From Sphyrna mokarran (taxonomy: Eukaryota), in NCBI GenBank assembly GCA_024679065.1, contig JAGIQG010000009.1, forward strand, positions 90,272,001 through 90,336,000: 64,000 bases of DNA, in the 5' to 3' direction. The translations under genes and the position numbers were made by a program. Below the pieces are notes generated by a model. That model was not told the origin of the DNA, ran no database searches, and was given only the letters and a program-made list of their open reading frames with translations. Shown piece by piece: positions 1-64,000 of the stretch (position 1 is the first letter of the stretch; the number at the start of each line of letters is the position of its first letter).

Positions 1-340
1 CCTCATGCCAACGCACAGTTTTGTCTAGTCTATCAAAACTTTTCATAATTTGTGTGTCACTTAACCTTCCTGCTTGAAGAAGAACAATACCAACTTCTCC
101 ACATGACTAAAGGCCCAAGTCCTTGGATCCTAGTTAACGTCCTCTCTGCATTCTTGCCAAGTCACTGAAATCTTTTCTGTTAACAGCATAATGAAATTTT
201 TTTTGACATTTTGAAGGATATTCACGGTTAATTTTTTTTCCTGTTCTTGGCAAATCAGACAGGAAGGCTCATCAATTTAAAATGATCAATAAGAGAATAA
301 AGACTGAGATTAGGGAATTATTAGATATAGAGATCGTTGT

Positions 341-785
341 AGAATGTTGCCTGGTATGGAGGGCAGGTCCTATGAGGAGAGGTTGAAGGATTTGAGGTTG
401 TTTTCGTTAGAAAGGAGGCGGCTAAGAGGGGATCTTATTGAAGCATATAAGATGATTAGAGGTTTAGATCGGGTGGACAGTGATAGCCTTTTTCCTAGGA
501 TGGAGAAAGCTAGCACGAGGGGACACAGCCTTAAATTAAGGGGTATGAGTTATAGGACGGATATCAGAGGTAGGTTCTTTACTCAAAGAGTGATTAGGGA
601 GTGGAATGCCCTGCCTGCAGCTGTTGTAGATGCGCCAAGTTTGGTGGCGTTTAAGAGGTTAGTTGATAAGTATATGGATGAGAAGGGAATGGTTTAGTTA
701 GAGGGGCATTGCTTTTTATTTTGGTCGGCACAACATCGAAGGCCGAAGGGCCTGTTCTGTGCTGTATTGTTCTATGTTCTATGTT
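341..785 (+). mobile_element. CR1 LINE 3' fragment (young subfamily A)
   Basis: ORF2 C-terminus (ORF 344..697), GGCCGAAGGGCC hairpin and (TTCTATG)n tail. Confidence 0.92.
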
Positions 786-799
786 TGAAGTATTGAGTC

Positions 800-1425
800 A
801 CATACAATTGAAGCACAGTACATCGTAACACTGAGGTATAGTTGGTCAGGTATTGAAACCAAAAAGGAAACTGGGTTTTGAGGAGAGAGCAGAACAGTGG
901 TATTCAGGATAATGGGGAAAGATAGGGTAATAGGATTAGTTTAGGATTTATACAAAGCTATAGAGAAAATGGGGATGGAGAAATTACTTTGGAGATGATG
1001 CTGAGCAATATAAAAATACTGAAAATAGGTTTTGTTTATAAATGAGAAAGGATTGTGAGCAGAGTTTAGGGCACTGGGATTAGTTTAGGATTAAAAGCAC
1101 ACTATACAGAGCATGCATAGTGGTGTAATTAGATTGGGATTGACACAGGCATATGGGGGGAGTGGGGCAGTGGTATCAGTTTGGAATATGTGGGAGAATG
1201 AATGGGGCAATTAGTTTGGGATTGATACAGGGTATGGGCCGAAAGAATAGGGCAATGTGATTAGATTGGGATTAACACGGGGTATGAGGAGTGAGGCAGT
1301 GTGATTTGATTGAGATCAACATAGAGGTACGGGGAGAGAGTGGGACAATGTGATTAGATTGGAATTGACACAAGTGTCTCAGGAGAGAGTGGAGCACTGT
1401 GATTTGATTGGAATTCTCACAGGTT
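800..1425 (+). repeat. Degenerate ~45-47-bp G-rich minisatellite
   Basis: Recurring unit ~GATTAG(A/T)TTGGGATTGATACAGGGCTATGGGGAGAGAGTGGGGCAGTG; the same unit resumes at 3580-3890. Confidence 0.8.
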
Positions 1426-1428
1426 TAG

Positions 1429-2530
1429 TGTGACAAGACTGTGGCTTTAAGAAATGTATTTGAGCCACGTTCTTGTACAGGATTTGTTAAAGCCATTTTT
1501 TCATGCATTTGGTGCTATCCTCTCTACCGGCATGTTGTTTTGTTGTTGCAGCAGCCTAATTATTGATAATGGCTAGAATTTTGGTTTTAATCTGAACTAA
1601 TACTGTTCTGTTGTTTTCCCCTGGGATTTTGCAAAGAGGGGCATCTTTGGGATGATTGGCAGGTATAGTCATGTAACAGGGAAGCTGGTCCTTTTCACAA
1701 AATAGTCATGCTTAGGAACAATTTGAAGCTGAGAGAGAGAAGTTTGTCTCTTTACACCTCTCTGAAGTTGGAAACTGAAATCTGCCAGTTTATGGAATCC
1801 TTACAGTTCAGGAGGTCATTGGGCCCATTGAACCTGTATCAATAACAATCCTATCCAGACCCTATCTCCATAACTCCATGTATTTAACTTGCTAGTCCCC
1901 CTGACGTTAAGTGGCAACTTAGCATGGCCAATTAACCTAACCTGCACATCTTAGGACGGTGGGAGGAAACTGGAGAAACCCACACAGACATGGGGAGAAC
2001 ATGCAAACTCCACATAGTCAGTCAAGTGAGGCCAGATTCAAATATGGGTCTCTGATGCTATGAAGCAATAGTGCTAACCACTATACCACCCATTTACCCA
2101 TTTTTTTTTTTGCAGATTCTGCTGTATGAGTCTTGATACCAGGTGGAAGAAATCAGTGTCTTCCTGTTTCTCTTTATCGCTCCAGAAGCTTTCTGAAAGT
2201 TCCAAGATTGGGAGCCTCAAAGATTTGATCCAATATTCAAAGGACCAATTCACAGCAGATGTTAAAAAAACTGCATATCCAGTATCATGTGAGCATACTT
2301 GCTTTAGTCCTAACTTTATCTGAAGAAGGGATTGTCTATGGGATTGTTGTACATTGGAACAACAAAGATGGCTAGCTTTTAAGAAAGATACTTATCATGT
2401 CTAAGGTTTGTAATTGGTAAAAGTTATGCTAATTCTTTTTGTTATATCTTGTGTTCTTAAATAAAGTTATTTGATAAAAGTTTCTGAGTTCGTCACTTGA
2501 ATTGTACCTGGAGTGAAACACCTTGAAAGC
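1429..2530 (+). mobile_element. Probable LTR-derived repeat containing a SINE
   Basis: Starts TGTGACAAGACTGTGGCTTTAAGAAATG, a head shared with 8607 and ~11664. Shares TTGTAATTGGTAAAAGTTA and ACCTGGAGTGAAACA blocks with 8607-9329. Confidence 0.5.
1791..2095 (-). mobile_element. HE1/V-SINE-type tRNA-derived SINE
   Basis: TGGTTAGCAC A-box, central GGAGTTTGCA-GTTCTCCCC..TTTCCTCCCAC core and CR1-type tail. Confidence 0.8.
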
Positions 2531-2552
2531 GATTCTCTCAAAGAAGTTCTCA

Positions 2553-3275
2553 GTGCTGAATTTGTGGGAAATCTGGTGTACAGCATGATTGTTTTTTCAG
2601 TGGGATTCAGACCTGAATATCCCACACTCTGTGTCATTCAGATGACTCTGTACATGTGTAGTGGCCCCAAATCGTCAGCCTGCACTTTGCTGGAAAGTTT
2701 GATCGCTGGCCAGCTCCACGACCTCCCAGTGCTGCCCTCCACAGCCCGATCGCAGCCCCATGACCATTCCCAGGCCAGTCCTGACCTCCCCGCTCCAACC
2801 CCAGAGCAGTCCAATCTCCTGCACCGCCCATCTCTAGGAGTGAAAATCCCCTGCCCCCACCCCACTCACAGGAGGCAGACCCCTGGCAGACTACCTCTAA
2901 CCCACCCAGATTGCTGGCTTCCCTCCAGCCCAACTGATCCTGTCTGGAGTGATATCAGGACTCTCACCCCACTGATGGCCCCTAGGCCCCACTTCCCCTT
3001 GGCACAGATCCGTGCCCAGTGAACAATGCCAAGGTGCACCCTGGCCATAGGTACTTTCAGCAGTGGCAGGAGTCACAGGCTGGCAGTGCTAGGGTGTCCA
3101 AGCTCAGGGAGCACCACCTTCTCACCTCCCAACTCCAGGGGGAGCCAATTACTCCCTTAACCTCAGAATGGTCTGCCACCAGTTCCCTGAAAATGGGGAG
3201 CTGTTGTAAACCCCACCGGAGTGAAATTGTACTGGTGGTGTGGAAAATGCTATCAGATCTGGAAAATTCAGTCCC
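2553..3275. mobile_element. GC-rich MITE-like element with imperfect TIRs
   Basis: GTGCTGAATTT at the left end and GGAAAATTCAGTCC at the right end; no coding homology recognised. Confidence 0.4.
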
Positions 3276-3579
3276 AGGTCCGATAATTACATTTAATTAA
3301 CATTAATATAAGATTAAGTTTACATACCTGCTGGTCCTGCCTGTTTTCAGAGCGGCCCTGACCACACCAGACATCCGTCACTGGGTAATGTGCACACATT
3401 GGGAACATCATGCGTGAACCCCATGAATCCCACATGCATAATTCTCCCAGCTTGACATGCTGAAAAATTAGGGTGTCGGGATGGTAGAATCGCTCCCACT
3501 TATGCTTACCAATATGAAAATCAAATGTAAAACATAGAGTCTAACCTAATCTCACAATACATCTTGATGTTTCTGGCGT

Positions 3580-3890
3580 GGGATTTAACAAATGAGAGAT
3601 TGGGATGGTGCAATTACACTGGTATTGACACAGAGGCATGGGGTATGTGGGGGATGGTGTGATTAGTTTGTGCATAATACAGAGTTGTGGACAAGGTTGG
3701 CAGAGGGATTAGATTGGGATTGATGTAGGAATATGAGGAGAGAGTAGGCCAGTAAGAATAGTTTGGGATCGACATAGGATTATGGGGAAAGAATGGGACA
3801 GTATGGTTAGATTGGGATTAATATAGGGCAATAGGGAGAGGGTGGGGCAGTGGAGTTAGTTTGGGATTGATACGGGGCTATGGGGAGAGA
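3580..3890 (+). repeat. Continuation of the same minisatellite
   Basis: Same unit repeated about 6-7 times. Confidence 0.8.
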
Positions 3891-5137
3891 ATAGAACATA
3901 GAAAATTACAGCGCAGAACAGGCCCTTCGGCCTTCGATATTGCGCCGACCAATTAGGAAAAAACAATGACCCTCTAACCTAAACCATTCCCTTTCCGTCC
4001 ATAAACTTATCTACTAACCTCTTAAACGCCACCAAACTTGGCGCATCTACAACTGCCGCAGGCAGGGCATTCCATACCCTTACCAACCTCTGGGTAAAGA
4101 ACCTACCTCTGATATCCGTCCTATAACTACCACCCCTTAATTTAAAGCTATGTCCCCTCATGCTAGCTTTCTCCATCCTAGGAAAAAGGCTATCACTGTC
4201 CACCCTATCTAAACCTCTACTCATCTTATATGTTTCAATAAGGTCTCCTCTTAGCCGCCTTCTTTCTAACGAAAACAATCTCAAATCCCTCAGCCTCTCT
4301 TCATAAGACCTGCCCTCCATACCAGGCAACATCCTGGTAAACCTCCTCTTGTACCCTCTCCAATGCCTCCACATCTTTCTTATAATGCGGGGACCAGAAC
4401 TGCACACAATACTCCAAGTGCGGCCGCACTAGAGTTTTGTACAGTTGCAACATGATGCTGCGGCTCCTAAATTCAATTCCCCTACCAATAAAAGCTAAGA
4501 CTCCATATGCCTTCTTAACAACTTTATCCACTTGACTGCCTACTTTCAGGGATCTATTGACACATACACCAAGATCCTTCTGTTCCTCAACACTATTAAG
4601 AGCCCTACCATTAGCCCTATACTCTAAACATTTATTGTTCGTGCCAAAGTGCATTACCTCACACTTTTTCACATTAAACTCCATTTGCCACCTCTCGGCC
4701 CAGCTCTGCAACTTGTCCAAGTCACTCTGTAAACTATAACACCCCTCTTCACTATCTACCACTCCACCGACTTTAGTGTCATCTGCAAATTTACTGATCC
4801 ATCCCTCAATACCCTCATCCAGATCATTTTTAAAAATTACAAACAGCAGGGGCCCCAAAACAGACCCCTGAGGCACACCACTCGTCACCGAACTCCACGA
4901 TGAATATCTCCCATCAACCACCACCCTCTGTCTTCTATCTGCTAGCCAATTCCTAATCCAATTAGCTAAATCACCCTCAATCCCATACATCTGCATTTTC
5001 TGCAGAAACCTTCCATGGGGCATCTTATCGAATGCCTTACTAAAGTCCATATATACCACATCAACTGCCTTACCCCCATCCACCTCTTTGGTCACTTTTT
5101 CAAAAAACTCAATAAGGTTAGTAAGGCACGACCTACC
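3891..5137 (-). mobile_element. CR1 LINE, 5'-truncated (subfamily A)
   Basis: RT ORFs 4301..5095 ([14 protein letters not shown]) and 3979..4407 with one frameshift; tail at 3891. Confidence 0.95.
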
Positions 5138-5139
5138 GA

Positions 5140-8100
5140 CTCAGGAACTGCTAGGCAACAAATCCTCCATTTGCACATCGATCAGAGCGAAGAACCTCAT
5201 TAGACACAACCATACCCTTAATATCGCAAACCGCTCTCACTATCTCCCAGGCAGATACTCCAGGAAGCATGGAAAATGTACAGGTCTGCAGGTGAGAGTG
5301 AAAATCCTCCCCAGCTTATTGCTTGCAAATGCACAGTTTCTGGAAAACAAGCTGGATGAACTCAGAGCCAGACTCATTTCCAAAAAGAACTGAGGGACCG
5401 CCGTGTACTCTGTTTCAGAGACATGGCTCACTCCTTCTTCACCGGACAATGCCCTACAATCAGAGTGCTTCTCAATCCATTGAATTGACTGTACAGTGGC
5501 CTCAGGCCAGTCTAGGGGAGGTGGGGTCTTCTTCCTAATCAACAGCTTATGGTGCCTAGACTTAACAACAGTGGCAACTTTCTACTCCCCAGACTTAGAA
5601 TATTTGATGCTAAAATGCCACCCTTGCTACCTTCTGCGAGAGTTCACTTCTGATATCCTGATGGCAGTTTACATCCCACCCCATTGGGATCACACTGCAC
5701 GATACGTGCACCACTATCAATACCCTTGAGAGAAACATCCTGAAGTCTTGTTCATCGTGGCCGGGGACTTCATTCAGGCCAAGCTCAAGAGTGTACTACC
5801 AAGTTACCACCAACATGTCTCCTCTGTTCCAAACATCCTAAACCACTGATACACGAATATCAAACATGCCTACTGGTTTATTGCCCACTCACACTTTGGC
5901 AAATCAGACCACAAGGCTGTGCTCTTACTCCGGCTTACAAGCAAAAACTGAAGTGGAAGAATTTATCAAAGAGAGTCATGCAATGTTGGTCTGAGGAATC
6001 CGATGATCTCCTACGGGATTGCTTGGAGTCAGCTGACTGGTCAGTATTTTAAAAACTCTGTGACCAGTCTGAATGAGTACACCACTACAGTAACTGACTT
6101 CATTAGTAAGTGTGTGAAAAACTGTGTGCCAAAGAAGCAAATCCGTGTGTTCCCCAACTGGAAACCATGGATGAACAGGAATATCCACTGCTTGCTGAAA
6201 TCCAAGTCTGAGACGTTCAGGTCAGACAACACTGACCTATACAAGAAAATCATTTATGATCTAAAGAGATCCATCAAAGATGTCAAAAGACAATCCCGGA
6301 CTAAGCTAGAGTTCCAGGCTAGCCACACAAACACCTGCTGACTGGCAAGGTCTGCCAAGACATAACAGGCTACAAGATGAAGGCATGTAAAATCACTGGC
6401 TCCAACGTGCCCCTCCTTGATGAACTCAATGCATTCTATGCCTGTTTTGAGCAAGAGGTCAGCGAGGGCACGCCCTCCACCCTCAGTGAACCAATATCTT
6501 GAGTCACCATTGCAGATGTCAGAGCAGCTTTCTCGAAGGTCAACCCACAGAAAACAAATGGCCCAGATGGGGTACCCGGATGTACATTCAGATCCTGCAC
6601 AGACCAGCTGAAGGGGGTATTCACAGACATCTTCAACTTCTCTTTACAATAATCTGAGGTCCCTATCTGCTTCAACAAGACAACCATCATGCCTATACCC
6701 AAGAAAAACTAGCAGTGGCACAGTAGTATAGTGGGCGGCACAGTAGTACAGGGGTTAGTACTGCTGCTTCACAGATCCAGGGACCTGGGTTCGATTCCTA
6801 GCTTGGGTCACTGTCTGTGTGGAGTTTACACATTCTCCTCGTGTCTGCATGGGTTTCCTCCGGGTGCTCCGGTTTCCTCCATGGTTCAAAGATGTGCGGG
6901 TTAGATCGATTGGCCACGCTAAAATTGCCTTTAGTGTCCTGAGATGCATAGGTTAGAGGGATTAGCGGGTAAATATGTAAGGATAAGGCGGGTAGGGCCT
7001 GGGTGGGATTATGGTTGGTGCATACTCGATGGGACAAATGGCCTCTTTCTGCACTGTATGGTTTCTATGATTAATGACTACTGGCTGGTGGCTCTGACAT
7101 CCATCATTATGAAATGCTTTGAAAGATTAGTCATGGCACAAATCAATTCCAGCCTCCTGGACTATGTGAATCCACTACAATTTGCCTACCATCCACAGCA
7201 GACGCCATTTACCTGGTCCTGCACACAACCTTGGAACACCTAGATAACAAAGCCACCTACGTCAGACTCCTATTTATTGACTACAGCTCAGCTTCAACAC
7301 TATTATTCCCATGAAACTTATCTCTAAATTCCATGGCTTGGGCCTCAACATCTCCCTCTGTGAATGGATCCTGAATTTCCTAACTCACAAACCACAATCA
7401 GTAACGATAGGCAACAACACTTCCTCCACAATCATCCTCAACACCCCACAAGGCCGTGTTCTCAGCCCCCTACTGTTCACCTTATTCATCTATGACACTG
7501 TGGCCAAATTCTCCTCCAATTCGCCTTCCAAGCTGATAACACCATCATAAGTGGATCTCAAACAATGACGAGACAGAGTACAGGAATGAAATGGAGAATC
7601 TGGTGAATTGGTGCAGCAACAATAATCTCTTCCTTAATGTCGACAAAAAAGAAATTGTCGTCGACTTCAGGAAGCGTAAAGGAGAACATGCCCATGTCTG
7701 CACCAATGGGGATGAAGTAGAAAGGGTTGAGAGCTTCAAGTTTTTAGGTGTCCAGATCACCAATAACTTGTCGTGGCCCCCCGCCCTCACCCCTGCTGCC
7801 AGCATTATAGTTAAGAAAGTCCACCAATGCCTATACTTTCTCAGAAGACTCAGGAAATTTGATATATCAGCCACGATTCTCACCAACCTTTATAGACGCA
7901 CCATAGAAAGCATTCTTTCTGGTTGTACCACAGCTTGGTATGAGTCCTGCTCTGACCAAAACCACAAAAAACTACCAAAGGTCATGAACGTAGACCAATC
8001 TATCACGCAAACCAGCCTCCCATCTATTGACTCTGTCTACATTTCCTGCTACCTTAGCAGAGCAGCCAGCATAATTAAGGTCATCCACACCCTGAACATT

Positions 8101-8368
8101 CTCTTCCATCTTCTTCCTTCGGAAAGAAGATACAAAAGTCTGAAGTCACATACCAACCGACTCAAGAACAGCTTCTTCTCTGCTGTTGTCAGACTTTTGA
8201 ATGAACTTACCTTGCATTAAGTTGATCTTTCTCTACACCCTAGCTATGACTGTAAACTACATTCTGCGCTCTCTCGTTTCCTTCTCTATGAACAGTATGT
8301 TTTGTCTGTATAGCGTCAAGAAAAATACTGTATGTTAATACATGTGACAATAAGAAATCAAATCAAAA
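5140..8368 (+). mobile_element. Rex1/Babar LINE, near full length and degraded
   Basis: Endonuclease start LPSLLLAN..LENKLDEL and GGGV, PNWKPWM, RT VALTSIIMKCFERLV, C-terminal ORF 7591..8220 ending RLKNSFF, and (AAATC)n tail. Confidence 0.85.
6718..7070 (+). mobile_element. HE1/V-SINE inserted into the Rex1 RT
   Basis: GGGCGGCAC..GGTTAG A-box, GGTTCGATTCC B-box, V core and CR1-like tail. Rex1 coding sequence (PKKN | LNDY) resumes on both sides. Confidence 0.88.
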
Positions 8369-8606
8369 ATAAATTACTCTCGTCTCCATCTTAAATGGGA
8401 GGGATTATTTTTCTCTAGTTCTACTTACCTCCATGAGGGGAACATCCTCAGCATCTATCCTGTGTGATGAATACTGAGCTTTATGACATTCTCTGTTTTA
8501 CTTTGGGTTAAAGGTGCTTTTCAAAACATAACTTTTTAATCACCTCAGCTCAGACATGCCACGTCATGTCATTCAGTTACCAAAGAGAAACTCAACCAAA
8601 CTCCAC

Positions 8607-9329
8607 TATGATGATACTGTGCCTTTAAGAAATATATTTTAACCATGTTTCTCTGCCGTTATTTTCATGCACAGCTGGCAGCTTTGTTTTAATGTCATGC
8701 TGACTGTACCAGTATCTTTTATTGTTGCAATGGGCCTTTCTAATTTGGCCTAATGCTGTGTCCTGGTACCTTGGGCACTTTTTTCTTCCTCACAGAGAAA
8801 ATTCAAGGTTTAGTTTCAGTTTGTTAGACTGCAAATTGGAAATGGTATTTTTGTCTCTCTTTAGAGTAAAAGTTCTGCTGTTGGTAATTTGCTAACTAGA
8901 AGCTAGAGGTAAGCAGTAAGCTCTATTTCTATCTCAATGTGGCTGGGAACTCCTGAACTAGGAATGTCAGAGCTTCAATTCTCCATCCAAAGGATTAAGT
9001 CACAGAAAATGTTGCAAAGCTGCAAAATCCACTCTCAAGACTGCATACTTGCTTTCTGTGCTTAAACCTAGAACTTATGTTCATAGGGATGTTTGATTGG
9101 AACAGTATATTTAACTGCTAAGATATATACAATATCATTTTTTTTCTTATTTGTAATTGGTAAAAGTTACTGCTAATTGTAAATCTGTTTTCCTGCAAAT
9201 CTGTTAACTGTTTGACAAAAGCTCCCTAGTGGGCCACTTGAGTCATACCTGGAGTGAAACATCTTGTGCTTATCTTAGCTAAATTCAAAAAGTGCAAAAT
9301 TTATGGAGTTTCTGACTTGGATTACAACA
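8607..9329 (+). mobile_element. Probable solo LTR
   Basis: Head TATGATGATACTGTGCCTTTAAGAAAT, end ACAACA; related to the copies at 1429 and ~11664. Confidence 0.5.
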
Positions 9330-9810
9330 ATATTGAGATGGTGTTCAAAAGTGTCTTATAGGAACAATAACAGCTGTTACTTGAAATGCAGAAATAAGTA
9401 AGTCATTGCTGTGAAAGCTGGGGAGTTTTTTTTTATTTAACAGCCAAGCAGGATACCTGTGATAGTTCAGTTTAAAAGAGAGAAAAGAACAGATATGATC
9501 CATCATGATTTGAGGAACAGAAATTCATTAAGGATCAATGCTTTGCTTGTGTTAATCATATCCAGGAAATCTTGGGCTGTGCAAAATGATTATTAAAGAA
9601 ATCAGAGGTTTCGTCTTGATGTGACACATAGAAGGAAACCTGCTGGTGATCTGGAAGTAATTGTGAAACTTTTTCTGTAATGCTACACATCAGCTGGAAG
9701 CATCGCATTGTGTGAAAGCATTTTGTAAGACATATTTTGGTTGTATTGCTTAGTGAATGCAAAATTTATCTTTTCCTTTAGTTTCAGCAGCATATTGACA
9801 TGGATAAAAT

Positions 9811-10145
9811 CATAGAAGAAAGATAGAATCTCTACAGTACAGATGAGGCCATTCAGCCCATCAAATCTACACCGACTCTCTGACAGAGTATGTTACCCAG
9901 GCCATCTCCTCTGCATTGTAACCTGACACATTTACAATGCATAATCCAGCTTACCTACATACCTTTGGACATCGAGGGGCAATTTAGCATGGCCAATCCA
10001 CCTAACTTGCACATCTTTGGATTGTGGGAGAAAATTGAAGCACCTGGAAGAAAGAGCGTGCCAACTGTAAAGACAGTTACCTGAGGCTGGAACTGAATGT
10101 AGATCACTGGAGCTGTGAGGCAGCAGTGCTAACCACTGTGCCAGC
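9811..10145 (-). mobile_element. HE1/V-SINE
   Basis: GGCACAGTGGTTAGCACTGCTGCCTCACAG head on the minus strand, degenerate core and tail. Confidence 0.8.
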
Positions 10146-10260
10146 CCAAAGGTTGGCTGGCTAACAGGAAGCAGACAGTAGGCGTAAACAGGTCTTTCTC
10201 AGGTTGGCAGGATATAGTGGTGACTAACCACAAGGATTAGTGCTGGGACCTTAACTGTCT

Positions 10261-11344
10261 GGTTGTGAAGAAAGCATATAGTATGCTAGTCTTTATAGGA
10301 AGGGGTATAGAGTACAACAGCTGGCCTTTAATGTTGCAGTTGTATAAAACGTTGGTTAGGCCTCATTTGGAATATTGCATCCAGTTCTGGTCACCTTACT
10401 ACCGGAAGGACGTGGAGACTCTGGAGAGAGTGCAGAGGAGGTTTACCAGGATGCTGCCTGGTATGGAAGGTCTGAGTTACGAGGAGAGATTAGGCAAATC
10501 AGGACTGTTTTCCTCAGAAAGACGTAGACTTAGAAGAGATCTGATAGAGGTGTACAAGATTATGAGGGGTATAGATAGAGTAAACAGGGTTAAGCTTTTT
10601 CCTAGGATGGACATAAATACCATGTGGGGTCAAGGCTTAGGGTGAGTGGGTAAGGTATAATTTAGATCTAGAGGTAGTTTTTTCCAGAGGGTGGTGGCGG
10701 TATGGAACGTGCTGCCAAGTGGTGGAGGCAGGCACTCTGGAGTTATTTAAGAGATACTTAGATGGGCACATGAACAGAATGGGAATGGAGGGATATAGAA
10801 AACTGGTTTAAAATAGGGATCATGAGCCTTGGAGTTCCCTGGGAAGTGTGTAAATTGTCAATAATATTTATGTATTTGTTTTATCCTACAGGTACTTTGG
10901 TCCGCCTTGTTGTCTAACAAGGGGCATACACGCAAGGGGTCGTAAGAGGGCTGCTCTTGGATTGTTTTTTGAGAGTATCCTAGTGCTTCATGTCATTAGT
11001 GTACGCTTGACCTGGACTATTTGATGGGCAACACGACAGCTCAGTGACTATCGCTGTGCTGTGCAGATACATGGATTTGGGCCTGTGTCTGTGGGAGTTT
11101 GCGCATTCTCCCTGTGCTTGTGTGGGTTTTCTCCAGGTGCTCCGGTTTCCTCCCACATCCCAAAAATGTGCTCTTAGGCTGACTGGCAGAACAAATTCTC
11201 CCTAAATTGTGTCAAATTTGGTTTCAATGCATAGATCTATAAACATAGACAGGGATCATGGGTAGAAGTGGGAACATCGAGGTGGTGGCATGAGCTCATT
11301 GGGCCGAAGGGCCTGTTTCCCGTGCTGTTTTGTTCTTTGTTCTT
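10261..11344 (+). mobile_element. CR1 subfamily B 3' fragment with extended 3' UTR (hairpin + captured SINE), inserted into an older CR1
   Basis: ORF2 C-terminus (10265..10645), ~530-nt 3' UTR, (TTCTTTG)n tail. TGTCT duplicated at 10256-10260 and 11345-11349; the host CR1 RT resumes across the insertion. Confidence 0.88.
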
Positions 11345-11976
11345 TGTCTACAATTTATATAATGACTTGGATGAAGGGACTGAAAGATTGGTTGCTAGGC
11401 TTGCTTATGTGACAAAGTAGGAAAGTTGTAAAGAGGACAAGAGGGGGCTACAAATAGACTTAGATAGGTTAATTGTATGGGCAAAGTACCATGTTGGAAA
11501 ATGTGGAATTGTCAATTTTGGCAGGAGAATAAAAAAGCAAACTATTTAAATGATGAAAGGTTGCCAAACCCTGAGTTGTAGAGGGATCTGGATGTCCTCA
11601 TGCATGAATCACAGAAGGCTCATACAGAGGTACAGCAAGTAGTTAGGAAAGCTAATAGAATGTTATGATGATACTGTGCCTTTAAGAAATGTATTTGAGC
11701 CATGTTCTTGTGTGGGATCTGTCGTAAACGGATAACTACCTATTTTTAAACAATGAGTATGGGTGTGCGTGCGTGCATGTGACTAAGTTAATTGAACTGA
11801 AAACAGTCAGAAAGTGCAAGTCATCAAAAGGTTTGGTATTAAACAGGCATTTTGAAATGAAGATTAGCAAAGCTAAGATGGAGATAGAACATAGAACATA
11901 GAACATTACAGCACAGAACAGGCCCTTCGGCCTTCGATGTTGCGCCGACCAAAATAAAAAGCAATGCCCCTCCAAA

Positions 11977-14741
11977 CTAAGCCATTCCCTTCTCTTCCAT
12001 ATTCTTATCAACTAACCTCTTAAACGCCACCAAACTTGGCGCATCTACAACTGCTGCAGGCAGGGCATTCCACTCCTGAACCACCCTTTGGGTAAAGAAC
12101 CTACCTCTGATATCCGTCCTATAACTATCACCCCTTAATTTAAAGCTGTGTCCCCTCGTGCTAGCTTTCTCCATCCTAGGAAAAAGGCTATCACTGTCCA
12201 CCCTATCTAAACCTCTAATCATCTTATATGTTTCAATAAGGTCTCCTCTTAGCCGCCTCCTTTCTAACGAAAACAACCTCAAATCCCTCAGCCTCTCTTC
12301 ATAAGACCTGCCCTCCATACCAGGCAACATCCTGGTAAACCTCCTCTGTACCCTCTCCAATGCCTCCACATCTTTCTTATAATGCGGGGACCAGAACTGC
12401 ACACAATACTCCAAGTGCGGCCGCACTAGAGTTTTGTACAGTTGCAACATGACGTTGCGGCTCCGAAATTCAATCCCCCTACCAATAAAAGCTAAGACTC
12501 CATATGCCTTCTTAACAACCTTCTCGACTTGACTGCCTACTTTCAGGGATCTATGCACATACACACCAAGATCCCTCTGTTCATCAAGACTACTAAGAAT
12601 CCTACCATTAGCCCTATACTCTACACATTTATTATTCCTGCCATAGTGCATTACCTCACACTTTTCCACATTAAACTCCATTTGCCACCTCTCGGCCCAG
12701 CTCTGCAACTTGTCCAAGTCTCTCTGCAAACTATAACACCCCTCTTCACTATCTACCACTCCACCGACTTTAGTGTCATCTGCAAATTTACTGATCCATC
12801 CTTCAATAACCTCATCCAGATCATTTATAAAAATTACAAACAGCAGGGGCCCCAAAACAGACCCCTGAGGTACACCACATGTCACCGAACTCCACGATGA
12901 ATATCTCCCATCAACCACCACCCTCTGTCTTCTATCTGCTAGCCAATTCCTAACCCAATTAGCTAAATCACCCTCTATCCCATACATCTGCATTTTCTGC
13001 AGAAGTCTTCCATGGGCCACCTTATCAAACGCCTTACTAAAGTCCATATATACCACATCAACCGCCTTACCCCCATCCACCTCTTTGGTCACTTTTTCAA
13101 AAAACTCAATGAGGTTAGTAAGGCACGACCTACCCTTCACAAAACCATGCTGACTATCCCCAATCAATTCATTTCTCTCTAAATAACTATAAATCCTATC
13201 CCTAATAATTCTCTCCAATACTTTGCCCACAACAGAAGTAAGACTCACTGGCCTATAATTCCCTGGAAGGTCTCTCTTCCCCTTCTTGAACAATGGGACC
13301 ACATTCGCTATCCTCCAGTCCTCCGGAACCACACCCGTAACCAACGACGACCTGAAGATCAGAGCCAGAGGCTCTGCAATCTCCTCTCTTGCCTCCCAGA
13401 GAATCCTAGGGTAAATCCCGTCCGGCCCAGGGGACTTATCCAACTTCAAACCCTCGAGAATATCTAGCACATCCTCCCTATCTACTTCGATACCTTCCAG
13501 TTTGCTACCCTGTACCTCAGTGTTCTCCATAACTACATTTGCATCACCCTGCATGAATACCGAAGAGAAATATTTATTCAGTGCCTCTCCAATCTCTTCA
13601 GGCTCCACGCACAACTTCCCCACTGCTGTCTATGACTGGCCCTAACCTTGCCCTAACCAATCTTCTATTCTTAACATATCTAAAGAAAGCTTTAGGATTC
13701 TCCTTAATCCTATCAGCCAAAGTCTTCTCGTGTCCCCTCTTAGCTCTCCTCAATTCACTCTTTAGCTCCCTCCTGGCTAATCTATAGCTATCCATTGCAC
13801 TAACTGAGCCTTCAAGCCTCATCCTGACATAAGCCTCCTTTTTCCTTTTACCAGCAAATCAACTTTTTCGTACACCAAGGTTCTCTTACTCGACCATTTC
13901 CTCCTTGCCTGACAGGGACATACTTATCAAGGACTCGCAGCAGCTGCTCCTTGAATAAGCTCCACATTCCAGATGTTCCCAGTCCCTGTAGTTTCCTAGT
14001 CCAATCTATCACCCTAATTCCCTCCTTATGGCCTCATAATTACCCTTCCCCCAGCTATAACTACTGCCCCCAGCTTCATGCCTATCCCTATCCATCACTA
14101 AGGTGAACGTAACCGAATTGTGGTCACTATCACCAAAATGTTCACTAACTTCCAAGCCTAACACCTGGTCTGGCTCATTGCCAGCACCAAATCCAATGTA
14201 GCCTCACCTCTAGTTGGCCTATCTACATACTGAGTCAAAAAACCTTCCTGCACACTTTGTACGAAAACTGACCCCTCTAACGAGCTAGAGCTATAGCTAT
14301 TCCAATCAATATTAGTAAAGTTAAAGTCCCCCATAACAATTACCCTATTACTTTCACTCCTGTCCAGGATTGACTTTGCAATCCTTTCCTCTACCTCTCT
14401 AGAACTTTAGGAGGTCTATAAAAGACTCCCAACAGGGTGACCTCTCCTCTCCTGTTTCTAATCTCAGCCCCTACTACCTCAACAGACAAGTCCTCATCAA
14501 ACTTCCTTTCTGTCACTGTGATACAGTCTTTGACTAATAATGCCACTCCTCCCCCCCTTCTACCTCCTTCTCTACTCCGACTAAAGCATTTGAACCCTGG
14601 AACCTGCAACATCCATTCTTGTCCCTGCTCTACCCAAGTCTCTGAAATGGCCACAACATCGAAGTTCCAGGTACTGGTCCAAGCTGCAAGTTCCTCCCCT
14701 TTATTGCGAATACTCCTTGCATTAAAGTATATGCATTTCAA
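11977..14741 (-). pseudogene. CR1 ORF2 (APE endonuclease + RT), frameshifted
   Basis: YFNARS/ISETW/GGGVAL (14391..14741), SDH motif, and the 548-aa RT ORF 11977..13623 with FADD. Confidence 0.92.
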
Positions 14742-14849
14742 ACCATGCCCTACCCCACCCGTATGCTGCTGTGTTTTACAGCTTTCCTCTATGACCCCCT
14801 TACTCTCATCCCTCTTAGCACCCCAACTATTCAGGATCCCACCCCCCCC

Positions 14850-15770
14850 GAATCAGTTTAAAGCCCCTGCATAGCCTTAGCAAATTTTCCCCCCAAGATA
14901 TTAGTTCCCCTCTGGTTCAGGTGTAGACCATCTCTCTTGTAGAGGTCCCACCTATCCCAGAATGAGTCCCAATTGTTCAGGAAACTGAACCCCTCCTGCA
15001 CCATCCCCGCAGCCACGAGTTCAAACATTCCCTCTCTCTATTCTTCTCTAAACTATCCCTTGGCACAGGCAAGAGTCCAGAGATAACCACTCTGCCAGTT
15101 TTGGCCCTAAGCTTCCACCCAAACTCCATAAATTTCTGTTTAATATCCCCTTCCCTCGTCCTTCCTATATCATGTGTCCCTACATGAACTATGACTTGGG
15201 GTTGACTCCCCTCTCCCTTAAGAATCTTAAAACCCGATCTGCGACATCCTGGACCCCAGCCCCTGGGAGGCAACACACCAGCCCTGAGTCCCGTTTATTA
15301 CTATTTACCCTCCTATCTGTCGCTCTAACTATGGAGTCTCCTATAACTAGGCCTAATCTCTTATTCCCCCCACCCACCTGAGCATTCTCAGCAGGCTCAC
15401 CCCCGGAGACCTGCTCCCTTTGGTCAGCTCCAGTTGATTCTTCCTCAACTGTAGCCTCCAAGACAGAAAATTTGTTTTGGAGGGGAACAGCCCCAGGGGA
15501 TTGTCTACCCAATTGCTTCTTACCCCTCCTCCTAATAGTTACCCAAGAATCACTTTTAGGAGTGACTATCTCTTTGTCACTCCTGCCAATATCCTCCTCA
15601 ACCTCTCGAATTACCCTGAGTTCCTCTAATTCCAGCTCCAGCTCCTTAACACGATCCTCAAGGAGCTGCAAATGTGCCCACTTCCTGCAGGTGTAATCAG
15701 CAGGAACACTACTGGTGTCCCTCACCTCGTACATACCGCAGGAGGTGCAACGTACTGCCTGCACTGCCAT
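14850..15770 (-). pseudogene. CR1 ORF1 (Zn finger, coiled coil, SGNH esterase-like domain), frameshifted
   Basis: CTSC...CRK(W), LEDRVKELELELEEL, then IGDSIVR, VHVGTHD and ISGLLP blocks across ORFs 15189..15815 and 14977..15276. Confidence 0.85.
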
Positions 15771-18113
15771 CCCTGATACTTTAATTTCCAGGAGAGAGAA
15801 AAAAAAACTTCCCACACACTTTTATTATTAGTTTAGAGGAGGGGGGAGGGTGGGATACTCTACCTGTGTAGAGTATTGGGTTTCCTCTCTGTACCAATTT
15901 ATAGAGACAGAGAAAACTACAACTACCGGCAGCCTCCTAATGACGACTTCTGGTTTCTAGTTAGTTTAAATAAAAACGGCAAAAACTACCCCCGCTCGCT
16001 ATTTTAAACAAAGAGAAAAGTTAAAAACTACTTAACACTCTGCATGATCTGCATGAGATAAAATTTATTCATGTTTACTTGTTGAATTTCAAAGGAAGGA
16101 TTAAACTGGCAAAGATCACAAATTAATAAAGCAATATTAAGTTTATTTCAACGGAAATCAGTCGCTATAAAGGACAAAAAGTTTTAATTCTGGGAAAGGT
16201 AGCTTCCAAAGAAAGTTAAAACAAAAGGGTTTAAAAGCTGAAAGAAAAAAAACATATCGATGGAAAGATTGATAACTGTGTTAGAAGGAGAGGCCATGAG
16301 TGGGATTTTTCCTTTCCCACCCACTACAGAAATCGTAGCGAGTGGAACACAAACATGCAAAGGTCTGTTGACCTCGAGTGATATTTTCTGGCCTTGGAGT
16401 GAGTGTGGTCAGAAAATCCCGTCCCATGTGATATTCTGAATAAGGTGCTATGTCGAGGACATAGTTTGAAGTAAACAACTTCTAGCCACCTCTCATAAGT
16501 GTTTCTTTCAGAAAGCAAGATTATGTTATGAGCCTTGGATTTCCATTATTGAGTAATGGAGAGAGAAGCCCTGTGAAATACCTCCTCCCCAATAGCAATA
16601 GTGGGTGGTTTACTGGAGCTTTTAACTGATTAAGGACCTGTGGGGACTGTTACCTGAAAAAGAATCCGAGAGTCTAGCTAAGGAAATTTGGCATCTCTGC
16701 CAAGATTCTTACCAAAGTTTATAGATGCATCATAGAAAACATTCATTTCTAGTTGTATCACAGCTTGGTATGGCTCCTGCAATGTTCAAGCTTGCAAGAA
16801 ACTACAAAAAGTAATGAATGGAGGTGTGATGACAAACTGTCTTCTTGAACTGCTGCAGTCCAGTGGTGGAGGGACTGAATGTTTGTGGGCGGGGTATCAA
16901 TCAAATGGGCTATTTTGTCCTGGATATGTTGAGCTTCTTGAGTATTGCTGGAGCTGCACTCACCAGACAAATGGAGAATATCTTATCACACTTCTGACTT
17001 GGGCCTAGCAGAAGGTGGATGAGATTTGGGGAGTCAGGAGAGTTACTCACCTCAAGATTCGCAGCCAATGACCTGCTGCTGAAGCCACAGTATTTATCCA
17101 GCTGGTCCAGTTCAGTTTCTGGTCAATAGCAACTTCAGAATGTTGATAGTAGGGTATTCAGCAATAGTAATGCCATTGGCTGTCTAGGAGCGATGACTGG
17201 ATCCTCTCCCTTGTCGGAGACAACTAACTCCTGGCATGAATGTTACTTGCTACCTATCAGCCCAAGCCTGGATATCTCCCAGGTCTTGCTGTATTTGGAC
17301 ATGAACTGCTTCAGTGCCTGAGTCATCACAAATGGTGCTGAACATTGCACAGTGAACATCTCTGTTGTGTATACTGGAGCATAACTCCTTCAACAGAATG
17401 GTTCACTGGACTGGGGCATGGGGCAAGTTAGCCAAGAATCGCTTTGAACGGTCAATGTTTGCAGTGTGGAACAAGTAGATTGAATAAAGATCTGTATTCC
17501 CTGACATCTGGCTGTGGGGTATCTTGAGGAGCCACCTCAGTACTGAGAGATTTAACAATCCCAGTTCTTACCTTACAATGGAAAAAGGATCATTGATGAA
17601 GCAGCTGAAGATTGTTGGGCCTAGGACACTATCCCGATATGATGACCTATCCTGAGATATGGACCTCCAATCACCACAGCCATCTTTCTGTGTGTCAGAT
17701 ATGACTCAAACCAGCACAGCGTTTTCATCTGATTCCCACTGCCTCCAGTTTTGCTGGGGATCCTTGATGCTACTTCGGTCAAATGCTGTTGAGAGCAGTT
17801 ACCCTCACTTCACCACTGGAGTTAACCTCATTTTTGAACCCATATTTGAACCACGGCTTAACGAGGTCAGGAGCTGAGTGACTCTGGTGAAACCCAAACT
17901 GGGTGTCACTGAGTAGTACTGCTTGATAGTACTGTTGATGACCTCTTCCATCACTTTATTGATGATCGAGAATAGACTGGGTTGGATTTGGCCTGCTTTT
18001 TGTATACAAGATGTAGATATGCCGGCGTTGGTCTGGGGTAGTAAGAACTCAGGTAGATTCAGTAAGAATCTAGCGACACCAATTTTAAATCCAACCGACT
18101 TATTTGATAGTAA

Positions 18114-18153
18114 ATTTGCGAGCTTTCGATCTTTTTGTCTTCGTCAGGCAAAT
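18114..18153 (-). ncRNA. Minimal hammerhead motif (inverted copy)
   Basis: Exact reverse complement of 18456-18495. Confidence 0.7.
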
Positions 18154-18455
18154 GCAGTGTTCTGGTCTGCAATAGCACACATCAGCACAGACAGTCACAG
18201 ATTGCTGATTAGAATGTGAATCTGAGGTCGCCTCAGAAAGTGAGAAAGTGAGGTCGCCTGGGTTAGCGAAAAACCTCACTTACTGTGCTGTCTGGAGAAA
18301 ATACACAATTCTCTAACCAATGCTCAGGATTCCCTTCACACACATTGTTAGCCACTTTAACACTTGAATAGAAGGTTAGATGTAAGGATTTGCATTCTAA
18401 TCAGCAATCTGTGACTGTCTGTGCTGATGTGTGCTATTGCAGACCAGAACACTGC

Positions 18456-18495
18456 ATTTGCCTGACGAAGACAAAAAGATCGAAAGCTCGCAAAT
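18456..18495 (+). ncRNA. Minimal type I hammerhead ribozyme motif (PLE)
   Basis: AUUUGC-CUGACGA-A-weak stem II-GAAA-GC-UC^GCAAAU: 6-bp stem I and palindromic AGCU stem III. Confidence 0.7.
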
Positions 18496-19902
18496 TTACT
18501 ATCAAATAAATCGGTTGGATTTAAAATTGATGTTGCTAGATTCTTACTTTTGTATACAAGACATACCTAGGCAATTTTCCACATTGTTGGGTAGATGCCA
18601 GTGCTGTAACTGTATTGAAAGAACTTAGCTAAGGATGTGGAATATTTTGGAGCACAAGTCTTCAGTACTATTACCAGAATGTTATCAGGGTCCATTGCCT
18701 TTGCTGTATCCAGTGCCTCCAACATTTCTTGATGTCACATGGAGTGAATTGAATTGGCTGAAGACTGGCATCTGAAATGGAAGGAAGTTGAGATGTATCA
18801 TCCACTTGTCATTTCTGGCTGAAGATTATTACAAATGCCTCAGAGCCTTCTTTTACCCAGATGTGCTGGGCTCCTCCATCATTCAAGGTGGGGACATTTG
18901 TGGAACCTCCTCCACTTCCAGTGAATTGTTTAATGTCCACCATCATTCACATGGCAGAACTGGAGAACTTGGGTCTGATCCATTGTTTGAAGGATTGCTT
19001 AGCTCTGAATCTTATGGAAATAGACCTGTGTTGTAGCTTCATCAGGTTGACATGTCATTTTTATGGTGCTGTTCCTGGCATGCCCTCACATTCAGCATTG
19101 AACAAGGGTTGATTCCCTGGTTTGGTGATAATGGTAAAGTTGAGGATATTCTGGGCCATGAGGTTTCAGTTTGTCATTGAGTACAACCCTGCTGCTGTTG
19201 ATGACCCCACAGCACCTCACTAATGCCCAGTCTTGAGTTGCTAGATCTGTTCAAAGTCTATTCTATTTAGCACAATGACAGTGCCACGCAACGTGATGGA
19301 GGGCATCCTCAATGGAACGATAGATTCCTGTCCACAAGGACTGTGCAATGGTCACTCGTCATGGAAAGAAACATCCGTGGCAGACAGGTTGAGGTCAAGT
19401 ATGTTTTCTCCTCTTGTTGGTTCCTTGACCACCTGCTGCAGTCCCAGTCTAGCACCTACATCCTTTGGGATCAAACCAGCTCAGTCTGTGGTGGTACTAC
19501 TGAGCCACTTGGTGATAGATACTGAAGCCCCCATCCAGAGTACAGTTTGCACCTTTGCCACTCTCAGTGCTGTCTCCAAGTGGAGTTAAACATGGAGGAA
19601 CTCTCATTCAAGAGCTGAAAGAAGACATTATGTGATAATCAGCAGAAGGTTTCCTTGCCCCTGTTTGACCTGATGTCATGACATATTAAGGAGTCCAGAT
19701 TGAAGTTCAGGACTCCCCTGGGCAACTCCCTTCTGACTAAATACCATTGTGCCATTACCTCTGCTGGGTCTGTCCTGCTGGTAAAGATAGTGTCTAGGAC
19801 ATTATCTGTGGGGTATGATAACATCAGGCTGTTGCTTGATTAGTCAGAGACAGCTTTCTCAATTTTGGCACTAGCCCCCAGGTGTTAATGAGATCTTTGG
19901 AG

Positions 19903-20925
19903 ATTTGATTTATTATTGTCACATGTATTAGTATACAATGAAAAGTATTGTTTCTTACACAGTATATACAGACAAAGCATACTGTACATAAAGAAGGAAA
20001 GAATGGAGAATGTAGTGTTACAGTTATAGCTAGGATGCAGAGAAGGATCAGCTTAATGCGAGATAGGTGTATTCAAAAGTCTGATGGCAGCAGGGAAGAA
20101 GCTGTTCTTGAATTGATTGGTACATGATCTCAGACTTCTGTTACTTTTTCCCTGACAGAAGAAGGTGGAACAGAGTATGTCCAGGGTGCGTGGGGTGCTT
20201 GATTGTGCTGGCTGGTTTGCCGAAGCAGCAGAAAGTGTAGATAGTATCAATTGATAGGAGGCTGGTTTGAGTAATGAACTGGACTTCATTCACAACCCTT
20301 TGTAGTTTCTTGTGGTCTTGGACAGAGCAGGACCCATAGCACGCTGTGATACAAGCAGAAAGAATGCTTTCTATAGTGCATCTGTAAAAGTTGGTGAGAG
20401 TCATAGCTGACATGCCAAATTTCTTTAGTTTCCTGAGAAGAGAGAGACTTTGGTGGGCTTTCTTAACTATAGTGTAGGCATGGTTAACCAGGACAAGTTG
20501 TTGGTGACCTGGACACCTAAAAACTTGAAGCTCTCAACCTTTTCCACTTTGTCCCCGTTGAAGTAGATAGGGTCATGTTCTCCTTTACACTTTCTGGAGG
20601 TGATGAAATCTCCTTCGTTTTGTTGACATTGAGGGAGAGATTATTGTTGACATTGAGGGAGAGATTATTGTTGCCACACCAGTTCAGCAGATTCTCTATC
20701 TCATTCCTGTACTCTGACTCGTCATTGTTTGAGATTGACTCACAATGGTGGTGTCATCAGCAAACAAACTGGAAGGGAATTTGGCCGCACACCATAGATG
20801 TATAAGGAGTATAGTGAGGGGCTGAGAATACAGCCTTGTGGGGCACTGGTGTTTAAGATGATTGTGGAGGAGGCAGTGTTGCCTATATTTGCTGATTGCG
20901 GTCTGTGGGTTAGGAGGATTGACAA
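19903..20925 (-). mobile_element. Rex1/Babar LINE 3' fragment
   Basis: NFYRCTIESILS, APQGCILSP and FKNSFFP peptides; AAATCAAATC tail. Confidence 0.85.
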
Positions 20926-21363
20926 GGCTGGGTGCCTATGTCTGTGCTAATCCATTTAGTTTCATTTTACATTCAGTTTTCTCAAGTTGTTTGTTACAAC
21001 TGATCGTTAGACTTTTAATTCTAAATTTTTATTGAATTCAAATTTCACCATCTGCCATGGTGTGCTGCCACCTTCCTGCACCTTTTCAAATAATGCAGAG
21101 ATCATAACTTTTGAGGCTCTGCTTTTCAATTTAACCTCTAACAGCTGACACTTTCTATGCAGAACCTCCTTCCTAATCCCACTTCAATAGTCAGTAGCTC
21201 ATATAGACCAAGGCAATGGGATTTCACCACACTAAGTTCCTCTCTAGCCCCAAGCAAATGTTCCAAACCCTTGCAATGAGCAGAAAACACAGCCATCTGG
21301 ATTCTTGTTTTCCTCCATACAGAACTTGCCTATTCCTTTGCTATACTGTCCCCTACTACCACA

Positions 21364-23938
21364 ATGTTGGTAGTAGGGCTAGGGTAAACACAGTAAGAAG
21401 TCTCAGAACACCAAGTTAAAGTGCAACAGGTTTATTTGCTAGCAAAAGCCAATATCTTTTGAAGCGCTCACTGCTCCTTCATCAGGTGAGTGGGATTTCA
21501 GTTCACAAACAGGGCATATAAAGACACAAAACTCAATTTATAAAGTAATGGTTGGAATGCGAATCTTTACAGGTAACCAAGTCTTAAAAGTACAGACAAT
21601 GTGACTAGAGAGAGGGCTAAGCACAGGTTAAAGAGAGTGTATTGCCTCTAGCCAGATCACTTAGTGCGATTTTGCAAACCCAGGCAAGTCATGTGGATTA
21701 CAGACAGTGTGACATGAACCCAAGATCCCGGTGATGGCCATCCTCACCTATACAGAACTTGACTATCAGTCTCTGCTCAGCAACTATGCATTGTCGTGTG
21801 TTGTGAAGACTGCCTTGGAGAACGCTTACCCGAAGATCAGAGGCTGGATGCCCATGACCACTGAAGTGTTCCCCAAGTGGAGGAGAACACTTCTGCCTGG
21901 TGATTGTTGAGCAGTGTTCATTCATCTGTTGTTGTTGCGTCTGCATGATTTCCATAATGTACCATGCCTCAGGACATCCTTTCCTGCAGCATATTAGGTA
22001 GAAAATGTTGGCCAAGTTGGAAGTGTATGTACCATGTACCTGATGGATGGTGTTGTCACGTGAGATGGCATCTGCTTCGATGATCCGGCATATCTTGCAG
22101 AGGTTGCTGCGGCAGGGTTGTGTGGTGTTGTGGTCACTGTTCTCCTGAAGGCTGGGTAGTTTGCTGCAGGCAATGTCTGTTTGAGGTTGTGTGATTGTTT
22201 GAATGCAAGAATACGGGTGTGAGAATAGCCTTGGCGGGGTTAACTGTCTTCATCAATGATGTGTTGAAGGCTCCAGAGAAGATGTTATAGTTTCTCCGCG
22301 CCAGGGAAATGCTGGATGATGAAGGCTATTCTATCCGCCGTGTCCTGTGTTTGTCTTCTGAAGAGGTCAGAGCAGCTTTTCGCTGTGGCACACCAGAACT
22401 GTCAATCAATGAACATATCTTGTTCTTATGAGGGCATCTTTCAACATCTGGAGGTATCTGTTGTGATACTCCTCATCTGAGCAAATCCTGTGTATACGGA
22501 GAGCTTGTCCGTAGGGGATGGCTTCTTTAACGTGTTTAGGGTGGAAGCTGGAGAAGTGGAGTATCGTGAGGTTATCTGTGAACTTGTGGTACAATGAGGT
22601 GCTGAGGTGACCGTCCTTGGTGGGGGTGCGTGTGTCCAAGAATGCAACTGATTCTGAAGAATAGTCCATGGTGAATCTAATGGTGGGATAGAACTTGATG
22701 TCGTCATAAATTGATTCAGTGATTGTTCACTATGAGTTCAAAGGAAGAAAATGTCATTGATGTATCTAGTGTGTAGCATTGGTTGATGATCCTGTGTGGT
22801 GAAGAGGTCTTGTTTGAACGTGTGCATGAAAATATTGGCAAACTGAGATGCGAATTTGGTCTCCGTGGCTGTTCTGTGTCTGGATGAAGAACTGGTTGTT
22901 GAAGGTGAAGACTTTGTGGTCCAGGATGAAGTGGATGAGTTATAGAATTGCATCTAGAAATTATCAGTTGTTGGGGTTGAGTACTGAGGCAGTTGCAGCA
23001 ATGCCATAATTGTGGGGGATATTGGTGTAGAGTTCTGAGACATCAGTTGTGACAAGGAGTGCTCCTGTCATAACAGAGAAGTTGCAACATCTTCTCTGGA
23101 GCTTTCAACAGGTTATTGATGAAGACAAACATCTTGCCAAGGCCATCACTACACGCCCACTTCTTGCCTTCAAACAACCACACAATCTCAAACAGACCAT
23201 TGTCCGCAGCAAACTACCCAGCCTTCAGGAGAACAGTGACCACAACACCACACAACCCTGCTACAGCAACCTCTACAAGATGTGCCGGATCATCAACACG
23301 GATGCCATCATCTCGCATGAGAGCACCATCCACCAGGTACATGATACATACTCTTGCAACTCTGTAAATGTTGTCTACTTGATAGGCTGCAGGAAAGGAT
23401 ATTTTGAGGTATAGTACGTTGGGATGACCAGACGCCAAGACAACGGATGAATGATCACCACTCAAGTCTGTTCTCTTCCAGTTGAGGAACACTTCAGCTG
23501 TCACAGGCGTTTGGCCTCTGATCTTCGGGTAAGCATTCTCCATGGCGGCTTTCACAACACACGACAGTGCAGAGTCACTGAGCAGAGACTGATAGCCAAG
23601 TTCCGCACACCTCAACTGGGATCTTGGGCTCATGTCACACCATCTGTAACCCCCACAACTTGCAAAATCACACTAACTGTCCTCACTGAAGACAATACTC
23701 ATCTGTAATGTGTGCGTAATCTTCTCTCCACTCACATTGTCTCTATCTTTAAGACTTGCTTACCTGTAAAGATTCGCATTCCAATCATTATTTTGTAAAC
23801 TGAGTTTACGTCTTTATATGCCTTGTTTGTGAACTCAAATCCCATTCACCTGATGAAGGAGCAGCGAGCGCTCCAAAAGCTCGCAGCTTTTACCAAATAA
23901 ATCTGTTAGACTTTAACTTGGTGTTGTGAGACTTCTTA
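21364..23938. mobile_element. Neptune-type Penelope-like element with internal inversion
   Basis: Minus strand: RT (LLVTTDVSELYTNIPH, RYINDIF, FLD, IPYGQALR), GIY-YIG endonuclease and pLTR. From ~23073 a plus-strand copy of the Cys linker, VVY..YVG endonuclease and pLTR. CCCTACTACCACA duplicated at 21351-21363 and 23939-23951. Confidence 0.9.
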
Positions 23939-25264
23939 CCCTACTACCACACCATTCCTATTTACCCCAACTCCCTACCAATTGAATGGCTTCATACCAC
24001 AATGCCAAGGCCAGTTCACTCATTCACCTTGTAATCCCACTCTCATCCACCTTGTAATCCCACTCTCATCCATTCATTCTGCAAGAACTTTGTACTTATA
24101 GGATATTTGCAAAGACTGATACTCCTCTACATTCTCGATCCCCTTATCTACTTCACTTATAATTCTCAGTTCTGTCAATGCTTCTGTCATGTTTTCTTGC
24201 TCACTGTCTTTCTCTCCACACTGAAAACTTGGTGGTTATGAGGACCCTCCTATCCCTGACCAAAGCAAAGCAGAGGACCCTATCCTAAGAGGTATAGCTA
24301 CCTCCTGGAACAAAGTTTTCAACTAAATTTCCCCTTCCTGATGCATCAGTGTCCACAATGCAACTCTTGAGCCAAACATTCTGAAACCGCAAACATTCAC
24401 ACATTCATTGCAGATGTGTTTACTCTGGATCACACTGGTGTCCATACCTACCCACGTACAGCAGATGCAACACATCACCTGCCCTGCCATCCTAATTTTG
24501 TTAATTAATGATAAATGCAACTATTAATAACAAGGTGTATAGTAGTAAAGATTGCAAATATTAATAAAACAATACAGCTACGAATAAATTAGATGAATTT
24601 CAGCAGATAAGCGTGAAAAATAATTACCAACCAAGTACTTAACATTTTTCCCTGTGACGTTACACTTTGATTTTCTCAGAAAGAGATCAAAGAAAAGAGT
24701 GAAGGAAAAAGGATAAGTCATTGGTGGAGAAGAAGGGACAATTGCTATTTAGGGCCACATATTCCTCATAACCACCAAGGTTCAGTATAAAGAGAAAGAC
24801 AGTAAGCGAGAAAACATGAGAGAAGCATTGACAGAACTGAGAATTGTAGAATTATGGATAAAGCAGGCAATGAGAGACAGAGAGAGAGAGAGAGACAAAA
24901 GATGATTAGAGAAAGATCACAGAGACAAACGTAAAAAATGAGATTATAGTCAATGGATTAATGCAGGAAACACACGTAAGATTTGTTCATCAAAGCTTCA
25001 ATGATTTTTTTCAAAATTAAAGTCTAAAACAGGCTTTAATTGGTGTGATATTCTCCTTTTCAGAAACAGAAGAAAGCATTAATTAAATCTTGTAGCTCTC
25101 TTTTCTGGGCTATCCTAGATTTCATTAAACATAGTCTGGAGGTTCTAGATGAGTGAAAAACTCAGCAAAGAGAATAATTCAAACTAAATATTTCAAAGCA
25201 TATAGAACATGCAGCACAGAGAAAGCAAATTCCTAAAATTAAATACAAATACCTGGTAATGATC

Positions 25265-25555
25265 AAAGAATCTTACAGTGCAGAAGGAATCCATTTGGCC
25301 CATCGAGCCTGAACAAATAGCAATCCCACCTAAGCCATATCCCCGTAACCTCTGCTAATCCTCTGACACTAAGGTCAATTTGGCATGGTCAATCAAACTA
25401 ACTCGCACATCTTTGGAATGGGGAGGAAACCAGAGCGTCCAGAGAAAACCCACACAGGCACAGGAAGAACCTGCAAACTTCACACAGTCACTTGAGGCTG
25501 GAATTGAACTGGGGTCCCTGGCACTGTGAGGCAGCAGTGCTAACCACTGAGGTGC
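25265..25555 (-). mobile_element. HE1/V-SINE
   Basis: CAGTGGTTAGCACTGCTGCC A-box, GTTCAATTCC B-box, core and tail. Confidence 0.82.
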
Positions 25556-25889
25556 TCTAATACTCATTTTTATTCTGTTGTGCTATATACATTTTTTACA
25601 GAACACAAGGAAAGTTCATTGCTAAAGATTACACAATGAACCACTTATTCTCATTCTCTGTAGATCAAGGTTTGATTTAATTATAAATGTTGAGATTTTT
25701 ATTGGCTTTTAAATGTTAACCCAATCCAATGCTGCTAACTACACTCACTCAACAACATATATTACATAGGAATCTGTCCACTTTTGAAGTGAAAAAACAT
25801 CAAAGCCTTCCAAGAATGAGACATAAAGTTTAATTGTTATATCGCATCATATTATAAACCAGCTCCCGGATAATCAACTCCATACTAAC

Positions 25890-26171
25890 CCCAAAACACA
25901 GTTGCTGGCTCCTCCAGAGCCTCATGTTCCACATGACAGGAATACATGTCTCCAGGACTCGGTGTAAATTGCAGGTATGCGAATCTCTGGAAGGAATAAT
26001 CCTTCTTTAAATAATATTCTGTGATATTGATGCCATTAGTCAGTTCTTCATTGTTTCTCCGAAACTTCATGGTGATACGTGGAGGGTAAAATCCATCAGT
26101 CAGACAGATTAACGTGTTGGGCTGTCCCCATTCTACAGAGACTTCAGGGTATATGGCAGTCTGAGGGGCAA
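25890..26171 (-). CDS. MHC class II alpha chain, exon 3 (alpha2 Ig C1 domain)
   Basis: 282 nt, acceptor TTCTCTGTTCACAG, donor GTTAGT, phase 1-1. Contains GQPNTLIC-DGFYPP and YSCHVEH motifs and ends VFW, typical of class II alpha2. Confidence 0.96.
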
Positions 26172-26699
26172 CTGTGAACAGAGAAAGGAGACAGCATGGG
26201 TACAATTAACCAATGTGATTAGCAGAACAAATAAAATATAACAGGTAGATTGTGTAGTGTGGAAAATATACAATCAACTCCAAATCAGTACAAGACTTCA
26301 GTTCAGGTCAAAAATTAGACCACTTCAATATGCAATGGAGAGATAACTAAAGAAAGAGTTTACATTTATAAAACCTCTTATCTTATCCTCAGCACCTCCT
26401 CAGACTCCTTACAAACAATGATTTCCATCTGTTGTGTACATAGCAAAAAGCCATCGAGATGAAAATCAAGTTCATCTCTATTAATGGTGCAGAAATAAAC
26501 TTGACAAAAATGCTGGGAGAAATAGCAACGCTTTCAGTAGACCAGGTGATCTTTAGTGATCCTTTACAAAAAACAGCAACTTCAGCTTAACATTACATCT
26601 GAAAGATAGTACCTCAAAATCTATCCTAGCTTGATGTTGGTTCCTACTACAGCTTCTTGAATTTCTGCCGCTCGTGTGGGCAAAACTTGCTTTTAAATA

Positions 26700-28800
26700 T
26701 CCCTAGATGCTAATTGTTCAGGAAAGATAGAAAAAGGAGGCATGGGAAAACACTGCTGTGCTGGAGAAAGGGAAGGGGAATAGAAGGGAACAGAGGAGAG
26801 ACAATCCAGAGGGTCAAGCACAGAATCTGGGTGGTTGGAATTAAGGGAGAAAAACTGTGCAATTCTATTGCTTGGTGTAATCTATAGGCCACTAAACTAG
26901 AAAGATGTAGAAGAACAAATTTGCAAGGAAATTACAGAGGTTCAAAGTTGCAATGGAAAATTTTAACTATCTGATCACAGAGAGAAATAGTAATGCTGTA
27001 AAGGCAGACAGGGCCAAGATTTCCCACAGTATGTTGAGGGAAATTTTCAAATGCAGTATGATTCCATTCCAATGAGAAAGGGAGCATTGCTGGACCTAAT
27101 TTTTCAGAATGAGGGCTCCAAGTGGATCAAGTATCAGCTGAACATTTAGGGAAGAGTGATCATTGTATTGTAAAGTTCATGATGGTTAAGGAACAATCCA
27201 GATAATTGATTGAGAAATGGGTAAAAATGGACTTGATTTAAATGAATTGGAATCAAAAGTTTACAGAAGAAACAGTAACAGAACAAGGTGCTGCCTTTTC
27301 AGAAGGGGTATGTTAGGCAGAGTCAAGGCACATTCCCACAAACAGTACAGACAGAGCAATGTAATCCAGAGGTACCTGGAGGACAAGTAGATAGAAATTT
27401 AAGTAAAGGAGAAAAAGTGTGTTGATGACCATTGTCAGCTGAAGAATATAACAGAGAACCAGGCTGAATATTGAAGATTCAGAGAGGAATTGGAAAGCAA
27501 ATAGCAAATGGAAAGAGAGAGCATGGCAGCTAACAGACAAATGCATCCAATGGTCTTCAATTGGTAGACAAACAAAGAGATGCAAAGGAGCTGTCAGACT
27601 GAGTTAGCAATTGAAATAAAAGAGATTGAAGCATGGGGGCAGATGGCATTGTTGAGTTAAATGAATACTTTGCATCAGACTTTACCAAGGAAAACGTGGC
27701 ACAGGTAATGGCTGAAGTGGAGATAATTCTGACACTGGAAGGGTTTAAAATTCATAAAGAAATGGTATCAGGTAGGCTATACTTAAAACTTGTAAGACAA
27801 CAGGAATGGATGAGATGCACCTGAGGGTAGCGAGAATGGAAATTGCAAAGGCATCAGCTATAATTTTCCAGTCTTTGTTAAACTCAGAGTGATACCAGAG
27901 AACTGGAGAATTGTAAATGTTTCAAAATTGACAGATGATACAAAACATGGAAGAATTTTGAAATATCATGAACTGTGAGAATACTGTAGAATTGCAAAAG
28001 ATCAAATAGGTTGGTGAAATAGATGGGCAAGCTGCATTCAAAACTGAGAAGTATGAATTAATTCATTTTGATAGGAAAAGGCAACATAAAATAAAGGGAA
28101 CAAATCTAAAGTGAGTGCAGGAGAGAGGGATGTCAGAGTGTAAATTCATAAGTTATTGAAGGTGGTAGGATAGGTTGAGAGTGTGGTGAATAAAGCACAC
28201 AGCATCCTGGGCTTTATCAATAGGAGAATGAAATACAAAAACAAGGAACTGATGTTAAACCAGTATAAATACTGGTTCAGACCCAAATAGAGTGTTGTGT
28301 CCAATCCTGGACACCACACTTTTAGAAGGATGTGAAGGCATTAGAGAGAGTACAAAAAAGATTCACAAAAATGGTTCCAGGGAACAGGCACTCAGTTACG
28401 TAGATAGATTGGAGAATTTGGGACTCCTCCTTGGAGAAGAGAAAGTTGAAATTGATTTGATGGGTATTTTCAAAATCATGAAGGGTCTGGACAGGGTAGA
28501 CTGGGAGAATGGTGGAATAGACTGGTTCTTTATCTTTCCAATGGTGGAAAGATAAAGAACTAGAGGGTACAGATTTAAGGTAATTGGAAAAAGCAGTAGG
28601 GATATGAGGAAAAACTTCTTCATACAGCAAGTGATTAGTTAGTACCTGGAATGCACTCAAAGAGTTTGTAGTGGAAGCAGATTAGTACAGCAAGCAGTTA
28701 GGTCTGGATTGCACTGTCTCAGAGTATGGAGGAGGCATATTCACACAGTGAGTGGTTAGGATCTTGAATACACTGTCTGGGACTGCAGTGGAGGCAGGTA
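26700..28800 (+). mobile_element. Old, heavily degraded CR1
   Basis: Scattered ORF2-like peptides (LNEYFAS, IFKIMKGLDRVD); the 3' end is locally repeated about three times at 28630-28800. Confidence 0.65.
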
Positions 28801-28917
28801 GCACTGGGTGTATTACGTCTTTGGAAAACCAGTGCAAAAACAACAGCCCAAAATGCCTTTGCGTGATTCCATAATTCTTCCACAGTACTGTTAGGTAAGA
28901 AATTCCAGGATATTACA

Positions 28918-31485
28918 GGAGAGGAGAGGTCACCCTGTTGGGAGTCTTTTACAGACCTCCTAATAGTTCTAGAGAGGTTGAGGAAAGGATTGCAAAGTCC
29001 ATTCTGATTAGGAGTGAAAGTAGTAGGGTAATTGTGATGGGGGACTTTAACTTTGCTAATATTGATTGGAATAGCTATAGCTCTAGCTCGTTAGAGGGGT
29101 CAGTTTTCGTACAGAGTGTGCAGGAAGGTGTTTTGACTCAGTATGTAGAGAGGCCAACTAGAGGTGAGGCTACATTGGATTTGGTGCTGGGCAATGAGCC
29201 AGGCCAGGTGTTAGGCTTGGAAGTTAGTGAACATTTTGGTGATAGTGACCACAATTCGGTTACGTTCACCTTAGTGATGGATAGGGATAGGCATGAAGCT
29301 GGGGGCATTAGTTATAGCTGGGGGAAGGGTAATTATGAGGCCATCAGGAGAGAATTAGGGTGCATAGATTGGACTAGGGAACTAGAGGGACTGGTAACAT
29401 CTGGAATGTGGTGCTTATTCAAGGCGCAGCTGCTGCGAGTCCTTGATAAGTATGTCCCTGTCAGGCAGGGAGGAAATGGTCGAGTAAGAGAGCCTTGGTG
29501 TACGAAAAAAGTTGTTTTGCTGGTTAAGAAGAAAAAGGAGGCTTATGTCAGGATGAGGCTTGAAGGCTCAGATAGTGCAATGGATAGCTATAGATTAGCC
29601 AGGAGGAGGTAAAAAGTGAATTGAGGAGAGCTAAGAGGGGACACGAGAAGATGTTGGCTGATAGGATTAAGGAGAATCCTAAAGCTTTCTTTCGATATGT
29701 TAAGAATAGAAGATTGGTTAGGGCAAGATTTGGGCCAGTCATAGATAGCAGTGGGAAGTTGTGCGTGGAGCCTGAAGAGATTGGCGAGGCACTGAATAAA
29801 TATTTCTCTTCGGTATTCACGCAGAGTGCTGGAAATGTAGCTGTGGAGAGCACTGAGGTACAGGGTTGCAAATTGGGGAGTATTGTATTAGATAGGGAGG
29901 ATGTGTTAGAAATTCTCGAGGGTTTGAAGTTGGATAAGTCCCCTGGGCCGGACGAGATTTACCCTAGGATTCTCTGGGAGGCAAGAGAGGAGATTGCAGA
30001 GCCTCTGGCTCGGATCTTCAGGTCCTCGTTGGTTTCGGGTGTGGTTCCGGAGGACTGGAGGATGGCGAATGTGGTCCCATTGTTTAAGAAGGGGAAGAGA
30101 GACCTTCCTGGGAATTATAGGCCAGTGATTCTTACTTCTGTTGTGGGCAAGGTATTGGAGAGAATTATTAGGGATAGGATTTATAGTTATTTAGAGAGAA
30201 ATGAATTGATTGGGGATAGTCAGCATGGTTTCGTGAAGGGTAGGTCATGCCTTACTAACCTCATTGAGTTTTTTGAGAAAGTGACCAGAGAGGTGGATGG
30301 GGGTAAGGCGGTTGATGTAGTAAATATGGACTTTAGTAAGGCGTTTGATAAGGTGGCCCATGGAAGACTTCTACAGAAAATGCAGATGTGTGGAATAGAG
30401 GGTGATTTAGCTAATTGGATTTGGAATTGGCTGGCAGATAGAAGACAGAGGGTGGTGGTTGATGGGAGATATTCATCGTGGAGTTCGGTGACGAGTGGTG
30501 TGCCTCAGGGGTCTGTTTTGGGGCCCCTGCTGTTTGTAATTTTTATAAATGATCTGGATGAGGGTATTGAGGGATGGATCCGTAAATTTGCAGATGACAC
30601 TAAAGTCGGTGGAGTGGTAGATAGTGAAGAGGGGTGTTATAGTTTGCAGAGAGACTTGGACAAGTTGCAGAGCTGGGCCGAGAGGTGGCAAATGAGTTTA
30701 ATGTGGAAAAGTGTGAGGTAATGCACTTTGGCAGGAACAATAAATGTGTAGAGTATAGGGCTAATGGTAGGGCTCTTAATAGTGTTGAGGAACAGAAGGA
30801 TCTTGGTGTATGTGTCAATAGATCCCTGAAAGTAGGCAGTCAAGTGGATAAAGTTGTTAGAAGGCATATGGAGTCTTAGCTTTTATTGGTAGGGGAATTG
30901 AATTTAGGAGCCGCAGCATCATGTTGCAACTGTACAAAACTCTAGTGCGGCCGCACGTGGAGTATTGTGTGCAGTTCTGGTCCCCACATTATAAGAAAGA
31001 TGTGGAGGCATTGGAGAGGGTACAGAGGAGGTTTACCAGGATGTTGCCTGGTATGGAGGGCAGGTCCTCTGAAGAGAGGTTGAAGGATTTGAGGTTGTTT
31101 TCGTTAGAAAGGAGGCGGCTAAGAGGGGATCTTATTGAAGCATATATGATGATTAGAGGTTTAGATAGGGTGGACAGTGATAGCCTTTTTCCTAGGATGG
31201 AGAAAGCTAGCACGAGGTGACACAGCTTTAAATTAAGGGGTAGGAGTTATAGGACGGATATCAGAGGTAGGTTCTTTACTCAAAGAGTGATTAGGGAGTG
31301 GAATGCCCTGCCTGCAGCTGTTGTAGATGCGCCAAGTTTGGTGGCGTTTAAGAGGTTAATTGATAAGTATATGGAAGAGAAGGGAATGGTTTAATTTGGC
31401 GGGGCATTGCTTTTTATTTTGGTCGGCACAACATCGAAGGCCGAAGGGCCTGTTCTGTGCTGTATTGTTCTATGTTCTATGTTCT
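28918..31485 (+). mobile_element. CR1 LINE (subfamily A), truncated in the endonuclease
   Basis: ORFs 28938..29612, 29621..30721, 30685..30879 and 30921..31220; tail (TTCTATG)n. Confidence 0.95.
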
Positions 31486-33789
31486 ATATTTTTCAGTGAT
31501 AATGAGTAATGGCAATATATATCTAAATCAGGATGTGACTTGGATGAGAATTTGGAGACTGTATTTTTCCCACCCATTTCTCCTCTTGATTTGTCAACGT
31601 TGGAGGTTGCAAAAGGAGATGTTGAAACTTGGTGGGAAAATGAGTGGTAAGGAAAATCTAAAAATGCTTCAAACTGATTTTAACAAATTGAGTGAATGGA
31701 CAAATACTTGGCAGATGCAGCATAACATTAATGAGAAGCTATACTTTTCATTTGAAGAAACAAAATGGCAGGCTATTTAAATTGGTGGTAGATTGGAAAA
31801 TGCTGATATACAAAAGGATCTGGATGTCCTTGCACTCTAGACACTGAAAGCAAGCATGCAGCTTCAGCAAGTAGTTGGAAAGACAAATGGAATGTTGACT
31901 TTCATTGCAAGAAGACTTGAGTACAGGAGCAAGGTGTTTTACTGCAGCTCTACAAGGCCTTGGTGAGGACACACTTGGAGTATTGTGTTCATTAAAAACT
32001 GATCTCCACTTCTCTAGCTCGACTCCATCTTCTCCTGGCCACAGTCTTAAACTAAACCAGTCTGTCCACAACCCTCAGTGTCACACTGGATCCCACAATG
32101 AGCTTCCAACCTCATATCTATGTTATCACTATGCCTATCTCCATCTCTATCACTTGACTTCGCCCCTATCTCAGCTCATCTGCTGGTAAAAGCCTCACTC
32201 TTGCCTTTGTTCCTTCTAGACTCAACTACTCCAGACTCTTGGCTGGTCTCCCACATTTTACCCTTTATACAGTGGCATAGCTAGTACCTTTTTTATGTGC
32301 TCACTCCCCCTGACCTTCAAACCTGGCTATGCCGCTGCCTCTATAATTTAAGTAATTCAAAACCTGCTGCCCCAGTTTTAACCACAGCAAGTACATTCCC
32401 CTATCATTACTGTATTTACTGACTGACTTTGGCTCCTTGTTTGTTTTGATTTTAAAAATTCTGATCCTTGTTTTCAAATTCCTGCATAGCCTCAGCCTCA
32501 CCCCCATCTCTAATTACCTTCAATCCCTCCAAAATATCTGTGTGCTTCTCTAATTCTGGCCTCTTGAGCATTTTCAATTTTAATTAGTCCACTGTTGGAG
32601 TGCACACCCTTCTGTTGCCAAGGCAGAAAGATCTGGAATTCTCTCCCAACACTGCTCTGACTCTGAGTCGCTTTCCTCTTTTATGACAGTGCTTAAAATC
32701 TCTCTCTTTGGATAAGCTGGTCACCAGTGTAATGATTTTGTTTTCTAATGTTCCTGTGAAGCATCCTGGGACGCTTCATTAATTTGAAAGGTGTTATATA
32801 AATTTGTTGTTGCAATTGTAAATACTTTGTAAACAAACAACAACTAAATCAACAACTGACCAAAGAGATGTGAGACAGTTTCTAAAAACCCAATGAAATT
32901 CATGGGTGGGAGAGGGAAGGGAAGGGGTGGGGGAGGGGGAAATGGAGGGGCAAAACTTTCCTGAGGAAATACAATGTGTGTATGGTTACAATATGTTGAA
33001 ATTATTTACTTGCCTGTTCCAAATCAGTTCTCTATCATTGTTGTTTAACACCCACTTTATGTTACCAACTGCCCCATAAAAGCAGGCTGGCACTCCAGGA
33101 ATACATGCCAATCATAGTTCTATAATATCCATAGGATCTCAATTTGACTGCAATTGATGAAATCCTCCTTGTGTAGAACCCACACAATAAACAGAACTGC
33201 TCCCACATACTGCCAAATACAATGTTTCAAAGAAACAAAATGGATATTTGTGCTCAAAGATTGTGTGTTTTTAATTTTCTTTGCCATGAAATAGCTCTCA
33301 AGTTAACACCAGCATTATTCTCTGTTCATTAGATTTAGCAGCCAAAACAGGATCAAGAGTAGCAGCTAATGCTGGTTAACCAGAGGGAACAGTTAGTAGA
33401 AGACAAGGAGGAGACAGTTTCTTTCTGGAGGACATAACCAGCATACTGGCTTTGTAGACCAAGACATCTTCTTAAAGCTTTTTGAGGATCAGTGTGTGGA
33501 GCAATTGCGCTTCTCTACACATTGTCCACCTCCTGCTTGCTGAGATTCTGCATTTATAGTGGTGATAAAGGCTCCATAATCCTTCAGTTTCTTTCAGACT
33601 GCTGCAAGGGGCTGCCACGCATACATGCATATAGTACGGCACAAAGGTCCATTCTGTCAGGGACAATCAGTTTATCATCTTTCCTATGGATGCTAATAGT
33701 CAAAACTATAGAATAATACCATACAGAGTTCCAGTCAGATTCCACTGAGTCTGTGCTGACTCTTTCAACCTATAACTTCCACTTACCCA

Positions 33790-34590
33790 AGACCATAAGA
33801 CATAGGAGTAGAATAGGTCACTCGGCCCATTGGGTCTGCTCTGTCATTCAACTACGGCTGATTCTATTCTCATCCGAATTCCCATGCCTTCGCCCATAAC
33901 CACTGATCCTCTTATTAATCAAGAATCTATCTATCTCCATCTTAAAGACATTCAATGACCTGGCCTCCACAGCCTTCTGCGGCAAAGACTTCCACAGATT
34001 CACCATTCTCTGGGTGAAGAAATTCCTCCTTGTCTCTTTTAGTCTGAGGTTTTGCCTTCTGGTTCTAATTTTTCCTATTATTGGAAACATCCTCACTGTG
34101 TCCACTCTATCCAGACCTCGCATATCCAGTATGTTTCAAAATCTTTCTAAACTCTAATGAGTCTAGCCCCAGAATCCTCAACCATTCCTCATACGACAAG
34201 CTTTTCATTCTGAGGATCATTCTTGTAAACCTCTTCTGGACCCTTTCCAAGGCAAGCATATCCTTCCTCTGATATGCGGCCTAAGCAGAACCTTATACAG
34301 CCTCAGAAGTACACCTGCTCTTGTATTCTAGCCCTCTCGACATGAATGCTAACTTTGCATTTACCTTCCTAACTGCCAACTGAACCTGCATATTAACCTG
34401 ACGAGAATCTTGAAGAAGGACTCCCAAGTTGTTTTGTGTTTCTAATTTCTTAAGCATTTTCCCATTTAGAAAATAGTCTATGCCTCATTCCTCCTTCCAA
34501 AGTGCATAATCTCACACTTTTCCACATTGTATTCTATCTGCCACTTCTTTGCCCACTGTCCTATATTGTCCAAGTCCTTTTGCAGCTCCT
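33790..34590 (-). mobile_element. Older CR1 3' fragment
   Basis: ORF 33848..34123 (RGLDRVD...FFTQR) and upstream RT remnants. Confidence 0.75.
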
Positions 34591-34849
34591 TTCTGTCTCT
34601 CTACATATCTACTTCTTTTGCAAGTTTTTTGCTCCTTAAAGTATTTCTCCAATTCTGTAAGATTACAATTGAACCCGAATCCTCCACAATCTTAAGCAAT
34701 GCATTCCAAATTCTGACCAATTTTTGCATAAAAATTCTTCCCTTGTGATTTTGTCAATCACACGTTCCCACAGGTTATCAGCTCTTCAGCAACTGAAAAT
34801 AGTTTCTATCAAACTACTATTTAAAGTCTTCATTTAAAAAAATCTTTCA

Positions 34850-35540
34850 TAGTACATCAGCATCGCTGGTCAGGCTGGCAACTGATACTCATTCCTAATT
34901 GCTCTCAAGGTGATGGTGAGCTGCTGTCCAAAACCACTACAGTTCCTGAGGTACGCTGACAGAGCTGTTAGGAGTTAGAGGATTTTAACGCAACAACAGA
35001 TAAAATTATGATATATTTCCAAGTCATGATGGTATATGGTTTGAAAGGGAACTTTCAGGTGGTGATGTTCATGTCGATCATAGAGGTTGTAGATTTTGAA
35101 CGTGCTATCAAAGCAGTCTTGGTGAGTTGCTATGGTATATTTGGTAGATGATACATACTGTTGCCATTGTGCTTTGGTGGTAAAGGAAGCAAATGTTTGA
35201 GGTGGTGGATAGGATACCCATTGGATGATATTGAGCTTCTTGAGTATTGTTGGAGCTGCACTCATCCAGACAAGTGGGAAGTATTCCATCACACTCCTAA
35301 CTTGTGCCTTGTCAGTGATGGATAGACTTTGGAGGATCAGTCAGCATCCTGACTTGTAAATATAGCACCATTCCTTCAATGTCACTGTATCAAAATGCTA
35401 GATTATGTATTTAGAGAAAAAGAGGGGAGTTACTCCCTGTAAAATTCTCAAAGTCTAACCTGCTTTGTAGCTACAGTACTTATGTAGCTAGGCCAGTTCA
35501 GTTTCTGGTCAATAGTAAATCCCACAAGATTGATAGAGGG
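34850..35540 (-). mobile_element. CR1/L2-group LINE 3' fragment
   Basis: MEYFPLVWMSAAPT peptide; similar to 16830-17200. Confidence 0.55.
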
Positions 35541-35759
35541 GCACTGATAATTCTGTAACCCCCCAAAATTCCCTCAGTACCCCACCACCAACCACCAGGA
35601 ACATCCTTTCTGCATCTCGCCTGTCTAGACCTGGTGAAATTTTATAGGTGAGGTTTCCCCCACCAATCATTTTTCTAAACTCCTGTGAATATAATCATAA
35701 ATGACTCAATCGTTCCTTGTATATTAGTCCTGCCATCCCAGGAATCAGTCCAGCAAAGA

Positions 35760-35997
35760 GACAATACACATCTCTCTAACCTGTGCTCAGTGCTCCTTCC
35801 ACTCACATTGTTAGCCACTTTAAGACTTGAATAGCAGGTTAGGTGTAAAGATTCACATTCTAATCAGCAATCTGTAAACTGTCTGTGCTGATATGTGTGC
35901 TATCGCAGACCAGAACACCTCATTTGCCTGAAGAAGGCTATAATAGCTGAAAGCTTGCGAGTTTATTATCAAATAAATCGGTTGGATTTAAAACTTG
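35760..35997 (+). mobile_element. Solo Penelope pLTR fragment
   Basis: Collinear with 18295-18530. Confidence 0.8.
35922..35962 (+). ncRNA. Minimal type I hammerhead ribozyme motif
   Basis: AUUUGC-CUGAAGA-A-GGCUA(UAA)UAGCU-GAAA-GC-UU^GCGAGU; stems I and II fully paired with wobbles. Confidence 0.75.
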
Positions 35998-37176
35998 AGA
36001 AACATGCCCATCTTCCCACATAGTGCAGGAGGAGTACACCTCAGCTTTCAGCTCTCCTGCGATGACTTACCACTTTAAATTAAACCATTTGGGAGATACT
36101 TAAAAATCAAATATTAATTATTCTAGGATCCTTCTTCCCTGCTCCTCATTAGTACAGAAAAACAGCCCAAACTATAATCGACAAAATAAATATCTTCTAA
36201 ATTATGAGCAATAAAAGTAGTAAATACTTATTTGACTCAACAGTTTGCAATGCCCCAGGTCACGTTTGAATCCTGTTGTCGCCTCAAGGATTCCAAACCA
36301 GCACTCAGGTTTCTCCCTGCACTCTTGCTCTGCTTTCAATCTCCTCTCATGCCCTCTAAGTGCTGTCCCAGTTTCCTCTACTCACAAACTCCTCTATCCC
36401 ATGTCCTCCTCCCACACTCTCCTCCAGATGCTGCGGACTGTCCTTTCCCATGTCCTCCTCCCACACTTTCCTCTAGATGCTGCTAAATGTCTCTCCCAGT
36501 GCCCGCCTCTAGCACTCTTGCTGTCAGCCCAAATCTGAATCTTGTCCTGTTCTTGATGTATGTGAACATGAACTGCTTCTGTGCAATTATCTTTTTGAAA
36601 ATAAGCCTCCACTAAGTCATGAAACAAAAAAACATCAAAAAAAACAAAAGATTACAGACCAGCAGGCAACATTATTGTTTTAGTTATAAAGACTAAGCTT
36701 TGAATTGATACAAGGTGTTCCAGCAAAATATAAACTGCTTTTCTTGGAAAATTGACTACATAGGAGCTTCACATAATGGAAAAGTACTTGAGAAAGCAAA
36801 AGAAAGATAAATAATTTTCTATGAATATGCACATCATGGTTTAAACAAGACTGTAGAATGTAATTGGGTATTATGCTTTTAAACAAAGCTTCAGAGGACA
36901 GTTTGGTTTGTCACTATAGTAAACACATTCTCTTGAAAAGGAGTAAATATTGAACCTGTTAGAACACCGTACATCTGTCAGGAAGAAGACATCGATAATT
37001 GTCATTCTGAGATTGTAGGAGAGAGAAGAGAGGAAGAGAGAAGAGAGATTCCGCTGATTGTAAAGTTAATAGCATATTTGCATTAGGTACTGATGAAGAT
37101 TTAACATGTTGGAAGTAAAGCAACATTCTAGAGAGGGGACACCTTTGCAAATTTGTAATGTTACTAAAGCAATAAT

Positions 37177-38645
37177 AAAGAACAAAGAACACAACAGCAC
37201 GGAAAACAGGCCCTTCGGCCCAAGGAGCCTGCGCCGCCACCCCAATGTTCCCACCTCTACCCGTGGATCCCTGTCCATGTTTATAGATCTATGGATTAAA
37301 AACCAAATTTGAGACAATTTAGGGAGAATTTGTTTTGCCAATTAGCTTAAGAGCACATCTTTGGGATGTGGGAGGAAACCGGAGCACCCGGAGAAAACCC
37401 ACGCAAGCACGGGGAGAATGCGCAAACTCTCACAGACACAGGCCCAAATCCATGTATCTGCACAGCACAGTGATAGTCACTGAGCTGTTGTGTTGCCCAT
37501 CAAATGGTCCAAGTCAAGCGTACACTAATGACGTGAAGCACTAGGATACTGTCCAAAAAAAATCCAAGAGCAGCTCTCTCACGACCCATTGCATCTATGC
37601 CCCTCATTAGACAACAAGGTGGACCAAAGCACCTACAGGATAAAAACAAGTACATCAATATCATCTATTTACACACTTCCCAGGGACTCCCAAGGCTCAT
37701 GATCCCTATATTAAATCAGTTTTCTATACCCCTCCATTCCTATTCTGTTCATGTGCCCATCTAAGTATTTCTTCAATAACTCCAGAGTACCTGCCTCCAC
37801 CACTTTACTTGGCAGCGCATTCCATACCCCCACCACCCTCTGTGTGAAAAATCTCCCTCTAGCATCCAAATTATACCTTACCCCTCTCACCCTAAGCCCG
37901 TGACCCCTCGTGCTATTTGAGTCCATCCTAGGAAAAAGCTTAACCCTGTTTACTCTATCTATACCCCTCATAATCTTGTACACATCTATTAGATCTCCTC
38001 TAAGTCTACGTCTTTCTAAGGAAAACAGTCCCAATTTGCCTAACCTCTGCTCGTGACTCAGACCTTCCATACCAGGCAGCATCCTGGTAAACCTCCTCTA
38101 CAGGCTCTCCAGAGTCTCCACGTCCTTCTGGTAGTAAGGCGACCAGAACTGGACGCAGTATTCTAAATGAGGTCTAACCAACGTTTTATACAACTGCAAC
38201 ATTAAAGGCCAGCTCTTGTACTCTATACCTCTTCCTATGAAGGCTAACATACTATATGCTTTCTTCACAACTTTTTCCACTTGCTCTGCCACCTTCAGAA
38301 ACTTGTTCACCTGCACCCCCAGGTCCCTCTGCATTTCTATACTCTTAATAGGTCTACCTTTTATCATATACCTCCCCACTACATTTTTTCTCCCAAAATG
38401 CATCACCTCACATTTATCAGGATTGAATTCCATCTGCCGTCTGTCTGCCCAAGCTACCAGCCTATCTATGTCCTGCTGCATCGCCTGACAATGCTCCTCA
38501 CTATCCGCAAGTCCAGCCATCTTTGTATCGTCTGCAAACTTGTTGATCACTCCACTTACTCCTTCTTCCAAGTCATTTATATATATTACAAATAGAAGAG
38601 GTCCCAGTACCGAGCCCTGCAGCACACCACTAGTGACCGACCTCC
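37177..38645 (-). mobile_element. CR1 subfamily B with extended 3' UTR (hairpin + captured SINE)
   Basis: RT ORFs 38098..38685 and 37711..38082; the 3' UTR is collinear with 10810-11344. Confidence 0.9.
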
Positions 38646-39739
38646 TGCAGAGACCCAACCTAATATCTGGGGACATTATCCACAACAGCTGATGGAGTTC
38701 AATGTTTTAACAAATTTAATGGAAAACCAGTCCCTTTCATTGATCATCAAAACCAACCTTGTTTATTAATGCTTTTAGTGAAAGAAATTTTCCATTCTTA
38801 TTTCGTCTGACCTCACTGGACCACAGACAAACAATGTGGTTGACTCTTAATTGCTACCTGAAATTGTCCAGCAAGTCACTCACTTCAAAGGCAATTAGGG
38901 ATGGACAACAACATCTGACCTTATCACTGCCTCCCACATCCCATGATAGGTGAAAAATTCCTGGTGGGACAGATTAGTGAACATTTAATTTGCTGTGGGT
39001 AAAGTACTGCTGCTGTTTTTTTTTTAACCTTTCTCAACTTGCTAAATCTATAATCATTTTCTGTAGCCATTTTTCTACATCCATTTCAGATTAGTATCCA
39101 TGTTAAATCTGTTATCATAAATATAAATTAACTTAACTATTACATCTAACAACATTACAAGAGAGTCATTTGTACTGTAATTTGCAGATCCATAAAAACT
39201 ATAAAAGATAAAGTTGTCATAGTCTGAGATGACTATAGACTCCTCTGCTGTTTGAGAGGGAGAGCTGAGTGGTGATAATTTAGTCTGAGGATCATCACAC
39301 CTCAGGCGAGGGGCAAGGCTGTGAAGGGGATTCTCAGCTGGTACAGGAATTGAACCACTGCCATGGGTTTCACTCTGCATAATGAACCAGCCATCTGAGC
39401 CTATAAAAACCGCAAAAGCCTACAGTCCCTGGATTCGGCATCAAGGTGCAATCGACCCTGGGCTTTGATGCAAGTGGTCACTAGATTCAATGCCACATTG
39501 AACCTATTGCAAACATTGTCACGTTAGTCATAAATATGAAGATGAATGATCAGGTCTATTGTTGCAGCTGCAAATATCTATGATGAACTGGAGAAGTTAC
39601 TCCTTCACTGCAAACAACTTATGAGACAGATCTGATTTTCACAACTAAACAAGGAATTGAATGACCATCAGTCCCTCGCTCCAACACACACAGCAGATCA
39701 GTACAAACGCCTGGTACAGGATCAATAAATTACATATAG

Positions 39740-42622
39740 GAACAATATGAACTGGAGCAGCAGCAGGCCACTCAGCCCCTCGAGCCTGCTCCACCATTCA
39801 ATATGATCATGACACTGTAATCTCAACCCCACATTTCTATCAACCCCTGATAATCTCTCACCCTCTTGTTAATCAAGAAACTATCTAGCTCTGCTTTAGA
39901 AGTTTCTGCTTCCACTGTCTTTTGATGAAGAGTGTCAGACACTCAGGGCTCTCAGAGAAAGAAAATCCTCCTTTCTGTTTTAAATGAGTGCCCCCTTATT
40001 TTTAAACAGTAGTTCCTTGTTCTAAATCCTTTGACAAGAAGCACCATCCTCTCCAAATCCACTCTGTCAATACCTCTCAGGACTTAAGGACTTTGATCAA
40101 GTCATCTAAACTCTTCTAAACTCCAGCCTAGCCTTTTGAACCTTTCCTCCTAAGTTAACCCTTCCATTCCTGCTCATTGATTTGTAAATCTTCTCTGAAC
40201 TGTTTCCAACATATTTTATAACTTTCTTTAAATAAGGAGAGTCAGAGGGCATAGGTGAATGTAATGGCCATCACTAAGGAGAAAGTTCTGGGGAAACTGA
40301 AAGGTCAGAAAGTGGATAAATCAACTGGACCGGACAACATCCCAGTGTTCTAAAAGAGATAGCTAGGAAATTGTGAAGGCATTGGTGGTGATCTTTCAGG
40401 GATCACTGAAGGCAGGGAGGGTCCCAGAGGACTGGAAAGTAGCTAATGTAACACCACTGTTTAAGAAGGGAGGGAGGCAGCAAATGGGAAGTTATAGGCC
40501 GGTTAGCCTGACTTCAGTCATTGGTAAGATTTTAGAGTCCGTTATTGAAGATGAGATTGCTGAGTACTCGAAATGATAAAATAGGACTGAGTCAGCACGG
40601 CTTCTTCAAGGGGAGGTCATGTCTGTCAAATCTGTTAGAGTTCTTTGAGGAGGTGACAAGGAAGTTAGATAAAGGAGAACCAGTGGATCTGATTTATTTA
40701 GAATTCCAGAAGGCCTTTGACAAGGTGCCGCATAGGAGACTTAATTAAGTTAAGAGCCCATGGTGTTCAGGGTAAGATCCTGGATGGATAGAGGATTGGC
40801 TGACTGGCAGAAGGCAAAAAGCGGGAATTAAGGGGTCCCTTTCAGAATGGCAGCCGGTGACTAGTGGTGTGCCTCAGTGATGGTGCTGGGACCACAACTT
40901 TTCACAATATATGTTAATGATTTGGAAGGAGGAACTTAGCTTGTCACTAACTTTGCAGATGATACAAAGATACATAGAGGGGCAGGTTGTATTGAGGAGG
41001 TAGGGGGGCTGCAGAGGGACTTGGACAGGAGTGTGGGCAAAGAAGTGGCAGGAGGAATACAATGTGGAGACCTGTGAGGTTTGGAAGGAGGAATGGAGTC
41101 ATAGACTATTTTCTAATTGGGAAAATGCTTAGGAAATTGGAAACACAAAGGGACTTAAGAGTCCTTGTTCAAGATTCTCTTAAGATTAATGTGCAGATTT
41201 AGTCAGCAGTTAGGAAGGTAAATGCAATGTCAGCATTCATGTTGAGAGAGCTAGATAGTAGAGCACAGATGTACTTCTGAGAATGTGTAAGACTCTGGTC
41301 AGACCCCATGTGGAGTATTGTGGGCAGTTTTGGGCTCTGTATCTAAAGGAGGATGTGCTGGTCTTGGAAAGTGTCCACAAGAGGTTCACAAGAATGATCT
41401 CTGGAACGGTTGAGGACACTGGTTCTGGTCTCACTGGAGTTTAGAATGATGATAATGGAAAATTAAATGAATTAAAAGAAGATAATTGATGAGGATGCAG
41501 TTTATATGATTTAGTAAGACATTTTACAGATCCCACATGACAGACTGTACAAAACTAAAATCCCATGGAGTTAAGGCGTGCTGGCTAGATGGATACAGAA
41601 ACTTGATTACAGAAGACAGAGTTATGGTGAAAGGATGTTTTTTCATGATGGAGATCCAATGGCGTTCCGCAGGGATCACTGATGGTATCTCTGTTGTTTG
41701 TAAAATATATAAGTGATCTGGAGGGAAATGTGGGTGATATGAATAGTAAATTTGCAGATGACACGAAGATTCGTGGAATTGCTGATTGTGCCAGGGATTG
41801 TCAGAAGATACAACAGAGTATAGATAAATTGGAGGATTGGGCACAGAAATGGCATATGGAGTTTAATCTGGAAAATGCAAGGTAATGCATTTGAGGATCA
41901 AATTTAGGTATGAACTAAACCATAAATTAGAATCCTTAGGAACATAAACATACAGAGAGCATACTGGGCATGCAGGTCCATAGTTGCTTAAAAGTGGTAA
42001 CATAGATGGCCAAAGTGATTAAGAAGGCATAGGTCATGCTTACCTTCATTGACTGGGCCATTGAGTACAAGAGTTGGGAAAACATGTTGCAACTACATAA
42101 AACCTTGGTTAGACTGCATTTGGAGCATTGTGTGCAGTTCTAGTCACCAAATACCAAAAGGAAGTGGAAACTTTGGAGGGACTGTAAAGGAGATTTACCA
42201 GGCCTCAAGGATGTTGACTATGAGGAGAGCTTGCATAAACTAGAATTGCTTTACAGGAAAAGCTAAGGCTGAGGGGAGATCTAATAGAAGCTTATAAATT
42301 TATGAGTGGCAAACACAGATGGATAAATCAAAGACTTTTTCTCAGGAGGCGCATAGGCTCAACATGAAAGGGAGAAAGTTTAAGGGAGATGCGTGGGGAA
42401 AGAGTGGCAGGTGCCTGGAAAGCACTGCTAGAGGAGATAACAGAAGCAGACACGTTAGCAACATTTAAGAGGCATCTGGATGGGTACAGGAATAGGGAGA
42501 GAATAGAGGAATATGGTCTGACCAAGAGCGTAAGGTTTTTTTTCAATTTAGTTGGGACATCATGATTGGTATGTGTTTGGAGGCCAAAGGGCATGTTCCT
42601 GTGCTGTACTTTTCTTTGTTCT
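39740..42622. mobile_element. Mosaic of older CR1 fragments (one minus, two plus)
   Basis: VPEDWKVANVTPLFKKG, QHGF..GRSCL and KFADDTK peptides, plus CR1 tails. Confidence 0.7.
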
Positions 42623-42873
42623 AGTTAGCAATGTCCAAATTTATTGAATAAGAGAATATTGGCTAGGATTTTTTGTTCCTGTTTTAATTGGATGGATTTG
42701 ATGACAGGATTAAAAATATTGCGAGGAGGTCAAAGTCACATTTCACTACAGCGTGACGTTTGCCACAATCGTTCCCTCCCCCTCAGTTCTGAACCACCAG
42801 GAACATCAGGAACCTTGTTCAAATATATCTGCATCTCATTATCAGGCCTGTGTGCTGGAATCATACTCGTCTC

Positions 42874-43447
42874 TGTGATATATACGAAGGAAGCAGTGGC
42901 ATGATGGGAAAAATGGTGAAGTAATTGGTATAAAATAAAGGAGAGCTGACCAAGCTATTCCAAATTGCCAGACCCCTGTAAGACTGACTCTGAATAATCT
43001 AAAACATGACGAACATCAGAGAAAGTCAAGTCAATGCTAACTCCACATAACTTAGGGCTGGATGAGTGAGGCGAGATAAGGTTAGAAATGACAAAGTCAT
43101 CAGCCTTCTTCTGTTCTACCAAAAGGACAAGATAGTGATATTATTGATGAAACAGAGGGGTCTCAAAGGTCACCAGATCCTAATACAATTGATGATGTAT
43201 TACTGCTTGTATTACTAATTGAACATGTACACTGATAAGAAAAAGGTATAACTATGGAACTGATTCTTGTAGCTGGTGTGGTCTTGTTATAGAATCAGCA
43301 GTTTGTAGGGACTGCTCTCTGTCTCTAAGATTCTGCCGCATACTGCATGCAATTTTGTGATAATAAAAGCGAGTTGTTTTTGCAAAGCAAACTTTGTTTA
43401 AGTTTTACTATTACAGCTCGGAAAACAAGAAATTCTCCACTACAATA
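42874..43447 (+). repeat. ERV 5' LTR (~574 bp)
   Basis: Starts TGTGATA, ends CTACAATA followed by TT and the PBS. TATAA at ~43247, AATAAA at 43362. About 90% identical by eye to 50904-51476. Confidence 0.9.
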
Positions 43448-43449
43448 TT

Positions 43450-43466
43450 TGGCGCTGTGAGGGCAG
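43450..43466 (+). promoter_or_regulatory. Primer-binding site, tRNA-Ser(CGA)-like
   Basis: TGGCGCTGTGAG(GG)CAG lies 2 nt after the LTR. The first 12 nt are complementary to the 3' end of vertebrate tRNA-Ser(CGA) (...CUCACAGCG-CCA) as recalled. Confidence 0.75.
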
Positions 43467-44068
43467 AAACCAATATCCTGGGTGAACTCTGTGGGGAACT
43501 GAAGAAATGATCGAGTCATGACCCGGAGGGAAGAGACGGACACCGGCACAAGGTAAGATCTGCCTTGGTCTCTCTCTTTCTCGCAGATTGATGCTGCAAC
43601 CCCTCATCCCTTATGGAGAATGCTGACAGATGACGGTGTTCGAACCTAAATTACACTCTGCGTAGTGGTTTGGGACCCCTTGATCTTGTGCGGATCCGAA
43701 TCAAGGTTACATAGGTTTAGTTTGGGTCAGAGGCCCCTTGATCACATGTGGATCCGGATTAGGATTATACAGGCTTAGCTAGGATTCATTAGTCAGGGAC
43801 TCTGTGATTTGATTCTGATACTACTTTGGGTCAAGGACCTTGTGATTTGATTTCAGTATCAGGAATATTTCATTGCTGTTTTTCCAGGGGCATGGTATAC
43901 TGATGTTATGGGACAGACTTTAGACAAGACACAGATGTTATATGTGGGACGTGACCATATAACTGTTTGGGAGAGAAGGAGGCACCTGAATCAAACTTAT
44001 TTGAGGCCAGTAAGCTCCCATCAGTGAACGGTTAAAAAAGAAACAAGCAGACTGACTCTGTATGGTAC

Positions 44069-44106
<38 letters not shown>

Positions 44107-45064
44107 GGCATAACTGTGCGATCGAGAGCCTTACGTGGTATAATAGGGTATAGCCAAAGTGAATTGTTTCAAGTTTAATAAATTACATAGGCTCAGACAG
44201 AGATTTGAGTTCTGCCATGTTGGAAAGGTGGCATTACATAGCATCTGGAATGTTGTAAGGAGAGTTAACCATTTAGGCACACAGTAGATTTGATTTTGTA
44301 CTTGTCTGTAATGGTTACAAAGGCAGAGGTGTAGAAATAATTAAATCACATAGATTGCTGCACATTAGAATGCTTTCAGTATTTTTTTGCGCATCCATGT
44401 TCCAAGATCCAGTTGTGTGCTCTTGTAAAATGTTTTGTTTTACTGCGCCAGAATTGCAAGAACGTGCAAGGGTCTTCATTTAGTAGGAATATTTAAAGGT
44501 GATAAAAATAAATCCTATTTTGGATTTCTGGATCAGGCTTTTGTTAAATTTAAAAATGTGTTCTAGATAAAACTGACAATGAAAAAATTTGAAGAGTTTC
44601 TTCGTAGGGGTATTCATACTCCAAGTGTTTGAAGAATCCATCTGAGCAAACTTACTGCCCCTGCCCTTCTGCTGCCACAGGCAGAAAATTAACCCATTAT
44701 ATCCCTGAGAGGATAGATCTTAGTGTTATAAAATTTGCAGTAATTTTAGGACATAAAGCCAAAAAAGAACCAACAGAAAAGGGAGTTACATAAGGTAGAA
44801 TAGCAGCGCATGTTTAAACGTGTGCAATTAGTGAATCAAGCACAAACCTGGAGTAGAGCTGATCATAAAGCGCACCCTGTTGTAATCTTAGTTTCTGTGG
44901 TCTGGTCATTTGTCTTTTGTGAAGTATTTATTGCTTTACATTTCAGTTTAACTTGAAAGGAGCTGAGAAATTGTTAAAAGTATAAGATTTTTTGAATTTA
45001 CTTCTGTTTTGAGTTTAATTACAGTTTGGAAGAAAGACGAACAAAGACAACTTAATCCAGTTTG

Positions 45065-45202
45065 NNNNNNNNNNNNNNNNNNNNNNNNNNNNNNNNNNNN
45101 NNNNNNNNNNNNNNNNNNNNNNNNNNNNNNNNNNNNNNNNNNNNNNNNNNNNNNNNNNNNNNNNNNNNNNNNNNNNNNNNNNNNNNNNNNNNNNNNNNNN
45201 NN
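45065..45202. other. Assembly gap (138 N)
   Basis: Run of N inside the ERV internal region; its true length is unknown. Confidence 0.99.
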
Positions 45203-45759
45203 TAGTTGCATGGATATTTCATTTGCTTTAATGTTCTTTCCCTAATTGTGATTTTACAACAGTGGATTTGATACAGAGTTTAAATAAAAATTGGGAAGTA
45301 AATTGAAGTTTAAGAAAAGATATAGACCTTGGAGGGAACCATGCGCTCTTTCCTTTGTCTTGAAGTAGAAATTATGCAGGAGTTAATTGAGAAGTTAAGA
45401 GAATAAGTAACTTTGTGGAAAGAGTCAACTAGGCACCATGAACAATTGTTATTAATGAGTTGGAGAGATTATGCATGTAGAAGAGGGATTGAGGTATGTG
45501 TAGATGGGAAGTCGAAGGATTGGGAAACTTTGAAATTGGAATGTGAGCTTTGGGAAAGGAAACATGATGAGATGAAAAGACAGGTAGAGGGCATGAAGCC
45601 ATTGGCTGATAGGCAGGTTGGTCTAGCCCATCAGAGTAAACAACAGGAGGATCCTCCCAAATGCCCTGGCATACCGATGTTTATTTATTCAGGCAATACG
45701 GAGGGAGAAGAGGAGTTGATCCCTAGACCCTCCCTTTCTTTCAGTTAAAAAGCTCCATG

Positions 45760-47096
45760 ATGCTGTTCAACTTCCTTGTCAATTGGCTGTTACTGAAAGT
45801 GTTGCACATACAAAGAGGGACACTCCTGTGCAATTAGAGAATGCCTGTGTTGAATCAGTTGCCAAGGCAGCAGCCAAAATGGCCTCTGTGATTGTTCCCA
45901 CTGGGGGTAATCAGAGTCTAAATTGGGTACCTGCATTAGAGACAGAGAGCATGCCAGAAAAAACTGAGGTTCAGCTTTTACAGAGGGACACCTCTGATTC
46001 TGAGCACACACTATGGAAGTCAATGGGATATTCGTACTCCTTGGCATGGGACCTCTGGCTTACTCCAGCTGGTCAAGTTTATATTCTGGATTTTTTATTA
46101 CCGGTACATACTGACTATTTTCATTCTTGTACCCATCTTGGCAAGGAGGGAATGGGACAGCTACTTCTAAAGACCTTTTGGCATCCAGAATTGAATACAG
46201 TAGCGCAAATGCAGCTGGATCAGTGCCTCATTTGCATGAAAAATAATAAGGGTAAAGGAATTAAATGCCCTCCTGGAGCTACTCCCTTGACAGATGGCCC
46301 TTTTGCCTGTACACAGCTTGATTTTATTGAATTAGTAAAAGTACATTGCTATGAATACTGTTTAGTAATAATCATTGTGTTTAGTAAATGGATTGAAGCC
46401 TTCCCCACCAGGGATTGTACTGCACGTATAGTGGTGAAATTGTTGTTGACAGAAGTTATTCCCTGTTTTGGGGTACCCGAAATGGTGAGCTCAGATAATG
46501 GACCATATTTTGTGGCTTGGATTAATACTGAATCATGCAAAGCACTCGCAATTAAAGAACAACTGCAATGTGCGTATCACCCGCAGGCAGCAGGAATTGT
46601 GGAAAGAGCTAATTGAACTTTAAAAGAGAAATGATCTAAATTGACTGAAGAAACTGGATTAAATTGGCTGAAGGTATTGCCCTTGACATTGTTTCACATG
46701 CGAGTGATTCCTCATTCGCGGACCGGACTGTCAGCTGCAGAGGTAGTCTATGGTCAGCCAACGAGGACTCCCTGGGATATCCATGTTCCAAGTGATGGGG
46801 GAACAGATGAAGAATTATTTGGAGGAATTAACTCTTTCTCTGAAGTTTCTCCACTCCTAGGTGAAACAAGCACATTTCCCAGAGACAGCGAGGACAGCCA
46901 CCTCTTGATACCCTGTGATTAAACCTGGAGACTATGTATTGATAAAGAACTGGGATAGGAAGAAATTAGGACAATGCTGGATTGGTCCTTTTCAACTACT
47001 ATCGACCATAACGACATCTGTCAAGCTTGAAGGACGTTCAAGTTGGGTTCATCTGTCCGATTGAAAGAAGATTATATCTAACCCAGATACAAATAG
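45760..47096 (+). pseudogene. pol: ERV pol remnant: RNase H C-terminus plus integrase (stops/frameshifts)
   Basis: ORF 45783..46616 has HHCC (HSCTH...CLIC) and the D,D,E triad (QLDF, SSDNG, GIVERAN). It continues in 46641..46922 (NWLKVLP..TGLSAAEVVYG) and a W-GPF segment near 46980. Confidence 0.9.
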
Positions 47097-47099
47097 AAG

Positions 47100-50000
47100 A
47101 TGAAGATCCTCATTATATTTTTCGGACTTTGTGGACTATTTGGACTTAATGGACGTACGATAGTAAAAAAACAAGTTACCCAAAGACTGCATGCTTATAC
47201 TTATTTATATATCTCATGTATGCTGAAAAATTGAATATAAGCAAGTTTGGGTTTGTATCCACATCCCCGTCCATTCAAAAGGAGGAATATCTCTCCAATC
47301 CCTCCCATGGTGGAGTGGATTTTACGTCAAAATCAAACAGGAATTGGGGGAGATATGATAAAATGGAAATCAGCCAACTACGAAATGACTAGGTTTTCAG
47401 CTTGGTACCAACCTGCTTATAATCATGCCTTGCTTCCACTTTCTTTTATTATCCCCTCAAATGACGTGTGAAATTCCCTATGTTATAGTAAATCAGGGAA
47501 ACGAAAGTTGATGGGGCAAAGTAGATGCAACCTTACAGCTGAGGGGGAAGGACGGGGAGGAATTTGTACAGTGTGTTTTAGAAGGGTCCTTGGAGCAGTA
47601 TGTGGATGGCCCGACTAGAGTGGGGGCTATACTGGATCTGGTTCTGGGGAATGAGCCAGGGCAGGTGGTTGACATTGTAGTAGGAGAGCATGTGTCAAAT
47701 AGTGACCACTCTGTCTGCTTTAGGATATTAATGGAAAAAGATTAAGCCTGCCTTAAGGGGAGGGTGTTAAACTGGGGGAGGGCTAGATACAGCCAAATTA
47801 GGCAGGATCTTAAGGATACCGACTGGGATAAGCTGTTCGAGGGTAGGTCGACGCTGCACATGTGTGAGTCTTTCAAGGAAAAACTAAAATCTTTGCAGGA
47901 AAGACAAGTGCCGGTAAGGAGGAAGGATGGGAAAGGTAGGATTAGAGAACCGTGGGTTACTAGGGATATTGAGGACTTGATCAGGAAGAAGCGGGAGGCG
48001 TATTTTAGATCTAGGCAACTGTGGACAGAGACAGTGCTGGAAGAATATAGAGAGTGTAGACGGGATCTTAAAAGGGGTGTCAGAAAGGCAAAAAGGGGCC
48101 ATGAAATGGCTTTGGCAGATAGGATTAAGGAAAATCCTAAGGCATTTTACTCCTACGTAAGGAGCAAAAGGATGGTTAGAGGGAAGATTGGACCTCTCAG
48201 GGACAGAGGAGGGGAACTATGCTTAGAGCCTGAGGGAATGGGGGAGATCCTGAATGAATACTTTGCGTCGGTATTCACGCGGGAGAGGGGCCTGATGTCT
48301 GGTGCCGGCTTTGAGGAATTTGAGGACCCGTTAAAGGAAATAATCATTACGAGGGAAGAGGTGTTGGGGCTTTTAGGCAGCATAAAGACTTATAAAGCTC
48401 CGGGGCCTGATGGCATTTACCCCAGGCTGCTAAGGGAGGTGAGAGATGACCTTGCTGGGCCTCTGACGCAAATCTTTGTCTCTTCTTTGGACACAGGTGA
48501 GGTCCCAGAGGACTGGAGGATAGCAAATGTAGTACCGTTGTTTAAAAAGGGTCAGAGGGATAACCCAGGGAATTATAGGCCGGTGAGCTTGACTTCAGTT
48601 ATAGGTAAGCTAATGGAGAGGATCCTCAGGGATAGGATGTATGAGCATCTGGAGCGCTGCAATCTGATCAGGGATACGCAGCATGGCTTCGTTAAGGGGA
48701 GGTCGTGCCTTACGACCCTAGTGGAATTTTTTGAAGAGGTGACAAAAACGGTTGATGAAGGACAAGCCGTTGATGTCGTCTACATGGATTTCAGTAAGGC
48801 GTTTGACAAGGTTCCTCATGGTAGGCTGATAGAAAAGTTGAAGGTGCATGGGATACAGGGCCAGGTATGTAGATGGGTTGAGAACTGGCTTGGGAGGAGG
48901 AGACAGCGGGTAGCAGTGGAAGGCTCTTTTTCCAACTGGAGGTCTGTCACTAGTGGTGTGCCACAGGGCTCAGTACTAGGACCTCTTCTATTTGTGGTTT
49001 ATATAAATGACTTGGAAGAGGGGTAGGTGGTGTGATCAGCAAATTTGCTGATGACGCTAAGATGCTTGGAGTGGCGGGAACTGAGGAGCAGTGCCAGGAA
49101 ATACAACAGGACATAGATAGGCTGGTAGAATGGGCAGATAGATGGCAAATGGAATTTAATCCGGATAAATGCAAGGTGATGCATTTTGGCTGGAAAAATG
49201 TAGCGGGGAGTTATAGGATAAAAGGTAAAACTATCCGGAGTATAGAGACGCAGAGAGACCTGGGGGTGCAGGTTCACAAGTCTCTGAAGGTGTCAGTACA
49301 GGTGGAAAAGGTGATAAAGAAAGCTTATGGTATGTTAGCCTTCATAGGAAGGGGTATAGAATACAAGAGTAGGAGTTTGATGTTGCAAGTGTATAGAACG
49401 TTGGTTAGGCCTCACTTGGAGTACTGCGTCCAGTTCTGGTCGCTGTACTACCGGAAGGATGTGGAGTCCCTGGAGAGAGTGCAGAGGAGATTTACCAGGA
49501 TGTTGCCTGGTATGGAAGGGCTGTCCTATGAGGAAAGATTGAACACACTGGGGTTGTTTTCCCTTGAAAGACGTCGGCTGAGAGGGGATCTAATAGAGGT
49601 ATATAAGATTATGAGGGGTATAGACAGAGTAAATGGTGGTAAGCTTTTTCCACCATTAGAAATGAATAGAACAAGGGGATAGAATAGAAATAGAATAGAA
49701 ATAGAATGAAGGTCACGGCCTTAGGGTGAGGGGGGCTATGTACAAGACGAATATTAGAGGGCAGTTTTTCACACAAAGGGTAGTGGGGGTGTGGAATGCA
49801 CTACCGAGTAAGGTGGTGGGAGCAGGCACGCTACGGTTGTTTAAGGGTCTCTTAGACAGCCACATGAGCGGTCTGCAGATAGAGGGATATAGCAGGACTG
49901 TCTAAATATCTTATTTGTTTCCACAGGTTATTCGGTCCATGCATTCGGCAGGTCGTGCGAGGGCCGCTCTTGGATGTTGCTTCAGGAGTGGCCTAGTACT

Positions 50001-50872
50001 TCACGTCGTTAGTGTATGCTTAAACTGGACCATCTGATGGGCAACATGACAGCTCAGAGACTATCGCTGTTGCTGTGCAGACACATGGATTTGGGCCTGT
50101 GCCTGTGGGAGTTTGCGCATTCTCCCCGTGGTTGCGTGGGTTTTCTCTGGGTGCTCCGGTTTCCTCCCACATCCCAAAAATGTGCTCTTAGGCTGATTGG
50201 GCAACAAATTTTCCCTATATTGGTCCCTATACGTCATTAAGACGTTAGGACGGCGGCGCGGGCTCATTGGGCCGAAGGGCCTGTTTCCCGTGCTGTGTTG
50301 CTCTTTGTTCTTTGTTCTTGTTCTTTGACCAGTAGCAAACCTATCTACCAAAGAGTACGGAATATAACCTCTAATAGCTCATGGGCACATAACATCCCCA
50401 ACACCCTGGATGACATTGGCTGATGATTTTACAGTCTATAATGGGAAATCTGGCAAACGTAACAGCAGCAGAAGCCAGGACAATTGGCCAGGCACTGGCC
50501 GAGGTCTAGGCTGACGTGGTGGCTGTCGGGACTGTCGCATTACAAAATCGACTGGCTTTGGATTATCTGTTAGCCTCGCAGGGAGGAACGTGTGCTATTG
50601 TAGGTCAGAAGTGCTGCACTTATATCCCAGATAACTCTGAAAATATCACCAACCTGGCTGGCTACATGAAGAGGCAGGCTAATCAGCTTCAGGAGGTTGG
50701 CCGGGAGTTTCATGATTATAACCCACCGGGTTGGTTAGGATGGTTAAGTCACAGATTATTCGACTGAATCTTTAAGGCTTTTATTTTGCTACTATTACTG
50801 TTACTTGGGATAGGATTTCTTGTTTGCTTGTGTAGATGTATTATTAATCAAGTCATGGATATACCTATTTAG
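47100..50872 (+). pseudogene. env: ERV env remnant (gamma-type), split by a CR1 insertion
   Basis: ATG at 47100 with signal-like MKILIIFFGLCGLFG and a degenerate (C)WVC motif at ~47245. After the CR1: heptad region, ISD LQNRLALDYLL, CX6CC (CAIVGQKCC) and hydrophobic anchor IFKAFILLLLLLLGIGFLVC, ending at TAG 50872. Several stops. Confidence 0.9.
47543..50325 (+). mobile_element. CR1 subfamily B' inserted in ERV env, carrying the extended 3' UTR cassette
   Basis: ORFs 47764..49026 and 49032..49682; an (AATAG)n insertion at ~49679-49708; cassette at 49905-50205; (TTCTTTG)n tail. Confidence 0.92.
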
Positions 50873-50903
50873 TTAGTTGTCATGATATGACAAAAGGAGG
50901 GAA

Positions 50904-51476
50904 TATGATAGTGTACAAATAAAGTAGTGGCATAATGGAAAAAAAATGATCAAGTAATTGCTATGAAGAAGAGCTGAACAAGCTATTCCAAATCGCCAGA
51001 CCCCTGTAAAACTGACTCTGAATAACCTAAGACATGATGAACATCAGAGAAGGTCAAGTCAACACTGGCTCCACATAACTTAGGGCTGGATGAGTGAGGC
51101 AAGATAAGGTTATTAAATGACAAAGTCATCGGCCTTCTTCTGTTCTACCAAAAGGACAAGAGAACGATATTATTGATGAAACAGAGGGTTCTGGGAGGTC
51201 ACCGGATGCTAATAGAATTGATGATGTATTACTGCTTATATTACTAATTGAACATGTACACTGATAAGAAAAAGGTATAACTATGGAACTGATTCTTGTA
51301 GCTGGCGCGGTCTTGGGATAGAATCAGCAGTTTGTAGCGATTGCTCTCTGTCTCCAGGACTCTGCCATATACTGCATGCAGTTTTGTGGTAATAAAAGCT
51401 AGTTGTTTTTGTAAAGCAAACTTTGTTTAAGCTTTACTGTCACAGCTCGGAAAACAAGAAATTCTCTACTACAACA
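50904..51476 (+). repeat. ERV 3' LTR (~573 bp)
   Basis: Preceded by PPT AAAAGGAGGG + AA (50892-50903), ends CTACAACA, and is collinear with the 5' LTR. Confidence 0.9.
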
Positions 51477-51619
51477 TTCGCCCCATCACAATATCCACCC
51501 ACAGAGGGATGCGAATCATGACTGGTTTGAAAAGGTGTGCACCTGGCAAGCAGACCTCCAGAGGAGTGGAGCACAGCAGACCTGGAGCTGCTCTGCATAT
51601 TTAGCGGGGAGAAGGGATA

Positions 51620-52015
51620 CCAGGACTTGCAGGGATGATTAGCCTTGACTCAGGTGTAATAGGGTTTGACCAGGCCCTGACTGGCTTTGATTCAGGGGTG
51701 ACTATCCTTGACGTAAGTGTACCTGGGATTGAATCAGGTGTCACTAGCCTTGACTGGGGGGGTCAGGTTTTGTCTTGGAGAAAATAGGGTTTGTTTCAGG
51801 GGTGACTATTCTTGATTCGGTAGTTCTAAATATGATTCAAGACTATTGGGCTTTGATTTGGGGGTGACAAGTCTTGACTCAGGGGTACCAAGTATGACTC
51901 AGAACTACTGGGTTTGACCTGGGGCTGAGTAGCTTCTAACTCAAGGAAGGCCAGGGTAGAACTCGAAGAGTATTGGGGAGTTTTACACAAGGTTACAATG
52001 GGAAGGCTCCAGGAT
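51620..52015 (+). repeat. Degenerate tandem repeat (~20/40-bp periodicity)
   Basis: Recurring GGGTTTGA-TCAGGGGTGACTA-CCTTGACT units. Confidence 0.65.
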
Positions 52016-52979
52016 ATCCAGGGGTGACTTCAAATATGAAAAGTATCATGAGTATTTTCCGCTGCTGGACTACAGGCTTCTTGGGAAGACCTAACTTCCC
52101 AAGAAGTTAGGATGGTGGTGGATGGGCAACATCACCAACTGACAGTTCCACTCAAACCTGGGAATGGAGGCAGCCTCTAGAGGTGGATTATTGACAAGGG
52201 TAAGCCTCATGGAAAAACCTATAAGATTGCTGACAGACATGGTGTGCCTACACCATTCAACTACTGTGCAAGCAAATTTTTTGCTTTAAACAGTTAGCAA
52301 TGACACACTGCCTAAGGAGAGTGCTCCTAACCTTTGTTTTGTGCTATGGTGTGTTTTGACAAGTACCTCTCCCCACCTTCCCATCAACCCAGCAGACTAG
52401 GTTACGTGTGAGGCCTTGGGATGGAGCTTGTGACAATGCCTGAGATGAGAGCTCAGGATGCAGTAATGTGAGAAAGCTATAATCATTCAGTCAGTGAGGT
52501 TGGACAAGAATGGTGTGTGACGTTGTCCATTCAGCAAGTGACTGAAGGGCTGGGCATCAGTGTAATAGCCAAGACATGAGTCACTGGCCTTTGTGAGGCA
52601 GCTCCAGATGTTGAATGTGCGAACAGAGGGCTTTAGGAGAGAAATATTGTTAAGTCTCTCTCTTTGATGCTGCAGTGAGGAGAGTGAATGAAACAGAGCC
52701 TGTTGAACTGCCAACATTCCTCTCGCTCAAAGGCAGCAGAGAAAAAGAATTCTGTGGAGGAATTCAACTTGCCAAATGCACAAGCAAAACCATGAGGAGG
52801 AAGGGGTGCCAGGGCCTGCTGTGTACACAGTGGGTAAACACCAGAGAGCTGTCACTCAGAGGCCCCTAGCTAGACTGAAAGTGTGCACATGCCATCTGAT
52901 GTTCCTGTAAATGTCTGAGAAGCAGTTTCACTGCTTGGCCACATCTACCACCTTCTGCGGGATTTGTGTATTGGAGGCC

Positions 52980-53150
52980 ATCTATTGCAAGTGTCACTGA
53001 AAGTTACCGTGACCAGTGCCAGCACTGCCTCCATGCTGGGTTCATGTCCTTACTGGTGAACAGGTATAGAATATCACATTGCACCTTCACTGAATCCAGC
53101 AGTCTCCCTAGGGAGGCACCTGACAACTTGGGTGTGGATTTCTTTGCACT
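52980..53150 (-). pseudogene. Possible Myb/SANT-like ORF remnant of a PIF/Harbinger transposon
   Basis: Hand translation KKSTPKLSGASLGRLLDSVKVQCDILY...PAW resembles the PRFS..L..LL..V.....L...AW pattern of Harbinger Myb-like proteins; degraded. Confidence 0.35.
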
Positions 53151-54409
53151 TATAACTTGTCATTGACCAAGGAAATGTGGCTGATGCATGTTGAATGGCT
53201 TTTAAATGTGGCACACCGATCATTAAAGAGCTGAGCTAATGACGGGACAGGTGAATCAGACGCTGCCTGTCAGCAAGATGGTGTGGAGTACACGTCAGAA
53301 AGTTTTTGACCCTAAATACCACACAATATGGTGGGCAAAGCCACTATTGCTGTCGATGGGCTAAATGTCACTTTCCCACCAACCAATGGCCTTTGCTGAT
53401 TTCGGAGGAAATCACTAAAATAAAAAGCGAATTACTGCAGATGCTGGAATCAGAAACATATTGGAAAATCTCAGCAGATCTGATAGCATCAATGGAGAGA
53501 GAATAGAGCTAATGATTCGAGTCTGGATGACCTTTCATCAAAGCCTATTTCTATCCAAGAAAACATCATCTATTTTCATATTAATGCTGTTATTAGTTGG
53601 ACATATTGCTTACAGCCAAACCAACAAGCAGAATATCATTGCTTTGGAATGCTGTAATTACGTATGATCTTAGGCTCATTGGTTCTGGAAAGTCCCATGG
53701 AACAAACACCTTGACATTTTCTGAACCACATCTGCTTAGCAACAGCTAAGAACTTCTTAGAGTTCCAGCTGAGGGATTAGTTAAACTGCAGAGGGCTCTG
53801 TCTCCAGTAGATGGTACGAAGTCTGACAAACATCAGGTTTAAGTCCAACCGATTTATTTGATAGTAAACTCACAAGCTTTCAAGGTTACCCTCTTGGTCA
53901 TTCACCTGACAAAGAGGGTGGGTCATTGAGTGTCTTTAAGACAGAGATAAATAGGTTCTTGATGAATAAGGGGTTATGGGGAAAAGGCTGGAGAATGGGG
54001 ATGAGAAAAATATCAACCATTGAATGGTAAAGCAGACTGAATGGGCCGAGTGTTACCGTCACCAGTTCTGTGCACAATACTCCAGGTGAGGCCTGTACAA
54101 CTGAAATATAACATGACCAGATTTTATGAAATTCTTATAATTTCTGCACATAATTTTTCTCCTTGAATGGTGGATTTTGAATAAATAGAGTTATTAAATG
54201 GTTTATAGGCAATAGGGTTTGATCTCTGGGGTCACCGCACTGAACATGATAAAATTCTCCCCCCTTTCCCCACTGGGCTCAGGATGTTATTTAACTATCG
54301 GGAGGTGAATCCATGGGGAGGAGCCGCGGGACTGAATCCAGTCCCGGTTTCCCCGGGGCTGCTCTCACTCTCAGCCCGGGGCCCGGGGAGGGTGAACCCG
54401 GTCACTCAC

Positions 54410-54658
54410 CTCTCGGTTCCGCGGTTCCGTTCCAGCGGTTCTTCAAAACATTTAAATTGTTTTTCGCGGTGGCGATTTCGGCTGAGATTCCCTCCTCTCC
54501 TCCCCGTATTGTCTGTCTGTTAAACTCGGGAATCCGCGCCACCTCTTTCTTCAGTTTAAAATCCATGTAGAAAATCTCATCCCCGTCCAACTCCACATCC
54601 CAGTGTTTATCCGGAAAACTGTCCTGAACAAACAGGACCATGCGATCCCGGTGAACAT
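54410..54658 (-). CDS. MHC class II alpha chain, exon 2 (alpha1 peptide-binding domain)
   Basis: 249 nt between a pyrimidine tract/CACAG acceptor and a GTGAGT donor. Encodes YVHRDRMVLFVQDSFPDKHWDVELDGDEIFYMDFKLKKEVARIPEF...AKNNLNVLKNRWNGTAEPR, with the class II alpha DGDE-F-Y-D and R-PEF motifs and an NGT sequon. Confidence 0.96.
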
Positions 54659-55084
54659 CTGTGTGAGAGAGAGAGGGTTAAAATTAACAATATCTCACCC
54701 AGAGAAACTTAAACATCATTAAACCCGAATAAACCGACTGAAACAATCATCCCAGAGCTGGAACACAAACCAGATTAAATTTATATTAATGAGCACATTT
54801 CCTCCTTTCATTAATAAAGAACAACACAGGAAACAGGCCCTTCGGCCCAACAAGCCCCCGCCACCATTTTAACAGAGAGTGTCCTCCTCTACCTTTGTCT
54901 ACATCTATTGGGGAAATCAATGAGCTCTACTCAAGTCACCAAGTTTGAACTTTTTACAGCTTCCATGGCCAATTGGTTATGCTTCAGTCAGGGATGAGAA
55001 ATGACCTCTGACCAAATTCCTGTCTGGATTTTTCACTTAGAGTTGGTATGAACATCATCAGCAAATGAACGATCCAAACTCAGG

Positions 55085-55200
55085 ATGGGTGGCACAGTGG
55101 TTAGCACTACAGCCTCACAGTGCCAGGGACCTGGGTTCAGTTCCCAGCATGGATCACTGCATGTATGGAGTTTGCATGTTCTCCCTCTGTTTGCATGGGT
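55085..55200 (+). mobile_element. 5' part of a HE1/V-SINE
   Basis: GGCACAGTGGTTAGCACT A-box, GGTTCAGTTCC B-box and start of the core; truncated by the fold-back element. Confidence 0.75.
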
Positions 55201-55202
55201 TT

Positions 55203-55873
55203 AATGGGGAGAAAGTGAGAGGGTTTTTTGGCTGAGCTGAGTTTCATGAATTTATGGCACGCTGCAATGCCATACCAGTGGTGGAAGTGGCAGAGCCAAA
55301 ATCCATTGGAGAAGCTGACTTGCTCAGGGGGCCATATACTACATGCACCCACCTCCCTAACGTGCCCGCTCCTGACTGCCAGCTCCTTGACTGGCTCTGA
55401 TCTCTCATAACCAGCCCTGACCAATGATCAGCCCCATCACTAACCCCTCCCACCCCCCCAGTCCCTCAACGCATGATTCCCTCTTTCCTCTGCTCTCTCA
55501 CCTCCACCTCTCACCTGCCTCTGTCCTTGTCTGGCCCTGCCCCTATGAGGCCTGCCCTTTAGGAACACCCCCCACCACCACTCCCCCCCACTGCGCTCCC
55601 TGAGTACTGTCCAGACCAGGGTGCCAGGTTGGTAGTGCCAGGGTTCCTGCTGGGCATTGCTAAGGTGCCAGATTGGCAATGCCCAAGAGGCATGATGGGG
55701 GAGGTGGATGCATGTAGTACATGGCCCCCCGAGCATCCCGTCCTCTCTAAAGGATTTAGATCCACCACTCCCACCACTGGCATGATTCGCCTGATGTCTT
55801 CTGCATTGCAGAGTGCCATAAATTCATGAACACCCAAAAACAGATACGAAAACCTTTCATTTTCTGCCCATTA
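55203..55873. mobile_element. Fold-back/MITE with ~155-175-bp imperfect inverted arms
   Basis: TTCATGAATTTATGGCAC-CTGCAATGC and CTACATGCA-CCACCTCCC blocks at 55243-55358 mirrored at 55698-55830. Confidence 0.7.
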
Positions 55874-57007
55874 GACGCTTTGATTTTTTTGTGAAAATCT
55901 CCCTCCGCCACTATGTAGGATTTGCCTGTGCAAGCACATCACACAACAGATAAAAACAACCAGCTTTCATTAGCTGAATCTTCAATGAAGTGTTGCAGCA
56001 CAGTCTCTCCCTGCAAAGATGTATACACTCGATCTGCCATAGGCATATCTGGGTCTACAGTTGCCTTTCTTGTCTCACATATGTCCATGTGTTGAAAGGC
56101 ACTGGTGCTTTAAAGCAGCTTAACAACATTCCCAATGTCAAGTACTCACCATTGTTCAAGATGGTTTATTCATTGTGTGCAGAATGAGGGAATGCATTAT
56201 TATTGCATGTACTGTTCTGCAAAGCCTTATTGTGACTCTCCACCTAGACCTGACTCTCCCCATCTTGTCATCTGCTCTGACTGGTCACCCATCAATGTTT
56301 CTATGCGCCCGATATAACTTCTTCCATTGAATGGGTTATGGATAGCTGTATATTCACGCTGGTCTCCAGATCATACCACATGCTATTGTATCTCAATCTC
56401 AGACGTTCCAGAGGTGTTTGGAATCTTACCTGCTCTGAAGAGATGGCTCATTTTGGTTGTATGAGAGTCAACATTGTCAATGAACAATCTGGGAGGGATA
56501 CGCTCTTCTATCTGTGCACTGGATTTCATCCAATGGATGGTTTCTGAGCTGAGGAGACATGGTGCTTCAGGAACACCATATTGTGATTGAGTTTGGGAGA
56601 CCAGAGAACCTCAATGAGAACCCAATAACAGAGATGGCAATATGGGAACTGGGAGATGAGCCTCTATGTGAGAATGAAAGGCCTATCACACTTTTGGCTC
56701 TGCCTACTTCCACTGCTTAGCTCAAATCCTTCCTCCATTCCCAAAGCCTTTCCATGAGAGAATTATGGAGAGAATGAATCCAGTTCATCAATCCACAGAT
56801 TTCCATATCCAATGACAGGGTTATTGGGATTTCGCATCAGCTCCCACACATCAGAAATCCAAAGCCCTCACTTCAGTTATGTTAACTATTTGATCTACCT
56901 TCATACTGACCACAACAAGTCACAGGCCACCAATGCTATTTGATTACTTCTGTCGATAATGGCTGGGTTAATATGCATAAGTTCATTAGTTCCATAGTGG
57001 GAATTTC

Positions 57008-57173
57008 AATCAGTATTCTGTAAACTAAGTGTGTGTCTTTATATGTCCTGTTTGTGATCAGAACTCCCACTCACCTGATGAAGGAGTAGCACTCCGAAAG
57101 CTAGTGGCATTTGCTACCAAATAAACCTGTTGTTTATTTGGTAGCAAATAACCTGGTGTTGTGAGACTTCTTA
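57008..57173 (+). mobile_element. Penelope pLTR end (left arm of an inverted duplication)
   Basis: Collinear with the reverse complement of 58359-58513. Confidence 0.8.
57072..57106 (+). ncRNA. Minimal type I hammerhead ribozyme motif
   Basis: CAC-CUGAUGA-A-GGAGU(AGC)ACUCC-GAAA-GC-UA^GUG; core intact. Confidence 0.75.
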
Positions 57174-58175
57174 AGAGTAGGATAGATAGAGAGTCAGAGG
57201 AGCAGAGAGTAAATGTGAAGTGGGATACATGTAGATGAACAGAGTGGGGAGGAGAGAGAGAGAGAGAGACATGCATAGTGAAATGCATAGTGGGAAAATC
57301 ACACCAGGGATTTGAGTCAACATCTGCAAAGTGTAAAATTTGCAGCTTACTGCAGCAGCTTATATTGGAATAGATGTAACAAGCTGTGACAAGGAGAGAG
57401 TGGGATAGATAGAGACGAGCAGAGAGGAAAAGAAAGAGTGGGAGGGAGAGAGGGAGAGGGAGAAAGAGAGATGAGAGTAGACAGTAAACAGGAGAGAGAG
57501 AGAGAGACAAAGGAACAGAGAGTAAAGAGGAGTGGGAGACAGACAGAGAAAGAGAGAGAGAGAGAGAGAAGCAAAGAGGGAGGGAGAGGGAGAGAGAGGA
57601 GTAGAGACCATTTGAGCTTTTCACAGAAATGATGGGTCAAGGATTTCCATGGTGATTTGACATCTTCAGGCCAAGCAAAGATTCCAGGCTTTCAAGGATC
57701 TCAAATTTTCACTGCAACTTGACAGGTTTGTTCCTGACACACTGAGGTCAGCAATATCTTCATTAGGTAGATTGTACACGTCCCACATTAACATCTTCTG
57801 ATCTGGATTCCTTCTGCCACTCAGGATAATTTACTGATTCTCCATGGCTCTGAAAATCCAAGCCTTTGTGTCTCTCCCGGTCTCCACTTAACTACATACT
57901 CCTCTCCCACTGTCCCTTCCTCTCCCCCTTTACACTTTGCTTCTCTCTCTGTCTCTCCCTCTTTCTTTAATTTCTACACCTCTGTTTCTCTCTCTCTCCT
58001 GTTTACTCTCTGCTCCTATCTCTCTCTCCCTCTCTTTCCCCACTCTCCCTTTTCCTCTCTGCTCGTCTCCGTCAATCCCACTCTTCCCTTAACTCTCTGC
58101 TCCTGTCTGTGTCCCACTCCTCTTTACTCTCTGCTCCTTTAACTCTTTCCAGTTTAATCTCTGCTCCCAACTATA

Positions 58176-58209
<34 letters not shown>

Positions 58210-58358
58210 CTCCCCACTGTCTCTTTTCCTCTCTGTTCATCTCCATCTACCTTGTGGGCCGAAGGGCCTGTTTGTGCTGCAGTGTTCTATGTGCTATCTC
58301 CAAGTATCCCACTCCACCTTTACTCTCTGCTCCTCTCACTCTCTATCTATCCTACTCT

Positions 58359-58835
58359 TAAGAAGTCTCACACCACCAGGTTAAAGTCCAATAGGTTTAT
58401 TTGGTAGTAAATGCCACTAGCTTTCGGAGCGCTGCTCCTTCATCAAATGAGTGGGAGTTCTGATCACAAATAAGACATATAAAGGCACACACTCAGTTTA
58501 CAGAATACTGATTAGAATGTGAGTCTTTACAGCTAATCAAGTCTTAAAGGTACAGACAATGTGAGTGGAGATAATATTAAGCATTGATTAAAGAGATGTG
58601 TATTATCTCCAGAGAGGACAGTTAGTGAGATGTTGCAAGCCCAGGCAAGTCATGGGGGTTACAGATAATGTGATACAAATCCAAGATCCCAGTTGAGACC
58701 GTCCTCATGTGTGCAGAACTTGGCTATCAGTCTTTGCTCAGTGACTCTGTGATGTTGTTGTCATGAAGGGCACCTTGGGGAACGCTTGGAGAAGATCAGA
58801 GGCTGAATGTCTGTGACTGCTGGAGTGTTCCTCAA
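58359..58835 (-). mobile_element. Penelope 3' fragment (endonuclease C-terminus + pLTR)
   Basis: Collinear with 21395-21870. Hammerhead motif at 58415-58449 has the core C changed to U (UUGAUGA). Confidence 0.82.
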
Positions 58836-59217
58836 CACTTATCATATCCTACTCTTCCCTTTACTCTCTTTCTTTTATTACCACCTTCAGTACCTGCTTC
58901 TCTCTGATCAATTGCCATTTACCATTGATTTGTTGTTTTTATTGTTCCTATCTACATGGAAACTGCTGTGTTCAATCCGTGCAGCATTTTCCAACAAGTA
59001 AGAGGAGCTTAAAGATTTCTTTATCACAAAGATTATTACCTTCGCCTCTGCTATTTCCTTCCCTTTCACTAGCTTGCCCAGGTTAACTTCTACCTGGTTG
59101 AGTCCTGAATTCACATCTTCTCTCCTATCTCCCCTCGTGCCCTCTCTGAGCTCATCTTGTCCATGAAATCCACCTCCTGTTCCCTTGACCCTATTCTCAC
59201 TGAATTACCCACCTTCC

Positions 59218-60056
59218 TTTGCAGAGAGACTTGGACAAGTTGCAGAGCTGGGCCGAGAGGTGGCAAATGGAGTTTAATGTGGAAAAGTGTGAGGTAATGC
59301 ACTTTGGCAGGAATAATAAATGTGTAGAGTATATGGCTAATGGTAGGATTCTTAATAGTGTTGATGAACAGAGGGATCTTGGTGTATTTGTGCATAGATC
59401 CCTGAAAGTAGGCAGTCAAGTCGATAAGGTTGTTAAGAAGGCATATGGAGTCTTAGCTTTTATTGGTAGGGGGATTGAATTTCGGAGCCGCAACGTCATG
59501 TTTCAACTGTACAAAACTCTAGTGCGGCCGCACTTGGAGTATTGTGTGCAGTTCTGGTCCCCGCATTATAAGAAAGATGTGGAGGCATTGAGAGGGTACA
59601 GAGGAGGTTTACCAGGATGTTGCCTGGTATGGAGGGCAGGTCTTATGAAGAGAGGCTGAGGGATTTGAGGTTGTTTTCGTTAGAAAGAATGCGGCTAAGA
59701 GGAGACCTTATTGAAACATATAAGATGATTAGAGGTTTAGATAGGGTGGACAGTGATAGCCTTTTTCCTAGGATGGAGAAAGCTAGCACGAGGGGACGTA
59801 GCTTTAAATTAAGGGGTGGTAGTTATAGGACAGATATCAGAGGTAGGTTCTTTACCCAGAGGGTGGTTAGGGAGTGGAATGCCCTGCCTGCGACAGTTGT
59901 AGATGTGCCAAGTTTGGTGGTGTTTAAGAGGTTAGTTGATAAGTTTATGGAGGAGAAGGGAATGGTTTAGTTTGGAGGGTCATTGCTTTTTTCATAATTG
60001 GTCGGCACAACATCGAAGGCCGAAGGGCCTGTTTTGCGCTGTAATGTTCTATGTTC
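59218..60056 (+). mobile_element. CR1 3' fragment (subfamily A)
   Basis: ORFs 59219..59659 and 59617..59970; tail. Confidence 0.93.
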
Positions 60057-60189
60057 CTCTCCTGCTCCCCATGTTCACGGATATTGTTCACCCATTCACT
60101 CTCTCCAGATATTGTCCTTCTCTATTTAAATTATGTCATCACTTTCAAAAAAATCCCCCCGACCATTTTCCAATTGAATTCTCTCACAG

Positions 60190-61545
60190 TACTGAAATGA
60201 TTCTTATTTAAGACCACAAACAATATCGTTTTTGACTGCAACAAAAATGAACTTTCCCTCCTCATCCTTCTCGGTGCTTCTGCTCTCTGTGGGGTTCTTG
60301 TCCCTCCCTGCTCACCTTCTCAATCCATGATTGATTAACACCACACCATCCTCTTCATTGTCACCCAGCTGGGTGTGACTGCTCTCAGCCACTTCTATAT
60401 TTAACTGTGAGCAGAGCCCCTCATTGGATTCTCTCTCTGCTCTCACTGTTATCTAAGGTATGGCTGTAGTGAGTGGTGTGGACGTATTTCAGGGAAGTTA
60501 GATATGGACATGAGGAAAAAGTATCTGGGCTGAGGAGAATGGTCTGAGATGGAATATAAACACTGGATTATTCCGGTTTGCTGGAATGCCTGGATTCCGT
60601 GCTGTATTATTCTGTGTAATTCTATGGGATTTATTCTTGTCTTCCTCCTGTTTCACATCCAAGCTCTGTTCCTCAGTGACATCATCCAAAACTCTGCTTT
60701 GAATTTCCACCTGTATGTTAATAACACCAAGCTCTGCCTCGTCATCACATTTCTGACTCCTCCACTATCTGATTTGTCACATTGTTCAATATCCAGTGCT
60801 AATGAGCAGAAATACTTTCCAAATAAATACTTTCCAAATAAATATCCATCCCTGGTCACTCACTGAGATTGAACCAGACTGCTTATAACCTCGGTGACCA
60901 GATGACCCAGATGTGAGTTTCCAACCCCACTCGCCCTCCATCACTGAGATTGCCTCTTTAACCTCTGTGAAATCTCATGCTTCATGCTGTCTATTGCTGA
61001 ATCCCTCCTTCATGCATCAGTTACCATTTGACTTGACAGTTCTATTGCTTCCTTAACTAATTACCAATCCTCTACCCTTCATTAACTTGAAATCATCCAA
61101 AGCTTTGCTACTTACATCCATACTCACACCCAGTCCTGTTTCTGTGCTCAGTGATCTGTATTCACGCCCAATCTGGCAATGCCTCAAGTTTAAAATGCTC
61201 ATCATGTTGAAATTTGTTTGTGGCCTTATTTTCCCAGGTCTCTGTAATCTTCTCCAGTTTTACAATTCTTTGATCACTCTGCATTCCTCTGGTCTCCCAC
61301 CAGTGGACGAAATGGCTTCAGTTGCCTCGATCCTAAACTCTGAATTCCCTTCCTGAACACTCCACCTCACTCTCCCAACTTTAAGAAACTTTTTTTAATC
61401 GGTTATCTCACCAAGCAGGTCATCCCTTACAGTGATTTCTTCTTGGGTTCTTCAAGTTTTGTATGATTAAACTCTAGTGAAATGCCATTTTCAAACATTT
61501 TGCTGTGTAAAAGGCACTATATAAATGCAAATTGTGCTTATTGAA
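60190..61545 (+). mobile_element. Very old L2-like LINE remnant
   Basis: Degenerate HSTE..L.K, FHLY(ADD)TKL and FKML-like peptides; AAAGGCACTATATAAATGCAA-type 3' end. Confidence 0.45.
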
Positions 61546-61922
61546 ATACAAAATAAATGTAACACATACTATACAGATTATAATTCAGAGTGCCAGGTGG
61601 TGAAGGATAGAATTGAAGCCCAATTATTATTCACTTACAAGTTTTTATTTACAGGGACGCACATTACATTTCGTGTCCTCATCTACAATACCAGCAACCA
61701 TCTGCTGCTATATACAAAACTACTTATTAGCGGAACTATAAATTACAGAAATGTACCTGCTTCCAGCTCAATGCATACTATGAATATAGGTAGATTTCCA
61801 GTACCAGAATTTAATTAAACATCCAGTTAATGTACAATTAACTCTTCCTGGAATAACATCACACGGAATCCAGTAAGATGAGAGATTAATATTTTTAAAC
61901 TATTTACTATTTCATAACTCAC

Positions 61923-61989
61923 ATTTCACAGCCCAGGCTCCATGAATCAAAACCAGCAACATCACAGTAAAATATGTTCCAACTTCCAT
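61923..61989 (-). CDS. MHC class II alpha chain, exon 1 (signal peptide MEVGTYFTVMLLVLIHGAWAVK)
   Basis: Too short for the ORF track; read by hand. ATG at 61989, 22 codons with a hydrophobic core plus 1 nt, then donor GTGAGT at 61922. The phase-1 junction T|AT joins exon 2 in frame. Resembles the shark class II alpha leader as recalled. Confidence 0.9.
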
Positions 61990-62128
61990 TATAATCCTTT
62001 TGTTTCTCCTAATTCTGATTCCAGCTCCTCTCAGTTTGCTATCAGTATCTGTCTGAAGTCAAGTTTCTATCTCACTCACTTCACTGAAATATCACTCTGT
62101 AATTGACATGTGGTTTAGCATTAATAAA

Positions 62129-62169
62129 CCAATCAGGAATTCAGATTTCCTCCATCAGCTGTTTCTGGG
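62129..62169 (-). promoter_or_regulatory. MHC class II proximal promoter: X box and Y box
   Basis: Minus strand CCCAGAAACAGCTG (62169-62156; 11/14 to the HLA-DRA X box CCTAGCAACAGATG), a 19-nt spacer, then Y box CTGATTGG (62136-62129), about 140 nt upstream of the ATG. The spacing is canonical for the RFX/NF-Y module. No S box confidently identified. Confidence 0.85.
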
Positions 62170-62273
62170 TGAAATACAAGTCTGTTCGCAATTTCTCTGC
62201 ATGAACTTTTGAGTTTGTTTTATTTGAGAGATAATTGCATTGGGACGAAGATTTTTGGAGATGATGAGGTATC

Positions 62274-63552
62274 AAAGAACAAAGAACAAAAAATAAACAA
62301 AATTATAGCTTTGGCCCTCCAAGCCTGCACCAACCACGCTGCCTCACTTAACTAAAGCCCTCTACTCTTCTGGGGACCATATCCCCCTATGCCCATGATA
62401 TTCTTACGCTTGTTAAGACGTATCTTAAAAGTCACTACCGTATCCCTTCTGCTACATCCCTTGGCAACGAGTTTCAGGCTTCCACTACTCTCCGTGTAGA
62501 AAATTTGCCTCATAATCTTCTTTAAACCTTGCCCCTTGCACCTTAAACCTGTGCCCTCTAGTAATTGACTCTACGATCCTGGGAAAAAGCTTCAGACTAT
62601 CCATTCTGTCCATGTCTCTCATAATCTTGTAGATTTCTATCAGGTTACTCTTCAATCTCCGTTGCTCCAGTGAGAACAAATCAAGTTTCCCCAACCTCTC
62701 CTCATAGCTAATGTATGCCATACCAGGCAACATTTTGGTAAATCTTTTCTGTACCCTCTCCAAAGCCTCCACATCCTTCTGGTAGTGTGGCAATCAGAGT
62801 TGAATGCTATATTCCAATTGCGGCCTAAATAAAGTCCTATAAGGCTGCAACGTAACATGCAAATTTTTAAACTCAGTACACTGGCCAATAAAGCAAGCAT
62901 GCCATATGCATTCTTGACTATCTTCTCCATCTGCATTGCCTTCCAGTAACCTGTATACCTGTACACCCAGATCCCATTGCCTAACAATACTTTTAAGGGT
63001 CCTGCCATTTACTGTATATTTCCTATCTGTATTCAACCTTCCAAAATGCATTCCCTCACATTTGTCCAGATTAATCTTCATCTGCCATCTCTCTGCCCAA
63101 GTCTCCAACTGGTCTATATCCTGCTGTATCCTCTGATGGTCCTCATCACTACCTCCAAATCCAACAACCTTTGTGTCATCTGCAAACTTACTAATCAATC
63201 CATTTACATTTTCCTCCAAATTATTTATGTATATTACAAACAGCAAAGGTCTCAGCACTGATCCTTGAGAACTACATTCTCAAGGAGAACTACAGCCCTC
63301 CATTCACAAATGTACCCTTCCACTGCTACCCTCTGTCTTCTTTGACCGAGCCAGTTTTGTAAACTCCTTGCCAGCTCACCTCTGATCCCATGTGACTTTG
63401 TCTTCTGCACCAGACTGCCATGAGTGACCTTGTCAAAGGCCTTATTGAAGTCCATGTAGGCAACATTCACTGTGCTACCCTCATTAATCATCTTCGTCAC
63501 TTCCTCAAAAAACTCGATCAAGTTCTGTGAGACACAATCTCCCTTCACAAAG
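62274..63552 (-). mobile_element. CR1 3' portion just upstream of the MHC promoter
   Basis: ORFs 63252..63548, 62794..63258 and 62485..62793; tail at 62274. Confidence 0.88.
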
Positions 63553-63611
63553 CCTGCTTCTCCACATCATGGAGTAAAGGTACAGGAGATTGGAGAATTG
63601 ATCTGGACCAG

Positions 63612-63898
63612 AATCATAGAATCCCACAATGCAGAAGGAGGCCCATCAAGTCTGCAATGACAACAATCTCATCCTATTCCTATAACCCACGTATTTACCC
63701 TGCAATCCCTCTGACACCAGGGGCAATTTAGCATGGCTAACCAACTTAACCTGCACATCTTTGGACTGTGCAAGGAAACTGGAATACCCAGAGAAACCTA
63801 TGCAGACATGGGGAGGACGTGCAAACTCCACATAGACAGTCCCCTGAGGCCAGAACCAAACCCAGGAAATGCTAACCACTGTGCCACCATGCTGCCCC
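63612..63898 (-). mobile_element. HE1/V-SINE
   Basis: GGGGCAGCATGGTGGCACAGTGGTTAGC head, V core and CR1-type tail. Confidence 0.82.
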
Positions 63899-64000
63899 TA
63901 TTTATAGTATAGCACACATCAATTGCCATATTATTGAGGATGAATGTGTCAGGGATGTACAGAGTGGACAGATCATGATATCAGTCAGTATGTAACATAA

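What the first reader, a model, noticed from the sequence alone, without database searches (positions are those of the whole stretch)
10810..11344. CR1 lineage that retrotransposes with a captured, decayed SINE fixed inside its 3' UTR (LINE-SINE chimera, 3 copies)
Seen: three independent insertions (10261-11344 +, 37177-38645 -, 47543-50325 +) share one order: ORF2 end, novel module, degenerate tRNA-like head (GGGCAACACGACAGCTCAGTGACTATCGCTG, alignable to the SINE head GGGCGGCAC..CAGTGGTTAGCACTG), V-SINE core, LINE tail. The SINE part has the same eroded A-box and lost B-box in all three, so it was captured once and spread by the LINE. A TGTCT TSD flanks the whole first copy. In that copy AGGGATCATG occurs on both sides of the cassette (10815-10824, 11251-11260), like a fossil TSD. 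The third copy has a clearly diverged ORF2 yet keeps the cassette; subfamily A CR1s lack it. Known: shark HE1 SINEs share their tail with a CR1-type LINE. Inference: the reverse event, a LINE keeping a SINE across subfamily divergence, may be undescribed and under selection.
Basis: partly seen in the sequence, partly recalled or inferred. Interest (0 to 1): 0.8.

Follow-up and report, generated by a model that had tools for sequence, protein, structure and literature searches.

The report
Shark CR1 LINE with embedded SINE
A family of jumping genes (CR1 LINEs) in this cartilaginous-fish-like genome carries a piece of a small parasitic element (a V-SINE) inside its own tail region, and has kept that piece almost unchanged while the rest diverged, which hints that the piece helps the element copy itself.

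Summary
Three 5'-truncated CR1-type LINE copies share one 3' UTR order: stop codon, about 200 nt of unknown origin, a SINE-head-like 60 nt, the V-SINE core, then the normal CR1 tail.

- **Linkage:** all 3 occurrences of the module in the window sit behind ORF2. 7 of 7 other CR1 3' ends examined lack it.
- **Origin:** the three carriers form one group on an ORF2 tree (support 90/93), nested among cassette-less lineages. This fits a single gain by the LINE.
- **Head:** homology to the free SINE head is significant for copy 3 (0 of 1000 shuffles) and weaker for copies 1 and 2. The head no longer scores as a tRNA.
- **Constraint (new):** between the two subfamilies ORF2 has dN/dS 0.12 and 49% synonymous difference. 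The head-like and core letters compared differ at only 7 of 101 sites (p = 3e-10). The SINE-derived part is therefore constrained, not decayed.
- **Weak points:** the TGTCT duplication is weak, and AGGGATCATG is suggestive (about 1% of shuffles).

First-stage notes on other pieces of this genome (12 titles, unchecked) describe the same chimera. Four more claim the module also sits in R2 3' UTRs; I could not test that. Six paper searches found no description, and two papers state that no such domain is known in LINEs.

The parts
10261..10811 (+). Copy 1: 3' part of CR1 ORF2, stop codon at 10809-10811
   Evidence: Homologous to 10 other CR1 ORF2 ends in the window. Reading frame checked against copy 3.
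10815..10824 (+). Left AGGGATCATG, 3 nt after the stop codon
   Evidence: Read directly. Resembles the start of the canonical UTR of the cassette-less sister copy at 42550-42570.
10825..11025 (+). Novel module of unknown origin. It holds a predicted long hairpin and a splice-acceptor-like run.
   Evidence: Found only in the 3 copies. No Rfam match. Hairpin z-score is -2.93 in copy 3, -1.08 in copy 1 and +1.32 in copy 2.
11026..11085 (+). SINE-head-like segment: starts at the SINE's own 5' end, A-box region altered, B box deleted
   Evidence: A1. Ungapped test on the copy 3 homologue: 0 of 1000 shuffles reach it. No tRNA match. 92-97% identical among the copies.
11086..11215 (+).
   Evidence: 74-76% identical to free SINEs over 113-135 nt. 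First 41 nt are 90-93% identical between copies; the post-core 42 nt are 73-88%.
11216..11250 (+). Spacer of unknown origin between the SINE-like body and the canonical UTR
   Evidence: Barely alignable with copy 3 (linker 14/33 and 20/33 identical, 45-47 gap columns).
11251..11344 (+). Right AGGGATCATG (11251-11260), then the canonical CR1 3' UTR, short GC hairpin and TTGTTC-like terminal repeats
   Evidence: Tail matches 10 other places in the window. Collinear with the tail of free SINEs (A1). Last 51 nt are 90-96% identical between copies.
37178..38645 (-). Copy 2, same order: stop at 37713-37711, left repeat 37707-37698, head-like 37498-37439, changed right repeat 37272-37262
47543..50325 (+). 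Copy 3, a diverged subfamily: RT pieces 47764-49026 and 49032-49682, stop at 49903-49905, shortened module 49906-50038, head-like 50039-50099, then core and tail.
   Evidence: Pfam RVT_1, E 9.7e-26..
42013..42622 (+). Cassette-less CR1 copy of the sister group, short 3' UTR
62270..62918 (-). Second cassette-less CR1 copy of the sister group, short 3' UTR with the same TTGTTC-like tail repeats
6733..7072 (+). Free HE1-type V-SINE, the closest to the cassette head. Five more lie at 1795-2092 (-), 9815-10147 (-), 25265-25560 (-), 55086-55202 (+) and 63612-63866 (-).
   Evidence: Its head matches the Rfam tRNA model at 22.2 bits, E 0.0071, below the gathering score of 29.

Best explanation
This is a CR1-clade LINE lineage whose master copy once acquired an insert of about 430 nt just after the ORF2 stop codon. 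The insert is about 200 nt of unknown origin, followed by an HE1-type V-SINE that starts at the SINE's own 5' end and lacks its B box. The canonical CR1 tail follows it.

How it spreads: reverse transcription starts at the tail and runs through the insert, so every daughter copy inherits it, 5'-truncated ones included.

History: the lineage split into at least two subfamilies that both stayed under protein-level selection. Over that time the SINE-derived head-like segment and V core changed far less than synonymous sites, about as little as the tail.

Inferred function: the V-domain region works in cis on the LINE RNA, for example in folding, RNP assembly, or binding of the LINE's own protein or a host protein.

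Shown: anatomy, common inheritance, constraint. Inferred: how the capture happened, and what the conserved segment does.
For: - Same order and junctions in three insertions with different flanks and truncation points.
- Module and head occur 3 of 3 times behind ORF2.
- 7 of 7 other CR1 3' ends examined lack the cassette.
- Carriers form one group, support 90/93, 1 change needed. The sister pair and a 5-copy outgroup lack the cassette.
- All three copies share the B-box deletion.
- Head homology, copy 3 against 6 free SINE heads: summed score 61.0 against a null of 33.1 +/- 5.3, reached by 0 of 1000 shuffles, with collinear offsets. 35 of 61 letters match the best SINE.
- A free SINE head scores as tRNA (22.2 bits, E 0.0071). 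The cassette head does not.
- ORF2, copy 1 against copy 3: dN/dS 0.12, pS 0.49 over 111 codons.
- Identity, copy 1 against copy 3: head 57/60, first 41 nt of core 37/41, tail 49/51, ORF2 420/549, module 94/131, linker 14/33.
- Head plus core against synonymous sites: Fisher p = 2.8e-10.
- The RT is of CR1 type. The best named relatives are elasmobranch proteins, then bird, turtle and lizard proteins carrying APE and RT domains.
- Runs labelled with other organisms hold up to half of the element's words.
Against: - There are only three copies in one 64-kb window.
- No full-length copy is present, so autonomy is inferred from dN/dS alone.
- Head homology is faint. Stringent local alignment gave at best z 2.8. 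A head-only profile gave no hit on 3 of 3 copies. For copies 1 and 2, 138 and 48 of 1000 shuffles matched the observed score.
- The constraint rests on one subfamily split, and a patchwise exchange between subfamilies could mimic it.
- The repeat flanking the insert is missing in copy 3, and the insert ends without a SINE-type tail before the right repeat. A plain SINE retroposition into the UTR therefore does not fit.
Confidence: 0.7

Rival explanations
1. Portable 3' UTR module. The module plus V core moves between LINE lineages (between CR1 subfamilies, possibly also R2) by template switching. On this reading the high identity of head and core reflects recent exchange, not long-term constraint within one lineage.
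For: Four unchecked first-stage titles on other pieces of this genome say the same module and V core sit in R2 3' UTRs or carry a different tail. The mosaic identity profile is what patchwise exchange could also produce.
Against: The module next to the head is only 70-72% identical, and the post-core body and linker are 42-76%. An exchange would therefore have to be a short double switch bracketing exactly head plus core. Carriers are one group on the ORF2 tree. No R2 sequence is in this window, so the R2 link is untested.
Confidence: 0.17
2. Opposite direction. This LINE's long 3' UTR is ancestral, and the free V-SINE took its body and tail from it, which is the classical route of SINE birth.
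For: The free SINE and the LINE 3' region are collinear from just before the core through to the tail (one match of 65.6% over 273 nt; A1). The origin of SINE bodies is unsolved (PMC5786205, section 24 read).
Against: Carriers are nested among cassette-less CR1 lineages (the root is a midpoint root only). The similarity runs on into the SINE's tRNA-related head, which a LINE would not have had first. V-SINEs are reported from lamprey to cnidarians and bivalves (PMC4824008, passages), far older than this CR1 subclade.
Confidence: 0.08
3. Nothing propagating: three separate nested SINE insertions, a segmental duplication, or an assembly artefact.
For: SINEs are dense here: 6 free copies in 64 kb.
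Against: The junctions are the same, the B-box deletion is the same, and the same 200-nt module lies upstream in all three. Yet flanks, strands and 5' truncation points differ, and ORF2 divergence is 8-24%.
Confidence: 0.02

Closest known systems
HE1 V-SINE and its partner LINE HER1 in sharks and rays (Ogiwara et al. 1999, 2002; seen only in the table of PMC3747384; originals not held)
   Same: Same host group and the same kind of SINE. The free SINEs here share the 3' tail with the CR1 copies (A1).
   Different: The known relation is a shared tail only. Here the LINE also carries the SINE's head-like segment and V core inside its own UTR.
MER6/MER6A, a Mariner-derived MITE that carries a V-SINE body and tail (PMC6887750, passages)
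   Same: A V domain rides inside another mobile element, has lost its own promoter function, and spreads with its carrier.
   Different: That carrier is a non-autonomous DNA transposon and the SINE head is absent. Here the carrier is a protein-coding LINE of the very clade that mobilises V-SINEs, a head remnant is kept, and the segment evolves more slowly than synonymous sites.
One-off chimeric LINE insertions such as Alu/L1, U6/L1 and tRNA/L1 (bioRxiv 10.1101/2025.02.02.635956, passages)
   Same: Template switching during reverse transcription joins a small RNA or SINE to LINE sequence.
   Different: Those are single dead-on-arrival loci with the partner at the 5' side. Here the chimera is a master lineage with several daughters and two subfamilies, and the SINE lies 3' of the ORF.
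LINE-derived SINE bodies (RTE and Vingi 5' parts; PMC5786205, section 24 read)
   Same: Sequence is shared between LINE and SINE beyond the tail.
   Different: The direction there is LINE to SINE, and only 5' parts of RTE and Vingi are involved. That paper says no sequence similar to conserved SINE bodies has been found.

Membership tests
CR1-clade LINE | Reverse transcriptase domain | tested here: met
   RVT_1, E 9.7e-26, on the 420-aa piece of copy 3.
CR1-clade LINE | APE-type endonuclease N-terminal to the RT | tested here: inconclusive
   All three copies are 5'-truncated. Many homologues carry PF03372 and PF14529 with PF00078.
CR1-clade LINE | 3' end with a short hairpin and short tandem repeats, no poly(A) (feature recalled) | tested here: met
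   Read directly.
CR1-clade LINE | RT groups with reference CR1 elements, not with L2, Rex1 or Zenon | tested here: inconclusive
   No reference tree was built. The best named hits are elasmobranch proteins (55-69% identical), then bird, turtle and lizard RT proteins (39-60%; 42-47% where the whole query is covered). That CR1 is the dominant LINE in birds comes from PMC4824008 (passage).
V-SINE (HE1 type) | V central domain | tested here: met
V-SINE (HE1 type) | tRNA-derived head with working A and B boxes | tested here: not met
   B-box region deleted. No tRNA match at E <= 10, while a free SINE head scores 22.2 bits. Remnant homology is supported.
V-SINE (HE1 type) | Short, free-standing, non-coding unit | tested here: not met
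   3 of 3 occurrences are joined to ORF2. This is window evidence only.
V-SINE (HE1 type) | 3' tail shared with the partner LINE | tested here: met
   A1 and the long match.
Single chimeric insertion or 3' transduction event | One locus only, no daughter copies | tested here: not met
   Three copies in two subfamilies share the same junctions.

The most novel reading that the evidence does not exclude
The V domain is not just SINE baggage. It is a cis-acting RNA element that retrotransposition machinery or a host factor reads. LINEs keep it under strong selection when they acquire it, and the module plus V unit is a portable 3' UTR cassette traded among CR1 subfamilies, R2 elements and SINEs. 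That would explain why SINE conserved domains persist for hundreds of millions of years.
Probability: 0.2. Interest if true: 0.85.

Novelty: new variant of a known kind. Interest (0 to 1): 0.6.

Why it matters
Why some SINE bodies (V, CORE, Deu) stay conserved across phyla is an open question.

- One old idea is that they help the SINE work with its LINE. [quoted passage not shown] PMC5786205 (section 24) likewise says no sequence similar to conserved SINE bodies has been found.
- Here a LINE lineage carries the V domain and keeps it far better than its own synonymous sites.
- If this holds genome-wide, it gives a natural experiment and a direct assay target: delete or swap the V region in a CR1 retrotransposition assay.
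- It would also add a third route of LINE-SINE exchange, SINE to LINE, beside tail sharing and LINE-derived SINE bodies.

Tried and rejected
- **Small-RNA origin of the module or head.** I suspected a 5S-like or tRNA origin (a recalled resemblance). Rfam at E <= 10 over 10700-11400 gave only a chance snoRNA hit outside the element. The whole window at gathering threshold gave 0. ARAGORN gave 0. The cassette head alone gave 0.
- **Head homology by stringent methods.** Local alignment at +2/-3 against shuffles: 12 pairs, best z 2.8. A head-only profile of 6 SINE heads gave no hit on 3 of 3 cassette heads. Semi-global +1/-1 was strong only against one SINE (1, 0 and 7 of 2000 shuffles) and weak against the other five. 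A control segment taken upstream gave 97, 520 and 1072 of 2000. I therefore rest the head claim and call it moderate.
- **Module hairpin as a proven structure.** The consensus fold has 49 pairs, 3 with changes on both sides, and a positive covariation term. Only copy 3 beats shuffles. With three sequences this is not enough.
- **Plain SINE retroposition into the UTR.** Rejected because no SINE-type tail precedes the right repeat, and the 200-nt module lies between the left repeat and the SINE 5' end.
- **Findings search by sequence** with the module came back blank.
- **Ogiwara 2002** is not held.
- **Published descriptions.** Paper searches found no LINE with a V domain. Supplements are closed, so the consensus libraries of PMC13343379 and of shark genome papers may hold this family unseen.

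Full report
**What is there.** Reading the three places shows three 5'-truncated LINE copies: 10261-11344 (+), 37178-38645 (-) and about 47543-50325 (+). After the ORF2 stop codon (10809-10811 in copy 1) each has, in the same order:

- about 200 nt with no relatives (shortened at its 5' side in copy 3);
- a 60-nt segment that begins like the 5' end of the local SINE;
- the V-SINE core and about 40 nt of SINE body;
- a short spacer;
- the ordinary CR1 3' UTR, with a small GC hairpin and TTGTTC-like terminal repeats.

The 3' UTR is 533 nt in copy 1 and 420 nt in copy 3. In cassette-less CR1 copies it is roughly 100 nt.

**Is it more than chance, and is it linked to ORF2?**
- Window self-BLAST found the module 3 times, all in these copies. 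The SINE part was found in the 3 copies plus 5 free SINE cores. ORF2-end homology was found at 11 places.
- A profile of module plus head again found only the 3 copies (E <= 9e-60; next best E 0.49).
- 7 of 7 other CR1 3' ends examined lack the cassette (six, one). Two tail-only hits were not examined.
- Flanks, strands and truncation points differ, so these are separate insertions.

**What kind of LINE.** The 420-aa piece of copy 3 has RVT_1 (E 9.7e-26). Its best named relatives are elasmobranch proteins (Scyliorhinus, Mobula, Pristis; 55-69% identical). Next come bird, turtle and lizard RT proteins (39-60%; 42-47% where the whole query is covered), many with APE endonuclease domains. With the hairpin-plus-repeat 3' end, this fits the CR1 clade. 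I built no reference RT tree, so clade membership is likely but not formally shown.

**Is the embedded piece a SINE?**
- Six free HE1-type V-SINE copies lie in the window.
- They match the cassette at 74-76% over 113-135 nt, starting just before the core. One match runs on to the tail (65.6% over 273 nt).
- The free SINE head is tRNA-like: 22.2 bits, E 0.0071, below the gathering score.
- The cassette head is not recognisable as a tRNA (ARAGORN 0).

Tests of whether the head is homologous to the SINE head gave mixed results:

| Test | Result |
|---|---|
| Stringent local alignment | best z 2.8 |
| Head-only profile | no hit on 3 of 3 |
| Semi-global alignment | strong against one SINE only |
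| Ungapped, all offsets, copy 3 against six SINE heads | summed 61.0 vs null 33.1 +/- 5.3; 0 of 1000 shuffles; 35/61 to the best SINE; offsets in the collinear register |
| Same test, copies 1 and 2 | 138 and 48 of 1000 shuffles |

Copies 1 and 2 carry a 1-nt deletion that breaks the register. All three share the same deletion of the B-box region (A1). I take the head as SINE-derived with moderate confidence. The pol III promoter is gone.

**Direction and number of events.** On an ORF2 tree of 10 copies the three carriers form one group (90/93; one change). Their sister is a pair of cassette-less copies, and the outgroup is five young cassette-less copies (midpoint root only). Three things point to the LINE taking up a SINE, once, and not the SINE arising from this UTR:
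- the head remnant;
- the shared B-box deletion;
- the wide distribution of V-SINEs (PMC4824008, passages).

**The main new result: constraint.** Copy 1 against copy 3 over 111 ORF2 codons gives dN/dS 0.12, pS 0.49 and dS 0.80. Both subfamilies therefore stayed under protein selection for a long time after splitting. Identity by segment:

| Segment | Copy 1 vs 3 | Copy 2 vs 3 | Copy 1 vs 2 |
|---|---|---|---|
| ORF2 3' part | 420/549 (76.5%) | 430/559 (76.9%) | 506/548 (92.3%) |
| Module | 94/131 (71.8%) | 92/132 (69.7%) | 139/158 (88.0%) |
| Head-like | 57/60 | 55/60 | 58/60 |
| First 41 nt of core | 37/41 | 38/41 | 38/41 |
| Post-core 42 nt | 31/41 | 30/41 | 37/42 |
| Linker | 14/33 | 20/33 | 66/78 |
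| Tail | 49/51 | 46/51 | 48/51 |

- Head plus core (7 differences in 101 sites) against synonymous sites (35 of 71): p = 2.8e-10.
- Tail against synonymous sites: p = 1.8e-8.
- Module: p = 0.0035.
- Linker: not different, p = 0.53 (all).

The profile has two sharply conserved islands, head plus core and the tail, set in fast-evolving UTR. The tail is the known recognition site of this type of LINE (recalled). The second island is the SINE-derived piece. Constraint explains this most simply. A double exchange bracketing exactly that island is the alternative.

**How the capture happened is open.**
- AGGGATCATG flanks the insert in copy 1. Copy 2 has it on the left and a changed form on the right. 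Copy 3 has neither.
- Both repeat copies resemble the start of the canonical UTR of the sister copy.
- A comparable repeat arose in 53 of 5000 shuffles.
- No SINE-type tail lies before the right repeat, and 200 nt of foreign sequence lie before the SINE 5' end.
- I therefore favour template switching during reverse transcription, from SINE RNA to a second RNA to the LINE UTR, over a plain SINE insertion. This is inference only.
- The TGTCT duplication of copy 1 is weak, because its right copy may be the last tail repeat.

**Module.** A long hairpin is predicted: 49 pairs, 3 with changes on both sides. Only copy 3 folds better than shuffles (z -2.93, 0 of 200; copy 1 -1.08; copy 2 +1.32). This agrees in part with note s1-887433 but is not proven.

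**Beyond the window.**
- 20 of the 23 runs listed hold part of copy 1. One run reaches 0.69 of the words (organism A, possibly the source sample). Runs of organisms B and C reach 0.51 and 0.45. A possible RNA run of organism A reaches 0.41. The rows span 13 studies.
I did not look for the place in contig collections.
- First-stage notes on other pieces of this genome describe the same chimera (12 titles). Four more say the module and V core also occur in R2 3' UTRs or with another tail. All are unchecked leads. The window holds no R2, so I could not test them.

**Literature.**
- HE1 is listed with partner LINE HER1 (PMC3747384, table passage).
- MER6 is a MITE that carries a headless V-SINE (PMC6887750, passages).
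- PMC5786205 (section 24 read) says no sequence similar to conserved SINE bodies has been found.
- In the passages I saw, the CR1-group survey (PMC13343379), the shark SINE paper (PMC5499810), the R2 survey (PMC12247875) and the L1 chimera preprint do not describe such a LINE.
- Six searches found no description.
- Repbase, Dfam and paper supplements were out of reach, so 'undescribed' is provisional.

**Verdict.** I class it as a new variant of a known kind (LINE-SINE sequence sharing, composite retroelements), interest 0.6.

Noticed in passing
window 3975-4522 (-), 11975-12520 (-), 59428-59975 (+), 30850-31400 (+): Four cassette-less CR1 copies of one subfamily have end branches of only 0.01-0.03 on the tree. 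This subfamily looks very recently active.
   Followed up: partly
window 6700-6760: The free SINE at 6733 is preceded by a partial duplicate of its own head, read directly. This SINE is also the one most like the cassette head.
   Followed up: no
window 49675-49715: Copy 3 ORF2 is interrupted by a short run of ATAGA-like tandem units, and the frame breaks there.
   Followed up: no
window 10868-10895, 37620-37665, 49906-49930: A pyrimidine run ending in CAG, like a 3' splice site, stands at the front of the module in all three copies. Note s1-887490 covers it.
   Followed up: no
proteins P0001, P0024, P0094 and others: Public gene models named as host proteins (an inositol phosphatase, ribosomal protein S24 and a ubiquitin-conjugating enzyme in elasmobranchs; 'enolase superfamily member' in a crane) match this LINE RT over most of its length. 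These models probably contain LINE sequence.
   Followed up: no
window 11036-11062 and 37462-37488: The head-like segment weakly matches its own reverse complement (E 0.49-1.8). It may be a small palindrome, or chance.
   Followed up: no

Follow-up and report, generated by a model that had tools for sequence, protein, structure and literature searches.

A conserved RNA hairpin in the 3' UTR of a shark CR1 LINE clade lies beside a splice acceptor that has been used at least once

A 64-kb window of shark DNA (the whole stretch that was analysed) holds many CR1-type open reading frames together with tRNA-headed SINEs with a V-type body, and in the 3' UTR of one of its LINE copies a sequence-only reading had picked out a rod-like hairpin, represented by three copies, for which a cis-acting role was proposed. 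By the usual view, a terminal stem-loop is all that a non-LTR element needs at its 3' end, and the locus raises the question of whether an additional hairpin is a selected RNA structure and, if so, what it does for the element that carries it. The answer developed here is that the hairpin is real and its RNA fold under selection, and that this CR1 3' UTR is a new version of its type with an unexpected working splice acceptor, while the mechanism is one that we infer. The features concerned are as follows.

47541..50330 (start approximate), + strand: 5'-truncated CR1 LINE copy of subfamily B, with RVT_1 in 47746-49023
49903..49926, + strand: ORF2 stop TAA (49903-49905), branch-like A, pyrimidine tract and acceptor CAG (AG 49925-49926)
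49920..50041, + strand: extended rod, with a predicted lower helix (49920-49927 with 50033-50041) over the acceptor AG, from the alignment fold
49923..49939, + strand: rod foot, of whose 17 positions 15-16 can pair with the terminal stem-loop of the same element
49934..50031, + strand: core hairpin (closing helix, ~33-bp arm, apical stem; side hairpin deleted in subfamily B)
50039..50185, + strand: captured V-SINE, with a degenerate tRNA-type head (B box eroded) and the V domain
50268..50330, + strand: terminal GGCC-GAAG-GGCC stem-loop and (TTCTTTG)n tail, common to short-UTR CR1 families
50268-50284, + strand: terminal stem-loop alone, distinct from the core hairpin
10890..11018, + strand: side-armed hairpin of a subfamily A copy, preceded by its acceptor AG (10890-10891)
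37506..37634, - strand: decayed subfamily A copy, acceptor and hairpin

The hairpin is located in the 3' UTR of a clade of CR1 LINEs, where it follows the stop codon of ORF2 and precedes a captured V-SINE. ORF content and tail identify the element as a CR1: reverse transcriptase (PF00078) is detected at 47746-49023 of the window, ORF2 of copy L177 combines an endonuclease (PF03372/PF14529) with a PF00078 reverse transcriptase, and the full-length relatives L178, L180 and L182 have an esterase-type ORF1 and an endonuclease-RT ORF2, the ORF1 of L182 matching PF13472 (E 2e-7; 32 bits, just below the cut-off of 32.9) and PF17182. The 3' stem-loop, the tandem tail and frequent 5' truncation, which varies in extent among the other copies of the clade, are those of a CR1, and vertebrate CR1s encode, or cluster with those that encode, an esterase ORF1 according to a recent survey (PMC13343379). 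L178, L180 and L182 are ~4.6 kb long and start with a 46-nt exon followed by GTGAGT; this first exon sits within a ~200-bp monomer, tandem in some copies, in which a TATA box lies ~30 nt upstream of the next start, and a search for a full-length 5' end of the A/E/F lineage found none. Counted as exact matches to a 20-mer just 3' of the hairpin, the clade has at least 40,199 copies in this genome, against 0 matches for the control.

The element shares its esterase ORF1, endonuclease-RT ORF2, GGCC-GAAG-GGCC stem-loop and short tandem tail with the HER1-type CR1 LINEs of sharks and rays. Its sister families, however, have a short 3' UTR. In this clade the UTR is longer by 350-600 nt, made up of the spacer, the acceptor, the rod and a degenerate V-SINE, and unlike its sisters this autonomous LINE carries a whole SINE body. 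The earlier label of a chimeric CR1 3' UTR is correct. Because other CR1 families in the same loci also span the distance from stop to terminal stem-loop with a short UTR, we regard the acceptor-rod-V-SINE module as an acquisition of this clade. The hairpin and the terminal stem-loop at 50268-50284 are separate structures, a distinction that the sequence-only reading had missed; the latter we take, from known LINE biology, to be the ORF2p-binding site. It is the kind of element described as bound by ORF2p in the stringent LINEs covered in PMC4176376.

The embedded V-SINE is 74-89% identical to free SINE copies in the same genome, and 75-88% similar to those in which the head is still complete; its B-box region is 15 nt shorter in seven of the eight groups of copies defined below and altered in the remaining one, E, which retains more of it, and a tRNA search within it found none. 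It is a relic lacking intact Pol III A and B boxes and not a free SINE. We take it to be a putative HE1-type V-SINE. This name agrees with the table of PMC3747384, which lists an HE1-HER1 pairing that would by itself point to a shark or ray. Why the V domain is conserved is posed as an open question in the discussions of V domains in PMC4824008 and PMC6887750, and an autonomous LINE that keeps one makes its conservation testable in cis. The MER6 MITE, as presented in PMC6887750, likewise harbours the V domain of a SINE whose head has been lost, but MER6 is a DNA element, whereas the carrier here is an autonomous CR1.

To compare the hairpin across the clade, 249 distinct copies were drawn from best matches and position-ordered pattern matches (a sample that is not random) and assigned by motif rules to groups A (83), E (41), C (37), B (33), F (20), B3 (16), B2 (11) and D (8). 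Group E is the oldest well-defined group, at 8.4% from its own majority against 1.9% for B and C; group F, at 13%, is probably mixed. One architecture is shared by the majority sequences of all eight groups (core z -2.6 to -6.1) and comprises the closing helix, an arm of ~33 bp and the side hairpin, which C has in shortened form and B has lost. The three closing helices, the apical stem and the side hairpin are present where the sequence-only reading had placed them. Against shuffled controls the 49934 copy folds far better (-44 kcal/mol, z -4.77, 0 of 200 shuffles as good), the copy at 10899 folds weakly (z -1.89, 7/200) and that at 37625 is at chance level (z 0.04, 94/200); the reverse strands of the three window copies score z -0.3 to -1.1, and the spread among single copies is what is expected of decaying insertions.

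Several details drawn from the three copies read differently against the family. The side hairpin, seen in two of the three, is an ancestral feature that forms a perfect 18-bp palindrome in group E and has been deleted in the window's subfamily B; its AAUGAGG variant occurs in 5 of the 83 A copies and AACGAGG in 29, and the former would most simply be CpG decay of the latter. The conserved 5-nt UAGU(A/G) bulge does not hold up, since the family sequence is UAGUG and the alignment fold leaves only its A unpaired; the A at 49998 (3/33 B copies) and the C at 49965 (2/33) each convert a wobble to a Watson-Crick pair in the alignment register. A loop-E/5S-like AGUA motif was ruled out, its A being present in 4 of the 249 copies. 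In place of the proposed CGUG..AG/CUUCACG register (probability 0.11-0.12) the alignment fold favours a GUGC/GUGC pairing (~0.86), and the GCAU(A/U)C helix compared non-homologous positions, the homologous strand being AUACAC in A/E/F and AUGCAU in B/C/D. The internal-loop region of the rod is almost unchanged across groups in the same fold. As the earlier reading had recognised, the hairpin corresponds to no familiar non-coding RNA: Rfam gave it no match, ribozyme families included, and the best covariance-model hit (E 2.8, below gathering) lay outside it.

From one subfamily to another both the sequence and the fold of the hairpin are under constraint, and selection very probably acts on its RNA structure. 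Between E and B it has changed at 9 of 98 sites against 38 of 107 fourfold sites (p 6e-6), about four times more slowly between these old lineages; the counts are 13/120 against 37/96 for E-D and 11/119 against 28/105 for E-A, the exception being B-C, in which the hairpin diverged as fast as fourfold sites (15/98 against 19/149). Divergence is just as slow in the relic of the tRNA head and in the V domain (0-13%), whereas the spacer upstream of the block barely aligns between lineages (z 1.1) and the stretch after the V domain is indel-rich (23-58% identity per column against 76-87% in the block). The constraint extends over all of the acceptor-to-V-domain block, a point that the earlier reading had missed; across these 300 nt it is about equal to that on second codon positions.

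Constraint on the fold itself is indicated by the subfamily changes, which keep the minimum free energy better than random placement in 11 of 11 comparisons that are not independent of one another (p 0.003-0.04). Private singletons keep pairs in 36 of 107 cases against 40.8 expected and so have no pair-keeping bias. Counting on the other side, distinct subfamily changes at paired sites kept pairing in 14 of 23 cases against 9.6 expected, a modest excess. The random-placement simulation was also positive in 2 of 4 comparisons with the head and V domain as control (p 0.005, 0.015) and in 1 of 4 with the antisense strand (p 0.02), and it may therefore be liberal. In the alignment fold, the pair paths observed run U-A/U.G/C-G, C-G/U.G/U-A and G-C/A.C/A-U, and a U.U mismatch of E is U-A, U.G and A-U in three other lineages; most pair changes are one-sided wobble changes. 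In an alignment of 16 natural copies, pairing holds in 93.8% of cells, and 8 of 500 shuffles attain the covariation score. Covariation on both sides of a pair, taken alone, is not significant, the 4 doubly changed pairs being matched by 105 of the 500 shuffles. ADAR-type editing as a source of the wobbles was rejected, A>G standing at 1.09% against 0.84% for T>C in the hairpin, below the level of the head and V domain. The proposal of a cis-acting RNA element, taken as one under selection, is supported by the slow divergence of the hairpin, by subfamily changes that preserve its structure and by the neutrality of private changes.

Just upstream of the hairpin lies a 3' splice site that the sequence-only reading had missed and that has been used at least once. 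CAG|G is the majority sequence in all eight groups, seven bases upstream of the closing helix, and the tract before it has a pyrimidine fraction of 0.73-0.87 in 7/7 representatives; between old groups the tract's sequence turns over by 25-40% while its composition stays. A strict yUnAy motif is found at -21 to -24, inside the 18-40 nt range for a U2-type branch A, in five of seven representatives, B and B2 lacking one at the usual distance; the stop codon stands at the branch position in groups B, B2 and C. The tract is kept in all groups although the spacer from stop to acceptor measures 165 nt in E, 81-82 in A/F, 101-103 in D and 20-21 in B/B2/C. The lower helix over the AG has pair probabilities of 0.56-0.98 in the alignment fold, and in full-UTR folds CAG has an unpaired probability of at most 0.14 in six of seven representatives, its partner differing between folds (rod, upstream sequence or terminal stem-loop); the predicted partner strand varies among groups though CAG is kept. 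In one sub-lineage of A the CAG is replaced by CTG, and three separate insertions come from it, so that the AG is not essential for transposition. A coding role of the last exon was ruled out, since frames and stops differ between groups.

The use of this acceptor is recorded in a retrocopy, L215, which starts at the element's 5' end, joins the first exon (CTG|GTGAGT) exactly to CAG|G and continues through hairpin, SINE and tail. It has lost 4,143 nt, both ORFs included (measured in L178), with a junction microhomology of 2 nt; no target-site duplication is evident by eye. With an exact GT-AG junction between a LINE 5' start and a 3' tail, the first-exon donor was joined to the 3' UTR acceptor at least once and the product retrotransposed. 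The spliced RNA that it implies is ~500 nt long, without ORFs, and consists of the 46-nt exon, hairpin, V-SINE and tail. L215 came from a pattern search for copies with foreign sequence directly upstream of the exon (38 matches), which fixed the 3' side of the junction but not the exact match to the first donor. It is the one clear spliced copy among the flanks examined, which covered 24 of the 38 matches in one search and 27 of 195 (100 listed) in another, and amounts to 1 of 40 scored first-exon matches from 238 candidates. The remaining 29 loci examined continue with GT (GTGAG in 24, GTGTCT in 5). Other candidates were discounted, L328 for a 6-nt microhomology (1 exact match), L332 for a weak donor and L202, L229 and L330 for having no donor. 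A guessed A/E/F exon end gave 5 matches, none spliced; given that no full-length 5' end of that lineage was recovered, A/E/F spliced copies may exist beyond this count.

What, then, might a structured element at the start of a spliceable last exon do? Our favoured reading, held tentatively, is that the hairpin may work as a splice gate. The foot of the rod, for which the folds predict either the 3' arm of the rod or the terminal stem-loop as partner, would hide the acceptor AG and leave most transcripts unspliced, while the upper arm of 33 bp would seed the fold or recruit a factor that tips the balance. Because the promoter monomer and both ORFs lie inside the intron, only unspliced RNA could found a new master, and splicing would have to be kept low. 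The short spliced RNA has the full tail, yet spliced copies stay rare. Counting against the gate, L215 is the single clear spliced copy; most of the constrained arm is downstream of the AG, so that masking leaves it unexplained; predicted pairing of an AG is common in any fold; the CTG insertions of A did without the AG, and B and B2 without a strict branch motif at the usual distance; and were splicing only harmful, loss of the AG would be simpler than masking. The gate alone leaves open why the upper arm and the V domain should be constrained, so that gating and a role in export or stability may both hold.

That second role comes next in our order and, as an explanation of its own, is a possibility that we regard as doubtful: the rod would be a protein-binding export, stability or RNP-loading element of the full-length RNA, analogous to retroviral transport and stability elements, and the acceptor a by-product kept for other reasons. 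In its favour are a constraint that takes in, well away from the AG, the upper arm, the relic of the tRNA head and the V domain, an almost invariant internal-loop region and the retrotransposition of AG-less copies, and it parallels the account of human L1 splice sites in PMC5860796, where these are explained as collateral to other cis elements. It leaves unexplained, however, why the tract is kept by composition despite its turnover and why deletions end just before it, and it must reckon with the abundance of short-UTR CR1 families that do without the module and with the lack of an Rfam match. A neutral fold-back, captured with the SINE and only apparently conserved through exchange of 3' modules between lineages and the tolerance of G.U pairs for transitions, would suit the mostly one-sided wobble changes, the non-significant two-sided covariation and a side hairpin that began as a perfect palindrome and was lost in B; we consider it unlikely, for the conserved block is flanked by two fast-changing stretches, private mutations have no pair-keeping bias and there is no excess of A-to-G editing.

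Two further explanations are, at equal weight, the least probable of those considered. One would make the spliced ~500-nt non-coding RNA the desired product, its ~33-bp arm above a three-way junction serving as a Microprocessor/Dicer substrate for a small RNA. The arm fits a pri-miRNA stem (about 35 bp), and cleavage would also account for the rarity of spliced retrocopies, but substitutions hit either strand of the supposed duplex, A/F have lost the apical UGU, and in the alignment fold CNNC is absent at the expected distance. The other treats the foot as an anti-tail that pairs with the ORF2p-bound terminal stem-loop, the rod being the alternative state that frees the tail and so switches priming on or off. 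The duplex is worth -23 to -27 kcal/mol in six of seven representatives, foot-tail pairing wins in the folds of F and D, and several matches of the pattern search were plain antisense SINE or CR1 tails; the rod state, however, wins in five of the seven, the shuffle p of 0.012 is post hoc, and the complementarity may be no more than the trace of descent from a piece of antisense tail. Searched for in its own right, an origin of the hairpin from CR1 or SINE tails was not significant, the tail HMM scoring the region at 3.4 bits against a shuffle maximum of 7.0, a score that also counts against the anti-tail.

A more far-reaching reading, speculative and rather improbable, is a retrovirus-like strategy of two RNAs, in which this vertebrate CR1 would make either unspliced genomic RNA or a ~500-nt structured non-coding RNA, a switch between hairpin and anti-tail would couple splicing to priming, and the V domain would serve the LINE. 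The ~500-nt RNA would combine the hairpin with a domesticated V-SINE and with the tail that ORF2p binds.

The structure-attenuated splice sites of MLV and influenza A segment 7 are viral and experimentally probed, and their spliced RNAs encode proteins, unlike the spliced product here, which has no conserved ORF. In the accounts given in PMC2794156 (MLV) and PMC3369869 (influenza A segment 7), structure limits a splice site in an RNA that is needed both spliced and unspliced, as we suppose here, where the gating is inferred and the likeness is one of description. Among retrotransposons, L215 works like the human L1 SpIREs, whose retrotransposed spliced RNA, in the description of PMC5860796, also exposes a rarely used splice site, and for which masking of a donor by RNA structure is suggested in the same source. 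The SpIREs of its Discussion use acceptors in the 5' UTR or ORF1, while here the acceptor comes after the stop of ORF2, splicing takes out both ORFs, and the hairpin at the acceptor is constrained and has compensatory paths. Bipartite non-autonomous LINEs, as outlined in PMC5786205, are similarly 5' plus 3' LINE derivatives without ORFs, but arose by internal deletion from RTE, Vingi and Ingi, whereas here a GT-AG splice is responsible and the product did not amplify.

A search of the literature found no description of this 3' UTR, though the family may already be catalogued in repeat databases, and the main text of the 2026 CR1 survey (PMC13343379) makes no mention of a hairpin, stem or splicing. 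A metagenome scan for the element gave 0 matches, and a viral collection gave 72 pattern matches with a maximum of 8.3 bits, which is chance. Public runs from six organisms and two metagenome runs share up to 0.41 of words, a measure uninformative on expression or range. Within its host genome, the tens of thousands of acceptor-bearing copies could trap host splicing where they lie in sense orientation in introns.

The 5' UTR of the CR1 element, in the genomic copies L238, L248, L255 and L259-L261, is made up of tandem monomers of ~200 bp, each of which carries a TATA box, a start site and a splice donor, an arrangement that is reminiscent of the monomer-based promoter of mouse L1. Such 5' subunits are mentioned in PMC13343379 for elements devoid of ORF1, whereas the monomer-bearing copies described here possess ORF1. 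The first donor is weakened in one sub-lineage, with GTGTCT replacing GTGAGT (L250, L252, L254, L257, L263), and subfamilies B and C retain, just before ORF1, a second site resembling a donor, GTRAGT, along with a second TATA box (L178, L180, L182). No retrocopy spliced from this second donor-like site was found among the 38 matches of the pattern search for copies with foreign sequence just before the hairpin-bearing last exon.

At the acceptor, CCTACAG has become CCTGCTG in three independent subfamily A insertions (L419, L420, L422), which constitute a small lineage lacking the acceptor AG. In two further copies, L333 and L216, other sequence precedes the exon start and abuts it at the acceptor position; these copies could have trapped exons of host or foreign origin, or could simply be 5'-truncated. 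By eye, group E (L145-L169), the oldest, has a further possible hairpin in the 165-nt spacer between the ORF2 stop and the acceptor; this candidate, with a z of -2.0 in one copy, is lost in the younger groups.

The following window features provide the surroundings of the CR1 copy under study (47541..50330, plus strand) and a comparison for it:

about 11900-15950, minus strand: nearly full-length CR1 belonging to the short-3'-UTR family, with a 550-aa ORF2 piece and a 210-aa ORF1 piece
45720-46616, plus strand: integrase domain match (PF00665), upstream of the copy
about 50480-50600, plus strand: reading LQNRLALDYLL, downstream of the copy

The short-3'-UTR element offers a naturally occurring control with which the long-UTR clade can be compared. 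The downstream reading resembles a retroviral envelope immunosuppressive motif, and with the integrase on one side and this reading on the other, the CR1 copy appears to lie within an LTR retroelement. Nesting is also seen in L011 (about 1500-1950, minus strand), where a B copy lies within an older A copy and interrupts its hairpin. In L225 the foot, the base of the hairpin rod, resembles the tail of an antisense SINE, and through this similarity the CR1 copy is linked to that tail.
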